Of a stretch of DNA of 64,000 bases, positions 1-64,000 are shown in pieces. The notes under the pieces were generated by a model. It worked only from the letters and a program-made list of their open reading frames with translations, was not told the origin of the DNA and searched no databases. A program made the position numbers and the translations under genes. The number at the start of each line of letters is the position of its first letter. The stretch's first letter is position 1. The DNA is from Thermodesulfobacteriota bacterium (GTDB lineage: Bacteria > Desulfobacterota > Desulfobacteria > Desulfobacterales > SURF-7): assembly GCA_049320885.1 (NCBI GenBank), contig JBMORA010000001.1, positions 242,622 to 306,621 of the forward strand. The letters run 5' to 3'.

Positions 1-2
1 AC

Positions 3-380
3 CTCTCGCCCCTGTCGGACGGCAATGGGAACGGCATCGGGCTGGCGGACATCACCACCACCCGTCTGGTCAACTCCCTGGACCGGGAAAAGACCGTCGC
101 CAACGCCGTTGCCGCCATTTCCCCGGAGAAGGCCGCCGTCCCCATCCATTTCGACACGGACCGGGAGGCCCTGGACGTCTGCCTGCAAACCATCGGCCGG
201 CCGCCTGTGGACACCCTCCGCATCGTCCGGATCAAAAACACCGCCAGCCTGCACCTGCTGCAGGTCTCCGAATCCCTTGGGCCATGGATCGACACCAACC
301 CGGACCTGGAACGGCTGACCGGCTGGGAGTCCCTGGAATTCGACAGAAACGGAAACCTGACGCCTTTTCCGGAGTCCTGA
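3..380 (+). CDS. C-terminal part of a lactate racemase (LarA)/DUF2088-like domain protein (5' truncated)
   Basis: Frame 3 is open from the window edge: LSPLSDGNGNGIGLADITTTRLV...PIHFDTDREAL...RIVRIKNT...FDRNGNL, ending at TGA 378-380. Not in the ORF track because it lacks a start. Confidence 0.6.
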   Translation, partial: LSPLSDGNGNGIGLADITTTRLVNSLDREKTVANAVAAISPEKAAVPIHFDTDREALDVCLQTIGRPPVDTLRIVRIKNTASLHLLQVSESLGPWIDTNPDLERLTGWESLEFDRNGNLTPFPES

Positions 381-434
381 GCTTCGGTGGATCTAAGCCT
401 ACTCACCTTTATGAAACGAGTGCGCCGACAACTA

Positions 435-448
435 TGTAATTCGTTACA
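435..448. promoter_or_regulatory. Palindrome TGTAA-TTCG-TTACA, candidate enhancer-binding protein site
   Basis: 5-bp inverted repeat about 75 bp upstream of a sigma54 consensus. Confidence 0.4.
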
Positions 449-521
449 CAAACGAATTGTCTGTAACTCCCGGGAAAAGGCAACCACCCGTCGATACGGC
501 ATTTTCATGAACACGCCGATT

Positions 522-537
522 TGGCATACAGATTGCT
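522..537 (+). promoter_or_regulatory. sigma54 -24/-12 promoter of the PilZ gene
   Basis: TGGCAT-ACAGA-TTGCT matches TGGCAC-N5-TTGCW. Confidence 0.75.
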
Positions 538-597
538 TTTCACCCAAAATATAAAAAACGACGAACCCAATCGACAACGGTTACCTGGAGTTTCAAG

Positions 598-1149
598 ATG
601 ATGATATTCAGAAAAAAAAGAACGGAAAAACAACCAGGATCATCTGATCAAGGGAAAACCAATGATCTGCGCCGGCAACCACAACTGTTGAAACCGGATG
701 CGGTTCTGCAAAATTTCCGGGAAGTGTCCGACTACCGCATTCCCGCCGCCTTGAAACGGCTGGAAACAACCCCGGTCTGCCAGCCGAACAACATATCCGT
801 ATTCCGGGAAAAACGAAGCGCCACCCGGGTCGCCACCTTTCTGACAGGCGGCTACCGGACCGTGGAAAAAGGGTACAGAGGCCTGATCAGCATCGAGAAT
901 ATGTCCCGCACCGGTATGCGGGTCAAACTGAATGCCCGCCGTCTCCTGCACATCAACGATCGGCTGATCGTCACCTTCAATCTGGACAACATCATCCATC
1001 TGCCGATTCAACGGGAAGTCCTGATCAAACACACCGATGACATCCATCTGGGGGTTGAATTCTGCGGCGACGAGTTGTACGATGGCCTCCATCTGTATCT
1101 TGGAGATGACTTCCGGGGAACCCATCCATTCGATGAAGCGTTGAACTGA
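598..1149 (+). CDS. PilZ domain protein (putative c-di-GMP receptor)
   Basis: RxxxR (EKRSATRV) and (D/N)xSxxG (ENMSRTG) motifs, C-terminal GVEF; GGAG RBS. Confidence 0.75.
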   Translation: MMIFRKKRTEKQPGSSDQGKTNDLRRQPQLLKPDAVLQNFREVSDYRIPAALKRLETTPVCQPNNISVFREKRSATRVATFLTGGYRTVEKGYRGLISIENMSRTGMRVKLNARRLLHINDRLIVTFNLDNIIHLPIQREVLIKHTDDIHLGVEFCGDELYDGLHLYLGDDFRGTHPFDEALN

Positions 1150-1166
1150 AGAGAACCGGTTACAGC

Positions 1167-2312
1167 ATGACCAGCCAAACGGCGCTTGGGGACGAACTGG
1201 CGGCAACCATCCGGAAATGCACCGGCTGCGGCGCCTGCCTGAACAAATGCCGCTTTCTCCAATTATACGGTCTGCCGAAAACCATTGCCGAAACCTACAA
1301 GCCGGCTTTGGATTTTCGGCTGCCGTATGAATGCAGCCTCTGCGGTCTATGCGACGCCGTCTGCCCGGAAGGCCTGGAGCCGAGCAGACTGTTTCTGGCC
1401 ATGCGACGGGACGCCGCGGCATCCGGCCGCGTTGCCTTCGCGGCCTACAAGATCATTCTGGGGTATGAAAAAACAGGCAATTCCCCCCTGTTTACCTACT
1501 ACGGGCTGCCGCAAGGCTGCGATACGGTTTTCTTCCCCGGCTGCACATTTTCGGGAACCCGCCCCCGGACCACCCGCCATGTTTTTTCCCTCTTGCAGGA
1601 GCTAATCCCGAACCTGGGGCTCGTCATGGACTGCTGCAATAAAATCTCCCATGATCTGGGACGCCAGAACCATTTTGCCGCCATGTTCAACCCCATGCGT
1701 GATTTTCTGATCCGACACGGCATCCGCCGGGTGCTGGCGGCCTGCCCCAACTGCTACATCCTTTTCAAGACATACGGAACCGCACTGCAAGTCGAAACGA
1801 TCTATGAACATATCTCCCGCAACGGCGTTCCCGGGAACCCGGGAGGCCACGGTCCGGTAACCATTCACGATCCATGCCCCCTGCGACGGGAGGATGATGT
1901 CCATAACGCGGTGCGGGATCTGGCCGGCAGGATGGGTTTTTCCCTGCGGGAGTCGAAGCACAAACGCGATCGCACCCTCTGCTGCGGCGAAGGCGGCTCG
2001 GTGGGATTTGTCCGCGGGGATCTGGCCGATGAATGGCGAAGGCGGCGCCGGCAGGAGGCGGAAGAGCTGCCTGTCCTGACCTACTGCGCCGGATGCGCCG
2101 GATTTCTCGGCCGGGACATGCGGACCTTTCACATCGCCGATGCGCTGATTTCACCCCGGGCCTGCATCGACGGCACAGCCCCAGTCGCAAGGGCGCCGTT
2201 CACCTATCTGAATCGGTTGCTGCTCAAACGCCGCTTCAAACGGGAGCTGATGGGGGCGCAGGCGTCCGTTATGTGGCAGTCGAACGCGATATCACCAAGG
2301 GGCTGGAAATAG
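1167..2312 (+). CDS. (Fe-S)-binding CCG-domain oxidoreductase (GlpC/HdrD-like)
   Basis: Two CxxCxxCxxxC motifs, plus FFPGC, DCC, ACPNC, HDPC, LCCG and YCAGC. Confidence 0.85.
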   Translation: MTSQTALGDELAATIRKCTGCGACLNKCRFLQLYGLPKTIAETYKPALDFRLPYECSLCGLCDAVCPEGLEPSRLFLAMRRDAAASGRVAFAAYKIILGYEKTGNSPLFTYYGLPQGCDTVFFPGCTFSGTRPRTTRHVFSLLQELIPNLGLVMDCCNKISHDLGRQNHFAAMFNPMRDFLIRHGIRRVLAACPNCYILFKTYGTALQVETIYEHISRNGVPGNPGGHGPVTIHDPCPLRREDDVHNAVRDLAGRMGFSLRESKHKRDRTLCCGEGGSVGFVRGDLADEWRRRRRQEAEELPVLTYCAGCAGFLGRDMRTFHIADALISPRACIDGTAPVARAPFTYLNRLLLKRRFKRELMGAQASVMWQSNAISPRGWK

Positions 2313-2353
2313 AAAAAATGTTTGGGGAAAAAATCGTCAAGGAGCATCCGGAT

Positions 2354-3772
2354 ATGTACACAATCCTCATCATTGACGACGACAAGGCGGTTTCGAAAAT
2401 GCTGGGAGCAATGATCCGCCGCATGAATTGTGAGCCGGTCTGTTGCGCCACCATAGCTGAGGGCCTTGCCGTTTTACGGGATCGGTACTGCGATGCAGTC
2501 CTTCTCGATGTCCAATTGCCGGACGGCTATGGACTGGATATCATTCCAGCTATCCGCGCCTCGGCCTCGGAACCGGAAGTGGTTATTCTAACCGGCTTCG
2601 GAACCGCTGATGGAGCGGAAATCGCCATTAAAAATGGGGCCTGGGACTACATCCGGAAAAGCGATTCTCCCCAGGAAGTGACATTGTCTTTGAAGCGGGT
2701 GATTGACTATCGCAGGGAAAAAGACCAAACTCGCACTGAACCGGTGGCACTGAAGCTGGACCATATCGTTGGAAAAAGCAAGGCGATCAAAGCGTGCTAT
2801 GACCAAGTTGCCCGTGCGGCTGCCGGAAACGCCAGCGTACTCATCTCCGGGGAAACCGGGACCGGTAAGGAAATATTCGCCAGAGCCATCCATGCCAACA
2901 GCTCCCGCTCCGAGGCAAACATAGTGGTTGTGGATTGTGCGGCCCTTCCTGCGACTCTGGTGGAAAGCCTGCTGTTCGGTCATGAAAAAGGGGCTTACAC
3001 CGGAGCGGAAAGCACCCGGGAGGGGTTGGTGGCCCAAGCCGATGGCGGCACCCTCTTTCTGGATGAAGTTGGGGAAATGCAACCCGAAATCCAGAGGGTC
3101 TTTTTGCGTGTGCTGCAGGAGCGCAGATACAGGCCGGTGGGCGGAAGGCATGAGCGCGCTAGCGACTTCAGGCTTATCGCCGCCACCAATCAGAATCTCA
3201 ACCATTTGGCGGACAGCGGCGGTTTCCGAAAAGACCTTCTGTACCGCATCCGCGCAATCGAAATCCATCTGCCGCCTCTGCGGGAACGGCCTGAAGACAT
3301 AAGTCCTTTGGTTTTTCACTATTTGACCAAAATCTGCGATCGTTCCAGAATCGGTTTCAAAGGGGTTTCCGCCGACTTTCTGGCGGTTCTCAACGATTAT
3401 CCATGGCCTGGCAATGTCCGGGAACTCATCAATGCGTTGGAAACAGCCCTGTCCAACGCCGGTCCAGATCTTACCCTGATCTCCCGCTACTTGCCCCAGA
3501 ACATACGGCTGCACGCTGTTCGCAAGGAATTCGACCCGGCATCCGCCGTCCGCGACGGACAGCCGGGAGCCGCCTCCACCGGACCGGATTTGTCCAGGTT
3601 CCCCCTCACCTATAAAATCTTTAAAAAAAATGCCTTGGCTGCTGCGGAAAAACAATACCTGGAGGAGTTGCTAAGCGCCTCCGGGAATCGGACAGAAACA
3701 GCCCTGCGCCTATCGGGTCTTTCCCGCTCCCGTTTTTACGAACTGATCAAACAGCATAACCTTTCCCTGTAA
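2354..3772 (+). CDS. sigma54-dependent response regulator (REC-AAA+-HTH, NtrC family)
   Basis: IIDDD/LLDVQLPD receiver, GETGTGKE, GAYTGA, FLDEVGE, WPGNVREL and C-terminal HTH; AAGGAG RBS before ATG 2354. Confidence 0.93.
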   Translation: MYTILIIDDDKAVSKMLGAMIRRMNCEPVCCATIAEGLAVLRDRYCDAVLLDVQLPDGYGLDIIPAIRASASEPEVVILTGFGTADGAEIAIKNGAWDYIRKSDSPQEVTLSLKRVIDYRREKDQTRTEPVALKLDHIVGKSKAIKACYDQVARAAAGNASVLISGETGTGKEIFARAIHANSSRSEANIVVVDCAALPATLVESLLFGHEKGAYTGAESTREGLVAQADGGTLFLDEVGEMQPEIQRVFLRVLQERRYRPVGGRHERASDFRLIAATNQNLNHLADSGGFRKDLLYRIRAIEIHLPPLRERPEDISPLVFHYLTKICDRSRIGFKGVSADFLAVLNDYPWPGNVRELINALETALSNAGPDLTLISRYLPQNIRLHAVRKEFDPASAVRDGQPGAASTGPDLSRFPLTYKIFKKNALAAAEKQYLEELLSASGNRTETALRLSGLSRSRFYELIKQHNLSL

Positions 3773-3816
3773 TGTCCACCTTGCCCTCTCTCCAGTCAGT
3801 CGATTAAGCGTTTTTA

Positions 3817-3853
3817 TCCGAAATTTTCGGAAAATCCGTCCGCTTTTACCGGA
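3817..3853. promoter_or_regulatory. Tandem TCCG-N7-CGGA palindromes (candidate UAS)
   Basis: TCCGAAATTTTCGGA (3817-3831) and TCCGCTTTTACCGGA (3839-3853), 22 bp apart. Confidence 0.55.
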
Positions 3854-3935
3854 AAACAAGACCGGAATGCCCCTCCCTCCATCCATTACCATCCGTATCT
3901 TATTGTAATAATATAAAATATTTCGATATAACAAT

Positions 3936-3951
3936 TGGCACACTTTGTGAG
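3936..3951 (+). promoter_or_regulatory. Variant sigma54 promoter
   Basis: TGGCAC-ACTTT-GTGA: perfect -24 with GA in place of GC at -12; preceded by an AT-rich tract. Confidence 0.5.
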
Positions 3952-4215
3952 TTGCGGTAAAAGAACCGGCCGGAAAAGCGTGCGCTTTCGAGACAAACCG
4001 TTATGGTGCAACCCTCCATTAAAATACGGCAAGCCTCGAACAAACCCTCTATCCCCACTTTATTGGATACGGGGATGGCGGCCTACAGGAAGTGGAAATG
4101 GTCAGAGAACGTTTGCTTGGACTCAAGCAGCGATCAGCGCGCTGTCGATGGAAATCGCAGAGGGAAACGAAGAACCTGCGGAATTCGAACATTAAAATTT
4201 ATTTTGGGGAGTTGG

Positions 4216-7200
4216 ATGAAAGAAACACGAAAGGCGATATCATGTAACCGGCAGGCGGTTGCACTCGCTGCGACACTGCTGCTGATGCTTTTTGCCGGAG
4301 CCTGGTTTTACAGCGATCAAGAGCGGGCCTATCGTGAACGGATTGCCGACGAGCTGGCGGCAGTTGCCAGGATCAAGACAGGCCAGATCGAAGAATGGAG
4401 AAATGACCAGATAAAAGACGCTGATTTATTGGTGAAAAATCCGCTTTTTCATCAATCCGCGAGTCGCTTTCTGTCCCACCCGCAAGCACAGGCTCCCGAT
4501 AGCCTTTTGGCCCTGTTGCGACTGTTTCAGCAGAACAACGATTGCGCCGACATTCTTCTGGTGGACCCGGGGGGCCGAATCCGTCTTAGCTTGAACGGTT
4601 GCGAAACAAAACAGATCGGATACATGGCTACCATGGGAAAAGCCCTCCAATCCAAAAGACCGGAATTCACCGATTTGCATATCGATACTCTGTACCCGGA
4701 TCTTCATCTGTCTATAACAACTCGATTTTCTATCGGAGAAGACCCGGCGTCGCCGGCGGGTGCGGTCATCCAGGTCCTCGATGCCGCCACATTCCTCTTC
4801 CCCATGATCCGGAACTGGCCCACCCACCGGAAAACAGCGGAGGCCCTGCTTGCACGGAAGGACGGTGGGAATGTCGTTTTTCTTACCAATCTCCGGCATA
4901 GGCCGGATGCGGCCCTCAACCTGCGTCTTCCCTTGCAGCTGGACAGCGACCCTGCGGTCATGGCCGCGTCCGGACAATCCGGATTCGTGATCGGCAGGGA
5001 TTATCGCGGGACAGAGGTGGCGGCATCCATCCTGCCCGTGCCGGATTCCAACTGGTTCATGGTGGTTAAGATCGATACGGTAGAGGCCTTTTCCGGCTGG
5101 CGTTTCCGTTCAACCTTGATGCTGTCCCTGATGTTGGGCATGATCGGATTGGCGGGAACGATCAGTCTGCTGATCCGGCAGCGTGAACAAAAAAACCAGT
5201 ACCGCGCCTTATATGCCGCTGAAAGCGCCCTGCGCTCCAATGCCGAACGCCACAGCGTCATCCTCAACGCCGTCGATGCGGGCGTAATTGCAACCGATTC
5301 CCATGGACGGGTGGAGCTTGTCAATCCAGAAGCGGAACTCCTGACCGGCTGGAAAGGCAGTGAAGCCCGGGGGCGCTTGTTGTCCGAAATTTTTCGTTCC
5401 ATCGACTCCGACACCCGGGAACCGGTAGACAATCCGGCGGAAAAAGCTCTATCAGACGGCAGGAAAGTCGTTTTCATCAATCACACCCTGCTGGTTTCCC
5501 GGGACGGCTCCGAACGCCATGTTACGGTAAGTGCCGCGCCGGTCCGCGATGAGAAGGGGGAGAACACCGGCGCGGCCATGGTTTTCCGGGATGTGACCAC
5601 AAACTATCTCTCACGTCAGGCCTTGCAGCAGAGCGAGGAAAACTACAGGAAGCTGTTTGAGGATCATGTGGCCGTCAAATTAATCATCGACCCCGACACA
5701 TATGCCATTATCGATGCCAACTGGGCCGCGGCATCATTCTACGGCTGGACACGCGAGGAACTTCGGCGTATGAAAATCCAGGACATCAACACTCTTCCGC
5801 ACGCGGAAATCATGGCGGAGATGAACCGGGCACTGAACCTGAACCGGATCCGCTTCGAATTCCGCCACCGCCGGGCAGATGGCGGAATCCGCGACGTGGA
5901 AGTATTCAGCAGCAAAATCCAGGTCAAGACCAGAACCCTCCTGCATTCCATCGTGCATGACATCACTGACAGGAAAAAGGCCGAAAGGGATCGGGAACGG
6001 CTGGCGGCGGCCATCGATCAGGTGGGAGAGGCTATTGTGATCACCGATTGCGATGCACTTATCCGCTATGTCAATCCGACCTTCGAACAAATATCCGGTT
6101 TCGGACGAGAGGAAGTCCTTGGCCGCAATCCCCGTTTTCTCAAGAGCGGACTGCAAGGCGACGGGTTTTACCGGGAGATGTGGCGGACACTTATTTCCGG
6201 CCAAACCTGGCAGGGTCGCCTGGTCAATAAACGCAAGAACGGGGATTTATACACCGAGGAAACGGTTATTTCCCCGGTCCTGAACCCCCTGGGCGTCATC
6301 GACGGATATGTATCCATCAAACGCGATATAACGCGGGACCTGGAGCTGGAGCAGCGCATGCTCCAGGCCCAAAAAATGGAAGCCATCGGGACCCTTGCCG
6401 GCGGAATCGCCCACGATTTCAATAATATCCTTTTTCCCATCATCGGTTTTTCCGAGATGCTGCTTCAGGATCTTCCCCCGGAGGACAAGAAACACGAACA
6501 GGTTGATGAGATTTATCGGGCCGCCCTGCGCGCCAGCGACCTAGTGGGACAAATCCTGTCCTTTAGCCGTCAGTCGGAGGAACGGAAACTGCCCATCCGG
6601 ATTCATCCGATTCTGAAGGAGGTGGTGAAACTCATCCGCTCCACAATCCCCGCAAACATCGAGATCACCAGTCGTATTCAAAACCATTGCGGACGGGTTC
6701 TGGCAGATCCGACGCAAATCCACCAGATTGTCATGAACCTGGTCACCAATGCCTATCACGCGGTTGATGAAACCGGCGGAACCATAACGGTAGTCTTGCA
6801 GGAGACCGAAATCGGTCCGGATAATCTGGCGGCTCCGGCATTGACATGCGGAAAATTCGCCCGTATCAGCGTCTCCGACACGGGAGTGGGGATCGACAAG
6901 GCAATCCTGGATAAGATATTTGAACCGTATTTCACCACCAAGGAGCGCGGCAAGGGCACCGGACTCGGACTTTCCATCGTTCACGGAATCGTCACGGAAT
7001 CCGGAGGGCATATCCATGTCACTAGCCAGGCGGGCAAAGGAACGACGTTCGATGTGTACCTGCCGATCATGACAGGCGATGATGAAGAAGATACCACCAA
7101 AGGCATTATGGAGCTGCCTAGGGGAAACGAGCGGGTATTCCTGGTGGAGGATGAGGAACCCATCGCCCGCATGGTGACGTCATTCCTCCAACGGCTCGGG

Positions 7201-7500
7201 TATCAGGTCCACGCCTTCACGGACAGCATCGCGGCCTTGGAGTCCTTCCGCAAGCATCCGGAAGAGCAAGATCTGGTGATAACCGATATGGCCATGCCAC
7301 GCATGACGGGACTTCAACTTGCCGAGGAACTGCTCGCGGTGCGTCCGGGAATTCCGATCATTATATGCACCGGTTTCAGCGAAAAAATCGACCGTGGCCG
7401 GTGCGATGATCTTGGAATCAAGGGGTTGATGATGAAACCCGTGCTGATCAAGGAACTGGCGCTCCTGATTCGCCGGCTTCTCGGCGGGTGTCATTCCTGA
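4216..7500 (+). CDS. Membrane hybrid sensor histidine kinase (Cache-like, 3 PAS, HisKA, HATPase, REC)
   Basis: Two TM segments, PAS repeats, [10 protein letters not shown]-box, GTGLGLS G2 box and C-terminal receiver. The frame is open from 4003; start chosen by RBS. Confidence 0.92.
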   Translation: MKETRKAISCNRQAVALAATLLLMLFAGAWFYSDQERAYRERIADELAAVARIKTGQIEEWRNDQIKDADLLVKNPLFHQSASRFLSHPQAQAPDSLLALLRLFQQNNDCADILLVDPGGRIRLSLNGCETKQIGYMATMGKALQSKRPEFTDLHIDTLYPDLHLSITTRFSIGEDPASPAGAVIQVLDAATFLFPMIRNWPTHRKTAEALLARKDGGNVVFLTNLRHRPDAALNLRLPLQLDSDPAVMAASGQSGFVIGRDYRGTEVAASILPVPDSNWFMVVKIDTVEAFSGWRFRSTLMLSLMLGMIGLAGTISLLIRQREQKNQYRALYAAESALRSNAERHSVILNAVDAGVIATDSHGRVELVNPEAELLTGWKGSEARGRLLSEIFRSIDSDTREPVDNPAEKALSDGRKVVFINHTLLVSRDGSERHVTVSAAPVRDEKGENTGAAMVFRDVTTNYLSRQALQQSEENYRKLFEDHVAVKLIIDPDTYAIIDANWAAASFYGWTREELRRMKIQDINTLPHAEIMAEMNRALNLNRIRFEFRHRRADGGIRDVEVFSSKIQVKTRTLLHSIVHDITDRKKAERDRERLAAAIDQVGEAIVITDCDALIRYVNPTFEQISGFGREEVLGRNPRFLKSGLQGDGFYREMWRTLISGQTWQGRLVNKRKNGDLYTEETVISPVLNPLGVIDGYVSIKRDITRDLELEQRMLQAQKMEAIGTLAGGIAHDFNNILFPIIGFSEMLLQDLPPEDKKHEQVDEIYRAALRASDLVGQILSFSRQSEERKLPIRIHPILKEVVKLIRSTIPANIEITSRIQNHCGRVLADPTQIHQIVMNLVTNAYHAVDETGGTITVVLQETEIGPDNLAAPALTCGKFARISVSDTGVGIDKAILDKIFEPYFTTKERGKGTGLGLSIVHGIVTESGGHIHVTSQAGKGTTFDVYLPIMTGDDEEDTTKGIMELPRGNERVFLVEDEEPIARMVTSFLQRLGYQVHAFTDSIAALESFRKHPEEQDLVITDMAMPRMTGLQLAEELLAVRPGIPIIICTGFSEKIDRGRCDDLGIKGLMMKPVLIKELALLIRRLLGGCHS

Positions 7501-7579
7501 GGCTCCCCGGCCGGGCTATCATCCAAAATTCCAGCCTCCCGTCATCTGGAAGCTGGCTCTTCGATCCTTCTGTTGTTTA

Positions 7580-8089
7580 TCAGGGCTCTTTTTTCCCGAA
7601 GTAGTCCTCGGGGGATTTTTCCAGGATATCCAACCTGTCTTGAAATTCCTTGATACGGGCGTTTTTCAAGGCAATGGACAGGGAAGGGCCCACGGCCAGC
7701 TGCCGGATGCGATCGATTTCCCCTTGCAACCGGTCCTTCTCCGCCTGGATTTTCCCTTCCCACTCCGCCCGGGCCGCCTGCGCTTTCTCTTCTTCGGCTT
7801 TTTGCTTTTTCAGCGCCTTCTCCCGTTCCAGTTCCTGATACACATCCCCGTCCTTCCAGTCCGCGGGAGTCGGTTGATTTCCGTTTGGAGAAGAGACGGT
7901 TGCTTCCTGCCCGTCGGAGGGAATTTCCGCATGGACCTTTACATCCGCCGCTGTCTCATCCGGCGCCGTATCGCTGTAGCGCTTTACGCCGTTTTCATCG
8001 GTCCAGGAATAAAAACCGGCCTGGAGCCGGAACTCCGTCGCGAGGAAAAATACCAATACGCCGCAGCACACCTTCAACAGGATTTTCAT
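7580..8089 (-). CDS. Secreted DUF4124-domain protein with coiled coil
   Basis: Signal peptide followed by FYSWTDENGVKRYSDTAP. Confidence 0.75.
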   Translation of the reverse strand: MKILLKVCCGVLVFFLATEFRLQAGFYSWTDENGVKRYSDTAPDETAADVKVHAEIPSDGQEATVSSPNGNQPTPADWKDGDVYQELEREKALKKQKAEEEKAQAARAEWEGKIQAEKDRLQGEIDRIRQLAVGPSLSIALKNARIKEFQDRLDILEKSPEDYFGKKEP

Positions 8090-8307
8090 GGAAACCTCCG
8101 TCCAGACCGCTGGGGTGAGATAAATCCAACTATCTGTTTTGTATAATATGCCATCCGCCGGCCGTCAAGAGCCGCCTGCTTCCCGCGCCATCCCCCGTCT
8201 CCGGTTCCAGCGGTCAAATCCGTTGCGGCCGCTGTGGAAATACGGTATGCAGAAACCATCCTTATTCGTTTTGATGGCAACCGTTATACCAACGTCAAAG
8301 GATCCGG

Positions 8308-9450
8308 ATGGAAATCGTTTCCAAATTATCCGATGTGGGAACCACCGTCTTCACGGTCATGAGCCGGCTGGCCCAGGAACATGGGGCCGTCAATCTCTCC
8401 CAGGGATTTCCCGATTTTGATACCTCCCCGGAATTGATCGACCTGGTGACCCGGCACATGCGGGCCGGACGCAACCAGTATGCCCCCATGCAGGGAGTGT
8501 TGGAACTCAGGCAGGCCATCGCCCGCAAAACCGCGGACATATACGGCGCGGACTACGACCCCGAAACCGAGATCACCGTCACTTCCGGCGCCACGGAGGC
8601 CCTCTACGCGGCCATCAGCGCGGTGGTCGGCCCGGGGGACGAGGTAATCATTTTCGAGCCGGCCTTTGATTCCTATGTGCCGGCCGTGCGGCTGAACGGG
8701 GGCGTTCCCGTCTATGTCACCCTGGATTTTCCGGACTACCGGATCGATTGGGACCAGGTGCGGGCGGCCTTCACTACCAGGACGCGCCTGGTCATCCTCA
8801 ACTCTCCCCACAATCCCACCGGGACCGTGCTGCTGCCCCGGGACATGGAAGCCTTCCGCCAGGTGGTTGCGGACCGGGATCTATATATCATCGGCGATGA
8901 AGTCTACGAACATATCCTTTTTGACGGGATTGTTCATGAAAGCCTGCTGGGCTATCCGGACCTCGCCCGCAAGAGCTTCGTGATCAGCTCCTTCGGCAAA
9001 ACCTACCACACCACGGGCTGGAAAATCGGATATTGCCTGGCCCCGGAGCCGCTTTCCCGGGAATTCCGGAAGGTGCACCAGTTTCTGACCTTCGCTTCCA
9101 ACACTCCCATCCAATACGCCTATGCCGATTTCCTGAAAGAAACGGAAAGGTTCACCACCCTGGGGACCTTTTACCAGAAAAAACGGGATCTGTTTCGCTC
9201 CCTGCTGGCAGGATCGCGATTTACCATCCTGCCCTGTCGCGGCACCTATTTCCAACTGCTGGATTATTCGGCGATCAGCCAGGAACCGGATACCGCCTTC
9301 GCCCGCCGGATGGTCACGGACATGGGCGTGGCCGCGATCCCGCCATCGGTATTTTACAGCCGGCGGGACGACAACCAGGTGCTGCGCTTCTGTTTTGCCA
9401 AAAAAGACGAAACCCTCCGACAAGCGGCGGACATACTATGCGGAATCTGA
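8308..9450 (+). CDS. ybdL: PLP-dependent methionine/glutamine aminotransferase
   Basis: NLSQGFPDF, NSPHNPTG, DEVYEH and SFGKTYHTTGWKIGY (PLP lysine). Confidence 0.88.
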   Translation: MEIVSKLSDVGTTVFTVMSRLAQEHGAVNLSQGFPDFDTSPELIDLVTRHMRAGRNQYAPMQGVLELRQAIARKTADIYGADYDPETEITVTSGATEALYAAISAVVGPGDEVIIFEPAFDSYVPAVRLNGGVPVYVTLDFPDYRIDWDQVRAAFTTRTRLVILNSPHNPTGTVLLPRDMEAFRQVVADRDLYIIGDEVYEHILFDGIVHESLLGYPDLARKSFVISSFGKTYHTTGWKIGYCLAPEPLSREFRKVHQFLTFASNTPIQYAYADFLKETERFTTLGTFYQKKRDLFRSLLAGSRFTILPCRGTYFQLLDYSAISQEPDTAFARRMVTDMGVAAIPPSVFYSRRDDNQVLRFCFAKKDETLRQAADILCGI

Positions 9451-10220
9451 AAATCACCGTCATCCAGACCGATCTTTCCTGGGAAGACAGCCAACGCAAC
9501 CTGGCTGGCATCGGCGAAAAACTCCAAGGCCTTGGTGAGGAAACCCACCTGATCATCCTGCCGGAGATGTTCGCCACGGGATTCAGCATGAACGCGGCGA
9601 GCATCGCCCAGGACATGCAGGGACCCGCGGTCGCCTGGCTCCTGGAGCAGGCCGAAAAATCAAAGGCCGACATCGCCGGCAGCCTTGCCGTTCGGGAAAA
9701 GGGCCGTTTTTTCAACCGGCTGATCTGGGTCAGGCCTAGCGGGGACATCCTGACCTACGACAAGAAACACCTGTTCCGGTATGCCGGTGAAGAAAAGGTT
9801 TACACCGCCGGCGACCGGCTTCTGACGGTGGAATTGAACGGCTGGCGGATCCGGCCGTTCATCTGCTATGATCTGCGCTTTCCCTGCTGGTGCCGCAACT
9901 GGAACAAGGCCTACGACCTGGCCGTTTATGTCGCCAATTGGCCGGCCAAACGCGCTGCCCATTGGAAAGCGTTGCTGCCGGCCAGGGCCATCGAAAACCA
10001 GTGTTACGTAGCAGGCGTAAACCGGGTGGGAACGGACGGCAACGGGATGACTTACAGCGGCGACAGCGCCGTGATCGATCCCCTGGGAACCACCCTGTTT
10101 CAGAAAAGCAGCCTGGAATCCGTTCAAACAGTGGAACTTTCCTTGGCGCTGCTGCGGGAATACCGGCAACACTTCCCTGCCTGGATGGATGCCGACGATC
10201 CCGCACCCGCAGCTACATGA
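9438..10220 (+). CDS. yafV: Omega-amidase (carbon-nitrogen hydrolase)
   Basis: LPEMF, YDKKHLF and ICYDLRFP give the E-K-C triad; ARAIENQ; overlaps the ybdL stop. Confidence 0.85.
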   Translation: MRNLKITVIQTDLSWEDSQRNLAGIGEKLQGLGEETHLIILPEMFATGFSMNAASIAQDMQGPAVAWLLEQAEKSKADIAGSLAVREKGRFFNRLIWVRPSGDILTYDKKHLFRYAGEEKVYTAGDRLLTVELNGWRIRPFICYDLRFPCWCRNWNKAYDLAVYVANWPAKRAAHWKALLPARAIENQCYVAGVNRVGTDGNGMTYSGDSAVIDPLGTTLFQKSSLESVQTVELSLALLREYRQHFPAWMDADDPAPAAT

Positions 10221-12459
10221 AACTCTGAATATTGGCCAACCGTTTGGCCAGGTAGGACAACTCGCGCTGGGCGGCTGTCAGATATTCCCGATAGTCCCCC
10301 TTGCTTTCCGGGTTGAAGGAAGTCGATACGCAGGCAAAACGGATCTCGAAAGGCATCTCCTTGACAAGGAACTCGCGATCTTTCAGGAGGGAGGTGATCC
10401 GTGCCAGCGAAGTCCTGGAGTCGTCTTTGGACGTCATGGGTTGAATGACGATCAGCAGGCGGCTGTCGACGATCCCCACGATATCGGTGTCCCGCACGAT
10501 CTTCACCAGGTCTTCCATCACCGCGGAGGTGACATCCTCGCGCGAGATCGAACCCTGGGGCACGGCCTTTTTCGGCGTGACTTTCACGGGTGTCAGCACC
10601 AGGGTTGAAAAAGGCGTATGATACCGTTTTGCGCGGCGGATTTCGCTGTCCAGGATGAACAGGGTGCTGCCCTTGTTCAAGGTCCGTTTGGGGACGCTCT
10701 TCTCCTCGGTTTTCGCCTCCGGCGCGGCAACCATCTCCCGCCGCAATTGCTCGAAACGGTCTTCGGACATCCCCCGTTCCAGCATGGCCTTCTTCACATA
10801 TCCCAGGATGGCGTTGACTTCTTCTTCGGACGCCGCCTCGACACTCAAAATATTGCGGATAGCGGCTTTGCTGTCGGCCGTGTTTTCCCCGGAACGGAGT
10901 TTTCGAAGAACCAACTCGGATTTGAGCTGGCGCATGTTTTCCTCCAGCCGGGCCATGATCCGATATTCGATATCCTTCAGCATCGCGGCATCCAGTTGTT
11001 TGTTTTTCAAGGCTCCGATCAGGTCGTTTCTGGCTTTCGCGTACATGCCGTCCAGCTGTTTGCCTTCGGTTCCGGTTTCGGAGTCGGCTTCATCCAATGC
11101 CATGCGGCTGCCGACGGTTTCGATATACTCCACCAGAATTCCGGTCAACTCGCCCCGGTCGCCTCCGCCCCTCCGGATTTCCGAGGCCAGATAAATCAAT
11201 TCAGCCGCCTCCTTCGGATGTTCCAGGATTTCATGAATCAGGATGTCGCCTTCCAGTCCGATCTCCCTGGCGCTCTGATCCAGCATCCGGGATAGGTTGT
11301 CGCTCTGCAATTCCGCTTTCAATTCCTGGATCAGGTTATAGAAATCCGCTAGGGGCATGCCCTCGGTCATCAGCCCGTGGCGGATTTTCGGCAACAACCG
11401 CCGGAGTTCATCCGCTTCCGGAATCAGCCGCACGATAATCTGGGCCAGACGTCTGATGGGAACCTCGCCTTTCCGGTATTCCTCCTGGACGAGTCGGATC
11501 AACACCGAATCCGTCAGTTCGTCGATTTCCTTTCGGATATCGTTTTCGAATGGATAGACGGTTCCCAGCGCCTTCTGGGCCTCCAGACCTTTCAGCAGCC
11601 GGCCCTTCAGCTCCATCACCCCCTCGGCAAGTCGCTTCAGATCGACATCCGCGTCGCCGCCGCGACCCACCTTATTGCGAATGGATTGGATCTGGCGGAT
11701 GATCATGGGGCCGGGCGTCTGCCCCTTACCCCGATGTTGTTCGGCAAACGCCACATCCGCCCGGATCATCTCCGCGGATATGACTCCCGGATCTTCCAGC
11801 AGGGCGGCAATGGAAAATTGGTTCTCAAAAGACTCGGAAATCGCCTCCGCCATCATCATTCCCAGCACATCCTCCGTGGTGGGGCCGGTCACCTTCGCGC
11901 GCAGGTCAACCACTTCCCCCTGAACCATCCCGCCGATCCGGTTCCCACCCGACGGAATATCACCGTCCAATGCCGATAGCTGCTGCTGTAAACGCTCCCG
12001 CAAAACGACTTCTTCGTCCAGGGTAATTTTTTTAAAAATCACATAATTGATGGTGGCACTGGCGACCCCTTTTGTTTCCAGTGCTTTTTTCATGCTCTTT
12101 ACATCGGGGGTTCTTTTCGTATCGAATACAATCTCCACCAGTGTCTGCAATTCCTCCAGGGTCATCCGCCGCTCGAAGGAAATGGACTGAATTCCGGCCT
12201 TGACGAAATAATCCGCCAGACGCGCTGTATTGATATGATAATCGACGGGTTCGTCTTCGATGAAAAACTTCTCCTGATTCATGGAAAAAATGATGGGCGA
12301 CACTTTTTTGAATCCCTCCTTGAGGGCCTCGAAAAGCTGCTCCACCGACCGGACCACCGCCGGATGTCCGGGATGATACATGGCCGCCTGGTTATATACC
12401 AGATTCATGCTTCGGCCGATCTTATCGGCCGCCAGTTTGCTCAGTTCCGGTTGTTTCAT
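10213..12459 (-). CDS. Large helical protein with C-terminal degenerate GGDEF-like domain
   Basis: N-terminal YHPGHP...GIQSISF module; C-terminal LDSEIRRAKRYHTPFSTLVL...IVRDTDIVG with no GGDEF signature. Confidence 0.7.
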   Translation of the reverse strand: MKQPELSKLAADKIGRSMNLVYNQAAMYHPGHPAVVRSVEQLFEALKEGFKKVSPIIFSMNQEKFFIEDEPVDYHINTARLADYFVKAGIQSISFERRMTLEELQTLVEIVFDTKRTPDVKSMKKALETKGVASATINYVIFKKITLDEEVVLRERLQQQLSALDGDIPSGGNRIGGMVQGEVVDLRAKVTGPTTEDVLGMMMAEAISESFENQFSIAALLEDPGVISAEMIRADVAFAEQHRGKGQTPGPMIIRQIQSIRNKVGRGGDADVDLKRLAEGVMELKGRLLKGLEAQKALGTVYPFENDIRKEIDELTDSVLIRLVQEEYRKGEVPIRRLAQIIVRLIPEADELRRLLPKIRHGLMTEGMPLADFYNLIQELKAELQSDNLSRMLDQSAREIGLEGDILIHEILEHPKEAAELIYLASEIRRGGGDRGELTGILVEYIETVGSRMALDEADSETGTEGKQLDGMYAKARNDLIGALKNKQLDAAMLKDIEYRIMARLEENMRQLKSELVLRKLRSGENTADSKAAIRNILSVEAASEEEVNAILGYVKKAMLERGMSEDRFEQLRREMVAAPEAKTEEKSVPKRTLNKGSTLFILDSEIRRAKRYHTPFSTLVLTPVKVTPKKAVPQGSISREDVTSAVMEDLVKIVRDTDIVGIVDSRLLIVIQPMTSKDDSRTSLARITSLLKDREFLVKEMPFEIRFACVSTSFNPESKGDYREYLTAAQRELSYLAKRLANIQSFM

Positions 12460-12478
12460 TGTCCGCTGGTTTCTCCTT

Positions 12479-13372
12479 CTATCGGAGACAGTTTTTCTGA
12501 TACCATCTCAAGGCGTTGGCAAACGCGGCGCAGGTCCCGAAGCGTTTGCCCGGATGGTGGGCCACGGCTTTTTCAATGATCTGGTCCATCTTGACATTCA
12601 GGTTCGGATTCAGCGCGGAGGGCTTTTGACGGAAAATCCCCTCCACCGCGTCTTTCTTGTGTTTCAGCAAGTCCATGGGGGAATCGTATTCCGGCAGCGG
12701 CAATGTTCCCGCCGCCATCTGAAACAGCATGACGCCCGCGGCGTACACGTCCGCCCGCCTGTCGACGTTCGTCCCGGTGATCTGTTCAGGCGCCATATAC
12801 AGGGGTGTGCCCTGCAACAGGTCTTTTCCGGCGTCATCGCCCTTGAGAAACCTGGCAGTCCCGAAATCGGAGATGAGCGGCCTTTGGGTATGGGATTCGA
12901 TCAAAATATTGGCCGGTTTGATATCCCGGTGGACGATACCCTGTTGATGAGCGTAATCAAGGGCCTCCAGTACCTGGATGACGATGGCCAGGGTGCGTTC
13001 CAGGGGCAGAATCCGCCTGGACGGCAGCGGATGTCTCTGAATGTCCTGAATTTCCCTGGCCAAATCCCTTCCCTGGATCAGCTGCATGCTCATGAACAGG
13101 AATTCCGGCGTTTCGCCGACTTCATATATGGGAATGATATTCGGATGGGACAGAATCGCCGCGGCTTCCGCTTCCTGCTGGAAACGCTCGGCGGCCCTGG
13201 CGGTCATCATGACTTTGGGCAGAATCTTCACCGCGATCTGGCGTTTCAGGGTTTGTTGAAACGCCAGAAACACGATGGCCATGCTTCCCCTGCCGAGTTC
13301 CCTGAGGATCGTCGCGGTACCCACCTGAAAACCGATCAGGTGATGGACGTCATAGGATTGTATGGATGCCAT
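12479..13372 (-). CDS. Hanks-type Ser/Thr protein kinase (stand-alone catalytic domain)
   Basis: LGRGSMA, IAVK, HRDIKPANIL, DFG, GTPLYMAPE and DVYAAG. Confidence 0.93.
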   Translation of the reverse strand: MASIQSYDVHHLIGFQVGTATILRELGRGSMAIVFLAFQQTLKRQIAVKILPKVMMTARAAERFQQEAEAAAILSHPNIIPIYEVGETPEFLFMSMQLIQGRDLAREIQDIQRHPLPSRRILPLERTLAIVIQVLEALDYAHQQGIVHRDIKPANILIESHTQRPLISDFGTARFLKGDDAGKDLLQGTPLYMAPEQITGTNVDRRADVYAAGVMLFQMAAGTLPLPEYDSPMDLLKHKKDAVEGIFRQKPSALNPNLNVKMDQIIEKAVAHHPGKRFGTCAAFANALRWYQKNCLR

Positions 13373-13628
13373 ATCCCTTTGCGATCTTTCCGAAGGTGAC
13401 GTCATGAGTTGGAAAGTAAAACATCCGCCCTGCAGCCTGATCATATTAGACCAGGAAAGTGGAGATTGCAACTCGAAGCAAAACCGCCCCCGGAGCAATC
13501 GCATGGGAATTATCTGCCGCCTTTCTGTCTTTTCGTGTTTCATCTGCGGATAGTTTTATTTTTCTCTACCGATTTTTCCCCAATAATTTCATTGTTATAC
13601 AAATTTTTTCAGAACCGGAACATTGTCC

Positions 13629-13657
13629 TTGATTACAATAAACAAAATGTTTATTAT
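13629..13657 (+). promoter_or_regulatory. sigma70 promoter of higBA with overlapping operator palindrome
   Basis: TTGATT-17bp-TATTAT; inverted repeat AATAAACA-AAA-TGTTTATT at 13637-13655. Confidence 0.7.
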
Positions 13658-13663
13658 CGTTTG

Positions 13664-13945
13664 ATGATTAAATCGTTCCGTTGCCGCGAAACTGAAAAGA
13701 TATTCCATCGTGAATTTTCGAAAAAATTTCATCGGGATCTTCATGTTCAGGCCTTTATGAAACTTAATGCGATTGACGCGGCCGTGAATCTTGAAGACTT
13801 GCGGCAGCCTCCGTCCAACCACCTCGAAGCGCTAAGGGGGGACCGCAAAGGACAGTATAGCATCAGAATCAATGAGAGATGGCGCGTGTGTTTTGAATGG
13901 TGTAACGGCAATGCGGAACAAGTCGAATTTGTTGATTACCACTAA
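13664..13945 (+). CDS. higB: Type II toxin HigB (RelE/ParE superfamily)
   Basis: MIKSF...DLRQPPSNHLEALRGDRKGQYSIRINERWRVCFEW...VDYH. Confidence 0.92.
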   Translation: MIKSFRCRETEKIFHREFSKKFHRDLHVQAFMKLNAIDAAVNLEDLRQPPSNHLEALRGDRKGQYSIRINERWRVCFEWCNGNAEQVEFVDYH

Positions 13946-13955
13946 GGATGCCATT

Positions 13956-14270
13956 ATGACGAAACATCGAATTTCACCGATTCACCCTGGTATGTATCTG
14001 AAGGAATTACTCGACGAGTTACATATAACCCAATACCGTCTTGCTCAGGATTTGGGCGTGCCTGCAATGAGGATCAATCATGTTGTTCATTGTAAAAGAC
14101 CGGTAACGGCCGAGCTGGCATTGCGCTTGGGACGTTATTTTAATCAAAACCCTCGCTATTGGATTAATTTGCAAAGCCGGTATGATATGGATGTTGTCGA
14201 AGATGCTCTTGCAAAACAAATATCTCGTGAAATAAAACCATTGGCGACAAAATCCGGGCAAGGGCGATAA
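13956..14270 (+). CDS. higA: Antitoxin HigA (XRE HTH)
   Basis: PIHPG...RPVTAELALRLGRYF...YWINLQSRYD. Confidence 0.92.
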   Translation: MTKHRISPIHPGMYLKELLDELHITQYRLAQDLGVPAMRINHVVHCKRPVTAELALRLGRYFNQNPRYWINLQSRYDMDVVEDALAKQISREIKPLATKSGQGR

Positions 14271-14316
14271 CGCAGCCATATGGTTTGTAACCAAACAATT
14301 TTGCCGGAGTATTTCG

Positions 14317-15147
14317 ATGCCCCCTGAAGAAACCGCCATTGATGTCTGGATGCAGCATCCGAATCTGGATTTCATCAACCATGCCATGTTCGCCTCCCTG
14401 CGAAGGTGGATGGGCATGACGACGGTGACGGAACCGATCCCCGTGGAGTGGACCCTCGCGGCCATGGATCAGGGCCGGGTGGGAAGGGGTCTGATCAGCG
14501 CCTGGTGGGGTCCCCAGGGGCCGTTGATTGCCAACGAGGAAGTCGCCGGGCTGGTGGAACGGCATCCGGACCGCTTCATCGGCATCGGCGCGGTGGATCT
14601 GCACCGGCCCATGGCGGCGGTCCGGGAAACCCGCCGCTGCATCCGGGAGCTGGGTTTCAAGGGCATCCGCATTGTCCAGTGGTTCTGGAACCTGCCGCCC
14701 ACGGACCGGCTGTACTACCCGGTGTACGCGGAATGCGCGGCCCTGGAGGTGCCGGTCTGCCTGCAGGTGGGCCACACCGGCCCCCTCTGTCCGTCGGAGC
14801 CGGGCCGGCCCATTCCCTATATCGACCAGGTGGCCCTGGATTTCCCGGAGCTCAAATTGGTCTGCGGCCATATCGGCTATCCCTGGACCACGGAAATGAT
14901 CGCCGTGGCCACCAAACATCCCAATGTATTCATCGACACCTCGGCCTACACGGCCAGACGCTACCCCGGCGAGCTGGTGGAATACATGAAACGGAACGGT
15001 CGCAACAAGGTCCTCTTCGGCACCAACTACCCCATGATCACCCCGGCCAAATGCCGGGAGGATCTGGGCTCCCTCGGCCTGGACGACGAAACCTTGGCCT
15101 TGTTCCTGAGCGGCAACGCGGAACGGGTTTTTGCCATCGCCGATTAA
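14317..15147 (+). CDS. Amidohydrolase family protein (Amidohydro_2)
   Basis: IDVWMQHP, GHIGYPW, FIDTSAY and LFGTNYP. Confidence 0.85.
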   Translation: MPPEETAIDVWMQHPNLDFINHAMFASLRRWMGMTTVTEPIPVEWTLAAMDQGRVGRGLISAWWGPQGPLIANEEVAGLVERHPDRFIGIGAVDLHRPMAAVRETRRCIRELGFKGIRIVQWFWNLPPTDRLYYPVYAECAALEVPVCLQVGHTGPLCPSEPGRPIPYIDQVALDFPELKLVCGHIGYPWTTEMIAVATKHPNVFIDTSAYTARRYPGELVEYMKRNGRNKVLFGTNYPMITPAKCREDLGSLGLDDETLALFLSGNAERVFAIAD

Positions 15148-17120
15148 TCGATTAAAACCAGCGTTTCATCTTCAAGCCCCTGCATCACCCCGGCGGACAC
15201 GCTGCCCAGCACCAGCCGTTTGATGCCCGAGAGGCCGCGTTTGCCCATGACCACCAGGGAGTATCCGTCCTCCCGGATTTTGCGGAGCAGGGCCGCGGGC
15301 ACGTCCGGGCCGGATTCGATCAGTTCCAGGGCCATGCCGCGCTCCAAACCGAGGATTCGGCCCATCCGTTTCCAGGTGGTGGCCGCCTCCCGGGCTGTTC
15401 CGGACAGCACATGCACGCAATCGAACGCCATTTCCGGACGATGGGCCAGCAGGCGGTCCAGGCATTTGATCACCAACAGGCTGGTGTCCGACAGATCCAG
15501 CAAAACGAGCATGCGGAACGGCTTTTTACCCGGCCCCGCCAGACAGAACACCCGGCCCCTCAGACGGTGCATCAGCCGCTCCTGCCAGACCGCATCCCGG
15601 TTGCGGGCCACCAGAATCATGCCGTAGCCGCCTTGAACCACGGCTTCGAGGATGGCATTCGCCGGGTCGTCGCTGACCAGCATGCATGAATCAGCCACCC
15701 GTGGAACCACAGACGCCTCGGACGACCGGTTGGCGCCAAGCCAGCGTCTGAAGGGTTCTTCCGCCCCGACCAGGCTTTCCGGCTCCGAAGCGTCCGGAAG
15801 AAACATGGCCCGGACATGCCGCACCGGCTCCGGCGCTGCAAGCCAGTCCAGCAGCCTTTGAAAAACGGCCGCGTCCTCCGGCGCCGTGATAGCCCACAGT
15901 TGCCGCGCCGGATTTCGTTTCAGCAATTTGTGTTCCAGATCGGTCCGGTTCCGCCGCCAGGCGGGCCACCTGGCGCAGGCAAAGCCCTGGTCCAGCGTGA
16001 CCCGCTTGAGGCAGCTGCCGCAATCCACGCAGGGCGTTATCCGCAACCCCTGCCGCGCTTTTTCCAACCAGCGGTCATCGGTTCGCAGGGGTCGCCCCAA
16101 TCCGATGAGATCCGTGACGCCGTCATCCAGCAGTTGTTCGGCGGTTGCGGCATCCAGGATCCGGCCGGCCAGGATCACCGGCGTCTTCAAACGTTTTCGC
16201 AATCCGGCCGCATCTTCCCGAAGATAGGCCGGTCTGGACGCCAGCGCCTTGTAGTCGGCGGAAAAATAGGAGTTATAGGATCCCGCGGATACGGACAGGT
16301 AGGCAATCCGCTCCTGCTGCAGCCGGGTTGCCAAGGCAGCGGCCTCGTCCGGTTCGATGCCTTCAGGAACCCATTCCCGGAGCTGGAGTCTGAATCCCAC
16401 GGGAAAGGATTCGGGCAGCCTCTGTTTGACGGCCTGGAGAACCTCCAGGGGGAAACGCAGGCGATCCGGCAAACCGCCTTGGATCGCCGAAGGCCTTGTA
16501 TTGGTAAAAGCCGACAGGAACTGGTTCAATAAATATCCCGAGGCCCCGTGCAATTCCACGCAATCGAAACCGGCCTGCCAGGCCCGCTGGGCCGCCAGGG
16601 CGAAGTCACGGGCGACCCGCCGCATATCGGTTTCTTCCATGCCGGTGGTCCAGCGGTTTACCAGCAACAGCAGACGCTGGGTCAGGGCGAACCGTTTCTC
16701 CAGGGGAAAGGAACGGACAAAGTCGGTCAGCGAGGCGACCTGGAAGGCCAGGTGTTTTCCGGTAACTGGCGTGGGCAGAAGCGGCCGGTCGCCCCGGGCA
16801 AAACGTCCGGCATGATTGAGCTGCAGACACGCCGCGGCTCCTTCCCGGCGGATGGCGCCGGCCAGCTCCCGCAGGCCGTCAATCTGGGCATCCCGATCCA
16901 CCCGCAGGTTATGCAGGGAGGTACACCCGTCTTGCGCGACCGCGGCATTGGCCACCACCACCATGGCGACACCCGTTCCGGCCAGTCGGCGATAATGATC
17001 GATCAACATGCCGCTGACCTGCCCGCCGGGCAAGGCATAACCGGTGAATACCGGAACCGCCACCAGCCGGTTTCTCAGTTCCAGGGAACCGAGTCGAAAT
17101 GGGAGAAACAGCGAGGACAT
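15144..17120 (-). CDS. NADH:flavin oxidoreductase (OYE-like) fused to universal stress protein domains
   Basis: LFLPFRLGSLELRNRLV, LQLNHAGR, GFDCVELHGASGYLLNQFLS, CVDCGSC..C, and C-terminal VVMGKRGLSGIKRLVLGSVS. Confidence 0.85.
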   Translation of the reverse strand: MSSLFLPFRLGSLELRNRLVAVPVFTGYALPGGQVSGMLIDHYRRLAGTGVAMVVVANAAVAQDGCTSLHNLRVDRDAQIDGLRELAGAIRREGAAACLQLNHAGRFARGDRPLLPTPVTGKHLAFQVASLTDFVRSFPLEKRFALTQRLLLLVNRWTTGMEETDMRRVARDFALAAQRAWQAGFDCVELHGASGYLLNQFLSAFTNTRPSAIQGGLPDRLRFPLEVLQAVKQRLPESFPVGFRLQLREWVPEGIEPDEAAALATRLQQERIAYLSVSAGSYNSYFSADYKALASRPAYLREDAAGLRKRLKTPVILAGRILDAATAEQLLDDGVTDLIGLGRPLRTDDRWLEKARQGLRITPCVDCGSCLKRVTLDQGFACARWPAWRRNRTDLEHKLLKRNPARQLWAITAPEDAAVFQRLLDWLAAPEPVRHVRAMFLPDASEPESLVGAEEPFRRWLGANRSSEASVVPRVADSCMLVSDDPANAILEAVVQGGYGMILVARNRDAVWQERLMHRLRGRVFCLAGPGKKPFRMLVLLDLSDTSLLVIKCLDRLLAHRPEMAFDCVHVLSGTAREAATTWKRMGRILGLERGMALELIESGPDVPAALLRKIREDGYSLVVMGKRGLSGIKRLVLGSVSAGVMQGLEDETLVLID

Positions 17121-17141
17121 ACGCTCCTTATGCCGAATCGT

Positions 17142-18257
17142 TCAGCCCGCACCGCCGGATGATTCGGTTTGATAATCGTAGCGCCCTTCATTGCGGCGGA
17201 TATTGCGTTTTTCCCATTCCTGGCGGTCGTTGTTGAAATGCCGCATCAAAACCGGCAGCCGCTGCAGCACCCCCAGCTCCGACGACGGCCTCCAATCCAG
17301 CAGCGCATGCGTGTATCCGGCATCCACGATCAGCGGCCGGTCCACATAGTCCAGCATCCAGCGCCGTTCATAACGGCGTTGCCCCAGCAGAACCTTGAAG
17401 CGGTTGCGGATGAACAAGGCCATGCCGGCGGCAACGGGTGGAACAAAGATCGGCCGCGCCGCGGAATCGAACCCCATCCCCTCGCGGATGAGGGGGAAGA
17501 GTTCCCGGTGAAGCGTGCAGCCGCTGGGGGCGGCAAACAGTCTTTCCAGCGGCGCCAGCCGGTGGGATGCCTGAAGCACCTTCCGGACCGCCCGCACCAG
17601 ATCGTCTCGATGGATATAAGGAAAACCGGAGGTCCCCTGCCCCGGCACCATCCTTCCGCTGGGCATGGGGCTGCTCCACATTCTGATCAGGCTGTACAGG
17701 GGCGGCAGTTCGCACCAGTCGCTGAATACGCCGCCGATGCGCAACGAAACGCAGGGGATGCGATCATGGTAGTCCATCAGCATGGTTTCACCCAGCGCCT
17801 TGGATCTGGCGTAGGCCACCTGCCCGACGGGAGTGGATTTTTCCGTCAGCATCCGTCCCGGAGGCGGCGGCGGAAGGGAGGCGATGCTGCCGGCGAAAAC
17901 AAACCGTTTGGCATTGACGGCCACGGCTGCATCCAGGGTGTTTCTCAACCCGGCCACATTGATCCGTCCGTATTCCGGCAGCCATCGTTTTCCATAATGA
18001 TAAAACGCCGCCAGGTGTATGACAACATCAACCCCGCCATACCGTTCCCCCATTCGGCTGGTCCAGTCGACCAAGCTGCGGGCATGGGTGATGTCGACGC
18101 CACCCCATTCCGCTCCCCGGGCCTGGTTTCTCAGATCCCGGGAAGGCGGCCGCCGGTCCAGCCCCAACACCATATGATCGCGGCAAAGATCCACGCATAT
18201 GGCCGACCCCAGGTAACCGGAAGAACCGGTGACCAGGACGACGGGAAGACGGTTCAT
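17142..18257 (-). CDS. NAD-dependent epimerase/dehydratase (extended SDR)
   Basis: VLVTGSSGYLG, VIHLAA and YARSK (YxxxK). Confidence 0.85.
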   Translation of the reverse strand: MNRLPVVLVTGSSGYLGSAICVDLCRDHMVLGLDRRPPSRDLRNQARGAEWGGVDITHARSLVDWTSRMGERYGGVDVVIHLAAFYHYGKRWLPEYGRINVAGLRNTLDAAVAVNAKRFVFAGSIASLPPPPPGRMLTEKSTPVGQVAYARSKALGETMLMDYHDRIPCVSLRIGGVFSDWCELPPLYSLIRMWSSPMPSGRMVPGQGTSGFPYIHRDDLVRAVRKVLQASHRLAPLERLFAAPSGCTLHRELFPLIREGMGFDSAARPIFVPPVAAGMALFIRNRFKVLLGQRRYERRWMLDYVDRPLIVDAGYTHALLDWRPSSELGVLQRLPVLMRHFNNDRQEWEKRNIRRNEGRYDYQTESSGGAG

Positions 18258-18320
18258 GGATTTCACCAGGCGCTCCTCCGTAATGGGATGGAATTTTTGC
18301 CACACTTTATTATCAACATA

Positions 18321-18441
18321 TTGTTTTGTAAATAAATTACGGATATAATGCAAGGAAATTTCACCACCGGCGACGCCCTGGAAAAGCAGGCGAGGATAGG
18401 ACAGGAAACAACTTGCTGAACTTTAATCGATTTGGTATAGT
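18321..18441 (+). promoter_or_regulatory. Two tandem sigma70-like promoters upstream of the actin-like gene
   Basis: TTGTTT-17-TATAAT (18321-18349) and TTGCTG-17-TATAGT with extended -10 TG (18413-18441). Confidence 0.45.
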
Positions 18442-18726
18442 TGCTGCATTGTCATTGTTACCGATAATGACCGATAAAGAGTCATCCCGACAGCATAACC
18501 CCGAAAACAGCCGTGCCGATGAGGAACAGATGGATTTGCGGATATGCTGCGGATGAAGTCCCGTGGCATTCACCCCAGAGATGAAAGGGCCGAAGCATCC
18601 GTCCGGCAGCATCCGGCGGGAATTCCTGCGCGCAATGACGTTCGATTTCCGTGTTGTACGCGGCCCCCTGAAACGAGATCAGCCAGCAAGTCAGCAAACG
18701 AATTTATCGGAGAGGAGGAAGGAACA

Positions 18727-19818
18727 ATGGTCGACAAAAACAAGAAGCCCCTCAAGAAGGACGCTGCCGAGATGGTCCAGGCATTTGAACAGATTTTGAA
18801 GCAACCGGAGGAAACCTCGGAGCTGAGCCAGAACGCCATCGGCGTGGATATCGGGACTTCGAAAACCGTCTACGCCGTGAATGGTAAAGAGAGCGGAAGC
18901 AAGGATTATTTTTCCCAACTGAACGCCTTCATCGAGGTCCCCTACTCCCGTTTTACTGAAAACATATTGAAACAAAACAAAATCCACCATTACAAACTCG
19001 GGAACTCCCTCATCGTGTACGGTGACGGCGCGGAACTCTTCGCCAACATGCTGAATACCGAAACCCGGCGCCCCATGCGCAACGGCCTCCTGAACGCCAA
19101 GGAAGCCAATGCCATTGAAATCATGAAGGGCATTCTGGACGACATGATCCCCTCCGCCGCCCTGCCCAATACCCCGCTCTGCTTTTCCATCCCCGGAGCG
19201 CCGAAGAATGCCACAACGGATATCATCTATCACGAGGCGATTCTGAAACGCCATCTGGATGAAAAAGGCTTCAAATCCCGAAGCATCAACGAGGGCATGG
19301 CGGTTGTTTTTTCAGAACTGGAAAAGGAGAATTTCACCGGGTTCGGCATCAGCTGCGGCGGCGGGATGTGCAATGTCTGCCTGTCCTATCTCTCCATCCC
19401 GCATATCACCTTCAGCATCATCAAGGGCGGGGATCATATCGACGATGCAGTGGCCTCGGTCACCAATGAGGTCAACACCCGCATCCGGGATATCAAGGAG
19501 AATCAGCTCGATCTGCTGGCGAAGGCGGACAATGAGATCGAGGACGCCCTGCAGATCTATTATGATGATCTCATCCGGACGCTGATCCGCTCCATGAAGG
19601 AGAGTATTGAACAGACGTCGAAGATTCCAAAATCGGATGCCCCCGTCCCGATTGTGCTCAGCGGCGGCACGGCCAAACCGAACGGATTCAGGGAGCGGTT
19701 TGAAAAATGCCTGAAAGAGGTGGACTTCCCGCTGGAAATCAGCGAAATCCGGCTGGCCAAGGACCCGCTGAAAGCCACCGCCAACGGCGCCCTGATCGCC
19801 GCCATGTACGAAGGTTGA
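18727..19818 (+). CDS. Actin-fold ATPase, volactin-like
   Basis: Phosphate-1 GVDIGTSK, connect-1 INEGMAV, phosphate-2 ISCGGGMCN, adenosine LSGGTA and connect-2 DPLKATANGA; strong GGAGG RBS. Confidence 0.85.
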   Translation: MVDKNKKPLKKDAAEMVQAFEQILKQPEETSELSQNAIGVDIGTSKTVYAVNGKESGSKDYFSQLNAFIEVPYSRFTENILKQNKIHHYKLGNSLIVYGDGAELFANMLNTETRRPMRNGLLNAKEANAIEIMKGILDDMIPSAALPNTPLCFSIPGAPKNATTDIIYHEAILKRHLDEKGFKSRSINEGMAVVFSELEKENFTGFGISCGGGMCNVCLSYLSIPHITFSIIKGGDHIDDAVASVTNEVNTRIRDIKENQLDLLAKADNEIEDALQIYYDDLIRTLIRSMKESIEQTSKIPKSDAPVPIVLSGGTAKPNGFRERFEKCLKEVDFPLEISEIRLAKDPLKATANGALIAAMYEG

Positions 19819-19940
19819 CAAGGATTGACGGACGCGGTTTTTTTCGGCGAAGCGAACGATAATGTCTGCTCCCCGGATTCCGGATTTCATCTGATCGGTA
19901 TCGTGGCGACCGATACGGATTGAAAGGGAGTTTATTGTCC

Positions 19941-21407
19941 ATGATCCAACTCTCCGAACCCGAAAGAATACCGCCGAAGGAGTATCGGCAGCGAATCGAA
20001 AAACTGGCGGAGCAAATCTCCGATCCGGTAAAAAAACTGCGATTCATTCATCAGGCCCTTGCCGACTATTCGCTAAACGAATCCGTTGAAAGCGGGGGAA
20101 AACATCGACGGAAAACGGAAGCGGCAAAAGGCGGGGAGTCCCTGTTTCGCAAAAACGGCAACCACCGGCCGGAGGAAACCGGAGGCGCGGAATACCGGCT
20201 CCAGCCGCCCCTCGCCGGCAAATCCCGCCATTACTTGGTGTATCTGGTCTGCGGCATGGGGGTGATGCTCTTCGGATTTGCCTTTATCCTGTTCCTTTCG
20301 AACGGAAGCCGGTATGGAAACCTTTTCGGTAAAACCGCTGCAAAAACCGAAACCGATGTCTTTCATTATATCATCCCGACGGTGACGTCGGAATTGTCCC
20401 CGGCGCCGGTTTTTCCCAAAGCCTTGCCGGGAGAGGATGCGCAGAAGCCGCCGGCATTCCCCGAATACCTGGACACCCTGATCTGGATGATCGAAAAGAC
20501 AGCCGAAAGCGAGTATTACAGCAACCGGTTGCGGATCCACACCGGCCAAACCGTCGACAACACCCCCCGGCGCTACCGCCGGATTCCGATCCAGGCCGCT
20601 TCCAGCCCGAATGACTGGCCGGCCACCGGCAACGTGGCCGGCATTCTGTTCCATGCCGCGGAAAGCGACATCTATGAGTTCAAGCCGGAAATGACGCAAT
20701 CCATCAAGGAATACAGCCGTCTGCTGGCCCGGTATCTCCGGAAAAAAAAAGCCTATCACTATTTTATCGACCGGTTCGGCGAGGTCTACCGCTTGGTCCG
20801 CGAGGATCATGCCGCCTATCACGCGGGAAATTCGATCTGGGCCGATTCGGAAAACATTTACCTGGATTTAAACAATGCCTTCATCGGGATCTGTTTCGAA
20901 GGCAAGGATTTCGAGCACAACCCCAAGGGAAAGTCGAAAACCGGCGGGAACGGCGACTCGACTCACATCGTTGCCATGGCGCAATCCTCCATCAATGAGG
21001 CCCAGTTGCGGTCGGGAAAGGAGCTGACCGACTGGTTGCGGGTGAAATACCGCATTTCGCAGAAAAACTGCGTGCCCCACGCCCTGGCATCGGTGAACCC
21101 ATACGATCTGCTGATCGGACATCATCTGGACTTGTCATATGAGTTCCCGTTTGATATGTTTGGGTTGAGCAACAAATATGAAGAACCGATTCCTGCCATT
21201 ACCGAATTCGGGTTTTCCTGTAACAACTATTTTGTCCAGGTCATGAAGGGGAGGCTCTGGCCCGGCATTATCCGTTCCGAGGAAACCCTTCGGCAGCGCG
21301 CCGATGAAACAAAAATACCGCTCAAGGAATATCGAAAACTCCTGAACAACCGGTTCGCCGGATTGTTCAAATGGCAAAAACAGATCAAACAATCCGAAGG
21401 GTCCTGA
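19941..21407 (+). CDS. Membrane-anchored N-acetylmuramoyl-L-alanine amidase (Amidase_2/PGRP-like)
   Basis: One TM helix; ILFHAAES, YHYFIDRFGEVYRLV, AYHAGNSIW, NNAFIGICFEG, EAQLRS and VPHA. Confidence 0.82.
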   Translation: MIQLSEPERIPPKEYRQRIEKLAEQISDPVKKLRFIHQALADYSLNESVESGGKHRRKTEAAKGGESLFRKNGNHRPEETGGAEYRLQPPLAGKSRHYLVYLVCGMGVMLFGFAFILFLSNGSRYGNLFGKTAAKTETDVFHYIIPTVTSELSPAPVFPKALPGEDAQKPPAFPEYLDTLIWMIEKTAESEYYSNRLRIHTGQTVDNTPRRYRRIPIQAASSPNDWPATGNVAGILFHAAESDIYEFKPEMTQSIKEYSRLLARYLRKKKAYHYFIDRFGEVYRLVREDHAAYHAGNSIWADSENIYLDLNNAFIGICFEGKDFEHNPKGKSKTGGNGDSTHIVAMAQSSINEAQLRSGKELTDWLRVKYRISQKNCVPHALASVNPYDLLIGHHLDLSYEFPFDMFGLSNKYEEPIPAITEFGFSCNNYFVQVMKGRLWPGIIRSEETLRQRADETKIPLKEYRKLLNNRFAGLFKWQKQIKQSEGS

Positions 21408-21498
21408 AACCGATCGGGCAGGACGCCGTCACCGTCTCCCTGAACCGGAGATTCCGCCACGCCTGACCGAATCGAGAAAAAAATGGAGCCATACGTGC

Positions 21499-22452
21499 AT
21501 GAAGACGCTCAAAAGGAATTGCCCGCATTGCCAGAGTGAAAAAACCGCCCCCATCCCCCAAACATCCGTCGCCAGACTCATCGGTTACTTGGTACCCCGC
21601 CGACCCTATTTATGCCTGGATTGCCGGAAGCGTTTCAACCAGTATGAAAATCCGCTGAAAACCGTATCCGCCAAAATCATGGCCGGCGCCGCAGCCGTTC
21701 TGCTCCTGTTGATCCTTTTCCTTGTGATGCGGCCCCAAACCCCGCAACCGCAGCCGGAAGAACAGGCCCCCTCCATGAGAATCCCCGCCAAGCAGGCGGA
21801 ACCGGAAGCCATGCAAATCCCCAAAATGCCGTTGGAGGAAAAGGGTGCGCCCTTGCCTTCCGGAGAAACGGCCGAGGCCTTGCCGAACCCGAATCAGCCG
21901 GAAGCGGTTCCCGTTCCAACGGCAGATCAGCCGCTGCCCGCCGAAACCGCCCCCCCGGCAAAGGCCCCGGCATTGGAACAGCAGCAGCCGGTCGCCCCAA
22001 CGGCGGAAACACCCGTGAAACAACTGCCGGAGGGACCCCGGCCGATTCCGGCCGCGGTGACTCCCGGAACGGAGTCCACACCCGGTGACAGAAGGGAACG
22101 CGTGACGGCTTCCCCCCATGCGAACCAGCCAAGAACCCTGAAACGCATTTCCGTCCAAAATACCGATAACGGTCCGACCATCCATATCCAGGCGGACGGT
22201 CCCATCGATGCCCATCAATCCTTCTTGCTCCCCGACCCGCATAGACTGGTCATCGACCTTGCGGGGAAATGGGAAAAACCCGGATTTTACGCCATGGCGG
22301 TGGAACACGATCTCATCCGGTCGGTCCGGGTATGGAAACATGATAAAAAGCTGCGGATCGTCTGCGATCTGCAATCCGGCCTGGGGCGGGAACCGGTTTT
22401 TAAAACAGCTTCCGACGGCTTGGTCGCCGAGTTGGGCGCAACGCCCCCCTGA
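21499..22452 (+). CDS. Zn-ribbon + TM + Pro-rich linker + AMIN domain protein
   Basis: CPHC...CLDC, hydrophobic helix, P/A/E-rich spacer, then FLLPDPHRLVIDL...IRSVRVWKH..KLRIVCDL. Confidence 0.8.
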   Translation: MKTLKRNCPHCQSEKTAPIPQTSVARLIGYLVPRRPYLCLDCRKRFNQYENPLKTVSAKIMAGAAAVLLLLILFLVMRPQTPQPQPEEQAPSMRIPAKQAEPEAMQIPKMPLEEKGAPLPSGETAEALPNPNQPEAVPVPTADQPLPAETAPPAKAPALEQQQPVAPTAETPVKQLPEGPRPIPAAVTPGTESTPGDRRERVTASPHANQPRTLKRISVQNTDNGPTIHIQADGPIDAHQSFLLPDPHRLVIDLAGKWEKPGFYAMAVEHDLIRSVRVWKHDKKLRIVCDLQSGLGREPVFKTASDGLVAELGATPP

Positions 22453-22482
22453 CGTTATCGAAAACGGAAAGGAAACGGATGG

Positions 22483-23577
22483 ATGGTCGAACGAACCGAC
22501 GAAATGGCACCGCGCTTGCCGAAGGTCACCACAAAGTTGAAAATGCCCGGCATGCTCCTGAAGTTACCAGGCGCCGTCAAACTGGCCATCGCCGCGCTGG
22601 TGGTGCTGATGATCGCCTTTAATGCCCTGTTCACCTATGTGCAGCCCAATGAATTCGGCATCAAGGTCGTGCGCATCGGTATCAACCGGGGAGTCCAGAA
22701 GGAAATTTACACGGCCGGTCTGCACTGGGTCATCCCCGGTTTTCAGCAGATCTTCCGCCTGCCGCGGGACATTCAGGTTTTGGAGCTGACAGCGTCGCCG
22801 AAGACCGCTGCCCTGCCGGCCCGGAAGGATCGGGTCGCCCATATTCAGACATCGGACGGTTTTTATGTGGATGTGGATGTTTCCATCCTGTACCGGATCA
22901 ATGACCCCTTTCTCGTGTTCACCAAAATCGGCCCCGGCAGCCTGTATGAGGATAACGGGATTCTGCCGAAGGCGGAGCCCGCTCTCAAGGAAACCTTGGG
23001 CAAATTGACCACCGAAGATTTTTACAACAGCCCCTTGCGGGTGAAGAAGGCACGGGAAGCGCGGGAACTGCTGAATGCGGAACTGAATCCGAAAGGCATC
23101 CAGGTTGAGCAGGTGCTGGTGCGCTATTTCGTTTACAGCCCCGAAATCCAGAAAAACATCGAGGAGAAAAAGCTGAAGGATCAGCTGGTGTTTACGAACC
23201 AGGCCGCGGCCCGGGCCGCCAAGGAAGAGGCGGAATTGAAAAAAGTCATCCAGGAGGGTCTCGTGATGGTGGATGTGGAGCTCGAACAGGGCCGGGCCTA
23301 TGTCACCCGCAAGGAAGCGGAAAAAGATCTGTATGTGCGGACCAAAAAAGCCGAAGCCGACCTGCTGGTGAAACTGGCGGATGCGGAAAAAGTCCGTTTG
23401 AAAAACGATGCCATGAAAGGCGTCGGTTCCGAACGGATGGTGGGCTTAAAAATGGCGGAAGTGTACAAAGGGCTGGATCTCATCGTTCTGCCCAGCGACG
23501 GCAGCGGCGGCGTCAATCCCCTTGATTTGAACAATGCCTTGAACCTATTTGATGTCCGCAAGGGAGATACGCCATGA
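22483..23577 (+). CDS. SPFH/band 7 domain membrane protein
   Basis: N-terminal TM, YVQPNEFG, GLHWVIPG, QTSDGFYVDVDVSILYRI and A/E-rich coiled coil. Confidence 0.85.
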   Translation: MVERTDEMAPRLPKVTTKLKMPGMLLKLPGAVKLAIAALVVLMIAFNALFTYVQPNEFGIKVVRIGINRGVQKEIYTAGLHWVIPGFQQIFRLPRDIQVLELTASPKTAALPARKDRVAHIQTSDGFYVDVDVSILYRINDPFLVFTKIGPGSLYEDNGILPKAEPALKETLGKLTTEDFYNSPLRVKKAREARELLNAELNPKGIQVEQVLVRYFVYSPEIQKNIEEKKLKDQLVFTNQAAARAAKEEAELKKVIQEGLVMVDVELEQGRAYVTRKEAEKDLYVRTKKAEADLLVKLADAEKVRLKNDAMKGVGSERMVGLKMAEVYKGLDLIVLPSDGSGGVNPLDLNNALNLFDVRKGDTP

Positions 23578-24641
23578 AACGCTTCCTGTTCCTTGCCTTC
23601 CCGCTGATCTGCTGTCTCTGCCTGCCGGCTTGCCTGCTGTACAGCACCGGCGAAAACGAAGTGGGCGTACGTACCCGGAAACTGGCCATCTGGGGACCGC
23701 CGGGGGTCGAGGAGCAGGTTTATGCCCCGGGCTCCACCCATGTGTTTCTGCCCTTCATCAATGACTGGCACACCTTCGACACCAAACTGCAGAATCTTGA
23801 AATGGTCTATGAACCGTCACGCGGAGAGCGCCGGACCCATGATGATCTGCTGTTCAAGAGCATCGACGGCAACGATATCGGACTGGACGTCATCATCGCC
23901 TACCGCATCGACGCCGCACAAGCACCTTACATCCTGCAGCATGTGGCCGTCGACAACCACACCCTGCGGGAAAAGATCGTCCGCACCATCGCGCGCAGCA
24001 AACCCCGCGATATCTTCGGCGAGTTGACCACCGAAGAATTTTACGTGGCGGAAAAACGGGAACTGCAGGCCCAGAAAGCCAAGGAAGTGCTCCAGGAGAT
24101 GCTCGGCCCGATGGGGATCATCGTCGAAAAAGTGCTCACCAAGGATTACCGGTTCAATCGCGAATACCAGAAGGCCATCGAGGACAAAAAAGTCGCCGAT
24201 CAGCAGGTGCAGAAAAACAAATCCGCCCGGCATGCGGCCCTGGAGGAATACAAGCGCAAACTGGAGGAAGCCAAGGGCGAGGTGAACAAGATGATCGCCG
24301 ACGCGGACGGCGCCTATCGCAGAGCCAAAATCGAGGCCGATGTATACTACGAGCGGCAGCAGATGATGGCGGAGGCCATCAAGGCGGAAGGAATCGCCGA
24401 AGCCAAAGGCATCCAGGAGATGAACAACGCCCTGGCCGGTTCGGGTGGCGAAGCGCTCGTCAAACTGCGCATCGCCGAGGCCCTTCAGGACAAGAAAATC
24501 ATGCTGCTGCCGGTATCCACCGGGGGGATGAACCTGAAAACAACGGATATCAACCGGCTGATTGAAACCATGGGAATCCGCGCCATGGCCGGAAACGATT
24601 ACAAGCAACGCAGTGTCGAAAAAGCAACCGATACAAGATAA
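23574..24641 (+). CDS. SPFH/band 7 domain membrane protein
   Basis: ENEVGV, PGSTHVFLPF, KSIDGNDIGLDVIIAYRID and YQKAIEDKKVA coiled coil; ATGA overlap with the upstream paralog. Confidence 0.85.
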   Translation: MKRFLFLAFPLICCLCLPACLLYSTGENEVGVRTRKLAIWGPPGVEEQVYAPGSTHVFLPFINDWHTFDTKLQNLEMVYEPSRGERRTHDDLLFKSIDGNDIGLDVIIAYRIDAAQAPYILQHVAVDNHTLREKIVRTIARSKPRDIFGELTTEEFYVAEKRELQAQKAKEVLQEMLGPMGIIVEKVLTKDYRFNREYQKAIEDKKVADQQVQKNKSARHAALEEYKRKLEEAKGEVNKMIADADGAYRRAKIEADVYYERQQMMAEAIKAEGIAEAKGIQEMNNALAGSGGEALVKLRIAEALQDKKIMLLPVSTGGMNLKTTDINRLIETMGIRAMAGNDYKQRSVEKATDTR

Positions 24642-24736
24642 CGGGTTGCGCCCTTGCCATCGAGGAGTCGGTCGCCCCATGGTGAAACCGCCCGCAGGAT
24701 GGGGCCAAACCCGCCGCTGGAAACGGGAGGCCGGCG

Positions 24737-26065
24737 ATGGCGCATGCAACGATATCCAACCCCTACCGCCGGCTGATCGCGCGGATCAACCGCTTTCCCC
24801 AGGGGGCGCCGCCGTCCCGTCTGCTCCATGCCATCCTGAAAATGCTCTATACGGAGCAGGAGGCCGGATACGTCTCCCTGCTGCCCCTCAAGCCCTTTGC
24901 CCTGGAAAAAGCCGCCCGGATATGGAAACTGCCGCTCCGGAAAACACGCCAGATTCTGGACGAACTGGCAAGCAAGGGATTGTTGCTGGATATCGAAATC
25001 CGGCAGCGCCCCCTGTATCTGGTGCCGCCGCCCATGGCCGGCTTTTTCGAGTTCTCCATGATGCGGGTGCGCCGGGATCTGGACCAGAAAAAACTGGCGG
25101 AACTGTTGTATCAGTATCTGAACGTGGAACAGGATTTCGTCCGGGAACTCTTCACGGCCGGGGAAACCCGTCTGGGACGGATCTTTGTCCACGAACCGGC
25201 CTTGCCGGAAGAAAAGCTGCTGGTCCTGGATTATGAAAGAGCCAGCCATATAATCCGGACCGCCGGCCATATCAGCGTCAGCCTCTGTTACTGCCGCCAC
25301 AAGATGCGGCATCTGCGCCGCGCCTGCGACAATCCCCTGGAAATCTGCATGACCTTCCATCAGGCCGGCGCCTATCTGATCCGCCGGGGTATCGGCCGCC
25401 GGGTCGATGCCGCCGAAGGCTTGGATCTGCTCCAGGAAGCCCAAGGCCGCAACCTGGTCCAGTTCGGCGAAAATGTCCGCGAGCAGGTGAATTACATCTG
25501 CAACTGCTGCAGCTGCTGCTGCGAGGCCCTGCTGGCGGCCAAGCGCTTCAGCTTCGCCAGACCCGTGCAGACCTCCCCGTTTCTGCCCCGTTTGAATCCG
25601 GAAACCTGCATCGGTTGCGGGAAATGCACGGCGGCCTGCCCGGTGGAAGCCCTGAAAATGACCGCCGGAAATCCCGCCGCCCGGGAAAAACCGGCGCCAC
25701 GGCTGGACACGCAGCGCTGCCTGGGTTGCGGCATCTGCGTGCGCAACTGCCCGACCGGGGCAATGGTTCTGGAACGGCGGCGGGAACGCCTGTTGACGCC
25801 GCTGAACAGCGCCCATAACGTGATTTTAATGGCCATCGAACGCGGCAAATTGCAGCATTTCCTCTTCGACAACCGCATCCTGTGGCATCACCGCGCCATG
25901 GCCCTGGTCCTGGGCGTCATCCTCCGCCTCCCGCCAATCAAACAGGTGTTAGCCCTGCAACAGGTGAAATCACGGTATCTCGAATACCTGATCTCCAGAA
26001 CCTTTATGACGGAAAAAAACAATCGGGCACACCCTCCGCTTGACATCCCGGCCCACATTGACTAA
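24737..26065 (+). CDS. 4Fe-4S dicluster domain protein
   Basis: CYCRH, ICNCCSCCC and two CxxCxxCxxxCP motifs. Confidence 0.85.
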   Translation: MAHATISNPYRRLIARINRFPQGAPPSRLLHAILKMLYTEQEAGYVSLLPLKPFALEKAARIWKLPLRKTRQILDELASKGLLLDIEIRQRPLYLVPPPMAGFFEFSMMRVRRDLDQKKLAELLYQYLNVEQDFVRELFTAGETRLGRIFVHEPALPEEKLLVLDYERASHIIRTAGHISVSLCYCRHKMRHLRRACDNPLEICMTFHQAGAYLIRRGIGRRVDAAEGLDLLQEAQGRNLVQFGENVREQVNYICNCCSCCCEALLAAKRFSFARPVQTSPFLPRLNPETCIGCGKCTAACPVEALKMTAGNPAAREKPAPRLDTQRCLGCGICVRNCPTGAMVLERRRERLLTPLNSAHNVILMAIERGKLQHFLFDNRILWHHRAMALVLGVILRLPPIKQVLALQQVKSRYLEYLISRTFMTEKNNRAHPPLDIPAHID

Positions 26066-26132
26066 AAGATCCCGAAATTGTCCGCTGGACAACCATATCG
26101 ACAACAATTGTATAAACAAAGGAGCGTATTCC

Positions 26133-26456
26133 ATGGGAGATTTTCTCATCAACGTGTTTCTGGACGACAAAAAAATGCAGGTGATCGAAGGCGCCGGTCT
26201 CGCCGGCCAGGTGACGGATGTGGCCGGGAAGAAAGCGATTCAAGTCAAAGTCGCGGAAAAGGAACAGAAAAAGCTGGCCAAGGGGTTCCCGGATCTGGAA
26301 ATCGGCGCCGACAATTCTTATGTCCTGCCCGCGGAAGCCGAAACCAAGCTGCTGGACATCATCGGGCAGATGAAGACCCTGGATGTCATGAAAGTGGCCA
26401 TCATGAAGCTGTACAACCCGCTGGCCGGCAAGGCTCCCCGCTCGGCCCAGCGGTAA
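26133..26456 (+). CDS. Hypothetical protein (107 aa)
   Basis: AAGGAG RBS, typical codon usage, no recognised motif. Confidence 0.7.
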   Translation: MGDFLINVFLDDKKMQVIEGAGLAGQVTDVAGKKAIQVKVAEKEQKKLAKGFPDLEIGADNSYVLPAEAETKLLDIIGQMKTLDVMKVAIMKLYNPLAGKAPRSAQR

Positions 26457-26533
26457 AGACCGACGATTCATTCCGACCGGTTCCACTTCAAGATCGACCG
26501 CCCGTATTTCCAAGGGGGCTGCAGCGCCTGGGC

Positions 26534-28195
26534 TTATTTCACGAGATACCGCTTTGCCGTGCTGTAGGTGCTGTACCCCCCGCTCACGATCCGCGCCGTG
26601 AAACCGTTCTGGGTGAGAATCCGGTACGCCACATAGGCCCGCATTCCCACGGCGCAGAAAAGGATGTACCGCTTGGTTTTGTCCAGGCGGTCCAGCCGGG
26701 ACCGCAACCGGTCCACGGGGATCCGGACGGCGCCCTCGACGGCTCCCTTTTCCTCGATCTCCGACGGATACCGCAGGTCCATGAGCACCTCGGTGCGGGG
26801 GTCGTATTCCCCCAGTTCCCGCCAGTCGATTTTTTCCAGGTCGCCCTTCAGGATATTGGCCGCCACGAAACCGGCGATGTTGACCGGATCCTTGGCGGAT
26901 GAATACGGTGGAGCATAGGCCAGCTCGAGTTCCTCCAGGTCGTACACCGTCATGTTGCCCCGGATGGCGGTGGCCAGCACATCGATGCGCTTGTCCACGC
27001 CGGAGAAGCCGACGATCTGGGCGCCGAATAGCCTGCCGGTGCCCGGAGCGAACAGCAGTTTGACCGCCATGGGAGTTGATCCCGGGTAATACGAAGCATT
27101 GGAGCCGGAATGGGTATAACTGGCGACGAACGGAATCCCTTCGGCCGTCAGGGTTTTTTCATTGACGCCGGCAACGGCCGCCGTGAGTTCGAACACTTTG
27201 ACGATGGCCGTTCCCAGCGTGCCCCGATAAACCGCTCTGCGTCCCATGGCGTTGTCCGCGGCGATGCGTCCCTGTTTGTTGGCAGGTCCGGCCAGGGGTG
27301 CGAGGGACGGCCGCCCGGTGACCAGATGGGGGACTTCCACCGCGTCGCCGACGGCGTAAATGTGAGGATCGCTGGTCTGCATGGCGTCGTTCACCCGGAT
27401 GCCGCCGCTGGCACCGATGGCCAACCCCGCCTGACGGGCCAGTTCCGTTTCCGGGCGCACGCCGATGGACAGAATGGCCAGATCACATTCGAATTCTCCC
27501 CCGGCGGTGGCCGCCACCAGCCGGTTGTTCCGGTGGGAGAAGGACCTGAGGCCATCCTTCAGGTGGCAGACCGCCCCCTTGGTCTGGAGGTGATCCTGAA
27601 CAACAGCGGCCATTTCCACATCAAGAGGCGGCATGACCTGGTCCGCCATTTCCACCACGGTGGTTCTAATCCCTCTGCTTATCAGGTTTTCCATCATTTC
27701 CAAGCCGATGAACCCGCCACCCACGACAACCGCCGATTGCGGTTTGCGTTCATCCACATAGGCCTTGATACGGTCCATGTCGGGAATATTCCGCAGATAA
27801 AAAATGCGCTCGCTGTCGATTCCCGGCAAGGACGGCCTGATGGGTTCGGCACCCGGGGACAGAATCAGCTTGTCATAGGTTTCGACGGTTAGCTTCCCGG
27901 TGGTCAGGTCCTTCACATGGATTCGTTTTTCTTCCGGCTCGATGCGCATGACCCGGGTATGGGTCCGGACGTCAATGTTGTAACGCGCCCGGAACGCTTC
28001 CGGAGTGGTGAGCAGCAGTTCGTCCCTCTCCTTGATGGTCTCGCCGATATAATACGGCAGACCGCAGTTGGCGAAGGAAATATATTCTCCGCGTTCAAAC
28101 AGGATGATGTGGGCGGATTCATTGATTCTGCGGGCCCTGGCCGCGGCGGTGGCACCGCCGGCGACACCGCCGACGATCAGAAGCCGGATACTCAT
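26534..28195 (-). CDS. CoA-disulfide reductase-rhodanese fusion (CoADR-RHD/Npsr type)
   Basis: GGVAGG, SFANCGLPY, GGGFIGLE, YAPPYS and C-terminal rhodanese FCAVGMR. Confidence 0.9.
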   Translation of the reverse strand: MSIRLLIVGGVAGGATAAARARRINESAHIILFERGEYISFANCGLPYYIGETIKERDELLLTTPEAFRARYNIDVRTHTRVMRIEPEEKRIHVKDLTTGKLTVETYDKLILSPGAEPIRPSLPGIDSERIFYLRNIPDMDRIKAYVDERKPQSAVVVGGGFIGLEMMENLISRGIRTTVVEMADQVMPPLDVEMAAVVQDHLQTKGAVCHLKDGLRSFSHRNNRLVAATAGGEFECDLAILSIGVRPETELARQAGLAIGASGGIRVNDAMQTSDPHIYAVGDAVEVPHLVTGRPSLAPLAGPANKQGRIAADNAMGRRAVYRGTLGTAIVKVFELTAAVAGVNEKTLTAEGIPFVASYTHSGSNASYYPGSTPMAVKLLFAPGTGRLFGAQIVGFSGVDKRIDVLATAIRGNMTVYDLEELELAYAPPYSSAKDPVNIAGFVAANILKGDLEKIDWRELGEYDPRTEVLMDLRYPSEIEEKGAVEGAVRIPVDRLRSRLDRLDKTKRYILFCAVGMRAYVAYRILTQNGFTARIVSGGYSTYSTAKRYLVK

Positions 28196-28221
28196 GCAAA
28201 TCTCCTTTTGATTGTTCCCAT

Positions 28222-28338
28222 CTACATGGGCAGCAGTTCGTCCCCGATCAGTTTCCACAGGGACATCCGTTCCAGAACCGCCTGCAACTCGTCCCGTATT
28301 TCTTCAAACTCGCGTATGATCTGACAATATTCTTTCAT
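28222..28338 (-). CDS. Small 38-aa protein
   Basis: AGGAGG RBS, MKEYCQIIREFEEIRDELQAVLERMSLWKLIGDELLPM, ending 26 nt before the CoADR start. Confidence 0.5.
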   Translation of the reverse strand: MKEYCQIIREFEEIRDELQAVLERMSLWKLIGDELLPM

Positions 28339-28576
28339 GGCATACCTCCTTGCCCGACCCGTTCGCAAGGCATCCCGAAAATTTCCCCGGCTGCCGCACG
28401 CATCGACGGGTTTGGCTGTTGGTGCTCGTTTTTTTTCAGCACGATCGAAACATAATGCCGGCAATCCGGAAATCAAGCTGCAAATTGACTTTGAAGTCCG
28501 AACAGGATACAAATGCGGATATCCGCGGTACGGGATGGCCGAATCACAAAACCGGAAAATATATAGGAAAATCAGG

Positions 28577-29803
28577 ATGCGGGAGCGCTTTACCAACAAA
28601 CGGTTCGTTCTGGGAGTCTGCGGCGGCATCGCGGCTTATAAAAGCGTGGAATTGCTGCGCCTGCTGATCAAACAAGGCGCTTCGGTGCGCGTCATCATGA
28701 CCCGCAACGCAGCCGCCTTTGTCGGGCCGCTTACCTTTGAAACCCTTTCCAGCCAGCCGGTTTGCTGCGATCTGTTCCATGACCGGGAGGACGGCGCCAT
28801 TCGCCATATCCAGTGGGCCCGCGAGGCCCATGCCGTGATCATCGCTCCGGCCACGGCCGACATGATCGGAAAACTGGCCAACGGAATCGCCGACGACGCC
28901 CTCAGCACCTTCCTGCTGGCGGTGACCGCGCCCCGGTTGCTCTGCCCTTCCATGAACACCCATATGTATGAAAATATCGCCGTCCAGCGGAACATCGACC
29001 GCCTGGAGGCGGATGGGTACCGGATCATCGAGCCGGATGCGGGCGAGCTGGCCTGCGGCACCACCGGCCCCGGCCGCCTGGCGGATCCCGCCCATATCGT
29101 CGACCGGCTGTATCATCATCTGCGCCGGAAAGACTACAGCGGCAAACGGGTTCTGGTGACGGCGGGTCCCACCCGGGAAGCCATCGATCCGGTCCGCTAT
29201 ATCAGCAACCATTCCTCCGGCAAAATGGGCTATGCCCTCGCCCGGGCCGCGGAATACCGGGGAGCTGACGTGACGCTGGTCTCGGGTCCGACGAATCTGG
29301 CGCCGCCTTCCGGAGTCAAAACCGTTGCGGTGGTTTCGGCCGGGGACATGGCCGAAGCCGTTTTCCAGCATGCCGAGGATGCGGATCTGATTATCAAGGT
29401 GGCGGCAGTGGCGGATTACCGTCCTGTGGAGACCGCCCGTGGCAAGATTAAGAAAACCGCCGCTGAGTTCCATCTCGTCCTGACAAAAAACATCGATATC
29501 CTTGCGGAACTGGGACGGCGGAAAAAAGGGCGGATCCTGGTGGGATTCGCCGCCGAGACCGGAGACCTGGATGAATATGCCCTTCAAAAGCTGCAGGCCA
29601 AACAGCTGGACATGATCGTCGGCAACCTGATCGGTTCGCCGGGTTCCGGCTTCAACGCCGACACCAACCAGGTGACCCTCTATCATGCGGACGGATCCCG
29701 GGAGACGTTGCCGGTGATGTCGAAAGACGGGATCGCCGACCTCATCCTGGACAGTATCTCCGCCCGGCACCTGGGCGGACGGACGGATCATGAACAACCA
29801 TAG
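28577..29803 (+). CDS. coaBC: Phosphopantothenoylcysteine decarboxylase/ligase
   Basis: GGIAAYK, APATA, PSMN, LACG..GPGRL, TAGPTRE, SNHSSGKMG and GFAAET. Confidence 0.96.
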   Translation: MRERFTNKRFVLGVCGGIAAYKSVELLRLLIKQGASVRVIMTRNAAAFVGPLTFETLSSQPVCCDLFHDREDGAIRHIQWAREAHAVIIAPATADMIGKLANGIADDALSTFLLAVTAPRLLCPSMNTHMYENIAVQRNIDRLEADGYRIIEPDAGELACGTTGPGRLADPAHIVDRLYHHLRRKDYSGKRVLVTAGPTREAIDPVRYISNHSSGKMGYALARAAEYRGADVTLVSGPTNLAPPSGVKTVAVVSAGDMAEAVFQHAEDADLIIKVAAVADYRPVETARGKIKKTAAEFHLVLTKNIDILAELGRRKKGRILVGFAAETGDLDEYALQKLQAKQLDMIVGNLIGSPGSGFNADTNQVTLYHADGSRETLPVMSKDGIADLILDSISARHLGGRTDHEQP

Positions 29804-30497
29804 GGAGAAAGCCTCTCTGCTGCTCGACGAAGTCGAGGCATACCTGCGATACTTGGCCGATATGGGTTGCCGCGGGCTGGATTGCGGACCCGCCGGTCTA
29901 GAAAAACTCCAGCGCTGGGGAATCCCGCCGACGCTGCCGGCCATGGAAAGCCTCGATGATATCCGCAGGGAAATCGGCAATTGTCGCCGGTGCCGCTTGT
30001 GCAGCGGCCGCAGCCGGATCGTTTTCGGGGCCGGGGATCCCCGGGCAAGGCTGGTGTTCGTGGGTGAAGCCCCCGGATTCGAAGAGGACCAGTGCGGTGA
30101 GCCCTTTGTGGGAGCCGCCGGCGAGTTGCTGACCAAGATCATCAAGGCCATCCAATTGACCCGGGAAACGGTGTATATCTGCAATGTCGTCAAATGCCGC
30201 CCGCCGGAAAACCGGACACCATCCCCGGAGGAAATCCGGGCCTGCATGCCTTTCCTCAAACGGCAGCTGGCCGCCATCCGGCCGGAATTCATTTGCACCC
30301 TCGGTTCCGTCGCCACCCACGCCCTCCTGGACACCGCGCGGCCCATCTCCATGATCCGGGGGCAGTTTACCCCTTATGGGGGAGCACTGGTCATGCCCAC
30401 CTATCATCCGGCCTACCTGCTGCGGAATCCGGATAAAAAGCGGGATGTTTGGGAAGACATGAAGAATCTGGCCGGCACCATGGGAATACGGCTTTGA
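29790..30497 (+). CDS. Uracil-DNA glycosylase family 4
   Basis: CRRCRL, VGEAPG, VKCRPPENR and TYHPAYLLRN. Confidence 0.93.
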   Translation: MNNHREKASLLLDEVEAYLRYLADMGCRGLDCGPAGLEKLQRWGIPPTLPAMESLDDIRREIGNCRRCRLCSGRSRIVFGAGDPRARLVFVGEAPGFEEDQCGEPFVGAAGELLTKIIKAIQLTRETVYICNVVKCRPPENRTPSPEEIRACMPFLKRQLAAIRPEFICTLGSVATHALLDTARPISMIRGQFTPYGGALVMPTYHPAYLLRNPDKKRDVWEDMKNLAGTMGIRL

Positions 30498-30675
30498 ATT
30501 CATGAATTATATATTGACTTTTTCAGCCCTGACGGTTTACAAAAGCCAATTTTAAGCTATTGATACATGGTTGCAGCGGCGGCTTTTGGGCTTCCGCTGA
30601 ACCTTTTTTCATCACCTTCTGGATTGCAAGCAGTTTCAGCTGGTGTTCCGACATCTCACGAAAGGAGACGCAGGC

Positions 30676-30999
30676 ATGGCGGAGGACAAGAAGGCCAAGG
30701 AAAAACCCATCGAGAAGATGACCGCAAAGGAATTACGGGAGGCGGCCCTGGGTCTGCCCGGGATCGCGGGCGTCCATGGAATGAATAAGGACGAACTGAT
30801 CAGCGCCATCAAGAAAGCCAAAGGAATCAAAGAGGAAGAAGGCGGCAAAAAGGACACGTCCATCCGGGATTTGAAGCAGAAAATCAAAGTCCTGAAAGCC
30901 AAACGGGTCGAGGCGCTGGAGGCCAAGGAATCCAAGCAGGCCGTCAACCTGAGACGGCGCATCAGCCGACTGAAAAAAAGAGCCCGGCGGGCGGCCTAG
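30676..30999 (+). CDS. Rho N-terminal domain-containing small basic protein
   Basis: EKMTAKELRE...GVHGMNKDELISAI plus Lys/Arg-rich coil; AAGGAG RBS. Confidence 0.75.
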   Translation: MAEDKKAKEKPIEKMTAKELREAALGLPGIAGVHGMNKDELISAIKKAKGIKEEEGGKKDTSIRDLKQKIKVLKAKRVEALEAKESKQAVNLRRRISRLKKRARRAA

Positions 31000-31019
31000 C
31001 GCATGACGCGATACCGTCA

Positions 31020-31655
31020 ATGACCGCGGCCTTTCTGCCGGGAACCGAAACCATGGGGAAAACCTCGCCGAATCCATCCGTCCGGATTCGACCGGGACAC
31101 ATCGCTTTTGATATCGACGGGGTCATCGCCGACACCATGTCGCTGTTCATCGAAATCGCCCGTTCGGATTATCGGATCGACTGGATCCGGTACGAGGAAA
31201 TCACGAGCTATTCCCTGGAGGAGGTCGAAGGCATCGATGCATCCGTGGCAGGGGCCATCATTCAGAAGCTGTTGGATGGGAATTATGACGCGCCGCTTCT
31301 GCCGATCCAGGACGCTCCGGAAGTACTGTCGCGGATAGGCCGCGTACGGACGCCGCTTCTGTTCGTGACGGCCCGTCCGTACCCGGGTCCCATGGCGGCC
31401 TGGCTGGCCGAAACCGCCTCCCTGGAACCCGCGGCGGTGGAAATCGTCGCCACCGGATCATTCGAGGCAAAAACCACCGTGTTGCTCGAACGCGGTATTA
31501 CCCATTTCGTGGAAGACAGGCTGGAGACCTGTTACGGCCTTCAGGCAGCCGGGATCACGCCGATTCTGTTCAAACAGCCCTGGAACCGCCGACAACATGA
31601 TTTCATCGAGGTCGGCTCATGGCGGCAACTGGAAAACATGATTGACTTTGAATGA
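31020..31655 (+). CDS. HAD-superfamily hydrolase (5'-nucleotidase-like)
   Basis: FDIDGVIAD, VTAR, FVEDR and QPWN; start may be 31053. Confidence 0.8.
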   Translation: MTAAFLPGTETMGKTSPNPSVRIRPGHIAFDIDGVIADTMSLFIEIARSDYRIDWIRYEEITSYSLEEVEGIDASVAGAIIQKLLDGNYDAPLLPIQDAPEVLSRIGRVRTPLLFVTARPYPGPMAAWLAETASLEPAAVEIVATGSFEAKTTVLLERGITHFVEDRLETCYGLQAAGITPILFKQPWNRRQHDFIEVGSWRQLENMIDFE

Positions 31656-32584
31656 GCGCGGAAACCGTCACAGAATGGATCGGGCTGTTTGTCGAGTCGT
31701 TGATGTCCGAAAAAGGCTATTCGGCCAATACCGTCCGGGCCTACCAAAAGGACTTGACGGAATTCCTGAAGTTTACGGCCGGAGAAGGCGGGAAGGAAGA
31801 CAGCCGGAAAATGGATCGGGTGACCCTGGATGGAATCGATGGCCTCCGGATCCGGGCCTATCTCGGTTTTCTGTACAAAAAGGGCAACCGGAAATCCTCC
31901 ATTGCCCGAAAGCTGGCGGCCTTGCGCTCCTTTTTCCGTTTTCTGGTCAAGCTGAAAGTGCTGGACGGGAATCCGGCGGAAGCGGTCATGACTCCCAAAC
32001 AGGAGAAACCGATCCCATCCTTTCTCTCCGTGGACGACATGTTCCGGCTGCTGGATGCCATGGAGACGGAAACCATGGCCGGCAAACGGAATCGCGCCAT
32101 TTTTGAAACCCTGTATTCCAGTGGATTGCGGGTATCGGAACTCACCGGCCTGAATATGGGCGACATCGATTTGTATCGGCTTTCCCTGCGGGTCGTGGGG
32201 AAAGGAAACAAGCAGCGGATCATTCCCATGGGCCGGAAGGCGGCGGATGCCATTCAGGACTATCTCCGCCGGCTTCAGGCGGAAACCGGATACATTCCGG
32301 GCTCCGAGGACCCGGTTTTTGTCAATCTCCGGAAAGGCCGACTCTCCACGCGATCGGTTCAGCGGATCCTGGAGAAAATGGTGGCCGCTTGCGGGCTGGC
32401 CGTCCCCATTTCACCGCATGGCCTGCGGCATACCTTCGCCACCCATATGCTGGACGCCGGAGCGGACCTGCGGGTGGTGCAGGAACTGCTGGGCCATCAA
32501 TGTCTTTCCACCACCCAGAAATACACCCATGTCTCCATCGCGAAATTGATGGAAACCTATGACCGGGCCCATCCACGGAAATGA
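31652..32584 (+). CDS. xerC: Tyrosine recombinase XerC
   Basis: SGLRVSE, GKGNKQR, HGLRHTFATH and LGH..LSTTQKYTH; conserved xerC-hslVU context. Confidence 0.9.
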   Translation: MSAETVTEWIGLFVESLMSEKGYSANTVRAYQKDLTEFLKFTAGEGGKEDSRKMDRVTLDGIDGLRIRAYLGFLYKKGNRKSSIARKLAALRSFFRFLVKLKVLDGNPAEAVMTPKQEKPIPSFLSVDDMFRLLDAMETETMAGKRNRAIFETLYSSGLRVSELTGLNMGDIDLYRLSLRVVGKGNKQRIIPMGRKAADAIQDYLRRLQAETGYIPGSEDPVFVNLRKGRLSTRSVQRILEKMVAACGLAVPISPHGLRHTFATHMLDAGADLRVVQELLGHQCLSTTQKYTHVSIAKLMETYDRAHPRK

Positions 32585-32605
32585 CATGGAACAGCGGAGA
32601 CGGAT

Positions 32606-33139
32606 ATGACGGATTATCATGGTACAACGGTCCTGGCCGTCCGCCGGCAGGGAAAAACGGTGGTCGCCGGGGACGGCCAGGTAACCCTGGACAAAACCAT
32701 CATCAAGCAGAAAGCCAAAAAAGTCAGGCGGATATTCAATGACAAGATCATCGTCGGTTTCGCCGGCGCAACCGCCGATGCCCTGAATCTGTTCGAACGC
32801 CTGGAAAAAAAGCTGGAGCGTTTCAACGGGAACCTGACCCGTTCCGCCGTGGAACTGGCCGGCGATTGGCGCACAGACAAATATCTCCGCCGCCTGGAGG
32901 CGATCCTGATCGCCGCCGACGCTTCCCAGATGTTTCTGATTTCCGGCAACGGGGATGTCATTGAACCGGACGAGGGCTATATCGCCATCGGCTCCGGCAG
33001 TGTCGCGGCCCAGGCGGCCGCCGCGGCCCTTTTGCAACACACGGAACTGTCCGCCCGGGAGATTGTGGAGACCGCCATGAAAATAGCGGCCTCCTTGTGC
33101 ATTTACACCAATGACGTCATCACCATCGAAACGATCTGA
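32606..33139 (+). CDS. hslV: ATP-dependent protease peptidase subunit HslV
   Basis: [22 protein letters not shown] and [12 protein letters not shown]. Confidence 0.97.
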
Positions 33140-33189
33140 CAAGCGGGTCAGGATCGGCGGATGATCCGGCAAGCCGCGAGGAATTCAAG

Positions 33190-34566
33190 ATGAGCGACCT
33201 AAAACCTGCTGAAATTGTAAAAGAACTCGATAAATATATCATCGGCCAAAACCGGGGAAAGCGTTCCGTGGCCATCGCCCTGCGGAATCGGTGGCGAAGA
33301 CGGCAGGTCGGCGAGGAGCTGAGGGACGAAATCGCCCCGAAAAACATCATTCTCATCGGCCCCACCGGAGTGGGCAAGACCGAGATCGCCCGCCGGCTGG
33401 CGAAATTGACGGATTCCCCCTTCTACAAGGTGGAGGCCTCCAAATTCACGGAAGTGGGCTATGTCGGCCGGGACGTGGAATCCATGGTTCGCGACCTGGT
33501 GGAACTGACGGTCAATCAGTTGAGGGTCCAGGCCCAGGAGGCGGTCAAGGACAAGGCCCGCCAGATCGCCGAGGAGCGCATGCTGGATCTCCTGCTGCCC
33601 AAAACCCAGGATCCGAAATCCACCAAGCTGGAAGACGGCAGGGAGGCGCCCCTGGGGCTGGTGACCGACAGCGGCGGCGAAACCCGTTCGACCCGTGAGA
33701 AACTGCGCCAGATGCTGCGGGCCGGGAAGCTCGACAGCCGCTTCGTGGATCTGGATGTGGCCGACCGGAGCATGCCGGTGGTGGAAATTTTCTCCAATGC
33801 CGGCATGGAGGAGTTGGGCGTCAACCTGAAGGACATGTTCGGCAGCATCCTGCCCCGCAACACCAAACGCAGGAAATACAAGGTTCCGGAGGCCATGGAA
33901 AACCTGATCCAGGAGGAAGCCAAGGGCCTCGTCGACATGGAACAGGTGGTCCGGACAGCCATCGAAAAAGTGGAACAGTCCGGAATCATCTTTCTGGATG
34001 AGATCGATAAAATCGTGGCCAAGAACGGCGGCGGTCATGGGCCGGACGTTTCCCGGGAGGGAGTCCAGCGCGACCTGCTGCCGATTGTCGAAGGCAGCGT
34101 GGTGACCACCAAATACGGTCCGGTGAAGACCGATCACATTCTGTTTATCGCCTCCGGCGCGTTTCACGCCTGCCGGCCCTCGGATCTGATTCCGGAACTC
34201 CAGGGACGGTTCCCCATCCGGGTGGAGCTGGAGCCCCTGGGCGCGGCCGAATTCGTGCGGATCCTGACGGAGCCGCGCAACGCCCTGCTGCTGCAGTACC
34301 TGGCACTGCTGCGCACCGAAGGAGTGGAAGTGGTGTTCGAGGATGAAGCCGTCGCCGCCATTGCCCGCGTCGCCGAGGAAGTCAACAGCCGCACGGAAAA
34401 CATCGGGGCCAGGCGCCTGCACACCCTCATGGAAAGGCTTCTGGAGGACGTCCTGTTCGAGGCGCCGGATCTGGCCGAAAAACGGATCGTCATCGACGCG
34501 GCCTACGTGGACAATAAATTGCGCGACCTCAAATCCAACGACGATCTGAGCCGGTTTATTTTATAG
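33190..34566 (+). CDS. hslU: ATP-dependent protease ATPase subunit HslU
   Basis: [24 protein letters not shown] and DLSRFIL. Confidence 0.97.
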
Positions 34567-34590
34567 CAACCCGAAAGAAGGGGAAAGCGG

Positions 34591-35484
34591 ATGACGCGGG
34601 AAAACAGCAAAGCGCCTGCCAGCGTGGCGGATATATTGGTGGAGTCGTTGCCGTATATACAACGGTTTTACGGCAAGACCATCGTGGTGAAATACGGTGG
34701 ACACGCCATGGTGGACGAACAGCTCAAACAGGATTTCACCCGGGACGTGACCCTGCTCAAATATATCGGTGTCAACCCCGTGGTGGTGCATGGCGGCGGT
34801 CCACAGATCAACAAGGTTCTCGACCAGATGGGGATCTGTTCCAAATTCGTCCGGGGCATGCGTCTCACCGATGAACCGACCATGGATGTGGTGGAGATGG
34901 TGCTGGGCGGCAAGGTGAACAAGGCCATTGTGGCCCAGATCAATCAGGCGGGCGGCAAAGCCGTGGGACTGAGCGGCAAGGACGGTTGCCTGATCCAGGC
35001 AAGGAAAATGCAGATCGTATATCAGGACGGCGACAAACCGCCGGAAATCATCGACCCGGGACTGGTGGGGGAAGTGACCCGGATCAACCCGGAAATCATT
35101 CATACCCTCACCGCCAGGGGGTTCATCCCCATCATCGCCCCGGTGGGAACCGGGGAAGACGGCGAGACATACAACATCAACGCCGATCTGGTGGCCACCC
35201 ATATCGCCGCAGCGATTTCGGCCGCCAGACTGATCTTTCTCACCGACGTCGACGGCGTCATGGATGCCGACAAAAACCTGATCACTTCCATCGCGGCGGA
35301 TCGGATACGGCGTCTGGTGGCCGACGGGACCATTTCCGGCGGCATGATCCCGAAGATCGAAACCGCCCTTGCGGCCATTGAGCAGGGTATTGAAAAAGTT
35401 CACATCATCAACGGCACGAGAAGGCATTCGCTGTTGCTGGAATTGTTCACGGACAAGGGTATCGGTACGGAGGTGACCGCATGA
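34591..35484 (+). CDS. argB: Acetylglutamate kinase
   Basis: [21 protein letters not shown] and GGMIPKI. Confidence 0.96.
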
Positions 35485-36656
35485 GCAGCGACATCATCAA
35501 AAAAGCGGACAAGGTCCTGGCAGGCACCTATGGACGGTTTCCGCTGGTGCTGAAAAAAGGCCAGGGTTGCCGGGTGGAAGATGTCGGCGGCAATAGCTAC
35601 CTCGATTTCGTGGCCGGTATCGCGGTCTGCAATCTGGGGCATTCCCATCCGGCCGTAATCCGCGCCCTGGGTGACCAGGCCCGGGAATTGTTTCACGTCT
35701 CCAATCTCTATTACACGCTGCCCCAGGTGGAACTGGCCGCGTTCCTTACGGCCAACAGTTTCGCCGACCGCGTTTTTTTCTGCAACAGCGGGGCCGAAGC
35801 CAACGAGGCGGCCATCAAACTGGCACGCAAATTTTTCAGCAGCAAAGGCGAAGAGCCTTTCCGGATCATCGCCATGGATAAATCCTTTCACGGGCGCACC
35901 ATGGCGACGTTGTCCGCCACCGGCCAGAAAAAAATCCAGGCCGGCTATGAACCCGTGCTGCCGGGATTCGATTTTGTGCCCTTCAACGATATCGAGGCCC
36001 TGCGCCAGGCCGTCACCCCCCTCACCTGTGCGGTGATGCTGGAGCCGGTGCAGGGCGAAGGGGGGGTTCGCTGTCCCTCCCCCGGCTATCTGAAAAAAGT
36101 GCGGGACCTCTGCGACGAAAAAGGGCTGCTGCTGATTTTCGACGAGATCCAGACCGGCATCGGCCGCACCGGGAAGCTCTTCGCCTACCAGCACGAGGGC
36201 GTCGAACCGGATATCATGACCCTGGCCAAGGCCCTCGGCAACGGCCTGCCCATCGGCGCCATGCTGGCCAGGGAAGCGGTGGCCGCCGCCTTTACACCGG
36301 GTTCCCATGCCTCCACCTTCGGCGGCACGCCCATCATCACGGCAGCGGCCCTCGCGACCCTCACCACCATCGTGGAGGAAGATCTCGCCGGACGCGCCGG
36401 GCAGATCGGCCGGTATTTTCAGGATCGGCTCGAATGGCTGAAAAGCCGGCACGATGTCGTGGAGGACGTGCGCGGCATCGGTCTGCTGCTGGGCATCAAA
36501 CTGAAGCACCCCGGCGCGGAGATCGTGAAAGCCTGCATGCAAAAAGGGTTTCTGATCAACTGCGTGCAGGATAGCATCCTGCGGTTCATCCCGCCCCTGA
36601 TCATATCCAGGGAGGATATAGATGCGCTGATTGCCTGTCTGGATGAAGTGCTCTGA
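35481..36656 (+). CDS. argD: Acetylornithine aminotransferase
   Basis: [26 protein letters not shown] and HASTFGG. Confidence 0.95.
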
Positions 36657-36712
36657 TCGTGCTTTGATCCGGCATTTTTTGATTGTGCATTGACGCGGAA
36701 AGCGAGGCTGTT

Positions 36713-37648
36713 TTGAAAAAAGACATTCTAACCCTGTTTGACCTTGATAAATCGGATTTTGAGCTGCTGTTCCAGGAAGCCGCCGAACTGAAAGCCAGAC
36801 GGAAGCTCGGCATCGTCGAACATGCCCTGGCCGGGAAATCCCTGGGACTGATCTTTGAAAAACCATCCACGCGCACGCGGATTTCCTTCGAAGCGGCCAT
36901 GATTCAACTGGGGGGAACCCCGATTTTCATCAGCGCCAAGGACACCCAGATCGTCCGCAACGAACCGGTGCGGGACACGGCCCGGGTGTTGTCCCGGTTC
37001 ATCGACGCCATCGCCATCCGGACGTTTTCCCAGGACCTGCTGGAGGGCTTCGCCGAGTTTTCCACCATCCCGGTGATCAACGCCCTGACGGATATGTACC
37101 ATCCCTGCCAGATCCTGAGCGATCTCATGACCGTCATCGAATGCAAGGGCGGTTATCAAGGTCTCAAAATCGTCTGGGTGGGGGACGGCAACAATGTCGC
37201 CCATTCCTGGATCAACGCCGCGGCGGTTCTGGATCTCCATCTGGTCCTCGCCTGTCCGAAAGGATATGAGCCGGACAGGGCCGTCCTGGAAAATGCAAGG
37301 AGCGCCGGCACCGGGCGGATCACGGTGACCGACGATCCCATGGAAGCCGCAAAGGACGCGGATGTGATCTATACCGATGTCTGGGCCAGCATGGGGCAGG
37401 AGCGCGAACAGAACATCCGGAAAAATCTGTTCCGTCCGTATCAGGTGAACGCCGGGCTGGTGAGCCGGGCCAGAAAGGACGCCATCGTCATGCACTGCCT
37501 GCCGGCCCACCGCGGAGAGGAAATCAGCGAAGCCGTGCTGGAAGGACCCCAGTCGGTTGTCTGGGACCAGGCGGAAAACAAGCTGCATATGCACAAGGCG
37601 ATCCTGAAGGTCCTGTTGTCGCGAAACGCGGGCGGGTCGGGCAACTAG
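36713..37648 (+). CDS. argF: Ornithine carbamoyltransferase
   Basis: STRTR, HPCQ, DVWASMG and HCLP; TTG start inferred. Confidence 0.95.
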   Translation: MKKDILTLFDLDKSDFELLFQEAAELKARRKLGIVEHALAGKSLGLIFEKPSTRTRISFEAAMIQLGGTPIFISAKDTQIVRNEPVRDTARVLSRFIDAIAIRTFSQDLLEGFAEFSTIPVINALTDMYHPCQILSDLMTVIECKGGYQGLKIVWVGDGNNVAHSWINAAAVLDLHLVLACPKGYEPDRAVLENARSAGTGRITVTDDPMEAAKDADVIYTDVWASMGQEREQNIRKNLFRPYQVNAGLVSRARKDAIVMHCLPAHRGEEISEAVLEGPQSVVWDQAENKLHMHKAILKVLLSRNAGGSGN

Positions 37649-37711
37649 CCTGAAACCGGCCTGAAAACCCATAGACAACAATGAATACCCAATAGATAAG
37701 GAGAAACAACC

Positions 37712-38911
37712 GTGTCTGACGTAAAAAAAGTGGTATTGGCCTATTCCGGCGGTCTGGATACATCGGTGATCCTGAAATGGCTGGTGGAAACCTATCAATG
37801 CGAGGTCATATCCTTCTCGGCCGATATCGGTCAGGAAGAAGAACTGGAAACCATCGAGAAAAAAGCCCTGGCGACGGGAGCCGCCAAGGTCTACGTGGAC
37901 GACCTCCGGGAAGTCTTTGTGCGCGATTATGTGTTTCCGGCCTTCCGGGCCAACGCCGTTTATGAAAGTCAATACCTCCTCGGCACGTCCATAGCCAGAC
38001 CCCTGATCGCCAAACGCCAGATGGAAATCGCCGCGGCGGAAGGGGCGGACGCCGTCAGCCACGGCGCCACGGGCAAAGGCAACGATCAGGTCCGTTTCGA
38101 ATTGACCTACCTGGCCCATGATCCCCATATCCGCATCATCGCCCCCTGGCGGGAGTGGAATCTGAAATCCCGGACGGATTTGATGGCTTTCGCCGCCAGG
38201 CACGGCATCCCGGTGCCCACGACCCCCCAGAAGCCCTACAGCAGCGACCGCAACCTGCTGCACATCAGTTATGAAGGCGGTATTCTGGAGGAACCCTGGA
38301 ATGCGCCGCCCGACGATATGTATACCCTGTCCGTGTCCCCCCAGGCCGCGCCGGACAAGGCCGAAATCATCGAACTGACCTTCGACCGGGGCAATCCCAC
38401 GGCGGTGAACGGCAAAACCATGTCCCCGGCCGTGTTGTTGAAGGAGCTCAACGTGATCGGCGGCCGCAACGGCGTCGGGCGGGCCGACATCGTTGAAAAC
38501 CGTTTCGTCGGCATGAAATCCCGCGGTGTTTATGAAACCCCGGGCGGCACCATTCTGCGCACGGCCCATATCGCCATGGAATCCATCACCATGGATCGCG
38601 AGGTGATGCATCTGCGGGATTCGCTGATCCCCAAATACGCGGAACTCGTCTATTATGGTTTCTGGTTCTCGCCGGAAATGAGATTGCTCCAGGGGCTGAT
38701 GGACCAGGCCCAGGAAAACGTCTGCGGAACGGTTCGCCTGGAACTGTACAAAGGCAACGTGCGGGTGCTGGGACGCAAGTCGGATCGCTCCCTGTACAGC
38801 GCGGATCATGCGACTTTCGAAAAAGACAGCGTTTACCGGCAGAAGGACGCCGAAGGATTCATCCGGCTCAATGCCCTGCGGCTGAGAATCCAGAAACTGA
38901 TGAGCAAATGA
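37712..38911 (+). CDS. argG: Argininosuccinate synthase
   Basis: [21 protein letters not shown] and SRGVYETP. Confidence 0.97.
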
Positions 38912-38918
38912 GGAAGTC

Positions 38919-40331
38919 ATGACAGACAAACCATGGGACGGAAGATTCGCCGAAAAAACGGATACCAGCGTTGAGACCTTCACGTCGTCGATCCAGGTGG
39001 ATAAACGCCTGTACGCTCATGACATAGCGGGCAGCATCGCCCATTCACGCATGCTGGCCAAGGCGGGGATCATTACCGACGACGAAGCCGCCGCGCTGAT
39101 CCAGGGCCTCGGCGAAATCAAACGCGAAATCGAACGCGGCAAATTCATCTTCGACGACAAACTGGAAGACATCCACATGCATGTGGAAAACGCCCTGACC
39201 CTGAAGGTCGCCAAGATCGCCCCCAAACTCCATACGGCCAGAAGCCGCAATGACCAGGTGGCCCTGGACACCCGGCTGTATCTGCGGGACCAGGTCCAGC
39301 TGCTCATCGGCCACCTGAACGCCTTCCGGCGCGTGATCGTCGACCTTGCCAAGGCCCATCTGGATATCATCATGCCGGGATATACCCATTTGCAGCGGGC
39401 CCAGCCCGTGCTGCTGGCCCACCACCTCATGGCGTACGTCGACATGTTCGGCCGTGACACGGAACGGCTGGAGGATTGCCTGAAGCGCCTGGATGTCAAT
39501 CCCCTCGGCAGCGCCGCGCTGGCCGGCACCACCTACCCCATCGACCGGGAATACACCACCCGGGAACTGCAATTTTCCCGGATGTCCGGAAACAGCATCG
39601 ATGCGGTCTCCGACCGGGATTATATCATCGAATTTCTCGCGGCGGCCAGCATCTGCATGGTCCATCTGTCCCGCCTGTCGGAGGAAATGGTGTTATGGTC
39701 CTCATCCGAATTCCATTTCATCGAGCTGCCGGATGCGTTTGCCACCGGCAGCAGCATCATGCCCCAGAAAAAGAACCCGGACGTCCCGGAACTGGTGCGG
39801 GGCAAGACCGGACGGGTGTTCGGCAATCTCATGGCGCTGCTGACCATCATGAAAGCCCTGCCCCTGGCCTACAACCGGGACATGCAGGAAGACAAGGAAC
39901 CGCTGTTCGACACCGTCGACACCCTGAAGGCCTGCCTGGAAATGTATATCAGGATGCTGCCGAAAATCATCTTCCGCAAGGAACGCATGGCCGCAGCGGC
40001 CCGCAGCGGTTTTTTGAACGCCACCGATATGGCGGATTATCTGGTCACCAAGGGAATGCCCTTCCGGGAAGCCCACGGTTGCGCCGGCAAGGCGGTGGCC
40101 TACGCCCTGGGATGCGGCAAGGAACTCCATGAACTCACCCTGGAGGAAATGCGCGGTTTTTCCAACCTGATCACGGAAGAGCTGTTTTCCTTCCTGACCA
40201 TTGAAAAGATGGTCGACCGGCGGAGATCCCACGGCGGGACGGCCAGGGAAAACGTGGCCGCCGCCATCCGGGCGGCCGAGGATCAACTCCAGTCCGGACA
40301 GATTTCCGGCCGAAGCTCCGGTGACGCGTGA
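38919..40331 (+). CDS. argH: Argininosuccinate lyase
   Basis: HTARSRNDQ, GYTHLQRAQ and GSSIMPQKKNPD. Confidence 0.97.
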   Translation: MTDKPWDGRFAEKTDTSVETFTSSIQVDKRLYAHDIAGSIAHSRMLAKAGIITDDEAAALIQGLGEIKREIERGKFIFDDKLEDIHMHVENALTLKVAKIAPKLHTARSRNDQVALDTRLYLRDQVQLLIGHLNAFRRVIVDLAKAHLDIIMPGYTHLQRAQPVLLAHHLMAYVDMFGRDTERLEDCLKRLDVNPLGSAALAGTTYPIDREYTTRELQFSRMSGNSIDAVSDRDYIIEFLAAASICMVHLSRLSEEMVLWSSSEFHFIELPDAFATGSSIMPQKKNPDVPELVRGKTGRVFGNLMALLTIMKALPLAYNRDMQEDKEPLFDTVDTLKACLEMYIRMLPKIIFRKERMAAAARSGFLNATDMADYLVTKGMPFREAHGCAGKAVAYALGCGKELHELTLEEMRGFSNLITEELFSFLTIEKMVDRRRSHGGTARENVAAAIRAAEDQLQSGQISGRSSGDA

Positions 40332-40801
40332 AAACGCGGTTGACATGGGCGGCGCTGCTGGTCGTCATCTGTCTGGTCTGGCTTGGCTGCGGGAAGAAAA
40401 CGCCACCGGTGTCGCCGACGGGCTTGAAGCTCCGGGCGGTGGAAGATCTGGCGGCGAAGGCGGAGGGCTGCAACGCAACCCTGAGCTGGACCATCCCCAG
40501 CGGCGGCGATGATGAACTGTTGACGGGATTCGACATTTACGGCGGCACGCAACAATTGTCCGGGCCCCTGTGTCCGGATTGTCCGGTGACGTTCTGGCGG
40601 ACCGACCGCCTGCGGTTGGATCAGCTGACCGCTGTTGAAAAAAGGGACGGCCGGATCGTTTACCGGAAAGCCTGCGAATGCGGGAACCGGTATTTTTTCA
40701 AGGTGGTCGGTTTTACCGACGGCAACGTCCTCAGCCCGGAGTCCAATGTCGTCCGCATTGAACTGCAACCACCGGCTGAAAAAGCCGGAACACCAAAATA
40801 A
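40328..40801 (+). CDS. Lipoprotein with Fn3-like beta domain
   Basis: Lipobox WLG-C then GKKTPPVSP; CPDCP; overlaps the argH stop. Confidence 0.7.
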   Translation: MKTRLTWAALLVVICLVWLGCGKKTPPVSPTGLKLRAVEDLAAKAEGCNATLSWTIPSGGDDELLTGFDIYGGTQQLSGPLCPDCPVTFWRTDRLRLDQLTAVEKRDGRIVYRKACECGNRYFFKVVGFTDGNVLSPESNVVRIELQPPAEKAGTPK

Positions 40802-40828
40802 TGGAGAGGTTTCATCCAGACGGGTCCA

Positions 40829-41344
40829 ATGCCGGATAACCATACCGCTTACGTTTCCTTCGGCTCCAACATGGGCGACCGGGAAACCAACTGCCGCCGC
40901 GGCGTCGAGGCCCTGTCCCGGACCAGGGGCGTGGCCGTCATGAAGCGTTCACCGCTCTATCAGACATCCCCGGTGGATTTTTTGGACCAGGGCTGGTTTG
41001 TCAACGGCGCCCTGAAGCTGAAAACGGCGTTGACGCCGTTTGAACTCCTCCGCGCCCTGAAAGAGATCGAGCGGTTTGTCGGAAGGGAAAAGCCGCTGGT
41101 CCGGTTCGGCCCCCGGGTCCTGGACATGGATATCGTTTTGTACGGCGCCGAGGTTGTCCATTCGCCCGAACTGGTGATCCCCCATCCGCGCATGCACAAA
41201 AGAAGTTTTGTATTGCAGCCGCTTTGTGATATAGATGCGGATATCATTCATCCGGTGTTCGGTAAGAGCATCCGGTATTTGCTGGATCACTTGCATGATG
41301 ACAGTCAGAAGGTTTGGTCCTTCCCATGTTCCGATTCATCCTGA
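40829..41344 (+). CDS. folK: 2-amino-4-hydroxy-6-hydroxymethyldihydropteridine pyrophosphokinase
   Basis: GSNMGDR, RFGPRVLDMDI and IPHPRMHKRSFVLQPL. Confidence 0.95.
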   Translation: MPDNHTAYVSFGSNMGDRETNCRRGVEALSRTRGVAVMKRSPLYQTSPVDFLDQGWFVNGALKLKTALTPFELLRALKEIERFVGREKPLVRFGPRVLDMDIVLYGAEVVHSPELVIPHPRMHKRSFVLQPLCDIDADIIHPVFGKSIRYLLDHLHDDSQKVWSFPCSDSS

Positions 41345-41586
41345 TCATCGCCATCGTTTACCTGGGGCTGAAAGTGTACAAAGCCTGGAAGGTATATCTA
41401 ACCGGTGCAAACCGGTCGATGAACGGGCAGGCGGCGCACCGGATCGATGATATCATGGTGAAGGATCCGTATTGCCAGGTATATTTCCCCAGGCGCAACG
41501 GCATCCGCGTGATGGAAGGCGGGCGGGAACTCCATTTCTGCAGCCGGGAATGCCGGGACAAGTACATGGAAATGAGAAAAAAATAA
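41326..41586 (+). CDS. Small membrane protein with YHS/TRASH-like metal motif
   Basis: TM, MVKDPYCQVYFP and HFCSRECRDKY. Confidence 0.75.
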   Translation: MFRFILIIAIVYLGLKVYKAWKVYLTGANRSMNGQAAHRIDDIMVKDPYCQVYFPRRNGIRVMEGGRELHFCSRECRDKYMEMRKK

Positions 41587-41616
41587 TCATTAGAAAGATT
41601 CAGGAGGTTGTATTCA

Positions 41617-42261
41617 ATGAAATTTTTTATCGACACGGCCAATATCGACGAAATCAAGGAAGCCCACCGCATGGGGATGGTGGACGGCGTGACCACCAAC
41701 CCCTCCCTGATCGCCAAGGAAGGCGGCAATTTTGAGACCATCATCCGGGACATCTGCGCCATCGTCGACGGGCCCATCAGCGCGGAAGTGCTCAGCCTGG
41801 AAACGGACGGCATGGTCACGGAGGCCCGCAAGCTGGCTGCCATTCACGAGAACATCGTGGTCAAGATCCCCATGACCGTGGACGGCATCAAAGCCACCCG
41901 CCTCCTGAGCGAGGAAAAGATCAAGACCAACGTCACATTGGTGTTTTCGCCGCTCCAGGCCCTGATGGCGGCCAAGGCCGGCGCCACCTATGTCAGCCCC
42001 TTCGTGGGCCGTCTGGACGACCTGTCCCAGGACGGATTGGTGCTGGTGGAACAGATCATTCAGATTTACGACAACTACGCCTTCGACACCGAGGTGATCG
42101 TGGCCAGCGTCCGGAATCCGCTGCACATCCTCGAATCGGCCATGATGGGGGCGGATATCGCCACCATTCCGTTCAATGTTCTGAGCCGCCTGGCCGCCCA
42201 TCCCATGACCGAGAAAGGCCTGGAGACCTTCTTGGCCGATTGGAAAAAAGCGAAAAAATAA
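41617..42261 (+). CDS. tal: Transaldolase / fructose-6-phosphate aldolase (short type)
   Basis: [19 protein letters not shown] and [11 protein letters not shown]. Confidence 0.92.
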
Positions 42262-42293
42262 GCAGGCTCGGAAAGCCTGACAGGACCGTGAAC

Positions 42294-42860
42294 ATGCTTC
42301 ATTGGGAACGCATTAAAAAAATCATCCAGAATCCGAATTTTCTGACTCTTTTCCGCATGGCCAGCAGCTTGTTCATCCTGTTGCTGCTGTTGCGCCCCAA
42401 CCGGCTGACGGCCTTTCTGGCGGCCCTGCTGTTCAGCCTGGCGGCGATCACCGATTTTTTTGATGGGTTTTTTGCCAGACGCTATGGCACGGTTTCCAAT
42501 TTCGGCAAGGCCATGGACCCGTTGGCGGATAAACTGCTGGTTTCCACCTCCCTGATCATGATGTCTTCCCACGGCTGGATTCCGGCCTGGATCGCCTGCA
42601 TCATCATCGGCCGGGAAATCGCCGTAACCGGACTGCGCAACGTCATCGCCGGCCGCGGGGAAGATATCGCCGCCTCCCTGCTGGGGAAATACAAAACCGG
42701 GTTTCAGATTGCAGCCATCATACCGTTATTGCTGCATTATCCATATTTCGGACTGCGCTTTCACCTCATCGGGATATGGCTGCTGTGGGGCGCCCTGATT
42801 TTCACCCTCTGGTCCGGGGCGGACTATTTTTACCGCTTCAGAAGACTTTTGGAAAAATAG
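42294..42860 (+). CDS. pgsA: CDP-diacylglycerol-glycerol-3-phosphate 3-phosphatidyltransferase
   Basis: PNFLT, TDFFDGFFARRYG..SNFGKAMDPLADK and GKYKT; pgsA-tRNA(Gly,Cys) context. Confidence 0.92.
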   Translation: MLHWERIKKIIQNPNFLTLFRMASSLFILLLLLRPNRLTAFLAALLFSLAAITDFFDGFFARRYGTVSNFGKAMDPLADKLLVSTSLIMMSSHGWIPAWIACIIIGREIAVTGLRNVIAGRGEDIAASLLGKYKTGFQIAAIIPLLLHYPYFGLRFHLIGIWLLWGALIFTLWSGADYFYRFRRLLEK

Positions 42861-42871
42861 TCGATTTGGTA

Positions 42872-42900
42872 TTGACAAGCATTTCATGACAGGTTAGAAA
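42872..42900 (+). promoter_or_regulatory. sigma70 promoter of the tRNA operon
   Basis: TTGACA-17bp-TAGAAA. Confidence 0.7.
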
Positions 42901-42913
42901 GGTTGCCTGTTGA

Positions 42914-42988
<75 letters not shown>

Positions 42989-43002
42989 TTTTTTTTGGTG
43001 CG

Positions 43003-43077
43003 GGCGGCATAGCCAAGTGGTAAGGCATCGGTCTGCAAAACCGACACTCTCCGGTTCAAATCCGGATGCCGCCTCCA
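43003..43077 (+). tRNA. tRNA-Cys (GCA)
   Basis: GGCGGCA acceptor stem, TCGGT-CTGCAAA-ACCGA anticodon arm, GTTCAAATC, CCA end. Confidence 0.97.
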
Positions 43078-43086
43078 AGGGTGATC

Positions 43087-43130
43087 AAGGCTTGCAAGGG
43101 AATCAAACCTTGCAAGCCTTTTTTGTTTTT
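43087..43130 (+). terminator. Intrinsic terminator after the tRNAs
   Basis: 13-bp stem AAGGCTTGCAAGG/CCTTGCAAGCCTT followed by a T tract. Confidence 0.85.
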
Positions 43131-43177
43131 CGGGACATCCAGTCCCAGACGGGGCAGGAAGGTCTCCTATCCTCCCT

Positions 43178-45970
43178 TCAGGACCCATTATCGGTTTCCA
43201 GGACTTCCCGAACTTTATTGGTCAGTGTTTGAATGGAAAATGGTTTCTGTAAAAAATGAACGCCTTCTTCGAGAACCCCATGGTGGGCGATGACATTGGC
43301 CGTGTATCCCGACATATACAGCGTTTTCAACCCCGGCCGGTCCAGCGACAGGGAGACCGTCAATTCCCGCCCGTTCATCTGCGGCATCACCACATCGGTA
43401 ATCAATAGATGAATGGGGCCGTTATGTTGCGATGCCATGTGTTGAGCCCCCATGGGCGTTCGAGCAGCCAGAACCGTATACCCGTATCGTTCCAGAATTG
43501 CCTTGCCGAGATTCAGGATTGACGGCTCATCCTCAACCAGCATGATCGTCTCGGTGCCGCCGGCGGGTTTCGGCAGCGGTTTGCCGCCTTCATCCCCCTC
43601 TTTTATCGCTGTCCGCGGCAAATAAATCTTGAATGCGGTCCCTTGGCCCGGTTCGCTGTATACGTTGATGAACCCGTTGTTTTGTTTCACGGCGCCATAA
43701 ATGGTTGCAAGCCCGAGCCCCGTTCCTTTTCCCAATTCTTTGGTGGTATAGAAGGGTTCAAAAAGATGTGCCATTGATTCCTTGTCAATGCCGCAGCCCG
43801 TATCGCTTACCGCCAGCAGTACATATTCACCGGGGATCACGCCGATTTGCGTCATGCAATAGGTTTCATCCAGAAGGGCATTTTCCGTTTCTATGGTCAA
43901 CGTCCCAGTTCCGTTGATGGCATCACGAGCATTGACAGCAAGATTGACCAGAATTTGATCGAGTTGGGAGGGATCCATCTTTATCGGCCAGATATTCGCC
44001 GCCGGCTTCCAGACCAGGTGGATATCCTCGCCGATGAGGCGTTGAATCATCTTGATCATGCCGCCTATGGTCTCATTCATATCCAGCTGTTTCGGGGCGA
44101 TGGTTTGTTTGCGCGCAAAGGCGAGGAGTTGCCGCGTCAAATCCGCCGAACGCTGTGCGCTCGTTAATACTTCATGCAAATGAAAATACACTGGCGAGTC
44201 CGGATCCATCTCCTCCATGGCCATTTCGGTGTTCCCGATGATGGCCATCAGCATGTTGTTGAAATCGTGGGCTACGCCGCCGGCAAGTCGGCCGACCGAC
44301 TCCATTTTTTGCGCCTGAAAAAGTTGCGCCTGGAGCTTGCTATGCTCCATCTCCGCCAGTTTCTGCTCCGTGATGTCCGAAGTCGTACCGAAGCCGACGA
44401 TGTTGCCGTCGGATGTCACGAATGCCGAGCCATGGGAGCGGACCCAGATGACCGAGCCATCCGGACGGCATAAGCGGTATTCCAGGGACTCGTTTTGTTT
44501 AACGGCGGTCAATCCCGTGGACAGCGTCTCCAAGACATCAGACAAATCATCTGGGTGGACATGGGAAAAATATTTTTCAAAACTGTTGCCGATGCTCCCT
44601 TGGGGCAAATTGAGCAGGCGGTCCGCCACGGGAGAAATATAACTGCCCACAAATTTCCCTTGGGTATCCACTTCATAACGCCAAACGACATCGCTGATAT
44701 TCGCAACGAGCTTATCGTATTGCTCCTTGCTGTTCCGCAGGGCTTCCTCTGCGCGTTTCTGTTCGGTAAGATCGATGCCCATACAGGTTACATCCAGGAT
44801 GGAACCGTTTTCATCCTTGGTCAGAACGTTCGACCACGCCACGTTGAGGCGGGCACCGGTTCGCGTCATAATTTCATTTTCGTAGTTGGAAAAACCCAAG
44901 GTATTTCGCGAATGCATGACGGAATTGAATACATGGCGAACTTCCGCCCGGCTGTTTGAGGGAATGAAACTGTCAAACCAGTCCGACCCGATGATCTCCT
45001 CCTCCCGCCAGCCGGTCAATTTCAAAAAATGATCGTTTGCGAAAATGATCCGTGCATCCGGGTCCAGGCTGATTCCGATCTGAGGAATCGTGACGAGGAT
45101 GTTCTTCCATTTGCGCTCGGATTCCCGCAAGGCTTCTTCGGCGCGTTTACGTTCGGAAATATCCTGAATAACGCCGGTGATTTTCACGGGACGCCCGAGG
45201 GCATCTTTTTCAAGCTCCGCGACGGAAATGATCGTTCTGCGCTGCTTTGTACCATGGGTGACTATGTCAAATTCCAGGTTATATTCTTGATCCTTTTCAA
45301 TCAGATCCACGAGCGCCTGGTGCACCCTTTCCCGCTCCGGGATACAGGTTTCAACCTCGTCGGTGCTGAAATCGTCCGCAGCCACGTCAAAACCATAAAT
45401 CCGTTTGGCCTCGTCCGATCCCCAGAAGCGGGTTGTTTCAAGGTCGTATTCCCAACTGCCCACATGCCCGATTGCCTGGGCTTTCCGATAGCGTCCTTCA
45501 CTTTCGACCAGTTCCTTTTCAATCCGTTTCTTTTCCGTGATATCGTTGTAGGTTATGACGACACCATGTCCTTCGATGGGAAGAGGCGCAGCCGTTACGT
45601 TGATCCAGGTGGTCGTGTTATTTGATCCAACGACTCCCATTTCGCAATCGGTTACGCATCGGTTTTCCTTTAGGGCGATGACGCTGGCCCATTCTTCGGG
45701 CGGCATTTCAGAGCCATCGGTGCGAACTATTTTCCATTCCGGCCCGCCGATGGTTCTGTCTTCATGTTCTTCCCTGCATACCCCCAAAAGCGTTTCCGCC
45801 ATGGCATTGGTTTCAAGAATTTTTCCCTCGGCATCGGAGACAGTGATGCCATGTGGAAATGAATGAAAGAGGGTCTGATACTTCTTGGCGGCGGTCTGAT
45901 ATAGAAGGACTTGCCGTTCCAGTTCGGCAACCCGTTGCGTAAGCTCTTCGTAGGTAGGCTCTCTTGACAC
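43178..45970 (-). CDS. Cytoplasmic multi-PAS hybrid histidine kinase
   Basis: Four PAS/PAC units, GGVAHDFNN, GTGLGLA and C-terminal REC; GGAGG RBS before GTG 45970. Confidence 0.92.
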   Translation of the reverse strand: MSREPTYEELTQRVAELERQVLLYQTAAKKYQTLFHSFPHGITVSDAEGKILETNAMAETLLGVCREEHEDRTIGGPEWKIVRTDGSEMPPEEWASVIALKENRCVTDCEMGVVGSNNTTTWINVTAAPLPIEGHGVVITYNDITEKKRIEKELVESEGRYRKAQAIGHVGSWEYDLETTRFWGSDEAKRIYGFDVAADDFSTDEVETCIPERERVHQALVDLIEKDQEYNLEFDIVTHGTKQRRTIISVAELEKDALGRPVKITGVIQDISERKRAEEALRESERKWKNILVTIPQIGISLDPDARIIFANDHFLKLTGWREEEIIGSDWFDSFIPSNSRAEVRHVFNSVMHSRNTLGFSNYENEIMTRTGARLNVAWSNVLTKDENGSILDVTCMGIDLTEQKRAEEALRNSKEQYDKLVANISDVVWRYEVDTQGKFVGSYISPVADRLLNLPQGSIGNSFEKYFSHVHPDDLSDVLETLSTGLTAVKQNESLEYRLCRPDGSVIWVRSHGSAFVTSDGNIVGFGTTSDITEQKLAEMEHSKLQAQLFQAQKMESVGRLAGGVAHDFNNMLMAIIGNTEMAMEEMDPDSPVYFHLHEVLTSAQRSADLTRQLLAFARKQTIAPKQLDMNETIGGMIKMIQRLIGEDIHLVWKPAANIWPIKMDPSQLDQILVNLAVNARDAINGTGTLTIETENALLDETYCMTQIGVIPGEYVLLAVSDTGCGIDKESMAHLFEPFYTTKELGKGTGLGLATIYGAVKQNNGFINVYSEPGQGTAFKIYLPRTAIKEGDEGGKPLPKPAGGTETIMLVEDEPSILNLGKAILERYGYTVLAARTPMGAQHMASQHNGPIHLLITDVVMPQMNGRELTVSLSLDRPGLKTLYMSGYTANVIAHHGVLEEGVHFLQKPFSIQTLTNKVREVLETDNGS

Positions 45971-46344
45971 CGGAAAGACCTCCAGATTGTAATGATGGCG
46001 GTTCTGAAAAAATCCGGAACAATTGATCTCAGGCTGGACAATTAACAATAAGGATCGGGTGAAACGGATGCAGGAAACTGTAAAATAGCCTGACAGGATA
46101 GCAAGTTAGCATTGCCTGCTCGTCCAAGCAAGAATAATGTTGGAACTGTTTGTCTGGATGAGATGAATCGCTGAAAATGAGATGGCCGTCACGAAACGGA
46201 AAAGTGGCGGAATCTCCAGCTTTGTGATAGCATGCGCCCCATCGCCCGTCGGCTTCCCGTCAGGGGCAGGCTGTCATCGTCTTCCGAACAACCGCAACCA
46301 TGCAAACGGGGATATCAGACCATATCCCCCCAAGGGGATTCGCA

Positions 46345-49300
46345 ATGAAAAAGACCGTCTTGGCGCTATGGCTCTTGGTTTTCACTTCCATCCTGTTCCC
46401 CGCCGGCTGTGAAAAAAAGGAGGAAGTCCAACCCATCGGCCCGCCCGATCCGAAAATCGTCTCGTATCATTCCGACGATCGCATCTCGCGGCAGGGACCG
46501 ATCAAGGTGGTTTTCACCAGCGATCTGGCAGCCCCCCACCTGATCGACCAGGTTCTGGAGCCGTCCCCGTTCACCTTCACTCCGGCCATCACTGGCAAGG
46601 CTCTTTTCCAGAACCCGCGGACCCTGGTCTTCATCCCCTCCCCCCGACTGCCCGGCGGAAATAATTTCGACGTCAGCGTCGATATGACGGCCTTTCTGCC
46701 CAAGGAAGCCGAGAACGCGGTTTTCGGTTTCAAGTTCCGGACCATCGAACCGGATTTCGACATCACCCATGACAATCTGGAACCGGTGGCCCCCGACAAA
46801 TTGCAGTTCCAGCGGCTCACGGGCAAGATCACCACGGCCGACACGGCCGAGGCCGGGGAAGTCGAAAAAGTCCTGAAGGCCGTCCAGGAAGGGAAAGCCC
46901 TTGCCGTCACCTGGACCCATGCCGGCGACAAACGCAGTCATCTCTTCACCGTGGACGGCATCCAGCGCGGCGAAAATCCCTCCCAGGTGGAGCTGACCTG
47001 GGACGGCGCTTCCATGGAGGTCAAGAAAACCGGGAAAGAAACCATCGAGGTACCGGCCCTGCAGGCGTTTTCCATGTCCGGTTTTCAGGTCCTGGAAAAA
47101 GAGGAGCGCCATCTCGCCGTCCAATTTTCCGACCCCCTGGAAAAAAATCAGGACCTGCGGGGTCTCATCCGCGTCGGTAATCTGACGGAACTGCGCTTTG
47201 AAATCATCGACAACAGTGTCCATATTTACAGCCTGACGGGTCTGTCCGGCAGCAACACCGTGTCGCTGGAACCGGGCATCCGCAACTCCATGGGCAAAAA
47301 ACTGCCGGAACCGGTTTCCTTCGAGGTGAATTTCGAGCCCATGAAACCCCAGGTCCGTTTTGCCGGCAAGGGGGTCATTCTGCCCACCTCCCGGGAACTC
47401 GTCCTGCCCATCGAAGCGGTCAACCTCCGGGCCGTGACCGTTTCGGCGCTCCACATCTACGAGACCAGCATCCCCCAGTTTCTTCAGGTCAACACCCTGG
47501 ACGGCGAGAAGGAACTGAAACGCGTGGGCCGGACGGTCTGGAAAAAGAAGATCCCCCTGGAAACGCCGCCGGACAAAAACAACCAATGGGTCCGCTACGG
47601 GCTGGATCTCGCGAGTCTCGTGGAAAAGAACACCCACGGCATTTTCCGTCTGCAACTCACCTTCGGCAGGGAGGACATCATCTACCCCTGCAAGGGCGAG
47701 CCGGCGCCCCTGAAAAACGCCGCCCCATCCGCCCTTCCCGATGCGACGGAAACGGACAGCGAGGACGACGAGCTGGAAGACAGCCTCTGGGATTCCGTTG
47801 AAAACTACTACGGGGATTCGGAATACGAGGATTCCTATGACCAGCGGACCAACCCCTGCAGCCGCAGCTATTACCGCAGGTATTACGACCATAACATCAC
47901 CGTGGCCCGCAACGTGCTGATCTCGGATATCGGCCTCATCGCCAAACGCGGGACGGATAAGATCCTTTTCGCGGCGGCCACCGGCATCCGCAGCGCCGCC
48001 CCCCTCGCGGGGGCCGAGCTGACGCTGCTGGACTACCAGCAACAGGTGATCAGCCAAGGCAAGACCGATGAGCAGGGCCTGGCGCGGCTGTCTTTCGAAC
48101 GCAAGCCCTACCTCCTGGTAGCGAACCAAAACGGCCAGACTGCGTATCTGCGGGTGGACGACGGACAGGCCCTGTCCCTGAGCCATTTCGACATCGCCGG
48201 CCAGGAAGTCACGGAGGGAATGAAAGGCTTCATCTACGGCGAGCGCGGGGTATGGCGGCCGGGCGACACCATTTTCCTGACCCTGATTCTCCTGGATGAA
48301 ACCCGTACCCTCCCGGCCACCCACCCGGTGGTCTTCGAACTGCGCAACCCCAAAGGCCAGATCGTCAAGACCCATCAGACCCGGGAGGCGTTGAACGGGT
48401 TTTACTGTTTTCAGACCGCCACCGCCGAAGACGCCCCCACCGGCACCTGGACCGTGCGCGCCAAGGCGGGCGGTGCCGTTTTCGAGAAAAGCCTGAGAAT
48501 TGAAACCGTGATGCCCAACCGCTTGAAAGTGAAGCTGGACCTGGGTCCCGAAGGCACGCAGCTCGAAGGCGGCACCATCCAGGGAGAACTTTCGGCCGCC
48601 TGGCTCCACGGCGCCATCGCCAAAAACCTGAAAAGCGATGTGGAATTGAATTTCAGCGCCGTCAAAACCACCTTTAAAAACCATGAGGAATATGTCTTTG
48701 ACGACCCCGCCCGGGAGTACCAACCGGAACGACAGACTGTTTTCGAAGGCAGCCTGGACGAAAACGGCCGGGTGGCGATCAAGGCCGAGATCAGCGCCAA
48801 AAATCTCTCCCCGGGGATGCTCAGCGCGGATTTCCGAACCAGGGTGTTTGAATACGGCGGCGCGTTCAGCGTCGATCGGGTCAGCTACCCCTATCATCCG
48901 TATCAGCGCTATGTGGGCCTGCGTCTTCCACCCGGAGACAGCGCCCGGAACATGCTGCTGACCGACACCAGGCACCCGGCCCGTATCGTCCTCCTGGATC
49001 CCCGGGGGAAACCGGTTCCCAAAGGCCGGGTCAAGGTCGAGCTGGCCAAAATCAAATGGCGCTGGTGGTGGGACAAGGGCGCCGATGAACTGGCCGGTTT
49101 TGCCTCGGGGGACGAGTATCGGCCCATGGCTGCCACGGAGCTGGAGGTCGTGAACGGCCAGGCCGAATGGCCTTTTGAAATCAAGTATCCGGAATGGGGA
49201 CGTTTCTTCGTCCGGGTCACGGATCTGGAAGGCGGTCATTCCACCGGCCGGACCTTTTACGCGGATTGGCCCGGCTGGGCCGGCAGAGGCCGGCAGGACA

Positions 49301-51921
49301 TGCCGGGCAGCGCTTCGATCCTGAGTTTTTCAACGGATAAGACGGATTACCAGGTGGGTGAGGAAGCCATCCTGACCATCCCCACCGGCAAGGAAGGCCG
49401 GGTGCTGGTAAGCGTCGAATCCAATTCGAGAGTCCTGCATACCGCCTGGGTGCGGCCGGAAGGCGAAACCACGCGCTACCGGCTGAAAACGACGCCGGAA
49501 ATGGCCCCGAATGTCTACCTGCACGCGACCTATCTCCAGCCCCACGGCCAGGGGACCAATGATCTGCCCATCCGCCTCTATGGCGTCACGCGCATGAACG
49601 TGCATGATCCGGCCACCAGGCTGGCGCCGGTGATCCGGAGCCCGGAGGTGTTGGTTCCCGGCCAGAAGGCCGGAATCACGGTCAGCGAGGATTCCCACCG
49701 GCCCATGACCTATACCCTGGCACTGGTGGACGAAGGGCTGTTGGATCTGACCCGTTTCAACACACCGGATCCCTGGGCGTATTTCTACCAGACCGTGGCC
49801 CTGGGCGTGAAAACCTGGGATCTCTTCGACCTGGTGTCAGGAGCCTATGGCGGCAAACTGGAGAAACTGCTGGCCATCGGCGGCGACGAGGCCCTGATGG
49901 ACAACGCCAAGAAAAAAGCCCGGCGGTTTCCACCCCTGGTGCGTTTTATAGGACCTTTTCACCTGGAAGCCGACGGCGCCCGAACCCATGAAATCGATAT
50001 CCCGCCAACCATCGGCTCCGTGCGGATCATGCTGGTGGCGGCTCACGAAAAATCCTTCGGCTTTGCCGAAAAAGCCGTCCATGTCCGCAAACCGCTCATG
50101 GTGGCGAGCACCCTGCCCAGGGTCTTGGGTCCGGAAGAAACCGTCGCCTTCCCCATCACGGTTTTTGCCATGGATCCCGGGATCAGGGACGTCACCGTCC
50201 GGATCAGAACCGAAGGCCCCCTCGCTGCCGAAGGTGAAACCGAAAAACGCATTGCCTTCACCACCCAGGGCGAGGAGGTCGTGGAGATGAAACTCGCCGC
50301 CGGAGCCCAACCGGGAATCGCCCGGGTTTTCGTAACAGCCGAGGACGGTGGTGAAAGCGCCGCGGAAACCACCGAAATCGATGTCCGCGCGAATTCCGAG
50401 CCGGTGACGGAAGTGGTTCATGGAACCATCGAAACGGGCGGTGTTTTCGAGCGGGAAATCAACCTGCCGGGCAGACCCGGCACCAACAGCGCCTCCCTGG
50501 AAATATCCGCCTTCATGCCCATGGACATCGGCAAACGCCTGGACTACCTGATCCATTATCCCCACGGCTGCCTGGAGCAAACCGTTTCCGCCGCCTTCCC
50601 CCAATTGTATCTCGGCGAGCTGCTCCGGCTTTCCCCGCGGAAGCAGGACCAGGTGCAGCGACACATCGAGACGGCGCTTCAAAAGCTGCGCTCTTTCCAG
50701 TCCCTCAACGGCGGATTTCAATATTGGCCCGGAGATCAGCGCACCGAAGACTGGGTGTCCAATTATGCCGGGCATTTTCTGGTCGAAGCGGAAAAAACCG
50801 GCTATCTCGTGCCCCGGCAGATGATCTCCCAATGGTTGGCGTATCAACGGGCCAAGTCGCGCTCCTGGGTGACGGGCACCGTCGCTTCCGAGCTGATCCA
50901 GGCCTATCGCCTGTTCACCCTCGCCCTGGCCGGTGATCCGGATCTGGGCGCCATGAACCGGCTGCGGGAGTCCAAAGACCTGCCCGTGACCGCCAAGTGG
51001 AACCTGGCCGCCGCCTATTTCATGGCCGGCCAACCGGAAGCCGCCGCGCAACTGGCCAAGGCCGGGGATACCACGGTTGCACCCTACCGGGAACTGGCCA
51101 ATACCTATGGCTCCGATTTGCGCGACAAGGCCATGATTCTCCAGGCCATGTGCCTGATGAACCGGGCCGGGGAAGGCGAAGCCATCGCCCGGGAAATTTC
51201 CGCAAGCCTGACGGGCGACAAATGGCTCAGCACCCAGTCCGGCGCCTATGAATTGATGGCCATGGCGCGTTACTCCGGCGCCCTGACAGGCGCCCGGATG
51301 GATTTTGAATATGCCTGGAACGGCTCTCCGGTTGCGCCGGTTTCGGATTCCACTCCGGCAATTCAGATACCGCTGGAGCCGGGCGGCGGGACCTCCGGCA
51401 AGCTGACCATCCGCAACACCGGTTCAACGACCCTGTACCCCCGGCTCCTCCTGCGGGGGATCCCGGCCATGGGCGCTGAAACCGCATCCGAAAACGGCCT
51501 GGGCATGTCCATGGTCTTTCTGGATTCTTCCGGACGCGACCTCGATCCGGTAACCATCGAACAGGGAACGGATTTCACCGCCCGGGTGACCATCCGGAAC
51601 ACCGGCCAGGCGGGGGCCTACGAGGCCGTGGCCCTCAGCGAGGTATTTCCATCCGGCTGGGAAATCCGCAACCTGCGCCTGGACCCCGCCGTGGAATCCG
51701 ACAATCATTTATTTGAGTACCAGGATGTCCGGGATGACCGGGTGTACACCTATTTCCATATCGGCCAGGGCGAGTCCAGAACCTACTCCGTCCTGCTGAA
51801 CGCCGCCTATCGCGGGAAATTCTATCTTCCACTGATCAAGACGGAAGCCATGTACGACGGCACCATCCACGCCCGGATTCCGGGGAAATGGGTGGAAGTC
51901 GTCAAGGCCGGCATACAATAG
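46345..51921 (+). CDS. yfhM: Bacterial alpha-2-macroglobulin lipoprotein
   Basis: Lipobox PAG-C, ERGVWRPGD, thioester GCLEQ, DVRDDRV and EAMYD; followed by pbpC. Confidence 0.93.
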   Translation: MKKTVLALWLLVFTSILFPAGCEKKEEVQPIGPPDPKIVSYHSDDRISRQGPIKVVFTSDLAAPHLIDQVLEPSPFTFTPAITGKALFQNPRTLVFIPSPRLPGGNNFDVSVDMTAFLPKEAENAVFGFKFRTIEPDFDITHDNLEPVAPDKLQFQRLTGKITTADTAEAGEVEKVLKAVQEGKALAVTWTHAGDKRSHLFTVDGIQRGENPSQVELTWDGASMEVKKTGKETIEVPALQAFSMSGFQVLEKEERHLAVQFSDPLEKNQDLRGLIRVGNLTELRFEIIDNSVHIYSLTGLSGSNTVSLEPGIRNSMGKKLPEPVSFEVNFEPMKPQVRFAGKGVILPTSRELVLPIEAVNLRAVTVSALHIYETSIPQFLQVNTLDGEKELKRVGRTVWKKKIPLETPPDKNNQWVRYGLDLASLVEKNTHGIFRLQLTFGREDIIYPCKGEPAPLKNAAPSALPDATETDSEDDELEDSLWDSVENYYGDSEYEDSYDQRTNPCSRSYYRRYYDHNITVARNVLISDIGLIAKRGTDKILFAAATGIRSAAPLAGAELTLLDYQQQVISQGKTDEQGLARLSFERKPYLLVANQNGQTAYLRVDDGQALSLSHFDIAGQEVTEGMKGFIYGERGVWRPGDTIFLTLILLDETRTLPATHPVVFELRNPKGQIVKTHQTREALNGFYCFQTATAEDAPTGTWTVRAKAGGAVFEKSLRIETVMPNRLKVKLDLGPEGTQLEGGTIQGELSAAWLHGAIAKNLKSDVELNFSAVKTTFKNHEEYVFDDPAREYQPERQTVFEGSLDENGRVAIKAEISAKNLSPGMLSADFRTRVFEYGGAFSVDRVSYPYHPYQRYVGLRLPPGDSARNMLLTDTRHPARIVLLDPRGKPVPKGRVKVELAKIKWRWWWDKGADELAGFASGDEYRPMAATELEVVNGQAEWPFEIKYPEWGRFFVRVTDLEGGHSTGRTFYADWPGWAGRGRQDMPGSASILSFSTDKTDYQVGEEAILTIPTGKEGRVLVSVESNSRVLHTAWVRPEGETTRYRLKTTPEMAPNVYLHATYLQPHGQGTNDLPIRLYGVTRMNVHDPATRLAPVIRSPEVLVPGQKAGITVSEDSHRPMTYTLALVDEGLLDLTRFNTPDPWAYFYQTVALGVKTWDLFDLVSGAYGGKLEKLLAIGGDEALMDNAKKKARRFPPLVRFIGPFHLEADGARTHEIDIPPTIGSVRIMLVAAHEKSFGFAEKAVHVRKPLMVASTLPRVLGPEETVAFPITVFAMDPGIRDVTVRIRTEGPLAAEGETEKRIAFTTQGEEVVEMKLAAGAQPGIARVFVTAEDGGESAAETTEIDVRANSEPVTEVVHGTIETGGVFEREINLPGRPGTNSASLEISAFMPMDIGKRLDYLIHYPHGCLEQTVSAAFPQLYLGELLRLSPRKQDQVQRHIETALQKLRSFQSLNGGFQYWPGDQRTEDWVSNYAGHFLVEAEKTGYLVPRQMISQWLAYQRAKSRSWVTGTVASELIQAYRLFTLALAGDPDLGAMNRLRESKDLPVTAKWNLAAAYFMAGQPEAAAQLAKAGDTTVAPYRELANTYGSDLRDKAMILQAMCLMNRAGEGEAIAREISASLTGDKWLSTQSGAYELMAMARYSGALTGARMDFEYAWNGSPVAPVSDSTPAIQIPLEPGGGTSGKLTIRNTGSTTLYPRLLLRGIPAMGAETASENGLGMSMVFLDSSGRDLDPVTIEQGTDFTARVTIRNTGQAGAYEAVALSEVFPSGWEIRNLRLDPAVESDNHLFEYQDVRDDRVYTYFHIGQGESRTYSVLLNAAYRGKFYLPLIKTEAMYDGTIHARIPGKWVEVVKAGIQ

Positions 51922-51946
51922 AAACTTGCGGCGGAGATGGTTTCAC

Positions 51947-54406
51947 ATGATCCTTTTGTTTCGAAATGCCGGACGGCGCCTTTTCCGCTTTATCCGGAAA
52001 ACCGGCGGCCTGATACCCCTGGGTTGGCTGTTCATCCCGTTGGCCTTCCCGGTTCTGTTGTTCTTTGTATTTTCCGGAAAAAACGAACCCGTTTTCCAGG
52101 CCCCCTATTCCCAACTGCTGCTGGATCAAAACGGTGAACTGCTGGGAGCCGCCATTGCCGACGACGACCAGTGGCGTTTCCCGCCGGCCGGACAAGTGCC
52201 GGAACGCTTCGTCGATGCTCTGCTGCTCTTTGAGGACCGCCGTTTTCACCGGCATCCGGGAGTGGATCCCCTGGCCCTGGCCAGGGCCGTCAAACAAAAC
52301 ATTCTGGCCGGGAAAAAAATCAGCGGGGCTTCCACCATCACCATGCAAGTGATCCGGCTGTCCCGGCCCGGCCGGCCGCGTTCCTTTGTTGAAAAAATCA
52401 TCGAAATGCTGCTGGCCCTGAGGCTGGAAACCCGCAAAAGCAAGGCGGAAATCCTTTCCCTGTATGCGGCCCACGCCCCGTTCGGCGGGAATGTGGTCGG
52501 CATCGAGGCCGCCGCCTGGCGCTTTTTCGGTCATGCCCCAGGGGAGCTGACCTGGGCGGAAGCCGCCGTCCTGGCGGTGCTGCCCAACAGCCCGGGCCTG
52601 ATCCACCCCGGAAAAAACCCGCACCTGCTGATGAAAAAACGCAACCGGCTGCTGATGCGCCTTCAGGAAAAAGGCCGGATCGATGAACTGACCTGCCGGC
52701 TGGCAATGCAGGAACCCCTGCCCGATTGGGGCAACCCCATACCCAATGTGGCGCCGCACCTGCTGGAACGGGTCAAGACCAGGCGGAAACTCGCCGGTGG
52801 AAGCAACCAGGACGCGGCGGCCGCACGGCTGCAAACGAGCCTCGTAAAAGAACTCCAGGTTGCCGCAACCGAAATCCTGGTGAAGCATCACCTGCGGCTA
52901 AGACAGAACCGCATCGAAAACGCCGCGGCTCTGATCCTGGATGTCAAGACCGGTAATGTCCTGGCATATATCGGCAACGTTCCCGGAAGCAGGAACCATG
53001 AGCATGCCAACTGCGTGGATATCATCATGGCCAGACGCAGCACGGGCAGCATTCTCAAACCCCTGTTGTACGCGGGCATGCTGGATTCCGGCGAGATGCT
53101 GCCCGCCACCCTTTTTCCGGATGTCCCCACCCGGCTGGGAGGCTTCGCCCCGCAAAATTTCGGTAAAACCTACCAGGGGGCCGTGACCGCCGCAACCGCC
53201 CTGATCCGCTCCCTCAACGTTCCGGCGGTGCGTATGCTCCAGTCATACGGAGTCGGACGGTTCTGTTCCCTGTTGAAATCCGTGGGCATGACGACCCTGC
53301 ACCGCGGAGCCGACGAATACGGTCTCGCCGTGATTCTGGGCGGCGCGGAAGGCCGCCTGTGGGAGATCACCGGGATATACGCAGGCCTGGCCCGACTGGC
53401 CCTTTCCCAGTCAGCGGACCCGCGAAAACGGGCCTTCTTTCCCCCGGCCTTCATCCCGGCGCCCGTAACCGCCCTCCACCATGACCCGGCCCGGACGGAT
53501 GGCGAACTGAATTCTCCGCTTTCACCGGCCGCTGCCTGGCTGACCCTCAACACGCTTTCCGAACTGGTCCGGCCGGAGGAGGAAGGCGACTGGCGCAGTT
53601 TCAAGTCCGCCGCCCGGATCGCCTGGAAGACCGGAACCAGCTATGGGTTCCGGGATGGCTGGGCCGTGGGGACCACCGCCCGGCATGCCGTGGGGGTATG
53701 GGTCGGAAACGCCGACGGCGAAGGCCGGCCCGACTTGACGGGAATCCACGCCGCCGCCCCCATTCTTTTCGATCTGTTCCGCATCCTGGGAGATCAGCCT
53801 TGGTTCTACATGAAGCCCAAGGGGCTTGTCACCATACAGGTCTGCGCCCACAGCGGACATCGCGCCGGAATGGACTGCGCGGAAACCAGAACCGTGCCGG
53901 CACCGAAGGCCGGGCTTGGCAGCGCTGTCTGCCCTTATTGCCGGACCATCCATTGCGATGGGGAAAAGCGCTATCGCCTGCATTCCAAATGCGCCCGGAT
54001 CGCCGACCTGCAGCCGGCGAAATGGTTTGTACTGCCGCCCGCCATGGAGTGGTATTACCGCAAATGCCATTCCGACTACAAGCCGCTGCCACCCTTCCGG
54101 AACGACTGCCGCGAGGTTCTTCCACCGGCAACCACCACCTCCATGTGCCTGCTGTATCCCGGCCGGAACGATCGAATCTATGTTCCGCTGGAACTCGGCG
54201 GTGACAGGGGGCGCACCGTTTTCCAGGCGGCCCACCGCGATCTGCGGGCCGCCGTTTACTGGCACCTTGACGAAAATTTCATCGGCAGCACCCGGGAGAT
54301 TCATCACATGGCCCTCATGCCGTCTCCCGGCCCTCACATATTGACGCTGGTGGATGAAAACGGCGAACGGCTGGTTAAAAAATTTGTGGTGCTGGATAAG
54401 CAGTAA
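51947..54406 (+). CDS. pbpC: Penicillin-binding protein 1C
   Basis: EDRRF.HPGVD, GASTITMQ, STGSILKP, SLN and WKTGTSYGFRDGW. Confidence 0.95.
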   Translation: MILLFRNAGRRLFRFIRKTGGLIPLGWLFIPLAFPVLLFFVFSGKNEPVFQAPYSQLLLDQNGELLGAAIADDDQWRFPPAGQVPERFVDALLLFEDRRFHRHPGVDPLALARAVKQNILAGKKISGASTITMQVIRLSRPGRPRSFVEKIIEMLLALRLETRKSKAEILSLYAAHAPFGGNVVGIEAAAWRFFGHAPGELTWAEAAVLAVLPNSPGLIHPGKNPHLLMKKRNRLLMRLQEKGRIDELTCRLAMQEPLPDWGNPIPNVAPHLLERVKTRRKLAGGSNQDAAAARLQTSLVKELQVAATEILVKHHLRLRQNRIENAAALILDVKTGNVLAYIGNVPGSRNHEHANCVDIIMARRSTGSILKPLLYAGMLDSGEMLPATLFPDVPTRLGGFAPQNFGKTYQGAVTAATALIRSLNVPAVRMLQSYGVGRFCSLLKSVGMTTLHRGADEYGLAVILGGAEGRLWEITGIYAGLARLALSQSADPRKRAFFPPAFIPAPVTALHHDPARTDGELNSPLSPAAAWLTLNTLSELVRPEEEGDWRSFKSAARIAWKTGTSYGFRDGWAVGTTARHAVGVWVGNADGEGRPDLTGIHAAAPILFDLFRILGDQPWFYMKPKGLVTIQVCAHSGHRAGMDCAETRTVPAPKAGLGSAVCPYCRTIHCDGEKRYRLHSKCARIADLQPAKWFVLPPAMEWYYRKCHSDYKPLPPFRNDCREVLPPATTTSMCLLYPGRNDRIYVPLELGGDRGRTVFQAAHRDLRAAVYWHLDENFIGSTREIHHMALMPSPGPHILTLVDENGERLVKKFVVLDKQ

Positions 54407-54457
54407 AAAAAATAAAAGCCGGAGCCCGGACTTTCAATCAGTTCCGGCCTCCGGCTT
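54405..54457 (-). terminator. Hairpin terminator between convergent pbpC and PEP-CTERM genes
   Basis: AAGCCGGAG.../...CTCCGGCTT inverted repeat with a poly-A on + (U tract on the - strand). Confidence 0.65.
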
Positions 54458-54512
54458 GTGGCAGCATGATGGCTCATTGCTTTTTATGGCTTGATCAAAA
54501 CCAGCCGTCTGT

Positions 54513-55064
54513 TTATTTTTTCAATTTCTTTCTTGAGAGACCCGCGATACCGACCAAGCCGGTTCCCAGGAGGAACATGGTTGCAGGCTCCGGAACAGGA
54601 GCTGCGCCATTGAACTCGTCAACATGGCTGATTTTTCCGACGTTCTTAATACTGACGATTCCAGGAATATCCAGGTCAACCACTCCCCAAGCCAAATTAG
54701 ATACATTCCTGTAAAGGAAGGTGTTATAATCGCCGACATTTCCGGTTTTAATGAGAAAGTACAAGGGGGCGTCCGTGATAAAATCAATTGCAAACACTCT
54801 GTTATCTGTGTCTGTTGCTATCCACCAGTCGGTTCCAGGGCCGTCTTCATCATACTTTTCCTCCAGGATGATATCGGAAACGCCCAGCACCGTTTGAACC
54901 CAATTCAGTTCGGTTTCATCGCCGCTGTTTGCAAGATTGGTGGCCTGTAAAAATTCATCCACGCCACCCACGTCGATCGTCCCCGCATTGATCGTGAAAG
55001 ACCACGCCGCGCTGGAAAATACGAACAAACAAATGAAGCTGTAAAACATTACCATTCTTTTCAT
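54513..55064 (-). CDS. PEP-CTERM sorting domain protein
   Basis: Signal peptide; C-terminus VPEPATMFLLGTGLVGIAGLSRKKLKK. Confidence 0.92.
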   Translation of the reverse strand: MKRMVMFYSFICLFVFSSAAWSFTINAGTIDVGGVDEFLQATNLANSGDETELNWVQTVLGVSDIILEEKYDEDGPGTDWWIATDTDNRVFAIDFITDAPLYFLIKTGNVGDYNTFLYRNVSNLAWGVVDLDIPGIVSIKNVGKISHVDEFNGAAPVPEPATMFLLGTGLVGIAGLSRKKLKK

Positions 55065-55131
55065 GACCGTCTCTCCTTTGCCACACTGATTATTTTTTAC
55101 AACGCTATTTTCATCGTAGTGCCTTGATGGA

Positions 55132-55147
55132 AGCAACAAATAAGCCA
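55132..55147 (-). promoter_or_regulatory. sigma54 promoter of PEP-CTERM gene 1
   Basis: Minus strand TGGCTT-ATTTG-TTGCT (GG-N10-GC) with an AT-rich tract upstream. Confidence 0.7.
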
Positions 55148-55342
55148 AAAATAAATTCAAACAAGTAATTTAAAATTTAATTTTAATTTCAATTTATTAT
55201 ATTTTTTTCTACCGCTTCTCCAATCGCACATGAGGTATTTATGCAATATAGAATTATGAATTGTTTGCCACACTATTACTTTCATTTCTCATGGTACGAT
55301 GGTTCCCTGATCTGTACGGCTTTATGATAAGGAGCCGCCTGT

Positions 55343-55978
55343 TTATTTTTTCAATTTCCTTCTTGAGAGGCCCGCTATACCGACCAGGCCGGTTCCCAGC
55401 AGAATCATGGTCGCGGGCTCGGGCACCGCAGCCGGTGGATCATCAGGCATCTCGCTGATATAGCTGTCACTTAAGTCACCGATATTGATGACATGCATTC
55501 CAATGCGCAAATTGCCTCCAAGCATGGCGCTCAGTACATCGTTGAAAACCCCGTCAAACAGGAAGGACACCTGCTCCCCCGCATTGACGCCCCAGTCCGG
55601 GGCGGGCTTGTCCGCATCCTCGCCGAAATCGGCATCGAAGGAAATGTTATTTCCCTGGGGCAGGGTAAGGTTTACTGCGGGATGGAAGCCCACCCCACCT
55701 GTGGAATTGGCTGCGTGGAAAGACCCGTTTGCCAACAGATCGTCGGGAGTGTATTCAAACAGAATTTTGGCGATGGTGGAAATGTCCGGGCCATTATTAT
55801 AAATGGTGAACAGAACTTGATCTGCATTGAAAGAGGAGATGTCTCCGGAAAAATTATGGGAAAGATCAAGTCCCGGATTGTCATCCGAAGGGACATCGAC
55901 AAATCCGAATGGGATCGCCATGACCGGTGCGGCTATTAGTAGAAGCGCCACAAGTAACAATAGGATCCGTTTTTTCAT
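55343..55978 (-). CDS. PEP-CTERM sorting domain protein
   Basis: Signal peptide; C-terminus VPEPATMILLGTGLVGIAGLSRRKLKK. Confidence 0.92.
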   Translation of the reverse strand: MKKRILLLLVALLLIAAPVMAIPFGFVDVPSDDNPGLDLSHNFSGDISSFNADQVLFTIYNNGPDISTIAKILFEYTPDDLLANGSFHAANSTGGVGFHPAVNLTLPQGNNISFDADFGEDADKPAPDWGVNAGEQVSFLFDGVFNDVLSAMLGGNLRIGMHVINIGDLSDSYISEMPDDPPAAVPEPATMILLGTGLVGIAGLSRRKLKK

Positions 55979-56056
55979 AGGCCCTGTTCCTTTCAATATA
56001 TCAAAGTTCCTTACTTGTTTACTTGTGTTGCAATTCATCGTGCTATCCACCTGAAA

Positions 56057-56072
56057 AGCAAATCCCGCGCCA
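56057..56072 (-). promoter_or_regulatory. sigma54 promoter of PEP-CTERM gene 2
   Basis: Minus strand TGGCGC-GGGAT-TTGCT (GG-N10-GC). Confidence 0.72.
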
Positions 56073-56363
56073 TTTTTCACCGCATGCCGGAATAATTTTT
56101 TTTGCTATTTTTCCTGTGGGTTAGTATTCTCTTGACAGACGCTTTGCACAATCAAATCCGGTGAATTGAGCCAGCTGGCCGCAAAATTTCTATAACATTT
56201 TTTACATATCCATAACACCAGTGGTGTCATGATGTATGAATGACCGCAAATTCAATCAAAGATCCGGCATGCCAACATATGGAATTCCGGCGATAGTCAT
56301 TTGACCTAGCCACCAGACCGGACCGGATGGAATTCAAACACGCCGCACTTTTCCGGAGGGTCG

Positions 56364-58343
56364 CTACCCGTCGGCTTGTTTGCTTTTATCCAGGACTCGC
56401 CTGACAGCCCGGGCCAGCTCGCGCTTTAATATGGGTTTGTTGACCAGGGCGTGCACGCCTTGCGGCAGCTGGTCTCCGGATTCCAGCTGGGTGCTGAATC
56501 CGGTGCAAACAATGACGGGAAATTCCGGCCGGAACGCATGAATCCGGGCTGCCAGGTCAATACCGGTGAGATGGGGCATGGTCTGATCGCTGATGACCAG
56601 GTCGTATCGATCCGGACCGGCGAGAAAAGCCTGGAGCGCTTCAATGCTGCTGGCCCGCGACTCCACCTTGTATCCGAGTTCGGACAGCATCTCGACAATC
56701 AGTTCCCGGACGATCTCCTCATCATCCACCGCGAGAATCGCCTCATTGCCGCCGGGCAAGAATTCCTGGTTCGAAGCTTCTTCCCGGACGGTTGCATCGA
56801 TGCCGGGCAGATAAATCTGGATGGTGGTTCCTTTACCGGGTTCGCTGTATACCTTGACGGCCCCGTTCAAGTTCTTAACGATCCCATGCACCACGGAGAG
56901 CCCCAACCCGGAACCTTCGCCTTTTACCTTGGTGGTGAAATAGGGATTGAACATTTTTTCCATGGTTGTGCGGTCCATACCGTGACCGGTATCAGCCACG
57001 GTCAGCCGGATGAAGCGTCCCGGCCGCAAGTCCAGAAAATCACCGCTGGTGGATTCATCGATCTCAAAACGCGTCAAACGAACGCGCATGGTCCCGCCCT
57101 TTTCCCTCATGGCGTGAAAGGCGTTTGTGCAGAGATTCATGACAATCTGGTGAAGCTGGGTCGGGTCGGCATATACCTCGCCGACATCCGGATCAATCTC
57201 GGTTTCAAACAGGATGGTGGAGGGAATCGAAGCGCGCAGCAGGGCCAGGGCCTCCGTGACCACAGGACCGACGGCCGTCGGTTTCAGTACGGGCTCGGAT
57301 TGCCGGCTGAACGCCAAAATCTGACCGACCAAGTTCCGGGCGCGCTCTCCGGCCTGGAACACCCGGGACAGACGCCGGTGAAGCGAACCGCCCGGCATGG
57401 CCTCCGCCAGGGACATTTCCGTGTATCCCATGATGGCGGACAAAATATTGTTGAAATCGTGGGCGATGCCGCCGGCCAGGGTGCCGATGGCTTCCATTTT
57501 CTGGGCCTGGATCAGCTGCTGCTCCAGCTTTTTCACCTGGGTGATGTCACGAACAAAATTCAGGATGGCGGACCGTTCCTGCCAGCGCGTTCGAACGGCG
57601 TTGATCTGCAGCCAGAGGACATCCCCCGATTTATTCATCGCCCGGAACGTGAAATACCCGAGATTCGAGTTTCTTTTCAATTTGTCCATGTAATGCTGCA
57701 ACAAAACGCCGCGATCCTGGGGATGAACCATCTGTTTGAAAGGAATCCCGGCCAGTTCCTCCATGGTGTATCCAAGCATGCTCAAGGTGCGGGGATTGGC
57801 GAAAATGATATGATCCTCGCGGGTGATAAAAATGGCGTCATGGGCGTTTTCCACCAGCAACCGGTACATTTCCTCGGATTCGCGCAGGACCCTGGTGCGC
57901 TCATCCACCAGGTTTTCCAGATGCCCGGTATATTGTCGGAGTTTTTCCTCAAGAGCTTTCTTCTCCTGGGTATTGCGGGCGACGCCATAAACCTGAAGAA
58001 GATTTCCCGCTTCATCGTATACGGCCCGGGTTCGTATCTGAATCCATATTCGTTGCCCATCGCGATCCAATATCTGCAGATCCCACGGCTGTTCCACCGG
58101 TTCGCCGCGCCGCTGCTTCTCGGTTCGCCATTGCGCCTCGGCAATATATTCGGGGGGAAGTAAGGTTTGAAAATCGAGGTTGCGGATCTCTTCCGGGGAG
58201 TAGTGCACCACCTGTTGCCATGAGGGACTGAGATAGGTGATCCGGCCATCTGCGTCGTGGCTGAACACCACGTCCTCCAGATGCGCCAACATTTCCTTGT
58301 AGATGGCGAGATCTTCGGAAACGTTCGGCAGCGGGGTTTCCAT
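56364..58343 (-). CDS. PAS-PAS hybrid histidine kinase
   Basis: PAS units, [16 protein letters not shown] and REC. Confidence 0.92.
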
Positions 58344-58568
58344 GGGACGGACCTCTTACAGCCGGCTCAATTTGGTTTATTATGGGGGCGTTGTATCAGT
58401 TCTGCTTGCTGTTATCAAATATTACCCGAGGCCAATAGGAGTGTCAAGGCTAACAAGGTCGGGCAAATGCCTGCATCGGTCCCCCAAATGGAACCTGAGA
58501 GACATGCTGCACCTCCCGGCGAGGTCGGATGAAATGGATGGGCGCCATCCGGAGTTACCATCAAAACA

Positions 58569-58961
58569 TCAGGCCATTTTCAGCAACCCGTGAATGGATT
58601 TCAGCAGCAACTCCTTATCCACCGGTTTATCAATGAAAATATCGGGCGAAAAATACTCCTGATCGGTTTCCTTATCGAAGGTCACCCCCACCTCATCCGC
58701 CATGGCGGAAATCCCGATAATAGGCAGATGCTTGAATTCTTCGCTGTTGCGAATTTGCCGGCACAGTTCGAATCCGGAAAACAGATTTTCCATCATCACA
58801 TCCAGCAAGATCAGATCAGGAGGTTGCGCTTGTATCCGCTCCCAGCCGGTCTTTCCATCTTCGGCGGCGATGACATCAAATCCGTTGCGTTCCAGGAATA
58901 AACCCATTGTGAATCGAAAATCAGGGTTATCATCCACCAGGATTATTTTCTTTTTTTCCAT
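58569..58961 (-). CDS. Single-domain response regulator (CheY-like)
   Basis: ILVDD, LILLDVMM, ISA and DKP. Confidence 0.9.
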   Translation of the reverse strand: MEKKKIILVDDNPDFRFTMGLFLERNGFDVIAAEDGKTGWERIQAQPPDLILLDVMMENLFSGFELCRQIRNSEEFKHLPIIGISAMADEVGVTFDKETDQEYFSPDIFIDKPVDKELLLKSIHGLLKMA

Positions 58962-59007
58962 GGTTTCCTCCATCCGATTGACTTGTAAATTCAAACGCAT
59001 CCATGCG

Positions 59008-60099
59008 CTACTGAAAATTGAGCACCACACGGAACAAACTTCCGACACCGGTCTTCGACAACACATCGACCCTGCCTTTATGCTGTCGCACGATCCGGTC
59101 CACCACAACCAGACCAAGTCCTGTTCCGGAGTTCCCCTTTGTCGTAAAAAAATCCCGGAACAAATTCCGTTTGGTACTTTCATCCATCCCTTCACCGGTA
59201 TCTTCCACTTCGAACATGTATTGTCGCTTATTGAAATAGTCCGCCCGGATGTACACCATGCCGTTCTTCATGGCACCCGTTCGCCGGCAGGCCTCGATGG
59301 CGTTCCAGACAAGATTACCGAGCATCCTGACGACGCCGCCCTGATCCACCTTGACGGCCGGCAGGTTTGGATTGATTTCATACACCAGCTGAATCCCCAT
59401 GGAACCGGCTTTTTCCTGAAAGAGTCCGACGACATCCCTGACCAGCAGGGCAGGATTCACCAGTTTCATTTCCGGCTCCCGTTTTTTGGAAGAGTATAAA
59501 ATATTCTGGGCAACCCTGGATATTTCGAAAATATTCTTTTTCACGATGCGCCAGCCCTTCCCCGCCAGCGTCATATCATTATCCTTGATACCTTCTTCCA
59601 CCACATAGGCGCCTCCCTGCAGCCCCTCCAGGATATTCTTGATGTCATGGGAAAGGAAGGCCATGGACTGCCCCAGCAGGATCAGCTCGTTGTGCGCCTC
59701 CTTGACTTTAGTGATATTGATGGCGATCTTAATCACCGCCATAACGTTTCCCGGAATGCCGAGGAGCGGCGCCGTGCAAATAATGATCTGATGGAGATCC
59801 CCGCCCGACACTTTCAAGCTCCCTTCACTGATATGGATCTGTTTGTCCCGGAAGGTATCCGCCACCGGGCATTTCGTGCAGGGACTTGAAAATCCTTTCA
59901 GCAGATCGTGGCAGGTGCGCCCGGCCGGTTCGCCGAAATCGTTTTTTATGGTCTGATTCAAAAAGAGGAAACGATATTCCGGATCCAGGATGGATACATA
60001 GCAGGGCAGGGAATCCAGCACGCTTTTGAAACCGAGTTCCGGGATAACCTGCAGGTGTTGCGGCAGCGGTTGGGTCGCATGAAACAGGTGAGTGTTCAT
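59008..60099 (-). CDS. PAS sensor histidine kinase
   Basis: Cys-containing PAS, SHDIKN, NAIEA, DTGEG and GTGLGL. Confidence 0.9.
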   Translation of the reverse strand: MNTHLFHATQPLPQHLQVIPELGFKSVLDSLPCYVSILDPEYRFLFLNQTIKNDFGEPAGRTCHDLLKGFSSPCTKCPVADTFRDKQIHISEGSLKVSGGDLHQIIICTAPLLGIPGNVMAVIKIAINITKVKEAHNELILLGQSMAFLSHDIKNILEGLQGGAYVVEEGIKDNDMTLAGKGWRIVKKNIFEISRVAQNILYSSKKREPEMKLVNPALLVRDVVGLFQEKAGSMGIQLVYEINPNLPAVKVDQGGVVRMLGNLVWNAIEACRRTGAMKNGMVYIRADYFNKRQYMFEVEDTGEGMDESTKRNLFRDFFTTKGNSGTGLGLVVVDRIVRQHKGRVDVLSKTGVGSLFRVVLNFQ

Positions 60100-60602
60100 G
60101 AAGGTTTCACCCCACTCTCACGGGGACAGTCTTCGGATTGCGGCTTGGAGCGTCCGATGGTGACCACCTGACATTCCGAATACTTGGAAACATTGGCGGC
60201 GGTATGCAGCAAGCGACCGCGATGGGTTCCGGCCCGGCCGACAACCCCCATGACGATCATATCAATGGCATTTTCCCGGGCATATTGAATAATCTCAACA
60301 TCCGGCGAACCGAAACGAATCGCGAATTGATAAGCAGCGATTCCCTTCAGGCCATGCTCATATCGACTGCGCAAGGCTCGCAGGGCCTGCTCTTCTATTC
60401 CGGGTCGTTGCACCTTTTCATCCGGCTGTTCCGGTCCCTGGTCCGATGCCAGAACCGCGTCGGCGTCCGGGGAAAGCATGACATGCAGGATATGGAGCCG
60501 GGCGCCGTGAGACCGGCCCTGGTATACGGCGTGGGAAAAAGCAAAATGGGCGTCATCGGAAAAATCGCTGCAAAAGAGGATATTCCTCAGATGTTGCGTC
60601 AT
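60096..60602 (-). CDS. Universal stress protein
   Basis: NILFCSDFS, ILHV and GSPDVEIIQYA..IDMIVMG. Confidence 0.88.
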   Translation of the reverse strand: MTQHLRNILFCSDFSDDAHFAFSHAVYQGRSHGARLHILHVMLSPDADAVLASDQGPEQPDEKVQRPGIEEQALRALRSRYEHGLKGIAAYQFAIRFGSPDVEIIQYARENAIDMIVMGVVGRAGTHRGRLLHTAANVSKYSECQVVTIGRSKPQSEDCPRESGVKPS

Positions 60603-60843
60603 CAGTGCCCTCTGATTTCGGTATAATCATGGAATGTTGAAAATCGAACCCGATGGCGTATATCATACCAAAAAAGTATGAAAAGGCAAGACATGAATTT
60701 TCCGGAAGCCCGGCCGATGGATCACCGCCGTGCCGGAATCGTCTTCGCAGGCCGCTGTTGACATCCGCAAGACCATGCCGGTATCGTCAGCCTCTGAAAA
60801 CCCGAACCTGACTGCCAACTTCAAAAAGACGGAAACAAACAAT

Positions 60844-61182
60844 ATGGAACAGATATCCTGGAATGATTTCTTGAAGATCGAGCTGCGTGTCGGCCGGATC
60901 ATCGAGGCCCGCGATTTTCCGGAGGCCAGAAAACCGGCCTATCTGTTGAAGGTGGATTTCGGCGACGACATCGGCGTAAAAAAATCCAGCGCCCAGATCA
61001 CCCGGCTGTATTCCGCCGCCGAACTAGTGGGCAAACTGGTGGTCGGCGTGGTCAATTTTCCGCCGAAACAGATCGGCCCAATCCGCTCCGAATGCCTGGT
61101 GACAGGCTTTCACAATCCGGATGGGGATGTGGTGCTCTGCGTACCGGAAAAAGAAGTGCCCCCGGGCACCCGGTTGCTCTGA
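60844..61182 (+). CDS. csaA: CsaA tRNA-binding/secretion chaperone
   Basis: FPEARKPAY, KKSSAQIT and VVNFPPKQIG..SECLVTG. Confidence 0.9.
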   Translation: MEQISWNDFLKIELRVGRIIEARDFPEARKPAYLLKVDFGDDIGVKKSSAQITRLYSAAELVGKLVVGVVNFPPKQIGPIRSECLVTGFHNPDGDVVLCVPEKEVPPGTRLL

Positions 61183-61363
61183 GAAAAAACCGGAGTTGGC
61201 GCCCGCGCTTAAGGCTGGATATGCCGGTCGATGCGGCTGCCGGGAACGGCGCTCACCCGTTCTATAATTCACGCATCATGATCCATGGCGATGGTCTCCG
61301 CCCCATGAAATCCGGCGGGTTTTATCACCTCCATGACGTTGCCAGACACCCGTCCCCATGTCA

Positions 61364-61873
61364 TCATGAGGCCACGTTATTGTCGCAGCCCGCCAGGCCG
61401 CAAAAAATCATGCGAAGCTCCCGGTCGCTCAAATTTTCGATGCGTTGGGTCAGGTCATCCTCCGCATCGCATTCGTCCCCGATTTCCACTTCACCGACAG
61501 GCGGGTCGGCGGGTCTTTCCACCCCGATGACTTCACAACGAGGCCGAACCAGCTCCAGGCGGAGCTCACGGTTGTTTTCCACCCAACGGTGGCATTCGTC
61601 GTGGGTGCCGACATACAGGACAAAGATCTCGCGGTTATGTTTGACCGTAATCAGCCGGTAGCCGTTGCCCAGATCGTATTTGACGCAATTCTTCAGACGC
61701 TGCTCGCCGTATTTGGTCACTGTGCCGACCTCGTCGAACATGACGCCCTGATGGCACAAACGCTCGATGATCTCATCCACTTTCTGGGCCGCGATTTGGG
61801 CCTTCTTGCCGTTTTTACGGATCACTTCAAGGCGTTTTCGGAATTTAGGATCCATACAGATACACTGCATCAT
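61364..61873 (-). CDS. Hypothetical protein with RelE/ParE-like N-terminal pattern and acidic tail
   Basis: KYDLGNGYRLITV...VLYVGTHDECHRW; ATGA coupling with the upstream gene. Confidence 0.6.
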   Translation of the reverse strand: MMQCICMDPKFRKRLEVIRKNGKKAQIAAQKVDEIIERLCHQGVMFDEVGTVTKYGEQRLKNCVKYDLGNGYRLITVKHNREIFVLYVGTHDECHRWVENNRELRLELVRPRCEVIGVERPADPPVGEVEIGDECDAEDDLTQRIENLSDRELRMIFCGLAGCDNNVAS

Positions 61874-62583
61874 GATTGCGCCTCTGAAATGATCCCCGTC
61901 ACCCGGATCAACAGTTCGCTTTTTTCCTTGCTGTCGGTTTTCAGATGGATCACCCCCCAGTACCGCCCCACGGTCTTCAGCCTGTTGGCGATCGTCAGCA
62001 CATACCGGTCCTCCTCGCTACGTAGCGTAAAGGCAATCTTCTCTTTGAGCCCTTCATCCGCATGGGATTCAATGATGCGGAAAGGATAATCCGGCTCAGG
62101 GGTAATCCGTACGGTGGTTTCAGCGGGCTTGCCGGCTTCCGCCCGCATCAAGGCCTGCCGGGGTTCGATACCGACGAAACGCCGCACCCTGCCGTTGATA
62201 TAGAGTTTGACTTCAGGTTCCTGCCGGTCGTTACTGATGACCGTGATGGTTTTTGAAAACCCGGAACCGCCGTATCCCTCTGTATTCCCCTTGATAACGA
62301 TTCGGCCCGTCCCCCCCGGCGGAATGACCCGGGTATAGTCCGCCGTGGTGCAGCCACAGCTTGTATGAACATTCTGAATCATCAAATCCGCCTTGCCGCT
62401 ATTTTCAATCCGGTATTCATGTTCGATAACGGCACCCTCCAGGACCGGCTTGAAATCGAAGCGCGGCTCCCGGACAGATATCCGCGGCCCTTCCAAGGCT
62501 TCCTCAAGCGCTCCGGACCAGTCCGGCAACGACAGAATCATCACCGCCCCAAAACATGCCGCCACCCAAATCCATCGTTTCAT
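61870..62583 (-). CDS. Secreted DUF1573 domain protein
   Basis: Signal peptide; FDF...HEYRIENSGKADL.I..VHTSCGCTT...IPPGGTG. Confidence 0.82.
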   Translation of the reverse strand: MKRWIWVAACFGAVMILSLPDWSGALEEALEGPRISVREPRFDFKPVLEGAVIEHEYRIENSGKADLMIQNVHTSCGCTTADYTRVIPPGGTGRIVIKGNTEGYGGSGFSKTITVISNDRQEPEVKLYINGRVRRFVGIEPRQALMRAEAGKPAETTVRITPEPDYPFRIIESHADEGLKEKIAFTLRSEEDRYVLTIANRLKTVGRYWGVIHLKTDSKEKSELLIRVTGIISEAQS

Positions 62584-62607
62584 CTCCGTTCCTTTCTTCC
62601 TTTTCCT

Positions 62608-63048
62608 TTATATGGCCGCGGCAGAGCGGCCATGATACAATCCGATGGGACTGGGTCCCAGTTTCCGGATCCTGTCGGTCATTTCGATGGCGATTTCCGC
62701 GAACCGCGGTCCCATGGCCGACGACAGGTTGAACATGGCCACCCGTTCCGGCTCCATCCCGATTTGGCCGAGGATCTGTTTGACATACTCCACCCGCTTT
62801 CTGACTTTCAGATTGCCGGAAATGAAATGACATTCCCCTTCCAGACAACCGGCCACAACCACACCGTCGGCCCCGTCCTCCAGCGCTTTCATGAGATGCA
62901 AAACATCCACCCGGCCCGTACAGGGAACCTGAACGATCTTGATGTTTCCGGGATAGCATATGCGCATGGACCCGGCCAAATCCGCCGCCGCGTAGGCGCA
63001 ATATTTACAGCAATAGGCCAAAATCCTGGGTTCGAATGCTTCGGTCAT
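62608..63048 (-). CDS. mvhD: Methyl-viologen-reducing hydrogenase delta subunit (MvhD/FlpD)
   Basis: CCKYCAYAAADLAG, VPCTGRV and GADGV.VAGCLEGECHF..GN. Confidence 0.93.
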   Translation of the reverse strand: MTEAFEPRILAYCCKYCAYAAADLAGSMRICYPGNIKIVQVPCTGRVDVLHLMKALEDGADGVVVAGCLEGECHFISGNLKVRKRVEYVKQILGQIGMEPERVAMFNLSSAMGPRFAEIAIEMTDRIRKLGPSPIGLYHGRSAAAI

Positions 63049-63059
63049 CAACCCTCCGT

Positions 63060-63998
63060 TCATCCTAAAGCGGTCATGGCTGTCATGTCGTCAAAAAAGG
63101 CATGGGATTTGGCCAGCAGTTGTTCATCCGTAAAATGCTGCAAGGTGATCACCTTGGCCGGGCATTCCGCTGCGCAGATGCCGCATCCATGGCATTCCGC
63201 CGCCTCAATGACGGCCCGCCCTTCTTTCACCCTGGGAACGCCGTAGGGGCAACTGCGCACACAGACGAGGCAGCAGGCGCAATGATCCGGATCCCGCACA
63301 TGGGCAACGACGCCGCCCACGCGGATCCCGTCCCGGGCCAGCAGGGTCATGGCCCGGGCCACGGCGGCCCGGGCCTGGGCGATGGTCTCGTCCAGGGACT
63401 TGGGGTAATGGGCCAGGCCGGCCATAAAGATGCCTTCCGAGGCGAAATCCACGGGCCGCAGCTTGGCATGGGCTTCCACCAGAAATCCGTCGCTGTTCAC
63501 CGGCACCTTGAAAAGTTCAAACAACTCCCGGTTCTCGTTGGGCAGGATCGCCGAGGCCAGCACCAGCAGATTCGGCTGAAGCGTCACGGTCCGGTTCAGG
63601 ATGTGGTCTTTCCCGCTGAGGGTCATCCGCTTGTCTTCAGACAGCGTGACCTCGGGAGGCTCCTGCTCGTCATGGCGGATGAAAATGACTCCGGCCCGGC
63701 GCGCCTCGGTGTAAAGCGTTTCTCGGAAGCCGTAACTGCGGATGTCCCGGTAGAATACGAAAACGGCGGTTTCCGGCTTCATCGCCTTGATGGAAAGGGC
63801 GGATGTCAAGGTATGGGTGCAGCATACCCGGCTGCAATAGGGCCGCTCCGCCGTGCGCGAGCCGACGCACTGAATGAAGGCGACGGTGCCAGCCTTGCGG
63901 ACCCGTTCCGGCTCGCGCTCCATGACCGCATCCAGCTCCAGATGGGTCAGGATGTCCGGATGATCGCCGTAATGAAACTCCTCCGGACGGCGCTCCCG
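63060..63998 (-). CDS. hdrA: Heterodisulfide reductase subunit A-like protein, C-terminal part (5' truncated)
   Basis: FIQCVGSR...YCSRVCC, YRDIR, GFLVEAHAKLRPVD, GLAHYPK and two ferredoxin motifs; frame open to the window edge. Confidence 0.9.
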   Translation of the reverse strand, partial: RERRPEEFHYGDHPDILTHLELDAVMEREPERVRKAGTVAFIQCVGSRTAERPYCSRVCCTHTLTSALSIKAMKPETAVFVFYRDIRSYGFRETLYTEARRAGVIFIRHDEQEPPEVTLSEDKRMTLSGKDHILNRTVTLQPNLLVLASAILPNENRELFELFKVPVNSDGFLVEAHAKLRPVDFASEGIFMAGLAHYPKSLDETIAQARAAVARAMTLLARDGIRVGGVVAHVRDPDHCACCLVCVRSCPYGVPRVKEGRAVIEAAECHGCGICAAECPAKVITLQHFTDEQLLAKSHAFFDDMTAMTALG

Positions 63999-64000
63999 TC

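Follow-up and report, generated by a model that had tools for sequence, protein, structure and literature searches.

Could an actin filament inside a bacterial cell determine where its wall is cut? This question is raised by a locus in a stretch of 64,000 nucleotides (the window) from Thermodesulfobacteriota bacterium (GCA_049320885.1 JBMORA010000001.1:242622-306621), in which the gene for an actin-fold protein is followed by that for a predicted membrane-spanning peptidoglycan amidase (Table 1). MreB and FtsA are the familiar examples of cytoskeletal proteins that control wall synthesis; the placing and restraining of wall hydrolases by cells is much less understood. A sequence-only reading had treated five consecutive genes as one envelope-remodelling system, comprising the actin, two single-pass membrane proteins and an SPFH scaffold. 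The analysis described here supports, with moderate confidence, a smaller unit: a two-gene actin-amidase module with a lineage-specific third gene, in which filaments would steer periplasmic wall cleavage via the tail of the amidase. An actin passed on as one unit with an amidase that spans the membrane would allow inside-out control of wall cleavage to be tested directly, and would for the first time place bacterial members of the volactin family, studied so far only in haloarchaea, in a functional context. Since the module is compact (two or three genes) and its hosts keep MreB and FtsA, it should lend itself to transfer to another host and to deletion studies.

Table 1. Features of the locus, with positions counted from the first nucleotide of the window
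Feature	Position	Strand	Remark
Divergent epimerase gene	17142-18353	-	Flanks actin on the 5' side
Purine-rich RBS upstream of actin start codon	18710-18724	+	Read from sequence
Volactin-family actin gene, 363 aa	18727-19818	+	Core member 1
Bitopic Amidase_2 gene, 488 aa	19941-21407	+	Core member 2
Conserved N-terminal motif of amidase, aa 11-36, consensus ...E...I.DP..KLRF...	19971-20048	+	Putative actin-docking peptide
TM segment of amidase, aa 98-119	20232-20297	+	Sole hydrophobic stretch, read from sequences
Predicted periplasmic catalytic region of amidase, aa 178-450	20472-21290	+	Conservation, model
Bitopic Zn-ribbon/AMIN gene, 317 aa	21499-22452	+	Lineage-specific third member
CxxC...CxxC pattern, Cys8, Cys11, Cys39, Cys42	21520-21624	+	Candidate Zn-ribbon
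TM segment of AMIN protein, aa 60-77	21676-21729	+	Read from sequence; Pro-rich linker then AMIN
AMIN domain of third protein, aa 217-293	22147-22377	+	PF11741, 32.8 bits
SPFH/Band_7 protein 1 (SPFH1) gene, 364 aa	22483-23577	+	Neighbour outside conserved module
SPFH/Band_7 protein 2 (SPFH2) gene, 355 aa	23574-24641	+	Neighbour outside conserved module

The five genes share one direction, and the intergenic gaps from the actin gene to that of SPFH2 are 122, 91, 30 and -4 nt by ORF coordinates, the last being a 4-nt overlap of the two SPFH genes; the start codons as chosen agree with the lengths of the homologues. The layout proposed earlier is borne out in these respects, as are the domain calls, each recovered by Pfam (Volactin, Amidase_2, AMIN and Band_7 twice). 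Shared direction is unremarkable by itself; the signal unlikely to arise by chance is the conservation of the actin and amidase genes across phyla. The 373-nt gap between the epimerase and actin genes, which holds the ribosome-binding site, is likely to be the promoter region. A scan for promoters and terminators called no + strand promoter site in this gap, and promoter-like sites did not exceed the frequency found in shuffled sequence. The scan found no + strand terminator-like sites in the intergenic gaps and, since none separates the AMIN and SPFH genes, all five genes could be co-transcribed here. An Rfam search of positions 17000-27000 returned no match at E ≤ 0.1. Domains of mreC/mreD, pbp2/rodA, ftsZ, plasmid and magnetosome genes were absent among the ORFs scanned, at about 8-36 kb of the window, in agreement with the earlier statement that no such genes are adjacent.

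The first gene product matches the Volactin family (PF25216) over profile positions 2-321 of 321, with 263.9 bits against a Pfam cut-off of 35 (E = 3e-78); among 14 control genomes, Haloferax volcanii alone matches at E ≤ 1e-20. Across all 16 homologues compared, the phosphate-1, phosphate-2 and adenosine motifs do not vary, with D41, G43, T44, G205-G213 and G313-G314 invariant. The closest solved folds to its AlphaFold model (pLDDT 87.1) are those of Mbl/MreB, MamK and BeeR, at 15-20% identity, and actin is also among the top matches. Identity with MreB was rejected: the NCBIfam model NF010539 gives 19.5 bits against a cut-off of 293, MreB_Mbl is missing from the Pfam matches at E ≤ 0.01, and no mreC/mreD domains occur in the neighbouring ORFs. 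MamK (36.7 bits against 400 in NCBIfam, with no magnetosome genes among the neighbours) and salactin (a score far below the cut-off) were rejected similarly. The same genome encodes a separate, canonical MreB on contig C3 (496 bits), which, together with the NF010539 score, sustains the original description of a non-MreB actin. Because the genome has this MreB, an FtsA and two Amidase_3 genes of its own, the actin-amidase module is additional to the standard machinery.

Homologues of the actin gene recurrently adjoin an amidase gene. In 69 of 80 related loci, from two phyla, the actin gene has a same-strand amidase gene as its neighbour, downstream in 37 (Desulfobacterota, a position noted for Desulfobacterales) and, with the order swapped, upstream in 32 (Acidobacteriota). 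This recurring linkage is what the gene-neighbourhood check proposed in the sequence-only reading had been meant to find. In seven of the 11 unlinked loci the contig breaks off on the side in question, and the other four carry a distinct, HU-fused paralogue. Translational coupling of the two genes occurs in several lineages, their ORFs overlapping by 4 nt in loci L073 and L084 and lying 14 nt apart in L015. Twelve of 41 relatives have the actin, and the same 12 have the amidase, always on the same contig; the other 29 have neither. In the Acidobacteriota (301 genomes), the actin is present in 10 and the amidase in nine, all within those 10 and with the genes adjacent, and the amidase is found in none of the 291 actin-less genomes; these counts include genomes of kin and are not independent. 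One acidobacterial genome (G639) has the actin with no amidase detected. Almost all comparison loci with a labelled source come from metagenome-assembled genomes, and ORFs in the high-GC Acidobacteriota loci were taken from the same strand only. In the actin tree, the amidase-linked and HU-fused actins form one clade (support 100/99), with Volactins that have no amidase lying outside it.

Conserved linkage and co-occurrence of this kind call for a shared function, for which contact between the two proteins is not required. Actin and amidase might therefore serve one process, e.g. daughter-cell separation or a developmental change of shape, and share an operon for co-expression only. Two genomes are in keeping with this: G441, which has the HU-fused actin, retains the amidase on another contig, and in G720 the two genes lie on opposite strands, 1.5 kb apart. 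The N-terminal tail of the amidase, together with the translational coupling in several lineages, makes this explanation unlikely. Conservation within aa 11-36 is 0.46-0.55 per 10-residue block, compared with 0.22-0.35 in the flanking stretches, L33 is invariant in both phyla, and the motif was recovered as a separate tblastn match in loci L049 and L078. A single hydrophobic stretch in each protein (aa 98-119 of the amidase and aa 60-77 of the AMIN protein), read from the sequences, indicates a single-pass topology for both, as had been claimed, whilst Lys, Arg and His residues on the N-terminal side of the amidase segment suggest, by the positive-inside rule, that its N-terminus is cytoplasmic. 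Since the tail motif is conserved across phyla, it would need a cytoplasmic ligand, and no cytoplasmic protein other than the actin is conserved with it. We infer that aa 11-36 form an actin-docking peptide.

The part of the amidase predicted to be periplasmic consists of an N-terminal beta subdomain, the Amidase_2 core (58.7 bits against a Pfam cut-off of 26) and C-terminal helices. A model of aa 165-488 (pLDDT 90.8) has AmpDh2 (4bpa, E = 5.8e-7) as its top Foldseek match, followed by AmpD and AmiD, within a range of 6e-7 to 1e-5; PGRP structures are also among the fold matches. Zinc amidases such as AmiD, AmpD and T7 lysozyme employ a triad of His, His and Asp/Cys, a catalytic Glu and a Lys that precedes the third ligand by two residues. 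In the window family, H238, E320, H380, H395 and D397 do not vary in either of two sequence sets, of 19 and of 33 members. E320 and H380 align to AmiD in the profile alignment, and the H238 motif lies at the start of the Pfam Amidase_2 match in eight homologues. The Pfam and PDB-profile alignments end at H380, leaving the third ligand and the Lys outside, and 15-17 residues further on an invariant His-x-Asp (H395-x-D397) replaces the usual Lys-x-Asp/Cys. As the third zinc ligand is non-canonical, amidase activity is not assured. AmiD, AmpDh2 and AmpDh3 provide the best profile and fold matches to the core and share its aligned catalytic Glu and second zinc His, but they have no cytoplasmic tail, being lipoproteins or soluble proteins, whereas the window family has the beta subdomain and the C-terminal helices in addition, and its His-x-Asp, which follows an insertion, stands where they have Lys-x-Asp.

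These properties could also be read in the opposite direction, with the Amidase_2/PGRP-like domain mainly recognising peptidoglycan or muropeptides in the periplasm and signalling the state of the wall through the membrane to the actin or to neighbouring regulators, instead of being placed by the actin. The non-canonical third-ligand region and the PGRP fold matches are compatible with such an outside-in sensor, as is the label 'peptidoglycan recognition family protein' that NCBI gives to some homologues. Candidate regulators also follow the actin-amidase pair in some lineages, namely a histidine kinase and a sigma-54 regulator in Blastocatellia and STAND-type ATPases in Vicinamibacteria. However, these regulator genes are lineage-specific and absent from the Desulfobacterota loci examined. 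Moreover, the catalytic Glu, both aligned zinc His and the invariant His-x-Asp are kept in 33 of 33 sequences, a degree of catalytic-residue conservation that is unusual for non-catalytic PGRPs, and a sensor is considered improbable.

The third protein is less constant. Its AMIN domain clears the Pfam cut-off of 20.5 bits, whilst Zn-ribbon families match aa 1-64 only below their cut-offs (E 0.007-0.02). Nine of the 12 actin-bearing relatives have a homologue immediately behind the amidase, which upholds the proposed link of this protein to the actin-amidase pair; two others (G005 and G036) gave no match, and the only match in G004 is in a 1101-aa ORF on a contig other than that of the actin. 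Bitopic AMIN proteins of the same family are also present in nine relatives without the actin (including one match in a 989-aa ORF), and those of their genes that were examined sit in other contexts, e.g. beside ResB. In the Blastocatellia-type loci (n = 10), the amidase is preceded by a protein with a Zn-ribbon, a TM segment, a linker and a SPOR domain, an architecture that matches that of the Zn-ribbon/AMIN protein. SPOR domains are described as binding glycan strands stripped by amidases (PMC6895207). The Zn-ribbon/AMIN protein is a lineage-specific third member. It is not an FtsN-like SPOR protein, as its C-terminal domain is AMIN and no SPOR domain is present. Neither it nor the amidase is RodZ, whose cytoplasmic HTH domain binds MreB: aa 1-100 of the amidase have no Pfam match and aa 1-64 of the AMIN protein have only the Zn-ribbon matches below cut-off, although both may act in the manner of RodZ.

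The SPFH pair presents a different picture. SPFH1, with an N-terminal TM segment, and SPFH2, with a lipoprotein-like N-terminus, match Band_7 at 102.6 and 79.1 bits (Pfam cut-off 23.6); they are generic SPFH proteins, HflK/HflC identity having been rejected on NCBIfam scores of 33.8 against 159.4 bits for hflK and 20.9 against 134.4 for hflC. A five-gene machine, with the SPFH heteropair as its membrane scaffold, would account for the pair following the AMIN gene by 30 nt both in the window and in a congener (G002, locus L013), and for the lack of a predicted terminator-like site in that gap. The distribution of the genes largely refutes this very unlikely explanation. Linkage to the actin is limited to the window genome and this congener and is seen in one of 27 Desulfobacterota loci whose sequence extends 6 kb or more past the actin on its downstream side. 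SPFH1 lies on a contig other than that of the actin in six relatives (G001, G004, G005, G012, G016 and G017), occurs in seven actin-less relatives, and went undetected in four that have the actin. The SPFH1-SPFH2 pairing itself is kept in 12 of 12 loci, with the amidase and AMIN genes alongside in two and the pair alone in 10. The SPFH pair and the downstream Fe-S gene are a separate unit, only recently placed next to the module. As regards gene linkage, the initial proposal stands for the actin with its bitopic amidase and, in this lineage, for the AMIN protein, and falls for the SPFH scaffold, whose genes lack the recurring linkage to actin homologues that it had predicted.

Least credible of all is the idea that the pair is what remains of a mobile element or of a phage's lysis cassette, for whilst Amidase_2 is a common endolysin fold that might accompany a phage-type actin, the module is flanked by housekeeping genes, the single integrase-family gene near it is XerC-like and next to hslVU, composition shows no strong break, the actin tree tracks taxonomy within each phylum and the amidase, unlike soluble endolysins, is predicted to be bitopic with a conserved cytoplasmic tail.

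The actin-amidase pair with its lineage-specific third gene points to an undescribed steering of wall cleavage from inside the cell. In the mechanism that we infer, including the topology of the membrane proteins, the binding of the tail by the actin, the activity of the enzyme and the process that it serves in the cell, the Volactin-family actin presumably polymerises into filaments in the cytoplasm. The amidase would expose its short conserved N-terminal tail to the cytoplasm and its large C-terminal zinc Amidase_2 part to the periplasm, where it would cut peptide stems from peptidoglycan. In the window lineage, the third protein would similarly place its Zn-ribbon in the cytoplasm and its wall-binding AMIN domain in the periplasm. 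Filaments would bind the amidase tail, and perhaps also the Zn-ribbon, physically linking the actin to two membrane proteins; this binding would set the site or the time of amidase action on the wall, by placing or gating the enzyme. The AMIN protein, or the SPOR protein in Blastocatellia, would keep the complex on amidase-processed or septal-type peptidoglycan.

The logic of such a mechanism would resemble that of two established systems. Like MreB-RodZ, it would couple a cytoplasmic actin filament to periplasmic wall enzymes through the N-terminus of a single-pass protein, and MreB is among the nearest solved folds of the window actin, including the MreB-RodZ complex 2wus. In contrast, the window actin is not MreB, the amidase tail has neither an HTH nor any Pfam family, the membrane partner is the enzyme itself and a hydrolase instead of a synthase, and no mreCD, rodA or pbp2 is adjacent. 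The FtsA-FtsN-amidase loop of E. coli also combines an actin-fold protein with a bitopic protein in which a tail in the cytoplasm leads through a TM segment and a low-complexity linker to a C-terminal domain binding septal peptidoglycan, this domain being described as binding the amidase product (PMC6895207; 10.1101/2024.05.13.594014). The Blastocatellia third protein has exactly a SPOR domain, whereas that of the window has AMIN and a Zn-ribbon tail; furthermore, the window genome encodes an FtsA besides the module, no connection with FtsZ or FtsWI was seen, and the window amidase is a membrane-anchored Amidase_2 enzyme and not a soluble Amidase_3. A bolder proposal, offered only tentatively, is that at least two phyla possess a dedicated wall-cleavage cytoskeleton not described so far, in which Volactin filaments, a bitopic amidase and an AMIN/SPOR reader of septal-type wall would form a self-contained loop of the FtsA-FtsN-amidase type, apart from the divisome and elongasome. 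If so, the actin of some Acidobacteriota, fused to an HU DNA-binding domain whilst the amidase sits at another genomic site, would tie the nucleoid to wall splitting.

For an actin that directs a hydrolase, the nearest precedent is in Bacillus subtilis. The original report of 2006 is said to have found that MreBH governs the wall hydrolase LytE. This actin paralogue is cited as directing a peptidoglycan hydrolase (PMC3817527); LytE differs in being a secreted endopeptidase, not a bitopic amidase, and in having no conserved operon with MreBH. Volactin itself (VolA, HVO_2015) of Haloferax volcanii, from the same Pfam family as the window actin, is described as forming dynamic filaments whose tips touch the membrane (PMC10869688). 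Its gene adjoins that of a CdpA-like membrane protein, HVO_2016 (PMC12126565), a protein with four TM segments from a family other than that of the window amidase. Haloferax has neither peptidoglycan nor an amidase partner for volactin, whereas a wall hydrolase goes with the bacterial clade.

Several other actins were compared. Bbp, a recently noted non-MreB, non-MamK actin of Desulfobacterota, is encoded, according to its published description, to which the comparison is limited, in an operon with a hypothetical and a Kelch-domain protein and no amidase (PMC10580974). The ParM-type chromosomal actins (PMC12270681) and FcmB (PMC12645912), as described there, belong to different families with different partners, and Mad28 (PMC12713370) is a further actin-family candidate for comparison. 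No description of a Volactin-actin/amidase pair was found among the papers that the literature searches retrieved; the supplements of the volactin paper may include a phylogeny naming bacterial homologues. A wall theme recurs with a distant Volactin, whose gene in two loci (L096 and L100) is followed by a small ORF and then by a class A PBP gene.

The pairing of a Volactin-family actin with a single-pass Amidase_2 protein is conserved well beyond the genome in which it was noticed. The window proteins were compared with 80 loci encoding actin relatives, taken from species-representative genomes, and in 69 of these the amidase adjoins the actin on the same strand, following it in 37 loci (Desulfobacterota) and preceding it in 32 (Acidobacteriota). 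The two ORFs overlap by 4 nt in L073 and L084 and are separated by a 14-nt gap in L015. Eleven loci have no adjacent amidase: the sequence stops within 1.4 kb downstream in five and within 300 nt upstream in two, and the remaining four (L065, L075, L083 and L092) encode a paralogue fused to a DNA-binding HU domain. Pfam scans of sampled loci found a Volactin together with a 448-645-aa Amidase_2 protein in 9/11 Desulfobacterota loci; the amidase frames of L047 and L049 are broken across ORFs. The pair was likewise found in 9/10 Acidobacteriota-type loci lacking the HU fusion, the exception being L061, where frames were merged in ORF calling and the amidase was recovered by tblastn.

The two families also occur together, as given here in counts rather than statistics because genomes of kin are not independent: among 41 relatives, the actin and amidase are found in the identical 12 genomes, always as neighbours on one contig, and neither is present in the other 29, whilst among 301 evenly sampled Acidobacteriota genomes the actin occurs in 10 and the amidase in nine, all within those 10 and with the genes adjacent. 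In the acidobacterial genome G720 the genes lie on opposite strands, 1.5 kb apart, and in another, G639, the actin is present and the amidase was not detected. The pair is sparse in distribution: of 401 genomes sampled evenly from the window's phylum, 11 have Volactin. MAGs labelled Desulfosudis oleivorans (L014 and L055) are among the carriers of the module.

In the window, the pair heads the five genes that the sequence-only reading had joined, SPFH genes included, into one cell-envelope remodelling system. As a description of the cluster this stands: the ORFs are co-directional, with gaps of 122, 91, 30 and -4 nt, and Pfam bears out the domain calls of all five, each match scoring above the family cut-off (Table). 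On either side lie ordinary chromosomal genes: an epimerase and an OYE/Usp oxidoreductase upstream on the opposite strand and, downstream, an Fe-S protein followed by CoaBC, UDG, XerC, HslVU and arginine-synthesis genes. The genome comprises 68 contigs (5.6 Mb, completeness 98%).

Features of the actin-amidase cluster and of the comparison loci
Feature	Location	Strand	Details
Volactin PF25216 (actin)	18727-19818	+	Pfam 263.9 bits vs cut-off 35, E 3e-78, full profile
Amidase_2 (amidase)	19941-21407	+	Pfam 58.7 bits vs cut-off 26
AMIN (Zn-ribbon/AMIN protein)	21499-22452	+	Pfam 32.8 bits vs cut-off 20.5
Band_7 (SPFH1)	22483-23577	+	Pfam 102.6 bits vs cut-off 23.6
Band_7 (SPFH2)	23574-24641	+	Pfam 79.1 bits vs cut-off 23.6
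Cytoplasmic tail island	amidase aa 11-36		conserved; consensus E...I.DP..KLRF, L33 invariant
Remaining tail	amidase to about aa 97		poorly conserved
Transmembrane segment	amidase aa 98-119		weakly conserved; basic residues on N-terminal side
Linker	amidase to about aa 177		no conservation
Periplasmic region	amidase from aa 178		strongly conserved
Bitopic AMIN homologues beside ResB-like cytochrome c biogenesis gene	L119:4423-7656, L121:2378-5936, L122:4818-7391		actin-less relatives
TPR + AAA_16/STAND ATPase and AAA_22/nSTAND protein	L054, L060, L061, L070, L079, about 11100-14700		~820 aa and ~350 aa; after amidase-actin pair
Volactin, small ORF, class A PBP	L096:1863-5409, L100:7782-11165		other Desulfobacterota family; Volactin 38% identity, 130-147-aa ORF without family match, PBP with Transgly + Transpeptidase
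HU-fused Volactins	L065:9560-10972, L075:9731-11002, L083:9629-10972, L092:9650-10972		N-terminal HU/Bac_DNA_binding domain, 423-470 aa

The SPFH pair, in contrast to the linkage of actin and amidase, does not hold as a member of this system. Among 27 Desulfobacterota loci with at least 6 kb downstream of the actin, SPFH is linked to it in one, L013, from a 91% identical relative, and the pair is not at the actin locus of L014 (89% identity). Its distribution across the 41 relatives is independent of the actin: SPFH1 is present in 15, beside the actin only in the window genome (G000) and its congener (G002), on contigs other than that of the actin in G001, G004, G005, G012, G016 and G017, and in seven actin-less genomes, and was not found in four actin-bearing ones. 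SPFH1 and SPFH2 themselves stay coupled in 12/12 loci (identity 68-85%). It forms an independent two-gene unit, placed beside the module recently. An HflK/HflC identity for the two proteins was ruled out by NCBIfam.

The inclusion of the AMIN protein, with its putative Zn-ribbon, fared better, in part. A homologue directly follows the amidase in 9/12 actin-bearing relatives, but similar AMIN proteins of ~300 aa occur in nine actin-less relatives (one match lying within a 989-aa ORF), so that the family extends beyond the module. In three of six examined loci of actin-less relatives the AMIN protein is beside ResB, and at loci of this type (L119, L121, L122) AMIN genes are sometimes in tandem. 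In Blastocatellia-type loci an analogous protein, comprising an N-terminal CxxC...CxxC Zn-ribbon, a long linker, one transmembrane segment and a C-terminal SPOR domain, is encoded just upstream of the amidase (10 loci by tblastn, three by Pfam). This recurrence, in a second phylum, of the same architecture with a different wall-binding domain argues that the third protein is a real, yet replaceable, partner. AMIN is a wall-targeting domain, with septal-type wall binding like that of SPOR. The SPOR binding target is described in PMC6895207 as glycan strands stripped by amidases. Vicinamibacteria-type loci have, in place of such a protein, a TPR-STAND ATPase (19/80 loci) and an AAA_22 protein (17/80), both by tblastn.

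The segments of the amidase in the Table, with their presumed membrane topology, come from aligning 19 sequences that span both phyla. A confident predicted model of residues 165-488 (pLDDT 90.8) matches the fold of AmpDh2, AmpD, AmiD, T7 lysozyme and PGRPs. All 33 sequences compared share five invariant residues: H238, where the Pfam match begins, E320, H380, H395 and D397. Of these, E320 and H380 align with the catalytic Glu and second zinc His of AmiD. The third zinc ligand falls outside the alignment to known enzymes; we propose that D397 may fill this position after an insertion, with H395 replacing the usual Lys, an assignment based on the residue roles of AmiD and AmpD. Most other Desulfobacterales amidases have a second semi-conserved cytoplasmic segment (roughly YRLYP...LAE.A.RK; alignment columns 250-320) between the tail motif and the transmembrane segment, which is missing from the window amidase (compared over 19941-20240) and those of L014 and L015.

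The nucleotide-binding motifs of the actin are all invariant among its homologues. Identity as MreB (19.5 bits vs 293), MamK (36.7 bits vs 400) or salactin was ruled out by NCBIfam. The solved folds nearest to its predicted model (pLDDT 87.1) are Mbl/MreB, MamK and BeeR at 15-20% identity, so that a close relative with a solved structure is lacking. MreB is encoded elsewhere in the genome, as are another MreB-like protein, FtsA, PilM and two Amidase_3 enzymes, of which one bears AMIN domains; the window amidase is the genome's sole Amidase_2 gene. The actin-amidase module adds to the MreB/FtsA/Amidase_3 systems and replaces none of them.

In a tree of 44 actin sequences, midpoint-rooted for drawing only, all amidase-linked actins of both phyla and the HU-fused actins form one clade (support 100/99), outside which fall the Volactins of other Desulfobacterota without an amidase neighbour. 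Within this clade, the amidase-linked actins of Blastocatellia have the HU-fused group as their sister (100/98), and G441, a genome with an HU-fused actin, retains the amidase on a different contig. The nucleoid-protein fusion suggests DNA-linked filaments. The loci of the HU-fused actins are mostly labelled Acidobacteriota (L065 is labelled Clostridia); no amidase is adjacent, and the genes that come next are hemA and one for CcsA-like cytochrome c assembly.

Because the tail motif is the sole conserved cytoplasmic element of the amidase, and the actin the sole conserved cytoplasmic protein encoded in the neighbourhood, we propose that actin filaments bind the amidase tail, and possibly also the putative Zn-ribbon of the third protein. 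The filaments would thereby set the place or timing of stem-peptide cleavage by the amidase, and the processed wall would be read by the AMIN or SPOR protein. The proposed logic is that of MreB-RodZ, and comes closer still to the interplay of FtsA and FtsN with the septal amidases. No module protein belongs to any of these families. A second link between Volactin and a wall enzyme is present in L096 and L100, where the gene for a distant Volactin precedes a small ORF and a class A PBP gene. In Haloferax, two studies describe a volactin gene adjoining a membrane protein gene (PMC12126565) and volactin filament tips touching the membrane (PMC10869688). The PBP neighbours and these membrane contacts both fit a general membrane- and wall-coupled actin role of the Volactin family.

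Among the matches listed, the volactin literature concerned haloarchaea or mentioned the word in passing, and literature linking actin-like proteins to amidases, to Acidobacteria or to Desulfobacter yielded no description of the actin-amidase pair. The pair would be a further form of cytoskeleton-coupled wall remodelling, which is a known theme.

Two further arrangements were observed in the window. On the minus strand (10213-13543), a Ser/Thr protein kinase gene (12479-13543) is immediately followed by a 748-aa ORF for which Pfam gives no match. On the plus strand (46300-54406), a bacterial alpha-2-macroglobulin (1873 aa) precedes a PBP1C-type transglycosylase/transpeptidase with a BiPBP_C domain, a pairing that is known already.

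Follow-up and report, generated by a model that had tools for sequence, protein, structure and literature searches.

Bacterial actins steer the synthesis and hydrolysis of the cell wall through MreB or MreBH with RodZ or LytE, and through FtsA with FtsEX, EnvC and an amidase; in these systems the link from actin to hydrolase is indirect or transient. An actin-fold protein may also bind the tail of a membrane partner without forming a filament, as PilM does with PilN. MreBH is said to co-localise synthases and hydrolases (PMC6403190, partial text). In ParM-ParR an actin works with a dedicated adaptor encoded beside it, and ParR binds the barbed ends of ParM (PMC6599009, partial text). BeeR, Bbp and Mad28 are described as MamK-like or magnetosome-linked (PMC11929497, PMC10580974 and PMC12713370, partial texts); BeeR and Mad28 have N-terminal extensions, and Bbp and Mad28 are found in Desulfobacterota. 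Bbp, from Ca. Electrothrix gigas, is a protein of 335 amino acids automatically annotated as MamK, and the available part of its description names no archaeal relatives (PMC10580974).

The volactin family is already known, from one studied archaeon, in which it is linked to disk shape, and from a Pfam model. In Haloferax volcanii, volactin (VolA, HVO_2015) forms dynamic filaments whose behaviour resembles that of ParM; they span the cytoplasm and are attached at their tips to the membrane, and no membrane anchor is named in the available part of that account (PMC10869688). The protein has, in addition, a role in the formation of archaeal tissue (bioRxiv 10.1101/2024.10.19.619234, partial text).

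The locus described here lies in a window of 64,000 nucleotides from a member of the Desulfobacterales. Its actin (P0001) shares the Pfam family PF25216 with volactin and a Ser-type phosphate-2 motif with the haloarchaeal members. Unlike them it belongs to a separate clade, resides in a host that has peptidoglycan, MreB and FtsA, carries a 36-residue N-terminal extension, and is partnered by a membrane amidase (P0002), where two of three haloarchaeal loci have a DUF7139 gene. As in ParM-ParR an actin adjoins a putative dedicated adaptor, but here the adaptor would be a membrane wall hydrolase rather than a DNA-binding protein, and the locus is chromosomal. In contrast to the MreB and FtsA systems, the membrane-spanning protein is here the hydrolase itself, for which binding to the actin is predicted.

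The actin and its family

The actin gene occupies positions 18727..19818 of the forward strand and encodes 363 amino acids. A ribosome-binding site, AGGAGG, lies at 18713..18718 on the same strand, 8 nt ahead of the ATG. A longer in-frame start at 18544, giving 424 amino acids, is unlikely because the open frame of a relative (L002) has only 364 amino acids from the identical methionine. A profile search of the host's own genome gave one match, so that the gene is present in single copy.

Membership of the volactin family is virtually certain. The protein scores 263.9 bits against the Pfam Volactin model PF25216 (cut-off 35), with residues 37-359 covering positions 2-321 of the 321 in the model, and it forms one clade with volactins in both of the trees described below. 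Its identity to haloarchaeal volactins is 37-39% over about 90% of the protein, a comparison made with Natrinema and other haloarchaeal PF25216 proteins rather than with HVO_2015 itself. The Natrinema protein aligns with 37% identity over 325 amino acids (E 6e-79), and itself scores 466 bits on the Pfam model. Of 14 control genomes one passed the PF25216 cut-off, and the genomes that gave a signal included Haloferax volcanii. The initial annotation had called the protein a volactin homolog on the strength of sequence blocks parallel to volactin; all of these are present in the translation and each aligns to the Natrinema protein, and the profile search and phylogeny it proposed place P0001 with the volactins and not with MreB, MamK, FtsA or PilM.

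Other identities were considered and rejected. The match to the MamK model NF040964 is 36.7 bits (cut-off 400), where true MamK-family controls reach 409-435. Salactin gives 18.3 bits with PF25229 (cut-off 27.1) and 26.3 bits with NF053533 (cut-off 400), MreB 19.5 bits (cut-off 293) and EutJ 20.3 bits (cut-off 182). The BeeR model NF053558 (cut-off 530), which was present in the library, gave no match at E<=0.1, and neither FtsA nor PilM gave a family-model match. MreB falls in a separate clade, and in the larger tree the same holds for FtsA and for PilM; salactin and EutJ are set apart by model scores rather than by the trees, and with Bbp and Mad28 the comparison is one of published descriptions.

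The AlphaFold2 model, built from 109 sequences, has an actin fold with a pLDDT of 94.4 and a pTM of 0.90. The nearest solved folds are MamK (Z 28.9, rmsd 2.9 over 296 aligned residues) and BeeR (Z 28.2, rmsd 3.4 over 302), which are tied, followed by MreB and actin folds near Z 26; identities to P0001 are all 14-21%. MamK and BeeR, at about 19-20% identity, are thus near in fold yet remote in sequence, and the MamK family keeps the phosphate-2 Asp and forms its own clade. No PilM chain occurs among the 50 solved-fold matches listed, ParM is absent from the sequence matches and the top fold matches, and a sequence search with P0001 found no solved volactin structure. Searching viral models by fold gave no close match, the best being Hsp70 at E 2.5e-10.

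All five actin ATPase motifs noted at the outset can be located: phosphate-1 as D41-x-G43-T44, connect-1 at E189 (aligned to MamK E143), phosphate-2 as S209-C-G-G-G-M-C-N216 (19351..19374, forward strand), adenosine as S312-G-G-T and connect-2 at G354. The phosphate-2 motif does lack the canonical Asp, as had been observed, and has Ser in its place. This Ser is found in 262 of 276 full-domain homologs, in which D41, E189 and N216 are conserved in 268, 268 and 269, respectively. Three haloarchaeal proteins read [IV]SFGAGM here, and P0001 fits the pattern S-x-G-x-G-M-x-N that we define from the alignment. Judged by these sequences, the change from Asp to Ser is family-wide and not peculiar to P0001, and the nucleotide site is, in sequence and in the model, intact and of the volactin type. 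With the Asp absent, hydrolysis by P0001 could therefore be slow or absent. In some volactin homologs the phosphate-2 motif is also the insertion site of an intein.

The Pfam match begins at residue 37, and the N-terminal extension therefore comprises about 36 residues (18727..18834, forward strand), close to the 35 first estimated. In the AlphaFold2 model residues 10-25 form an amphipathic helix with a moment of 0.54 and a net charge of zero. The extension varies between relatives and is missing from the three haloarchaeal members.

The neighbouring amidase and its predicted contact with the actin

The gene that follows the actin (P0002; 19941..21407, forward strand) encodes a 488-residue protein with a single predicted transmembrane helix that matches Amidase_2, PF01510, at 58.7 bits (cut-off 26). 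The peptidoglycan amidase reported beside the actin is thus real, and its pairing with the actin proves near-constant across relatives. Residues 1-120 have no Pfam match; they include a cytoplasmic helical hairpin at residues 10-40 (19968..20060, forward strand), with the motif I-x-D-P-V-x-K-L-x-F, which is the predicted volactin-binding element. Within it P29 and L33 are conserved at 96 and 100%, respectively, in 71 rows. The transmembrane helix, residues 99-117 (20235..20291, forward strand), has a Kyte-Doolittle peak of 2.44, and a segment exceeding 1.6 is found in all 70 homologs. The periplasmic amidase domain, residues 172-488 (20454..21404, forward strand), is assigned from Pfam, profile and AlphaFold2 fold.

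Conservation is 99% at each of H238, E320, H380 and D397 (71 rows, near-duplicates included). By analogy to AmpD and AmiD we take H238, H380 and D397 to be the zinc ligands and E320 the catalytic residue. The AlphaFold2 model has a pLDDT of 93.6, and both profile and model match AmiD, AmpDh2 and AmpD, although the TM-score normalised by the query is only 0.33-0.39 for the amidase fold matches. On sequence and model P0002 is an Amidase_2 zinc amidase with its catalytic residues intact. It shares the catalytic core and residues of AmiD, AmpDh2 and AmpD, and differs from them in three respects: it is predicted to span the inner membrane once, its cytoplasmic side carries a conserved hairpin, and its periplasmic part is longer by about 150 residues.

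A complex was predicted between volactin residues 30-363 and amidase residues 1-60, with an alignment of 53 rows for each. It scores 0.80, where the best of three controls reaches 0.03; the mark applied to this score is attained by 116 of 157 solved complexes and by 2 of 215 mismatched pairs, and is a rough guide with the alignments of our own used here. The runs have at least 68% of their contacts in common, and the partner pLDDT is at least 68. On the amidase side the interface comprises residues 10-40, including P29 and L33, the most conserved residues of the N-terminal region. On the actin side it comprises residues 34, 195, 199, 202-204, 221-224, 299-304, 357, 360 and 361, of which those from 195 onwards lie in the end of the connect-1 helix, the hairpin past phosphate-2 and the C-terminal helix. 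Counting by offsets from E189, S209 and G354, we take these to correspond to Y143, G168, I345 and L349 of actin, that is, to its hydrophobic cleft. The amidase hairpin is thus predicted to dock in the equivalent of the barbed-end cleft of actin.

The model may have learned from solved actin complexes to put amphipathic helices of any kind into such a cleft, and three controls are insufficient against that. Moreover, the modelled actin began at residue 30, so that its helix at residues 10-25 is a possible competitor for the cleft. In the amidase-linked volactins the interface positions are conserved only a little above the average, at 0.73 against 0.66; in the amidase-free bacterial volactins the same positions stand at 0.69 against 0.70. 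We consider it probable, on the strength of the model, that the cytoplasmic tail of the amidase binds volactin directly.

These elements suggest a two-gene module, in which a volactin-family actin is served by a single-pass amidase of the inner membrane acting as its dedicated adaptor. By comparison with H. volcanii volactin and with MamK, BeeR and ParM, P0001 would bind ATP and make dynamic filaments. The site of the hairpin would be the cleft that separates subdomains IA and IIA. In actin and ParM this cleft should be open only in monomers and in subunits at the barbed end; in actin it is accessible only on barbed-end subunits (PMC12304888, partial text). This would place the amidase at filament tips, where it might cap, nucleate or hold them at the membrane, much as ParR does for ParM. 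The filament in turn would gather or position the amidase, and perhaps gate it, so that the wall is cut at chosen spots, and the module would work alongside the MreB and FtsA machines of the host. Local remodelling is a guess at the process served; cell separation and the insertion of envelope structures are others. For the mechanism as a whole, a volactin filament anchored at its tip by a wall amidase, we find the case evenly poised.

Filaments may not be involved at all. An unlikely but coherent alternative is that P0001 is an adaptor or switch in the manner of PilM with PilN, a monomer or small oligomer that clusters the amidase or switches it by its nucleotide state. The co-occurrence and complex evidence would be the same, the canonical phosphate-2 Asp is missing, and the predicted site is the one filled by the neighbouring subunit in filaments, so that one-to-one binding would block growth of the polymer. 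However, the one volactin that has been studied polymerises in vivo and haloarchaeal members have the same Ser motif, while MamK and BeeR, which both form filaments, have the nearest folds, and PilM is absent from the 50 listed.

The module of actin and tip-bound amidase could also be read the other way round, the amidase being mainly an anchor that grips the wall for a filament giving support or moving DNA or other cargo, and the cutting merely allowing the anchor to insert or move. The tip-anchored, cytoplasm-spanning filaments of H. volcanii volactin (PMC10869688, partial text) are consistent with this. So are the many homologs found on phage contigs and those fused to HU, to zinc ribbons, to receiver domains or to regions with weak ParB-HTH matches; the HU fusions fall within the amidase-linked clade (IQ-TREE). 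Yet conservation of the four catalytic residues at 99% goes beyond the need of a passive anchor, and the P0001 subtype has no fixed DNA-binding neighbour gene. We think this reading distinctly improbable.

Co-occurrence of the two genes

How constant is the pairing? Among 301 genomes of the order, 18 have a volactin at least 60% identical to P0001, and in all 18 the amidase gene lies directly downstream. They span 8 genera and 6 families, the host included; this and the following counts include related, non-independent genomes. The amidase is carried by 19 of the 301 genomes, being those 18 and one other (G534), and is absent from all 260 genomes that have no volactin match. In G534 no volactin lies within 1.5 kb of the amidase on either side, and two volactins of another type are present elsewhere; the assembly is 88% complete, in 800 contigs. 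That other type, 40-47% identical to P0001, is found in 23 genomes of the order, 22 of which have no such amidase. The amidase copy of one genome (G619) is frameshifted. In a sample of the phylum the amidase occurs in 2 of 401 genomes, in both adjoining a volactin.

Metagenome loci extend the pairing. In the best 80 of 575 confirmed loci the amidase is adjacent in 68, and 11 of the other 12 end less than 600 bp from the actin on one side. The twelfth, a locus of the HU-fused type (L083), lacks the amidase in the 3-5 kb that flank its actin. The amidase is downstream of the actin in some loci and upstream in others, and in those of Acidobacteriota type the pair is kept with the gene order flipped; adjacency has therefore outlasted rearrangement. 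Amidase-linked loci match named Acidobacteriota proteins at 72-87% identity, and the ESM Atlas clusters of the amidase are chiefly from Acidobacteriota. Apparent fusions of actin and amidase at three loci (L082, L087 and L129) proved to be overlapping open frames rather than single ORFs.

Pairwise distances of actin and amidase correlate with a Spearman coefficient of 0.73 over 47 pairs, a value matched in none of 1000 permutations. The correlation reflects joint inheritance rather than contact, and a co-transferred cassette would give the same value.

Other volactins have other neighbours. The second bacterial type adjoins a 145-residue protein without a Pfam match in 15 of 20 loci, and viral volactins adjoin a family of 109-residue proteins in 53 of 92. 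Of three haloarchaeal loci, two have an upstream DUF7139 gene and the third an upstream gene of similar size.

The AMIN and SPFH genes near P0001 and P0002 are treated as local. A gene at 21499..22452 (forward strand) encodes a membrane protein with a Cys-rich N-terminus and a C-terminal AMIN domain (Pfam AMIN, 32.8 bits). Found in just 11 of 47 loci of Desulfobacterota type, a set with many short loci, and in close relatives only, it is a local add-on rather than a core component, and likewise the SPFH gene pair is found in 1 of 8 named loci. A prophage lysis cassette can be discarded: P0001 has no PHROG match, the neighbours are metabolic and regulatory, and the amidase is found in none of 92 viral or phage loci. 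A promoter scan of the locus gave 5 promoter-like sites, where 4.1 are expected.

The host assembly is 5.6 Mb and 98% complete. It has its own genes for MreB, FtsA and PilM, and volactin is therefore an extra actin; read by eye, the MreB and FtsA neighbourhoods resemble the usual rod and division clusters. With 18 carriers among 301 genomes the pair is patchy, and therefore not essential to the order.

Could the two genes simply travel together, as a cassette whose products do not interact and whose actin acts alone? Their patchy spread and varying flanks would fit, as would the lone amidase of G534, the lone actin of L083 and the 22 of 23 genomes in which the other bacterial type lacks such an amidase. 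Against this, adjacency is held over two phyla in either gene order, mutual co-occurrence is near-perfect, a periplasmic enzyme carries a conserved cytoplasmic motif, and the predicted interface stands far above its controls. We regard such hitch-hiking as very unlikely, and conclude that volactin and the amidase are in all likelihood functionally coupled.

Range and history of the volactins

Volactins are more widespread than the one studied archaeon suggests. A word-index search gave 2237 homologs of P0001 at E<=0.001 among 5362 candidates, and a library clustered at 50% identity gave 327 at E<=1e-30. Within the order sample a volactin is found at E<=1e-20 in 41 of 301 genomes, and in the phylum sample a strong match (at least 190 bits) in 9 of 400 other genomes. 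The ESM Atlas clusters are chiefly from Thermodesulfobacteriota, Acidobacteriota and Uroviricota, the taxa being taken from few members. Five records from a plasmid collection are haloarchaeal, with 37-39% identity to P0001, and matches with 33% identity occur in two genomes of uncultured phages, 485 and 595 kb long. Among IMG/VR pattern hits, one alignment confirmed 219 of 234 and a second confirmed 10 of 128; recurrent neighbours at these loci include RuvB, RIIB, HNH and PAAR genes. The closest relatives of P0001 are bacterial, with 55-91% identity in Desulfobacterales and about 50% in Acidobacteriota, and the nearest named loci are Desulfobacterales MAGs at 89-91%.

Two trees were built, leaving out intein-split and partial volactins. 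The FastTree has 151 rows, with 135 of 276 volactins kept after identity thinning and FtsA, PilM, MamK-family and MreB outgroups; the IQ-TREE (LG+G4) has 94 rows, with 88 of 248 volactins kept and outgroups of the MamK family and MreB only. Archaeal sampling consists of three named plasmid-collection records and further proteins. The volactins form one clade apart from the outgroups (support 100 in FastTree, SH 100 in IQ-TREE), with a long-branch warning at the root of both trees. P0001 falls in a 12-row clade of Desulfobacterota type (SH 100), within a 26-row clade (SH 92) that contains all 19 rows from amidase-linked loci. The haloarchaeal volactins lie in a different clade of 47 rows (SH 100), which also holds every one of the 27 viral rows and proteins from clusters named Euryarchaeota, Minisyncoccales and Planctomycetota. 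When the P0001 clade is forced together with the haloarchaeal clade the AU test rejects the tree (p 5.96e-82, 141.8 log-likelihood units lower; LG+G4, with the constrained rows picked after inspection of the tree). The GC3 of the P0001 gene is 0.74, compared with 0.745-0.747 in two neighbouring genes of housekeeping type.

The cross-domain transfer offered in the initial annotation does not survive as a recent event: that haloarchaea lately passed an archaeal shape factor to a Desulfobacterales host would accord with 37-39% identity to haloarchaeal volactins against 18-20% to any solved bacterial actin, but the closest relatives are bacterial, the haloarchaeal sequences keep to their own clade with the AU test rejecting their union with P0001, and the GC3 is host-like, so that we give the idea almost no credence. 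An older, mobile volactin family fits better. The other option given there, an older role in shape control, may hold in a host that has kept its own MreB cluster and FtsA.

A literature search that lay mostly outside subscription journals found no published work on bacterial or phage volactins or on a volactin-amidase pair. The word 'actin' is absent from the available main text of a survey of huge phages (PMC7162821), and the tree in Fig. S1 of the salactin preprint (partial text) is accompanied by mention of divergent bacterial homologs. In the ESM Atlas, bacterial clusters already carry the volactin label.

A broader reading, put forward tentatively and with more doubt than confidence, is that volactins are widespread mobile actins of bacteria, archaea and large phages, each subfamily having its own tip adaptor. 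That of Desulfobacterota and Acidobacteriota would be a trans-membrane wall hydrolase, through which filament ends place or trigger the cutting of peptidoglycan. The locus offers a soluble pair, the 60-residue amidase tail and the actin, with the contact residues named, that is testable at the bench in weeks. If the mechanism is true, this would be a third actin system that directs the wall, next to those of MreB and FtsA, and would give a defined answer to how filaments of the volactin type are attached to membranes by their tips. An actin in the cytoplasm would then be linked directly, without any intermediary, to a wall hydrolase in the periplasm, and this in sediment and soil bacteria that are abundant and poorly cultured. 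Volactin has been regarded as an archaeal actin; the locus shows that bacteria and phages commonly carry the family.

Inteins and the Volactin model

The phosphate-2 motif, in which serine replaces the aspartate of canonical actins, is interrupted by inteins in five homologs of the window volactin (P0187, P0213, P0216, P0220 and P0263). These occupy three different cysteine positions within the motif, and such insertion suggests that the Ser-type motif is functionally essential.

Five Desulfobacterota genomes contain MamK-family actins scoring 409–435 bits (L019–L022 and L025). The same proteins match the Volactin model PF25216 weakly, at 30–39 bits, so that they either approach or just pass its cut-off of 35 bits. 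A low score with PF25216 can thus give a MamK-like protein the wrong label.

Neighbours of cellular volactins

In the window, two SPFH/Band 7 genes that overlap each other come directly after the AMIN-domain membrane protein gene (21499–24641, + strand); the SPFH pair is linked to actin in only one of eight named loci. A Ser/Thr protein kinase gene precedes that of a 748-aa protein (10213–13543, − strand), for which a Pfam scan gave no match. The small gene pair at 13667–14270 (+) resembles a HigB/HigA toxin–antitoxin module, and at 46300–54406 (+) lies a 1873-aa protein that we take to resemble alpha-2-macroglobulin, with a putative PBP1c-like gene after it.

Tandem volactin paralogs precede a single amidase in L100, L111 and L114, and a TPR-Ig-AAA ATPase gene family is found nearby in 16 of 31 Acidobacteriota-type loci. 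A second type of Desulfobacterota volactin has 40–47% identity to that of the window (L045, L049, L050 and L151–L162). It is followed in 15/20 loci by the gene of a 145-aa protein having no Pfam match, and this pair is probably another actin–adaptor module; a ParA/MinD ATPase gene is nearby in 8/20. Upstream of two of the three haloarchaeal volactins lies a DUF7139 gene (L039, 3809–4708; L040, 3917–4825), whose product is a candidate for anchoring volactin to the membrane in archaea.

Fusion proteins and large phages

Volactin is fused to HU (P0096, P0103, P0121, P0122), a response-regulator receiver (P0127), a zinc ribbon (P0133, P0136, P0141), a weakly matched ParB-HTH (P0164, P0167, P0170, P0177) or a Wzz/ParA-type tail (P0191), and occurs as a tandem double protein (P0129, P0144). 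Several of these fusions point to a link with DNA.

Large phage contigs commonly hold volactin-family genes; the 92 loci (L163–L252, L051 and L052) lie on IMG/VR contigs of up to 377 kb and on two phage records, 485 kb and 595 kb long. No PHROG family covers these volactins, and the amidase is present in none of the 92 loci. A small, uncharacterised protein family is encoded beside volactin in 53, and RuvB in 45. In phages, volactin may build an actin spindle or a system that positions DNA.
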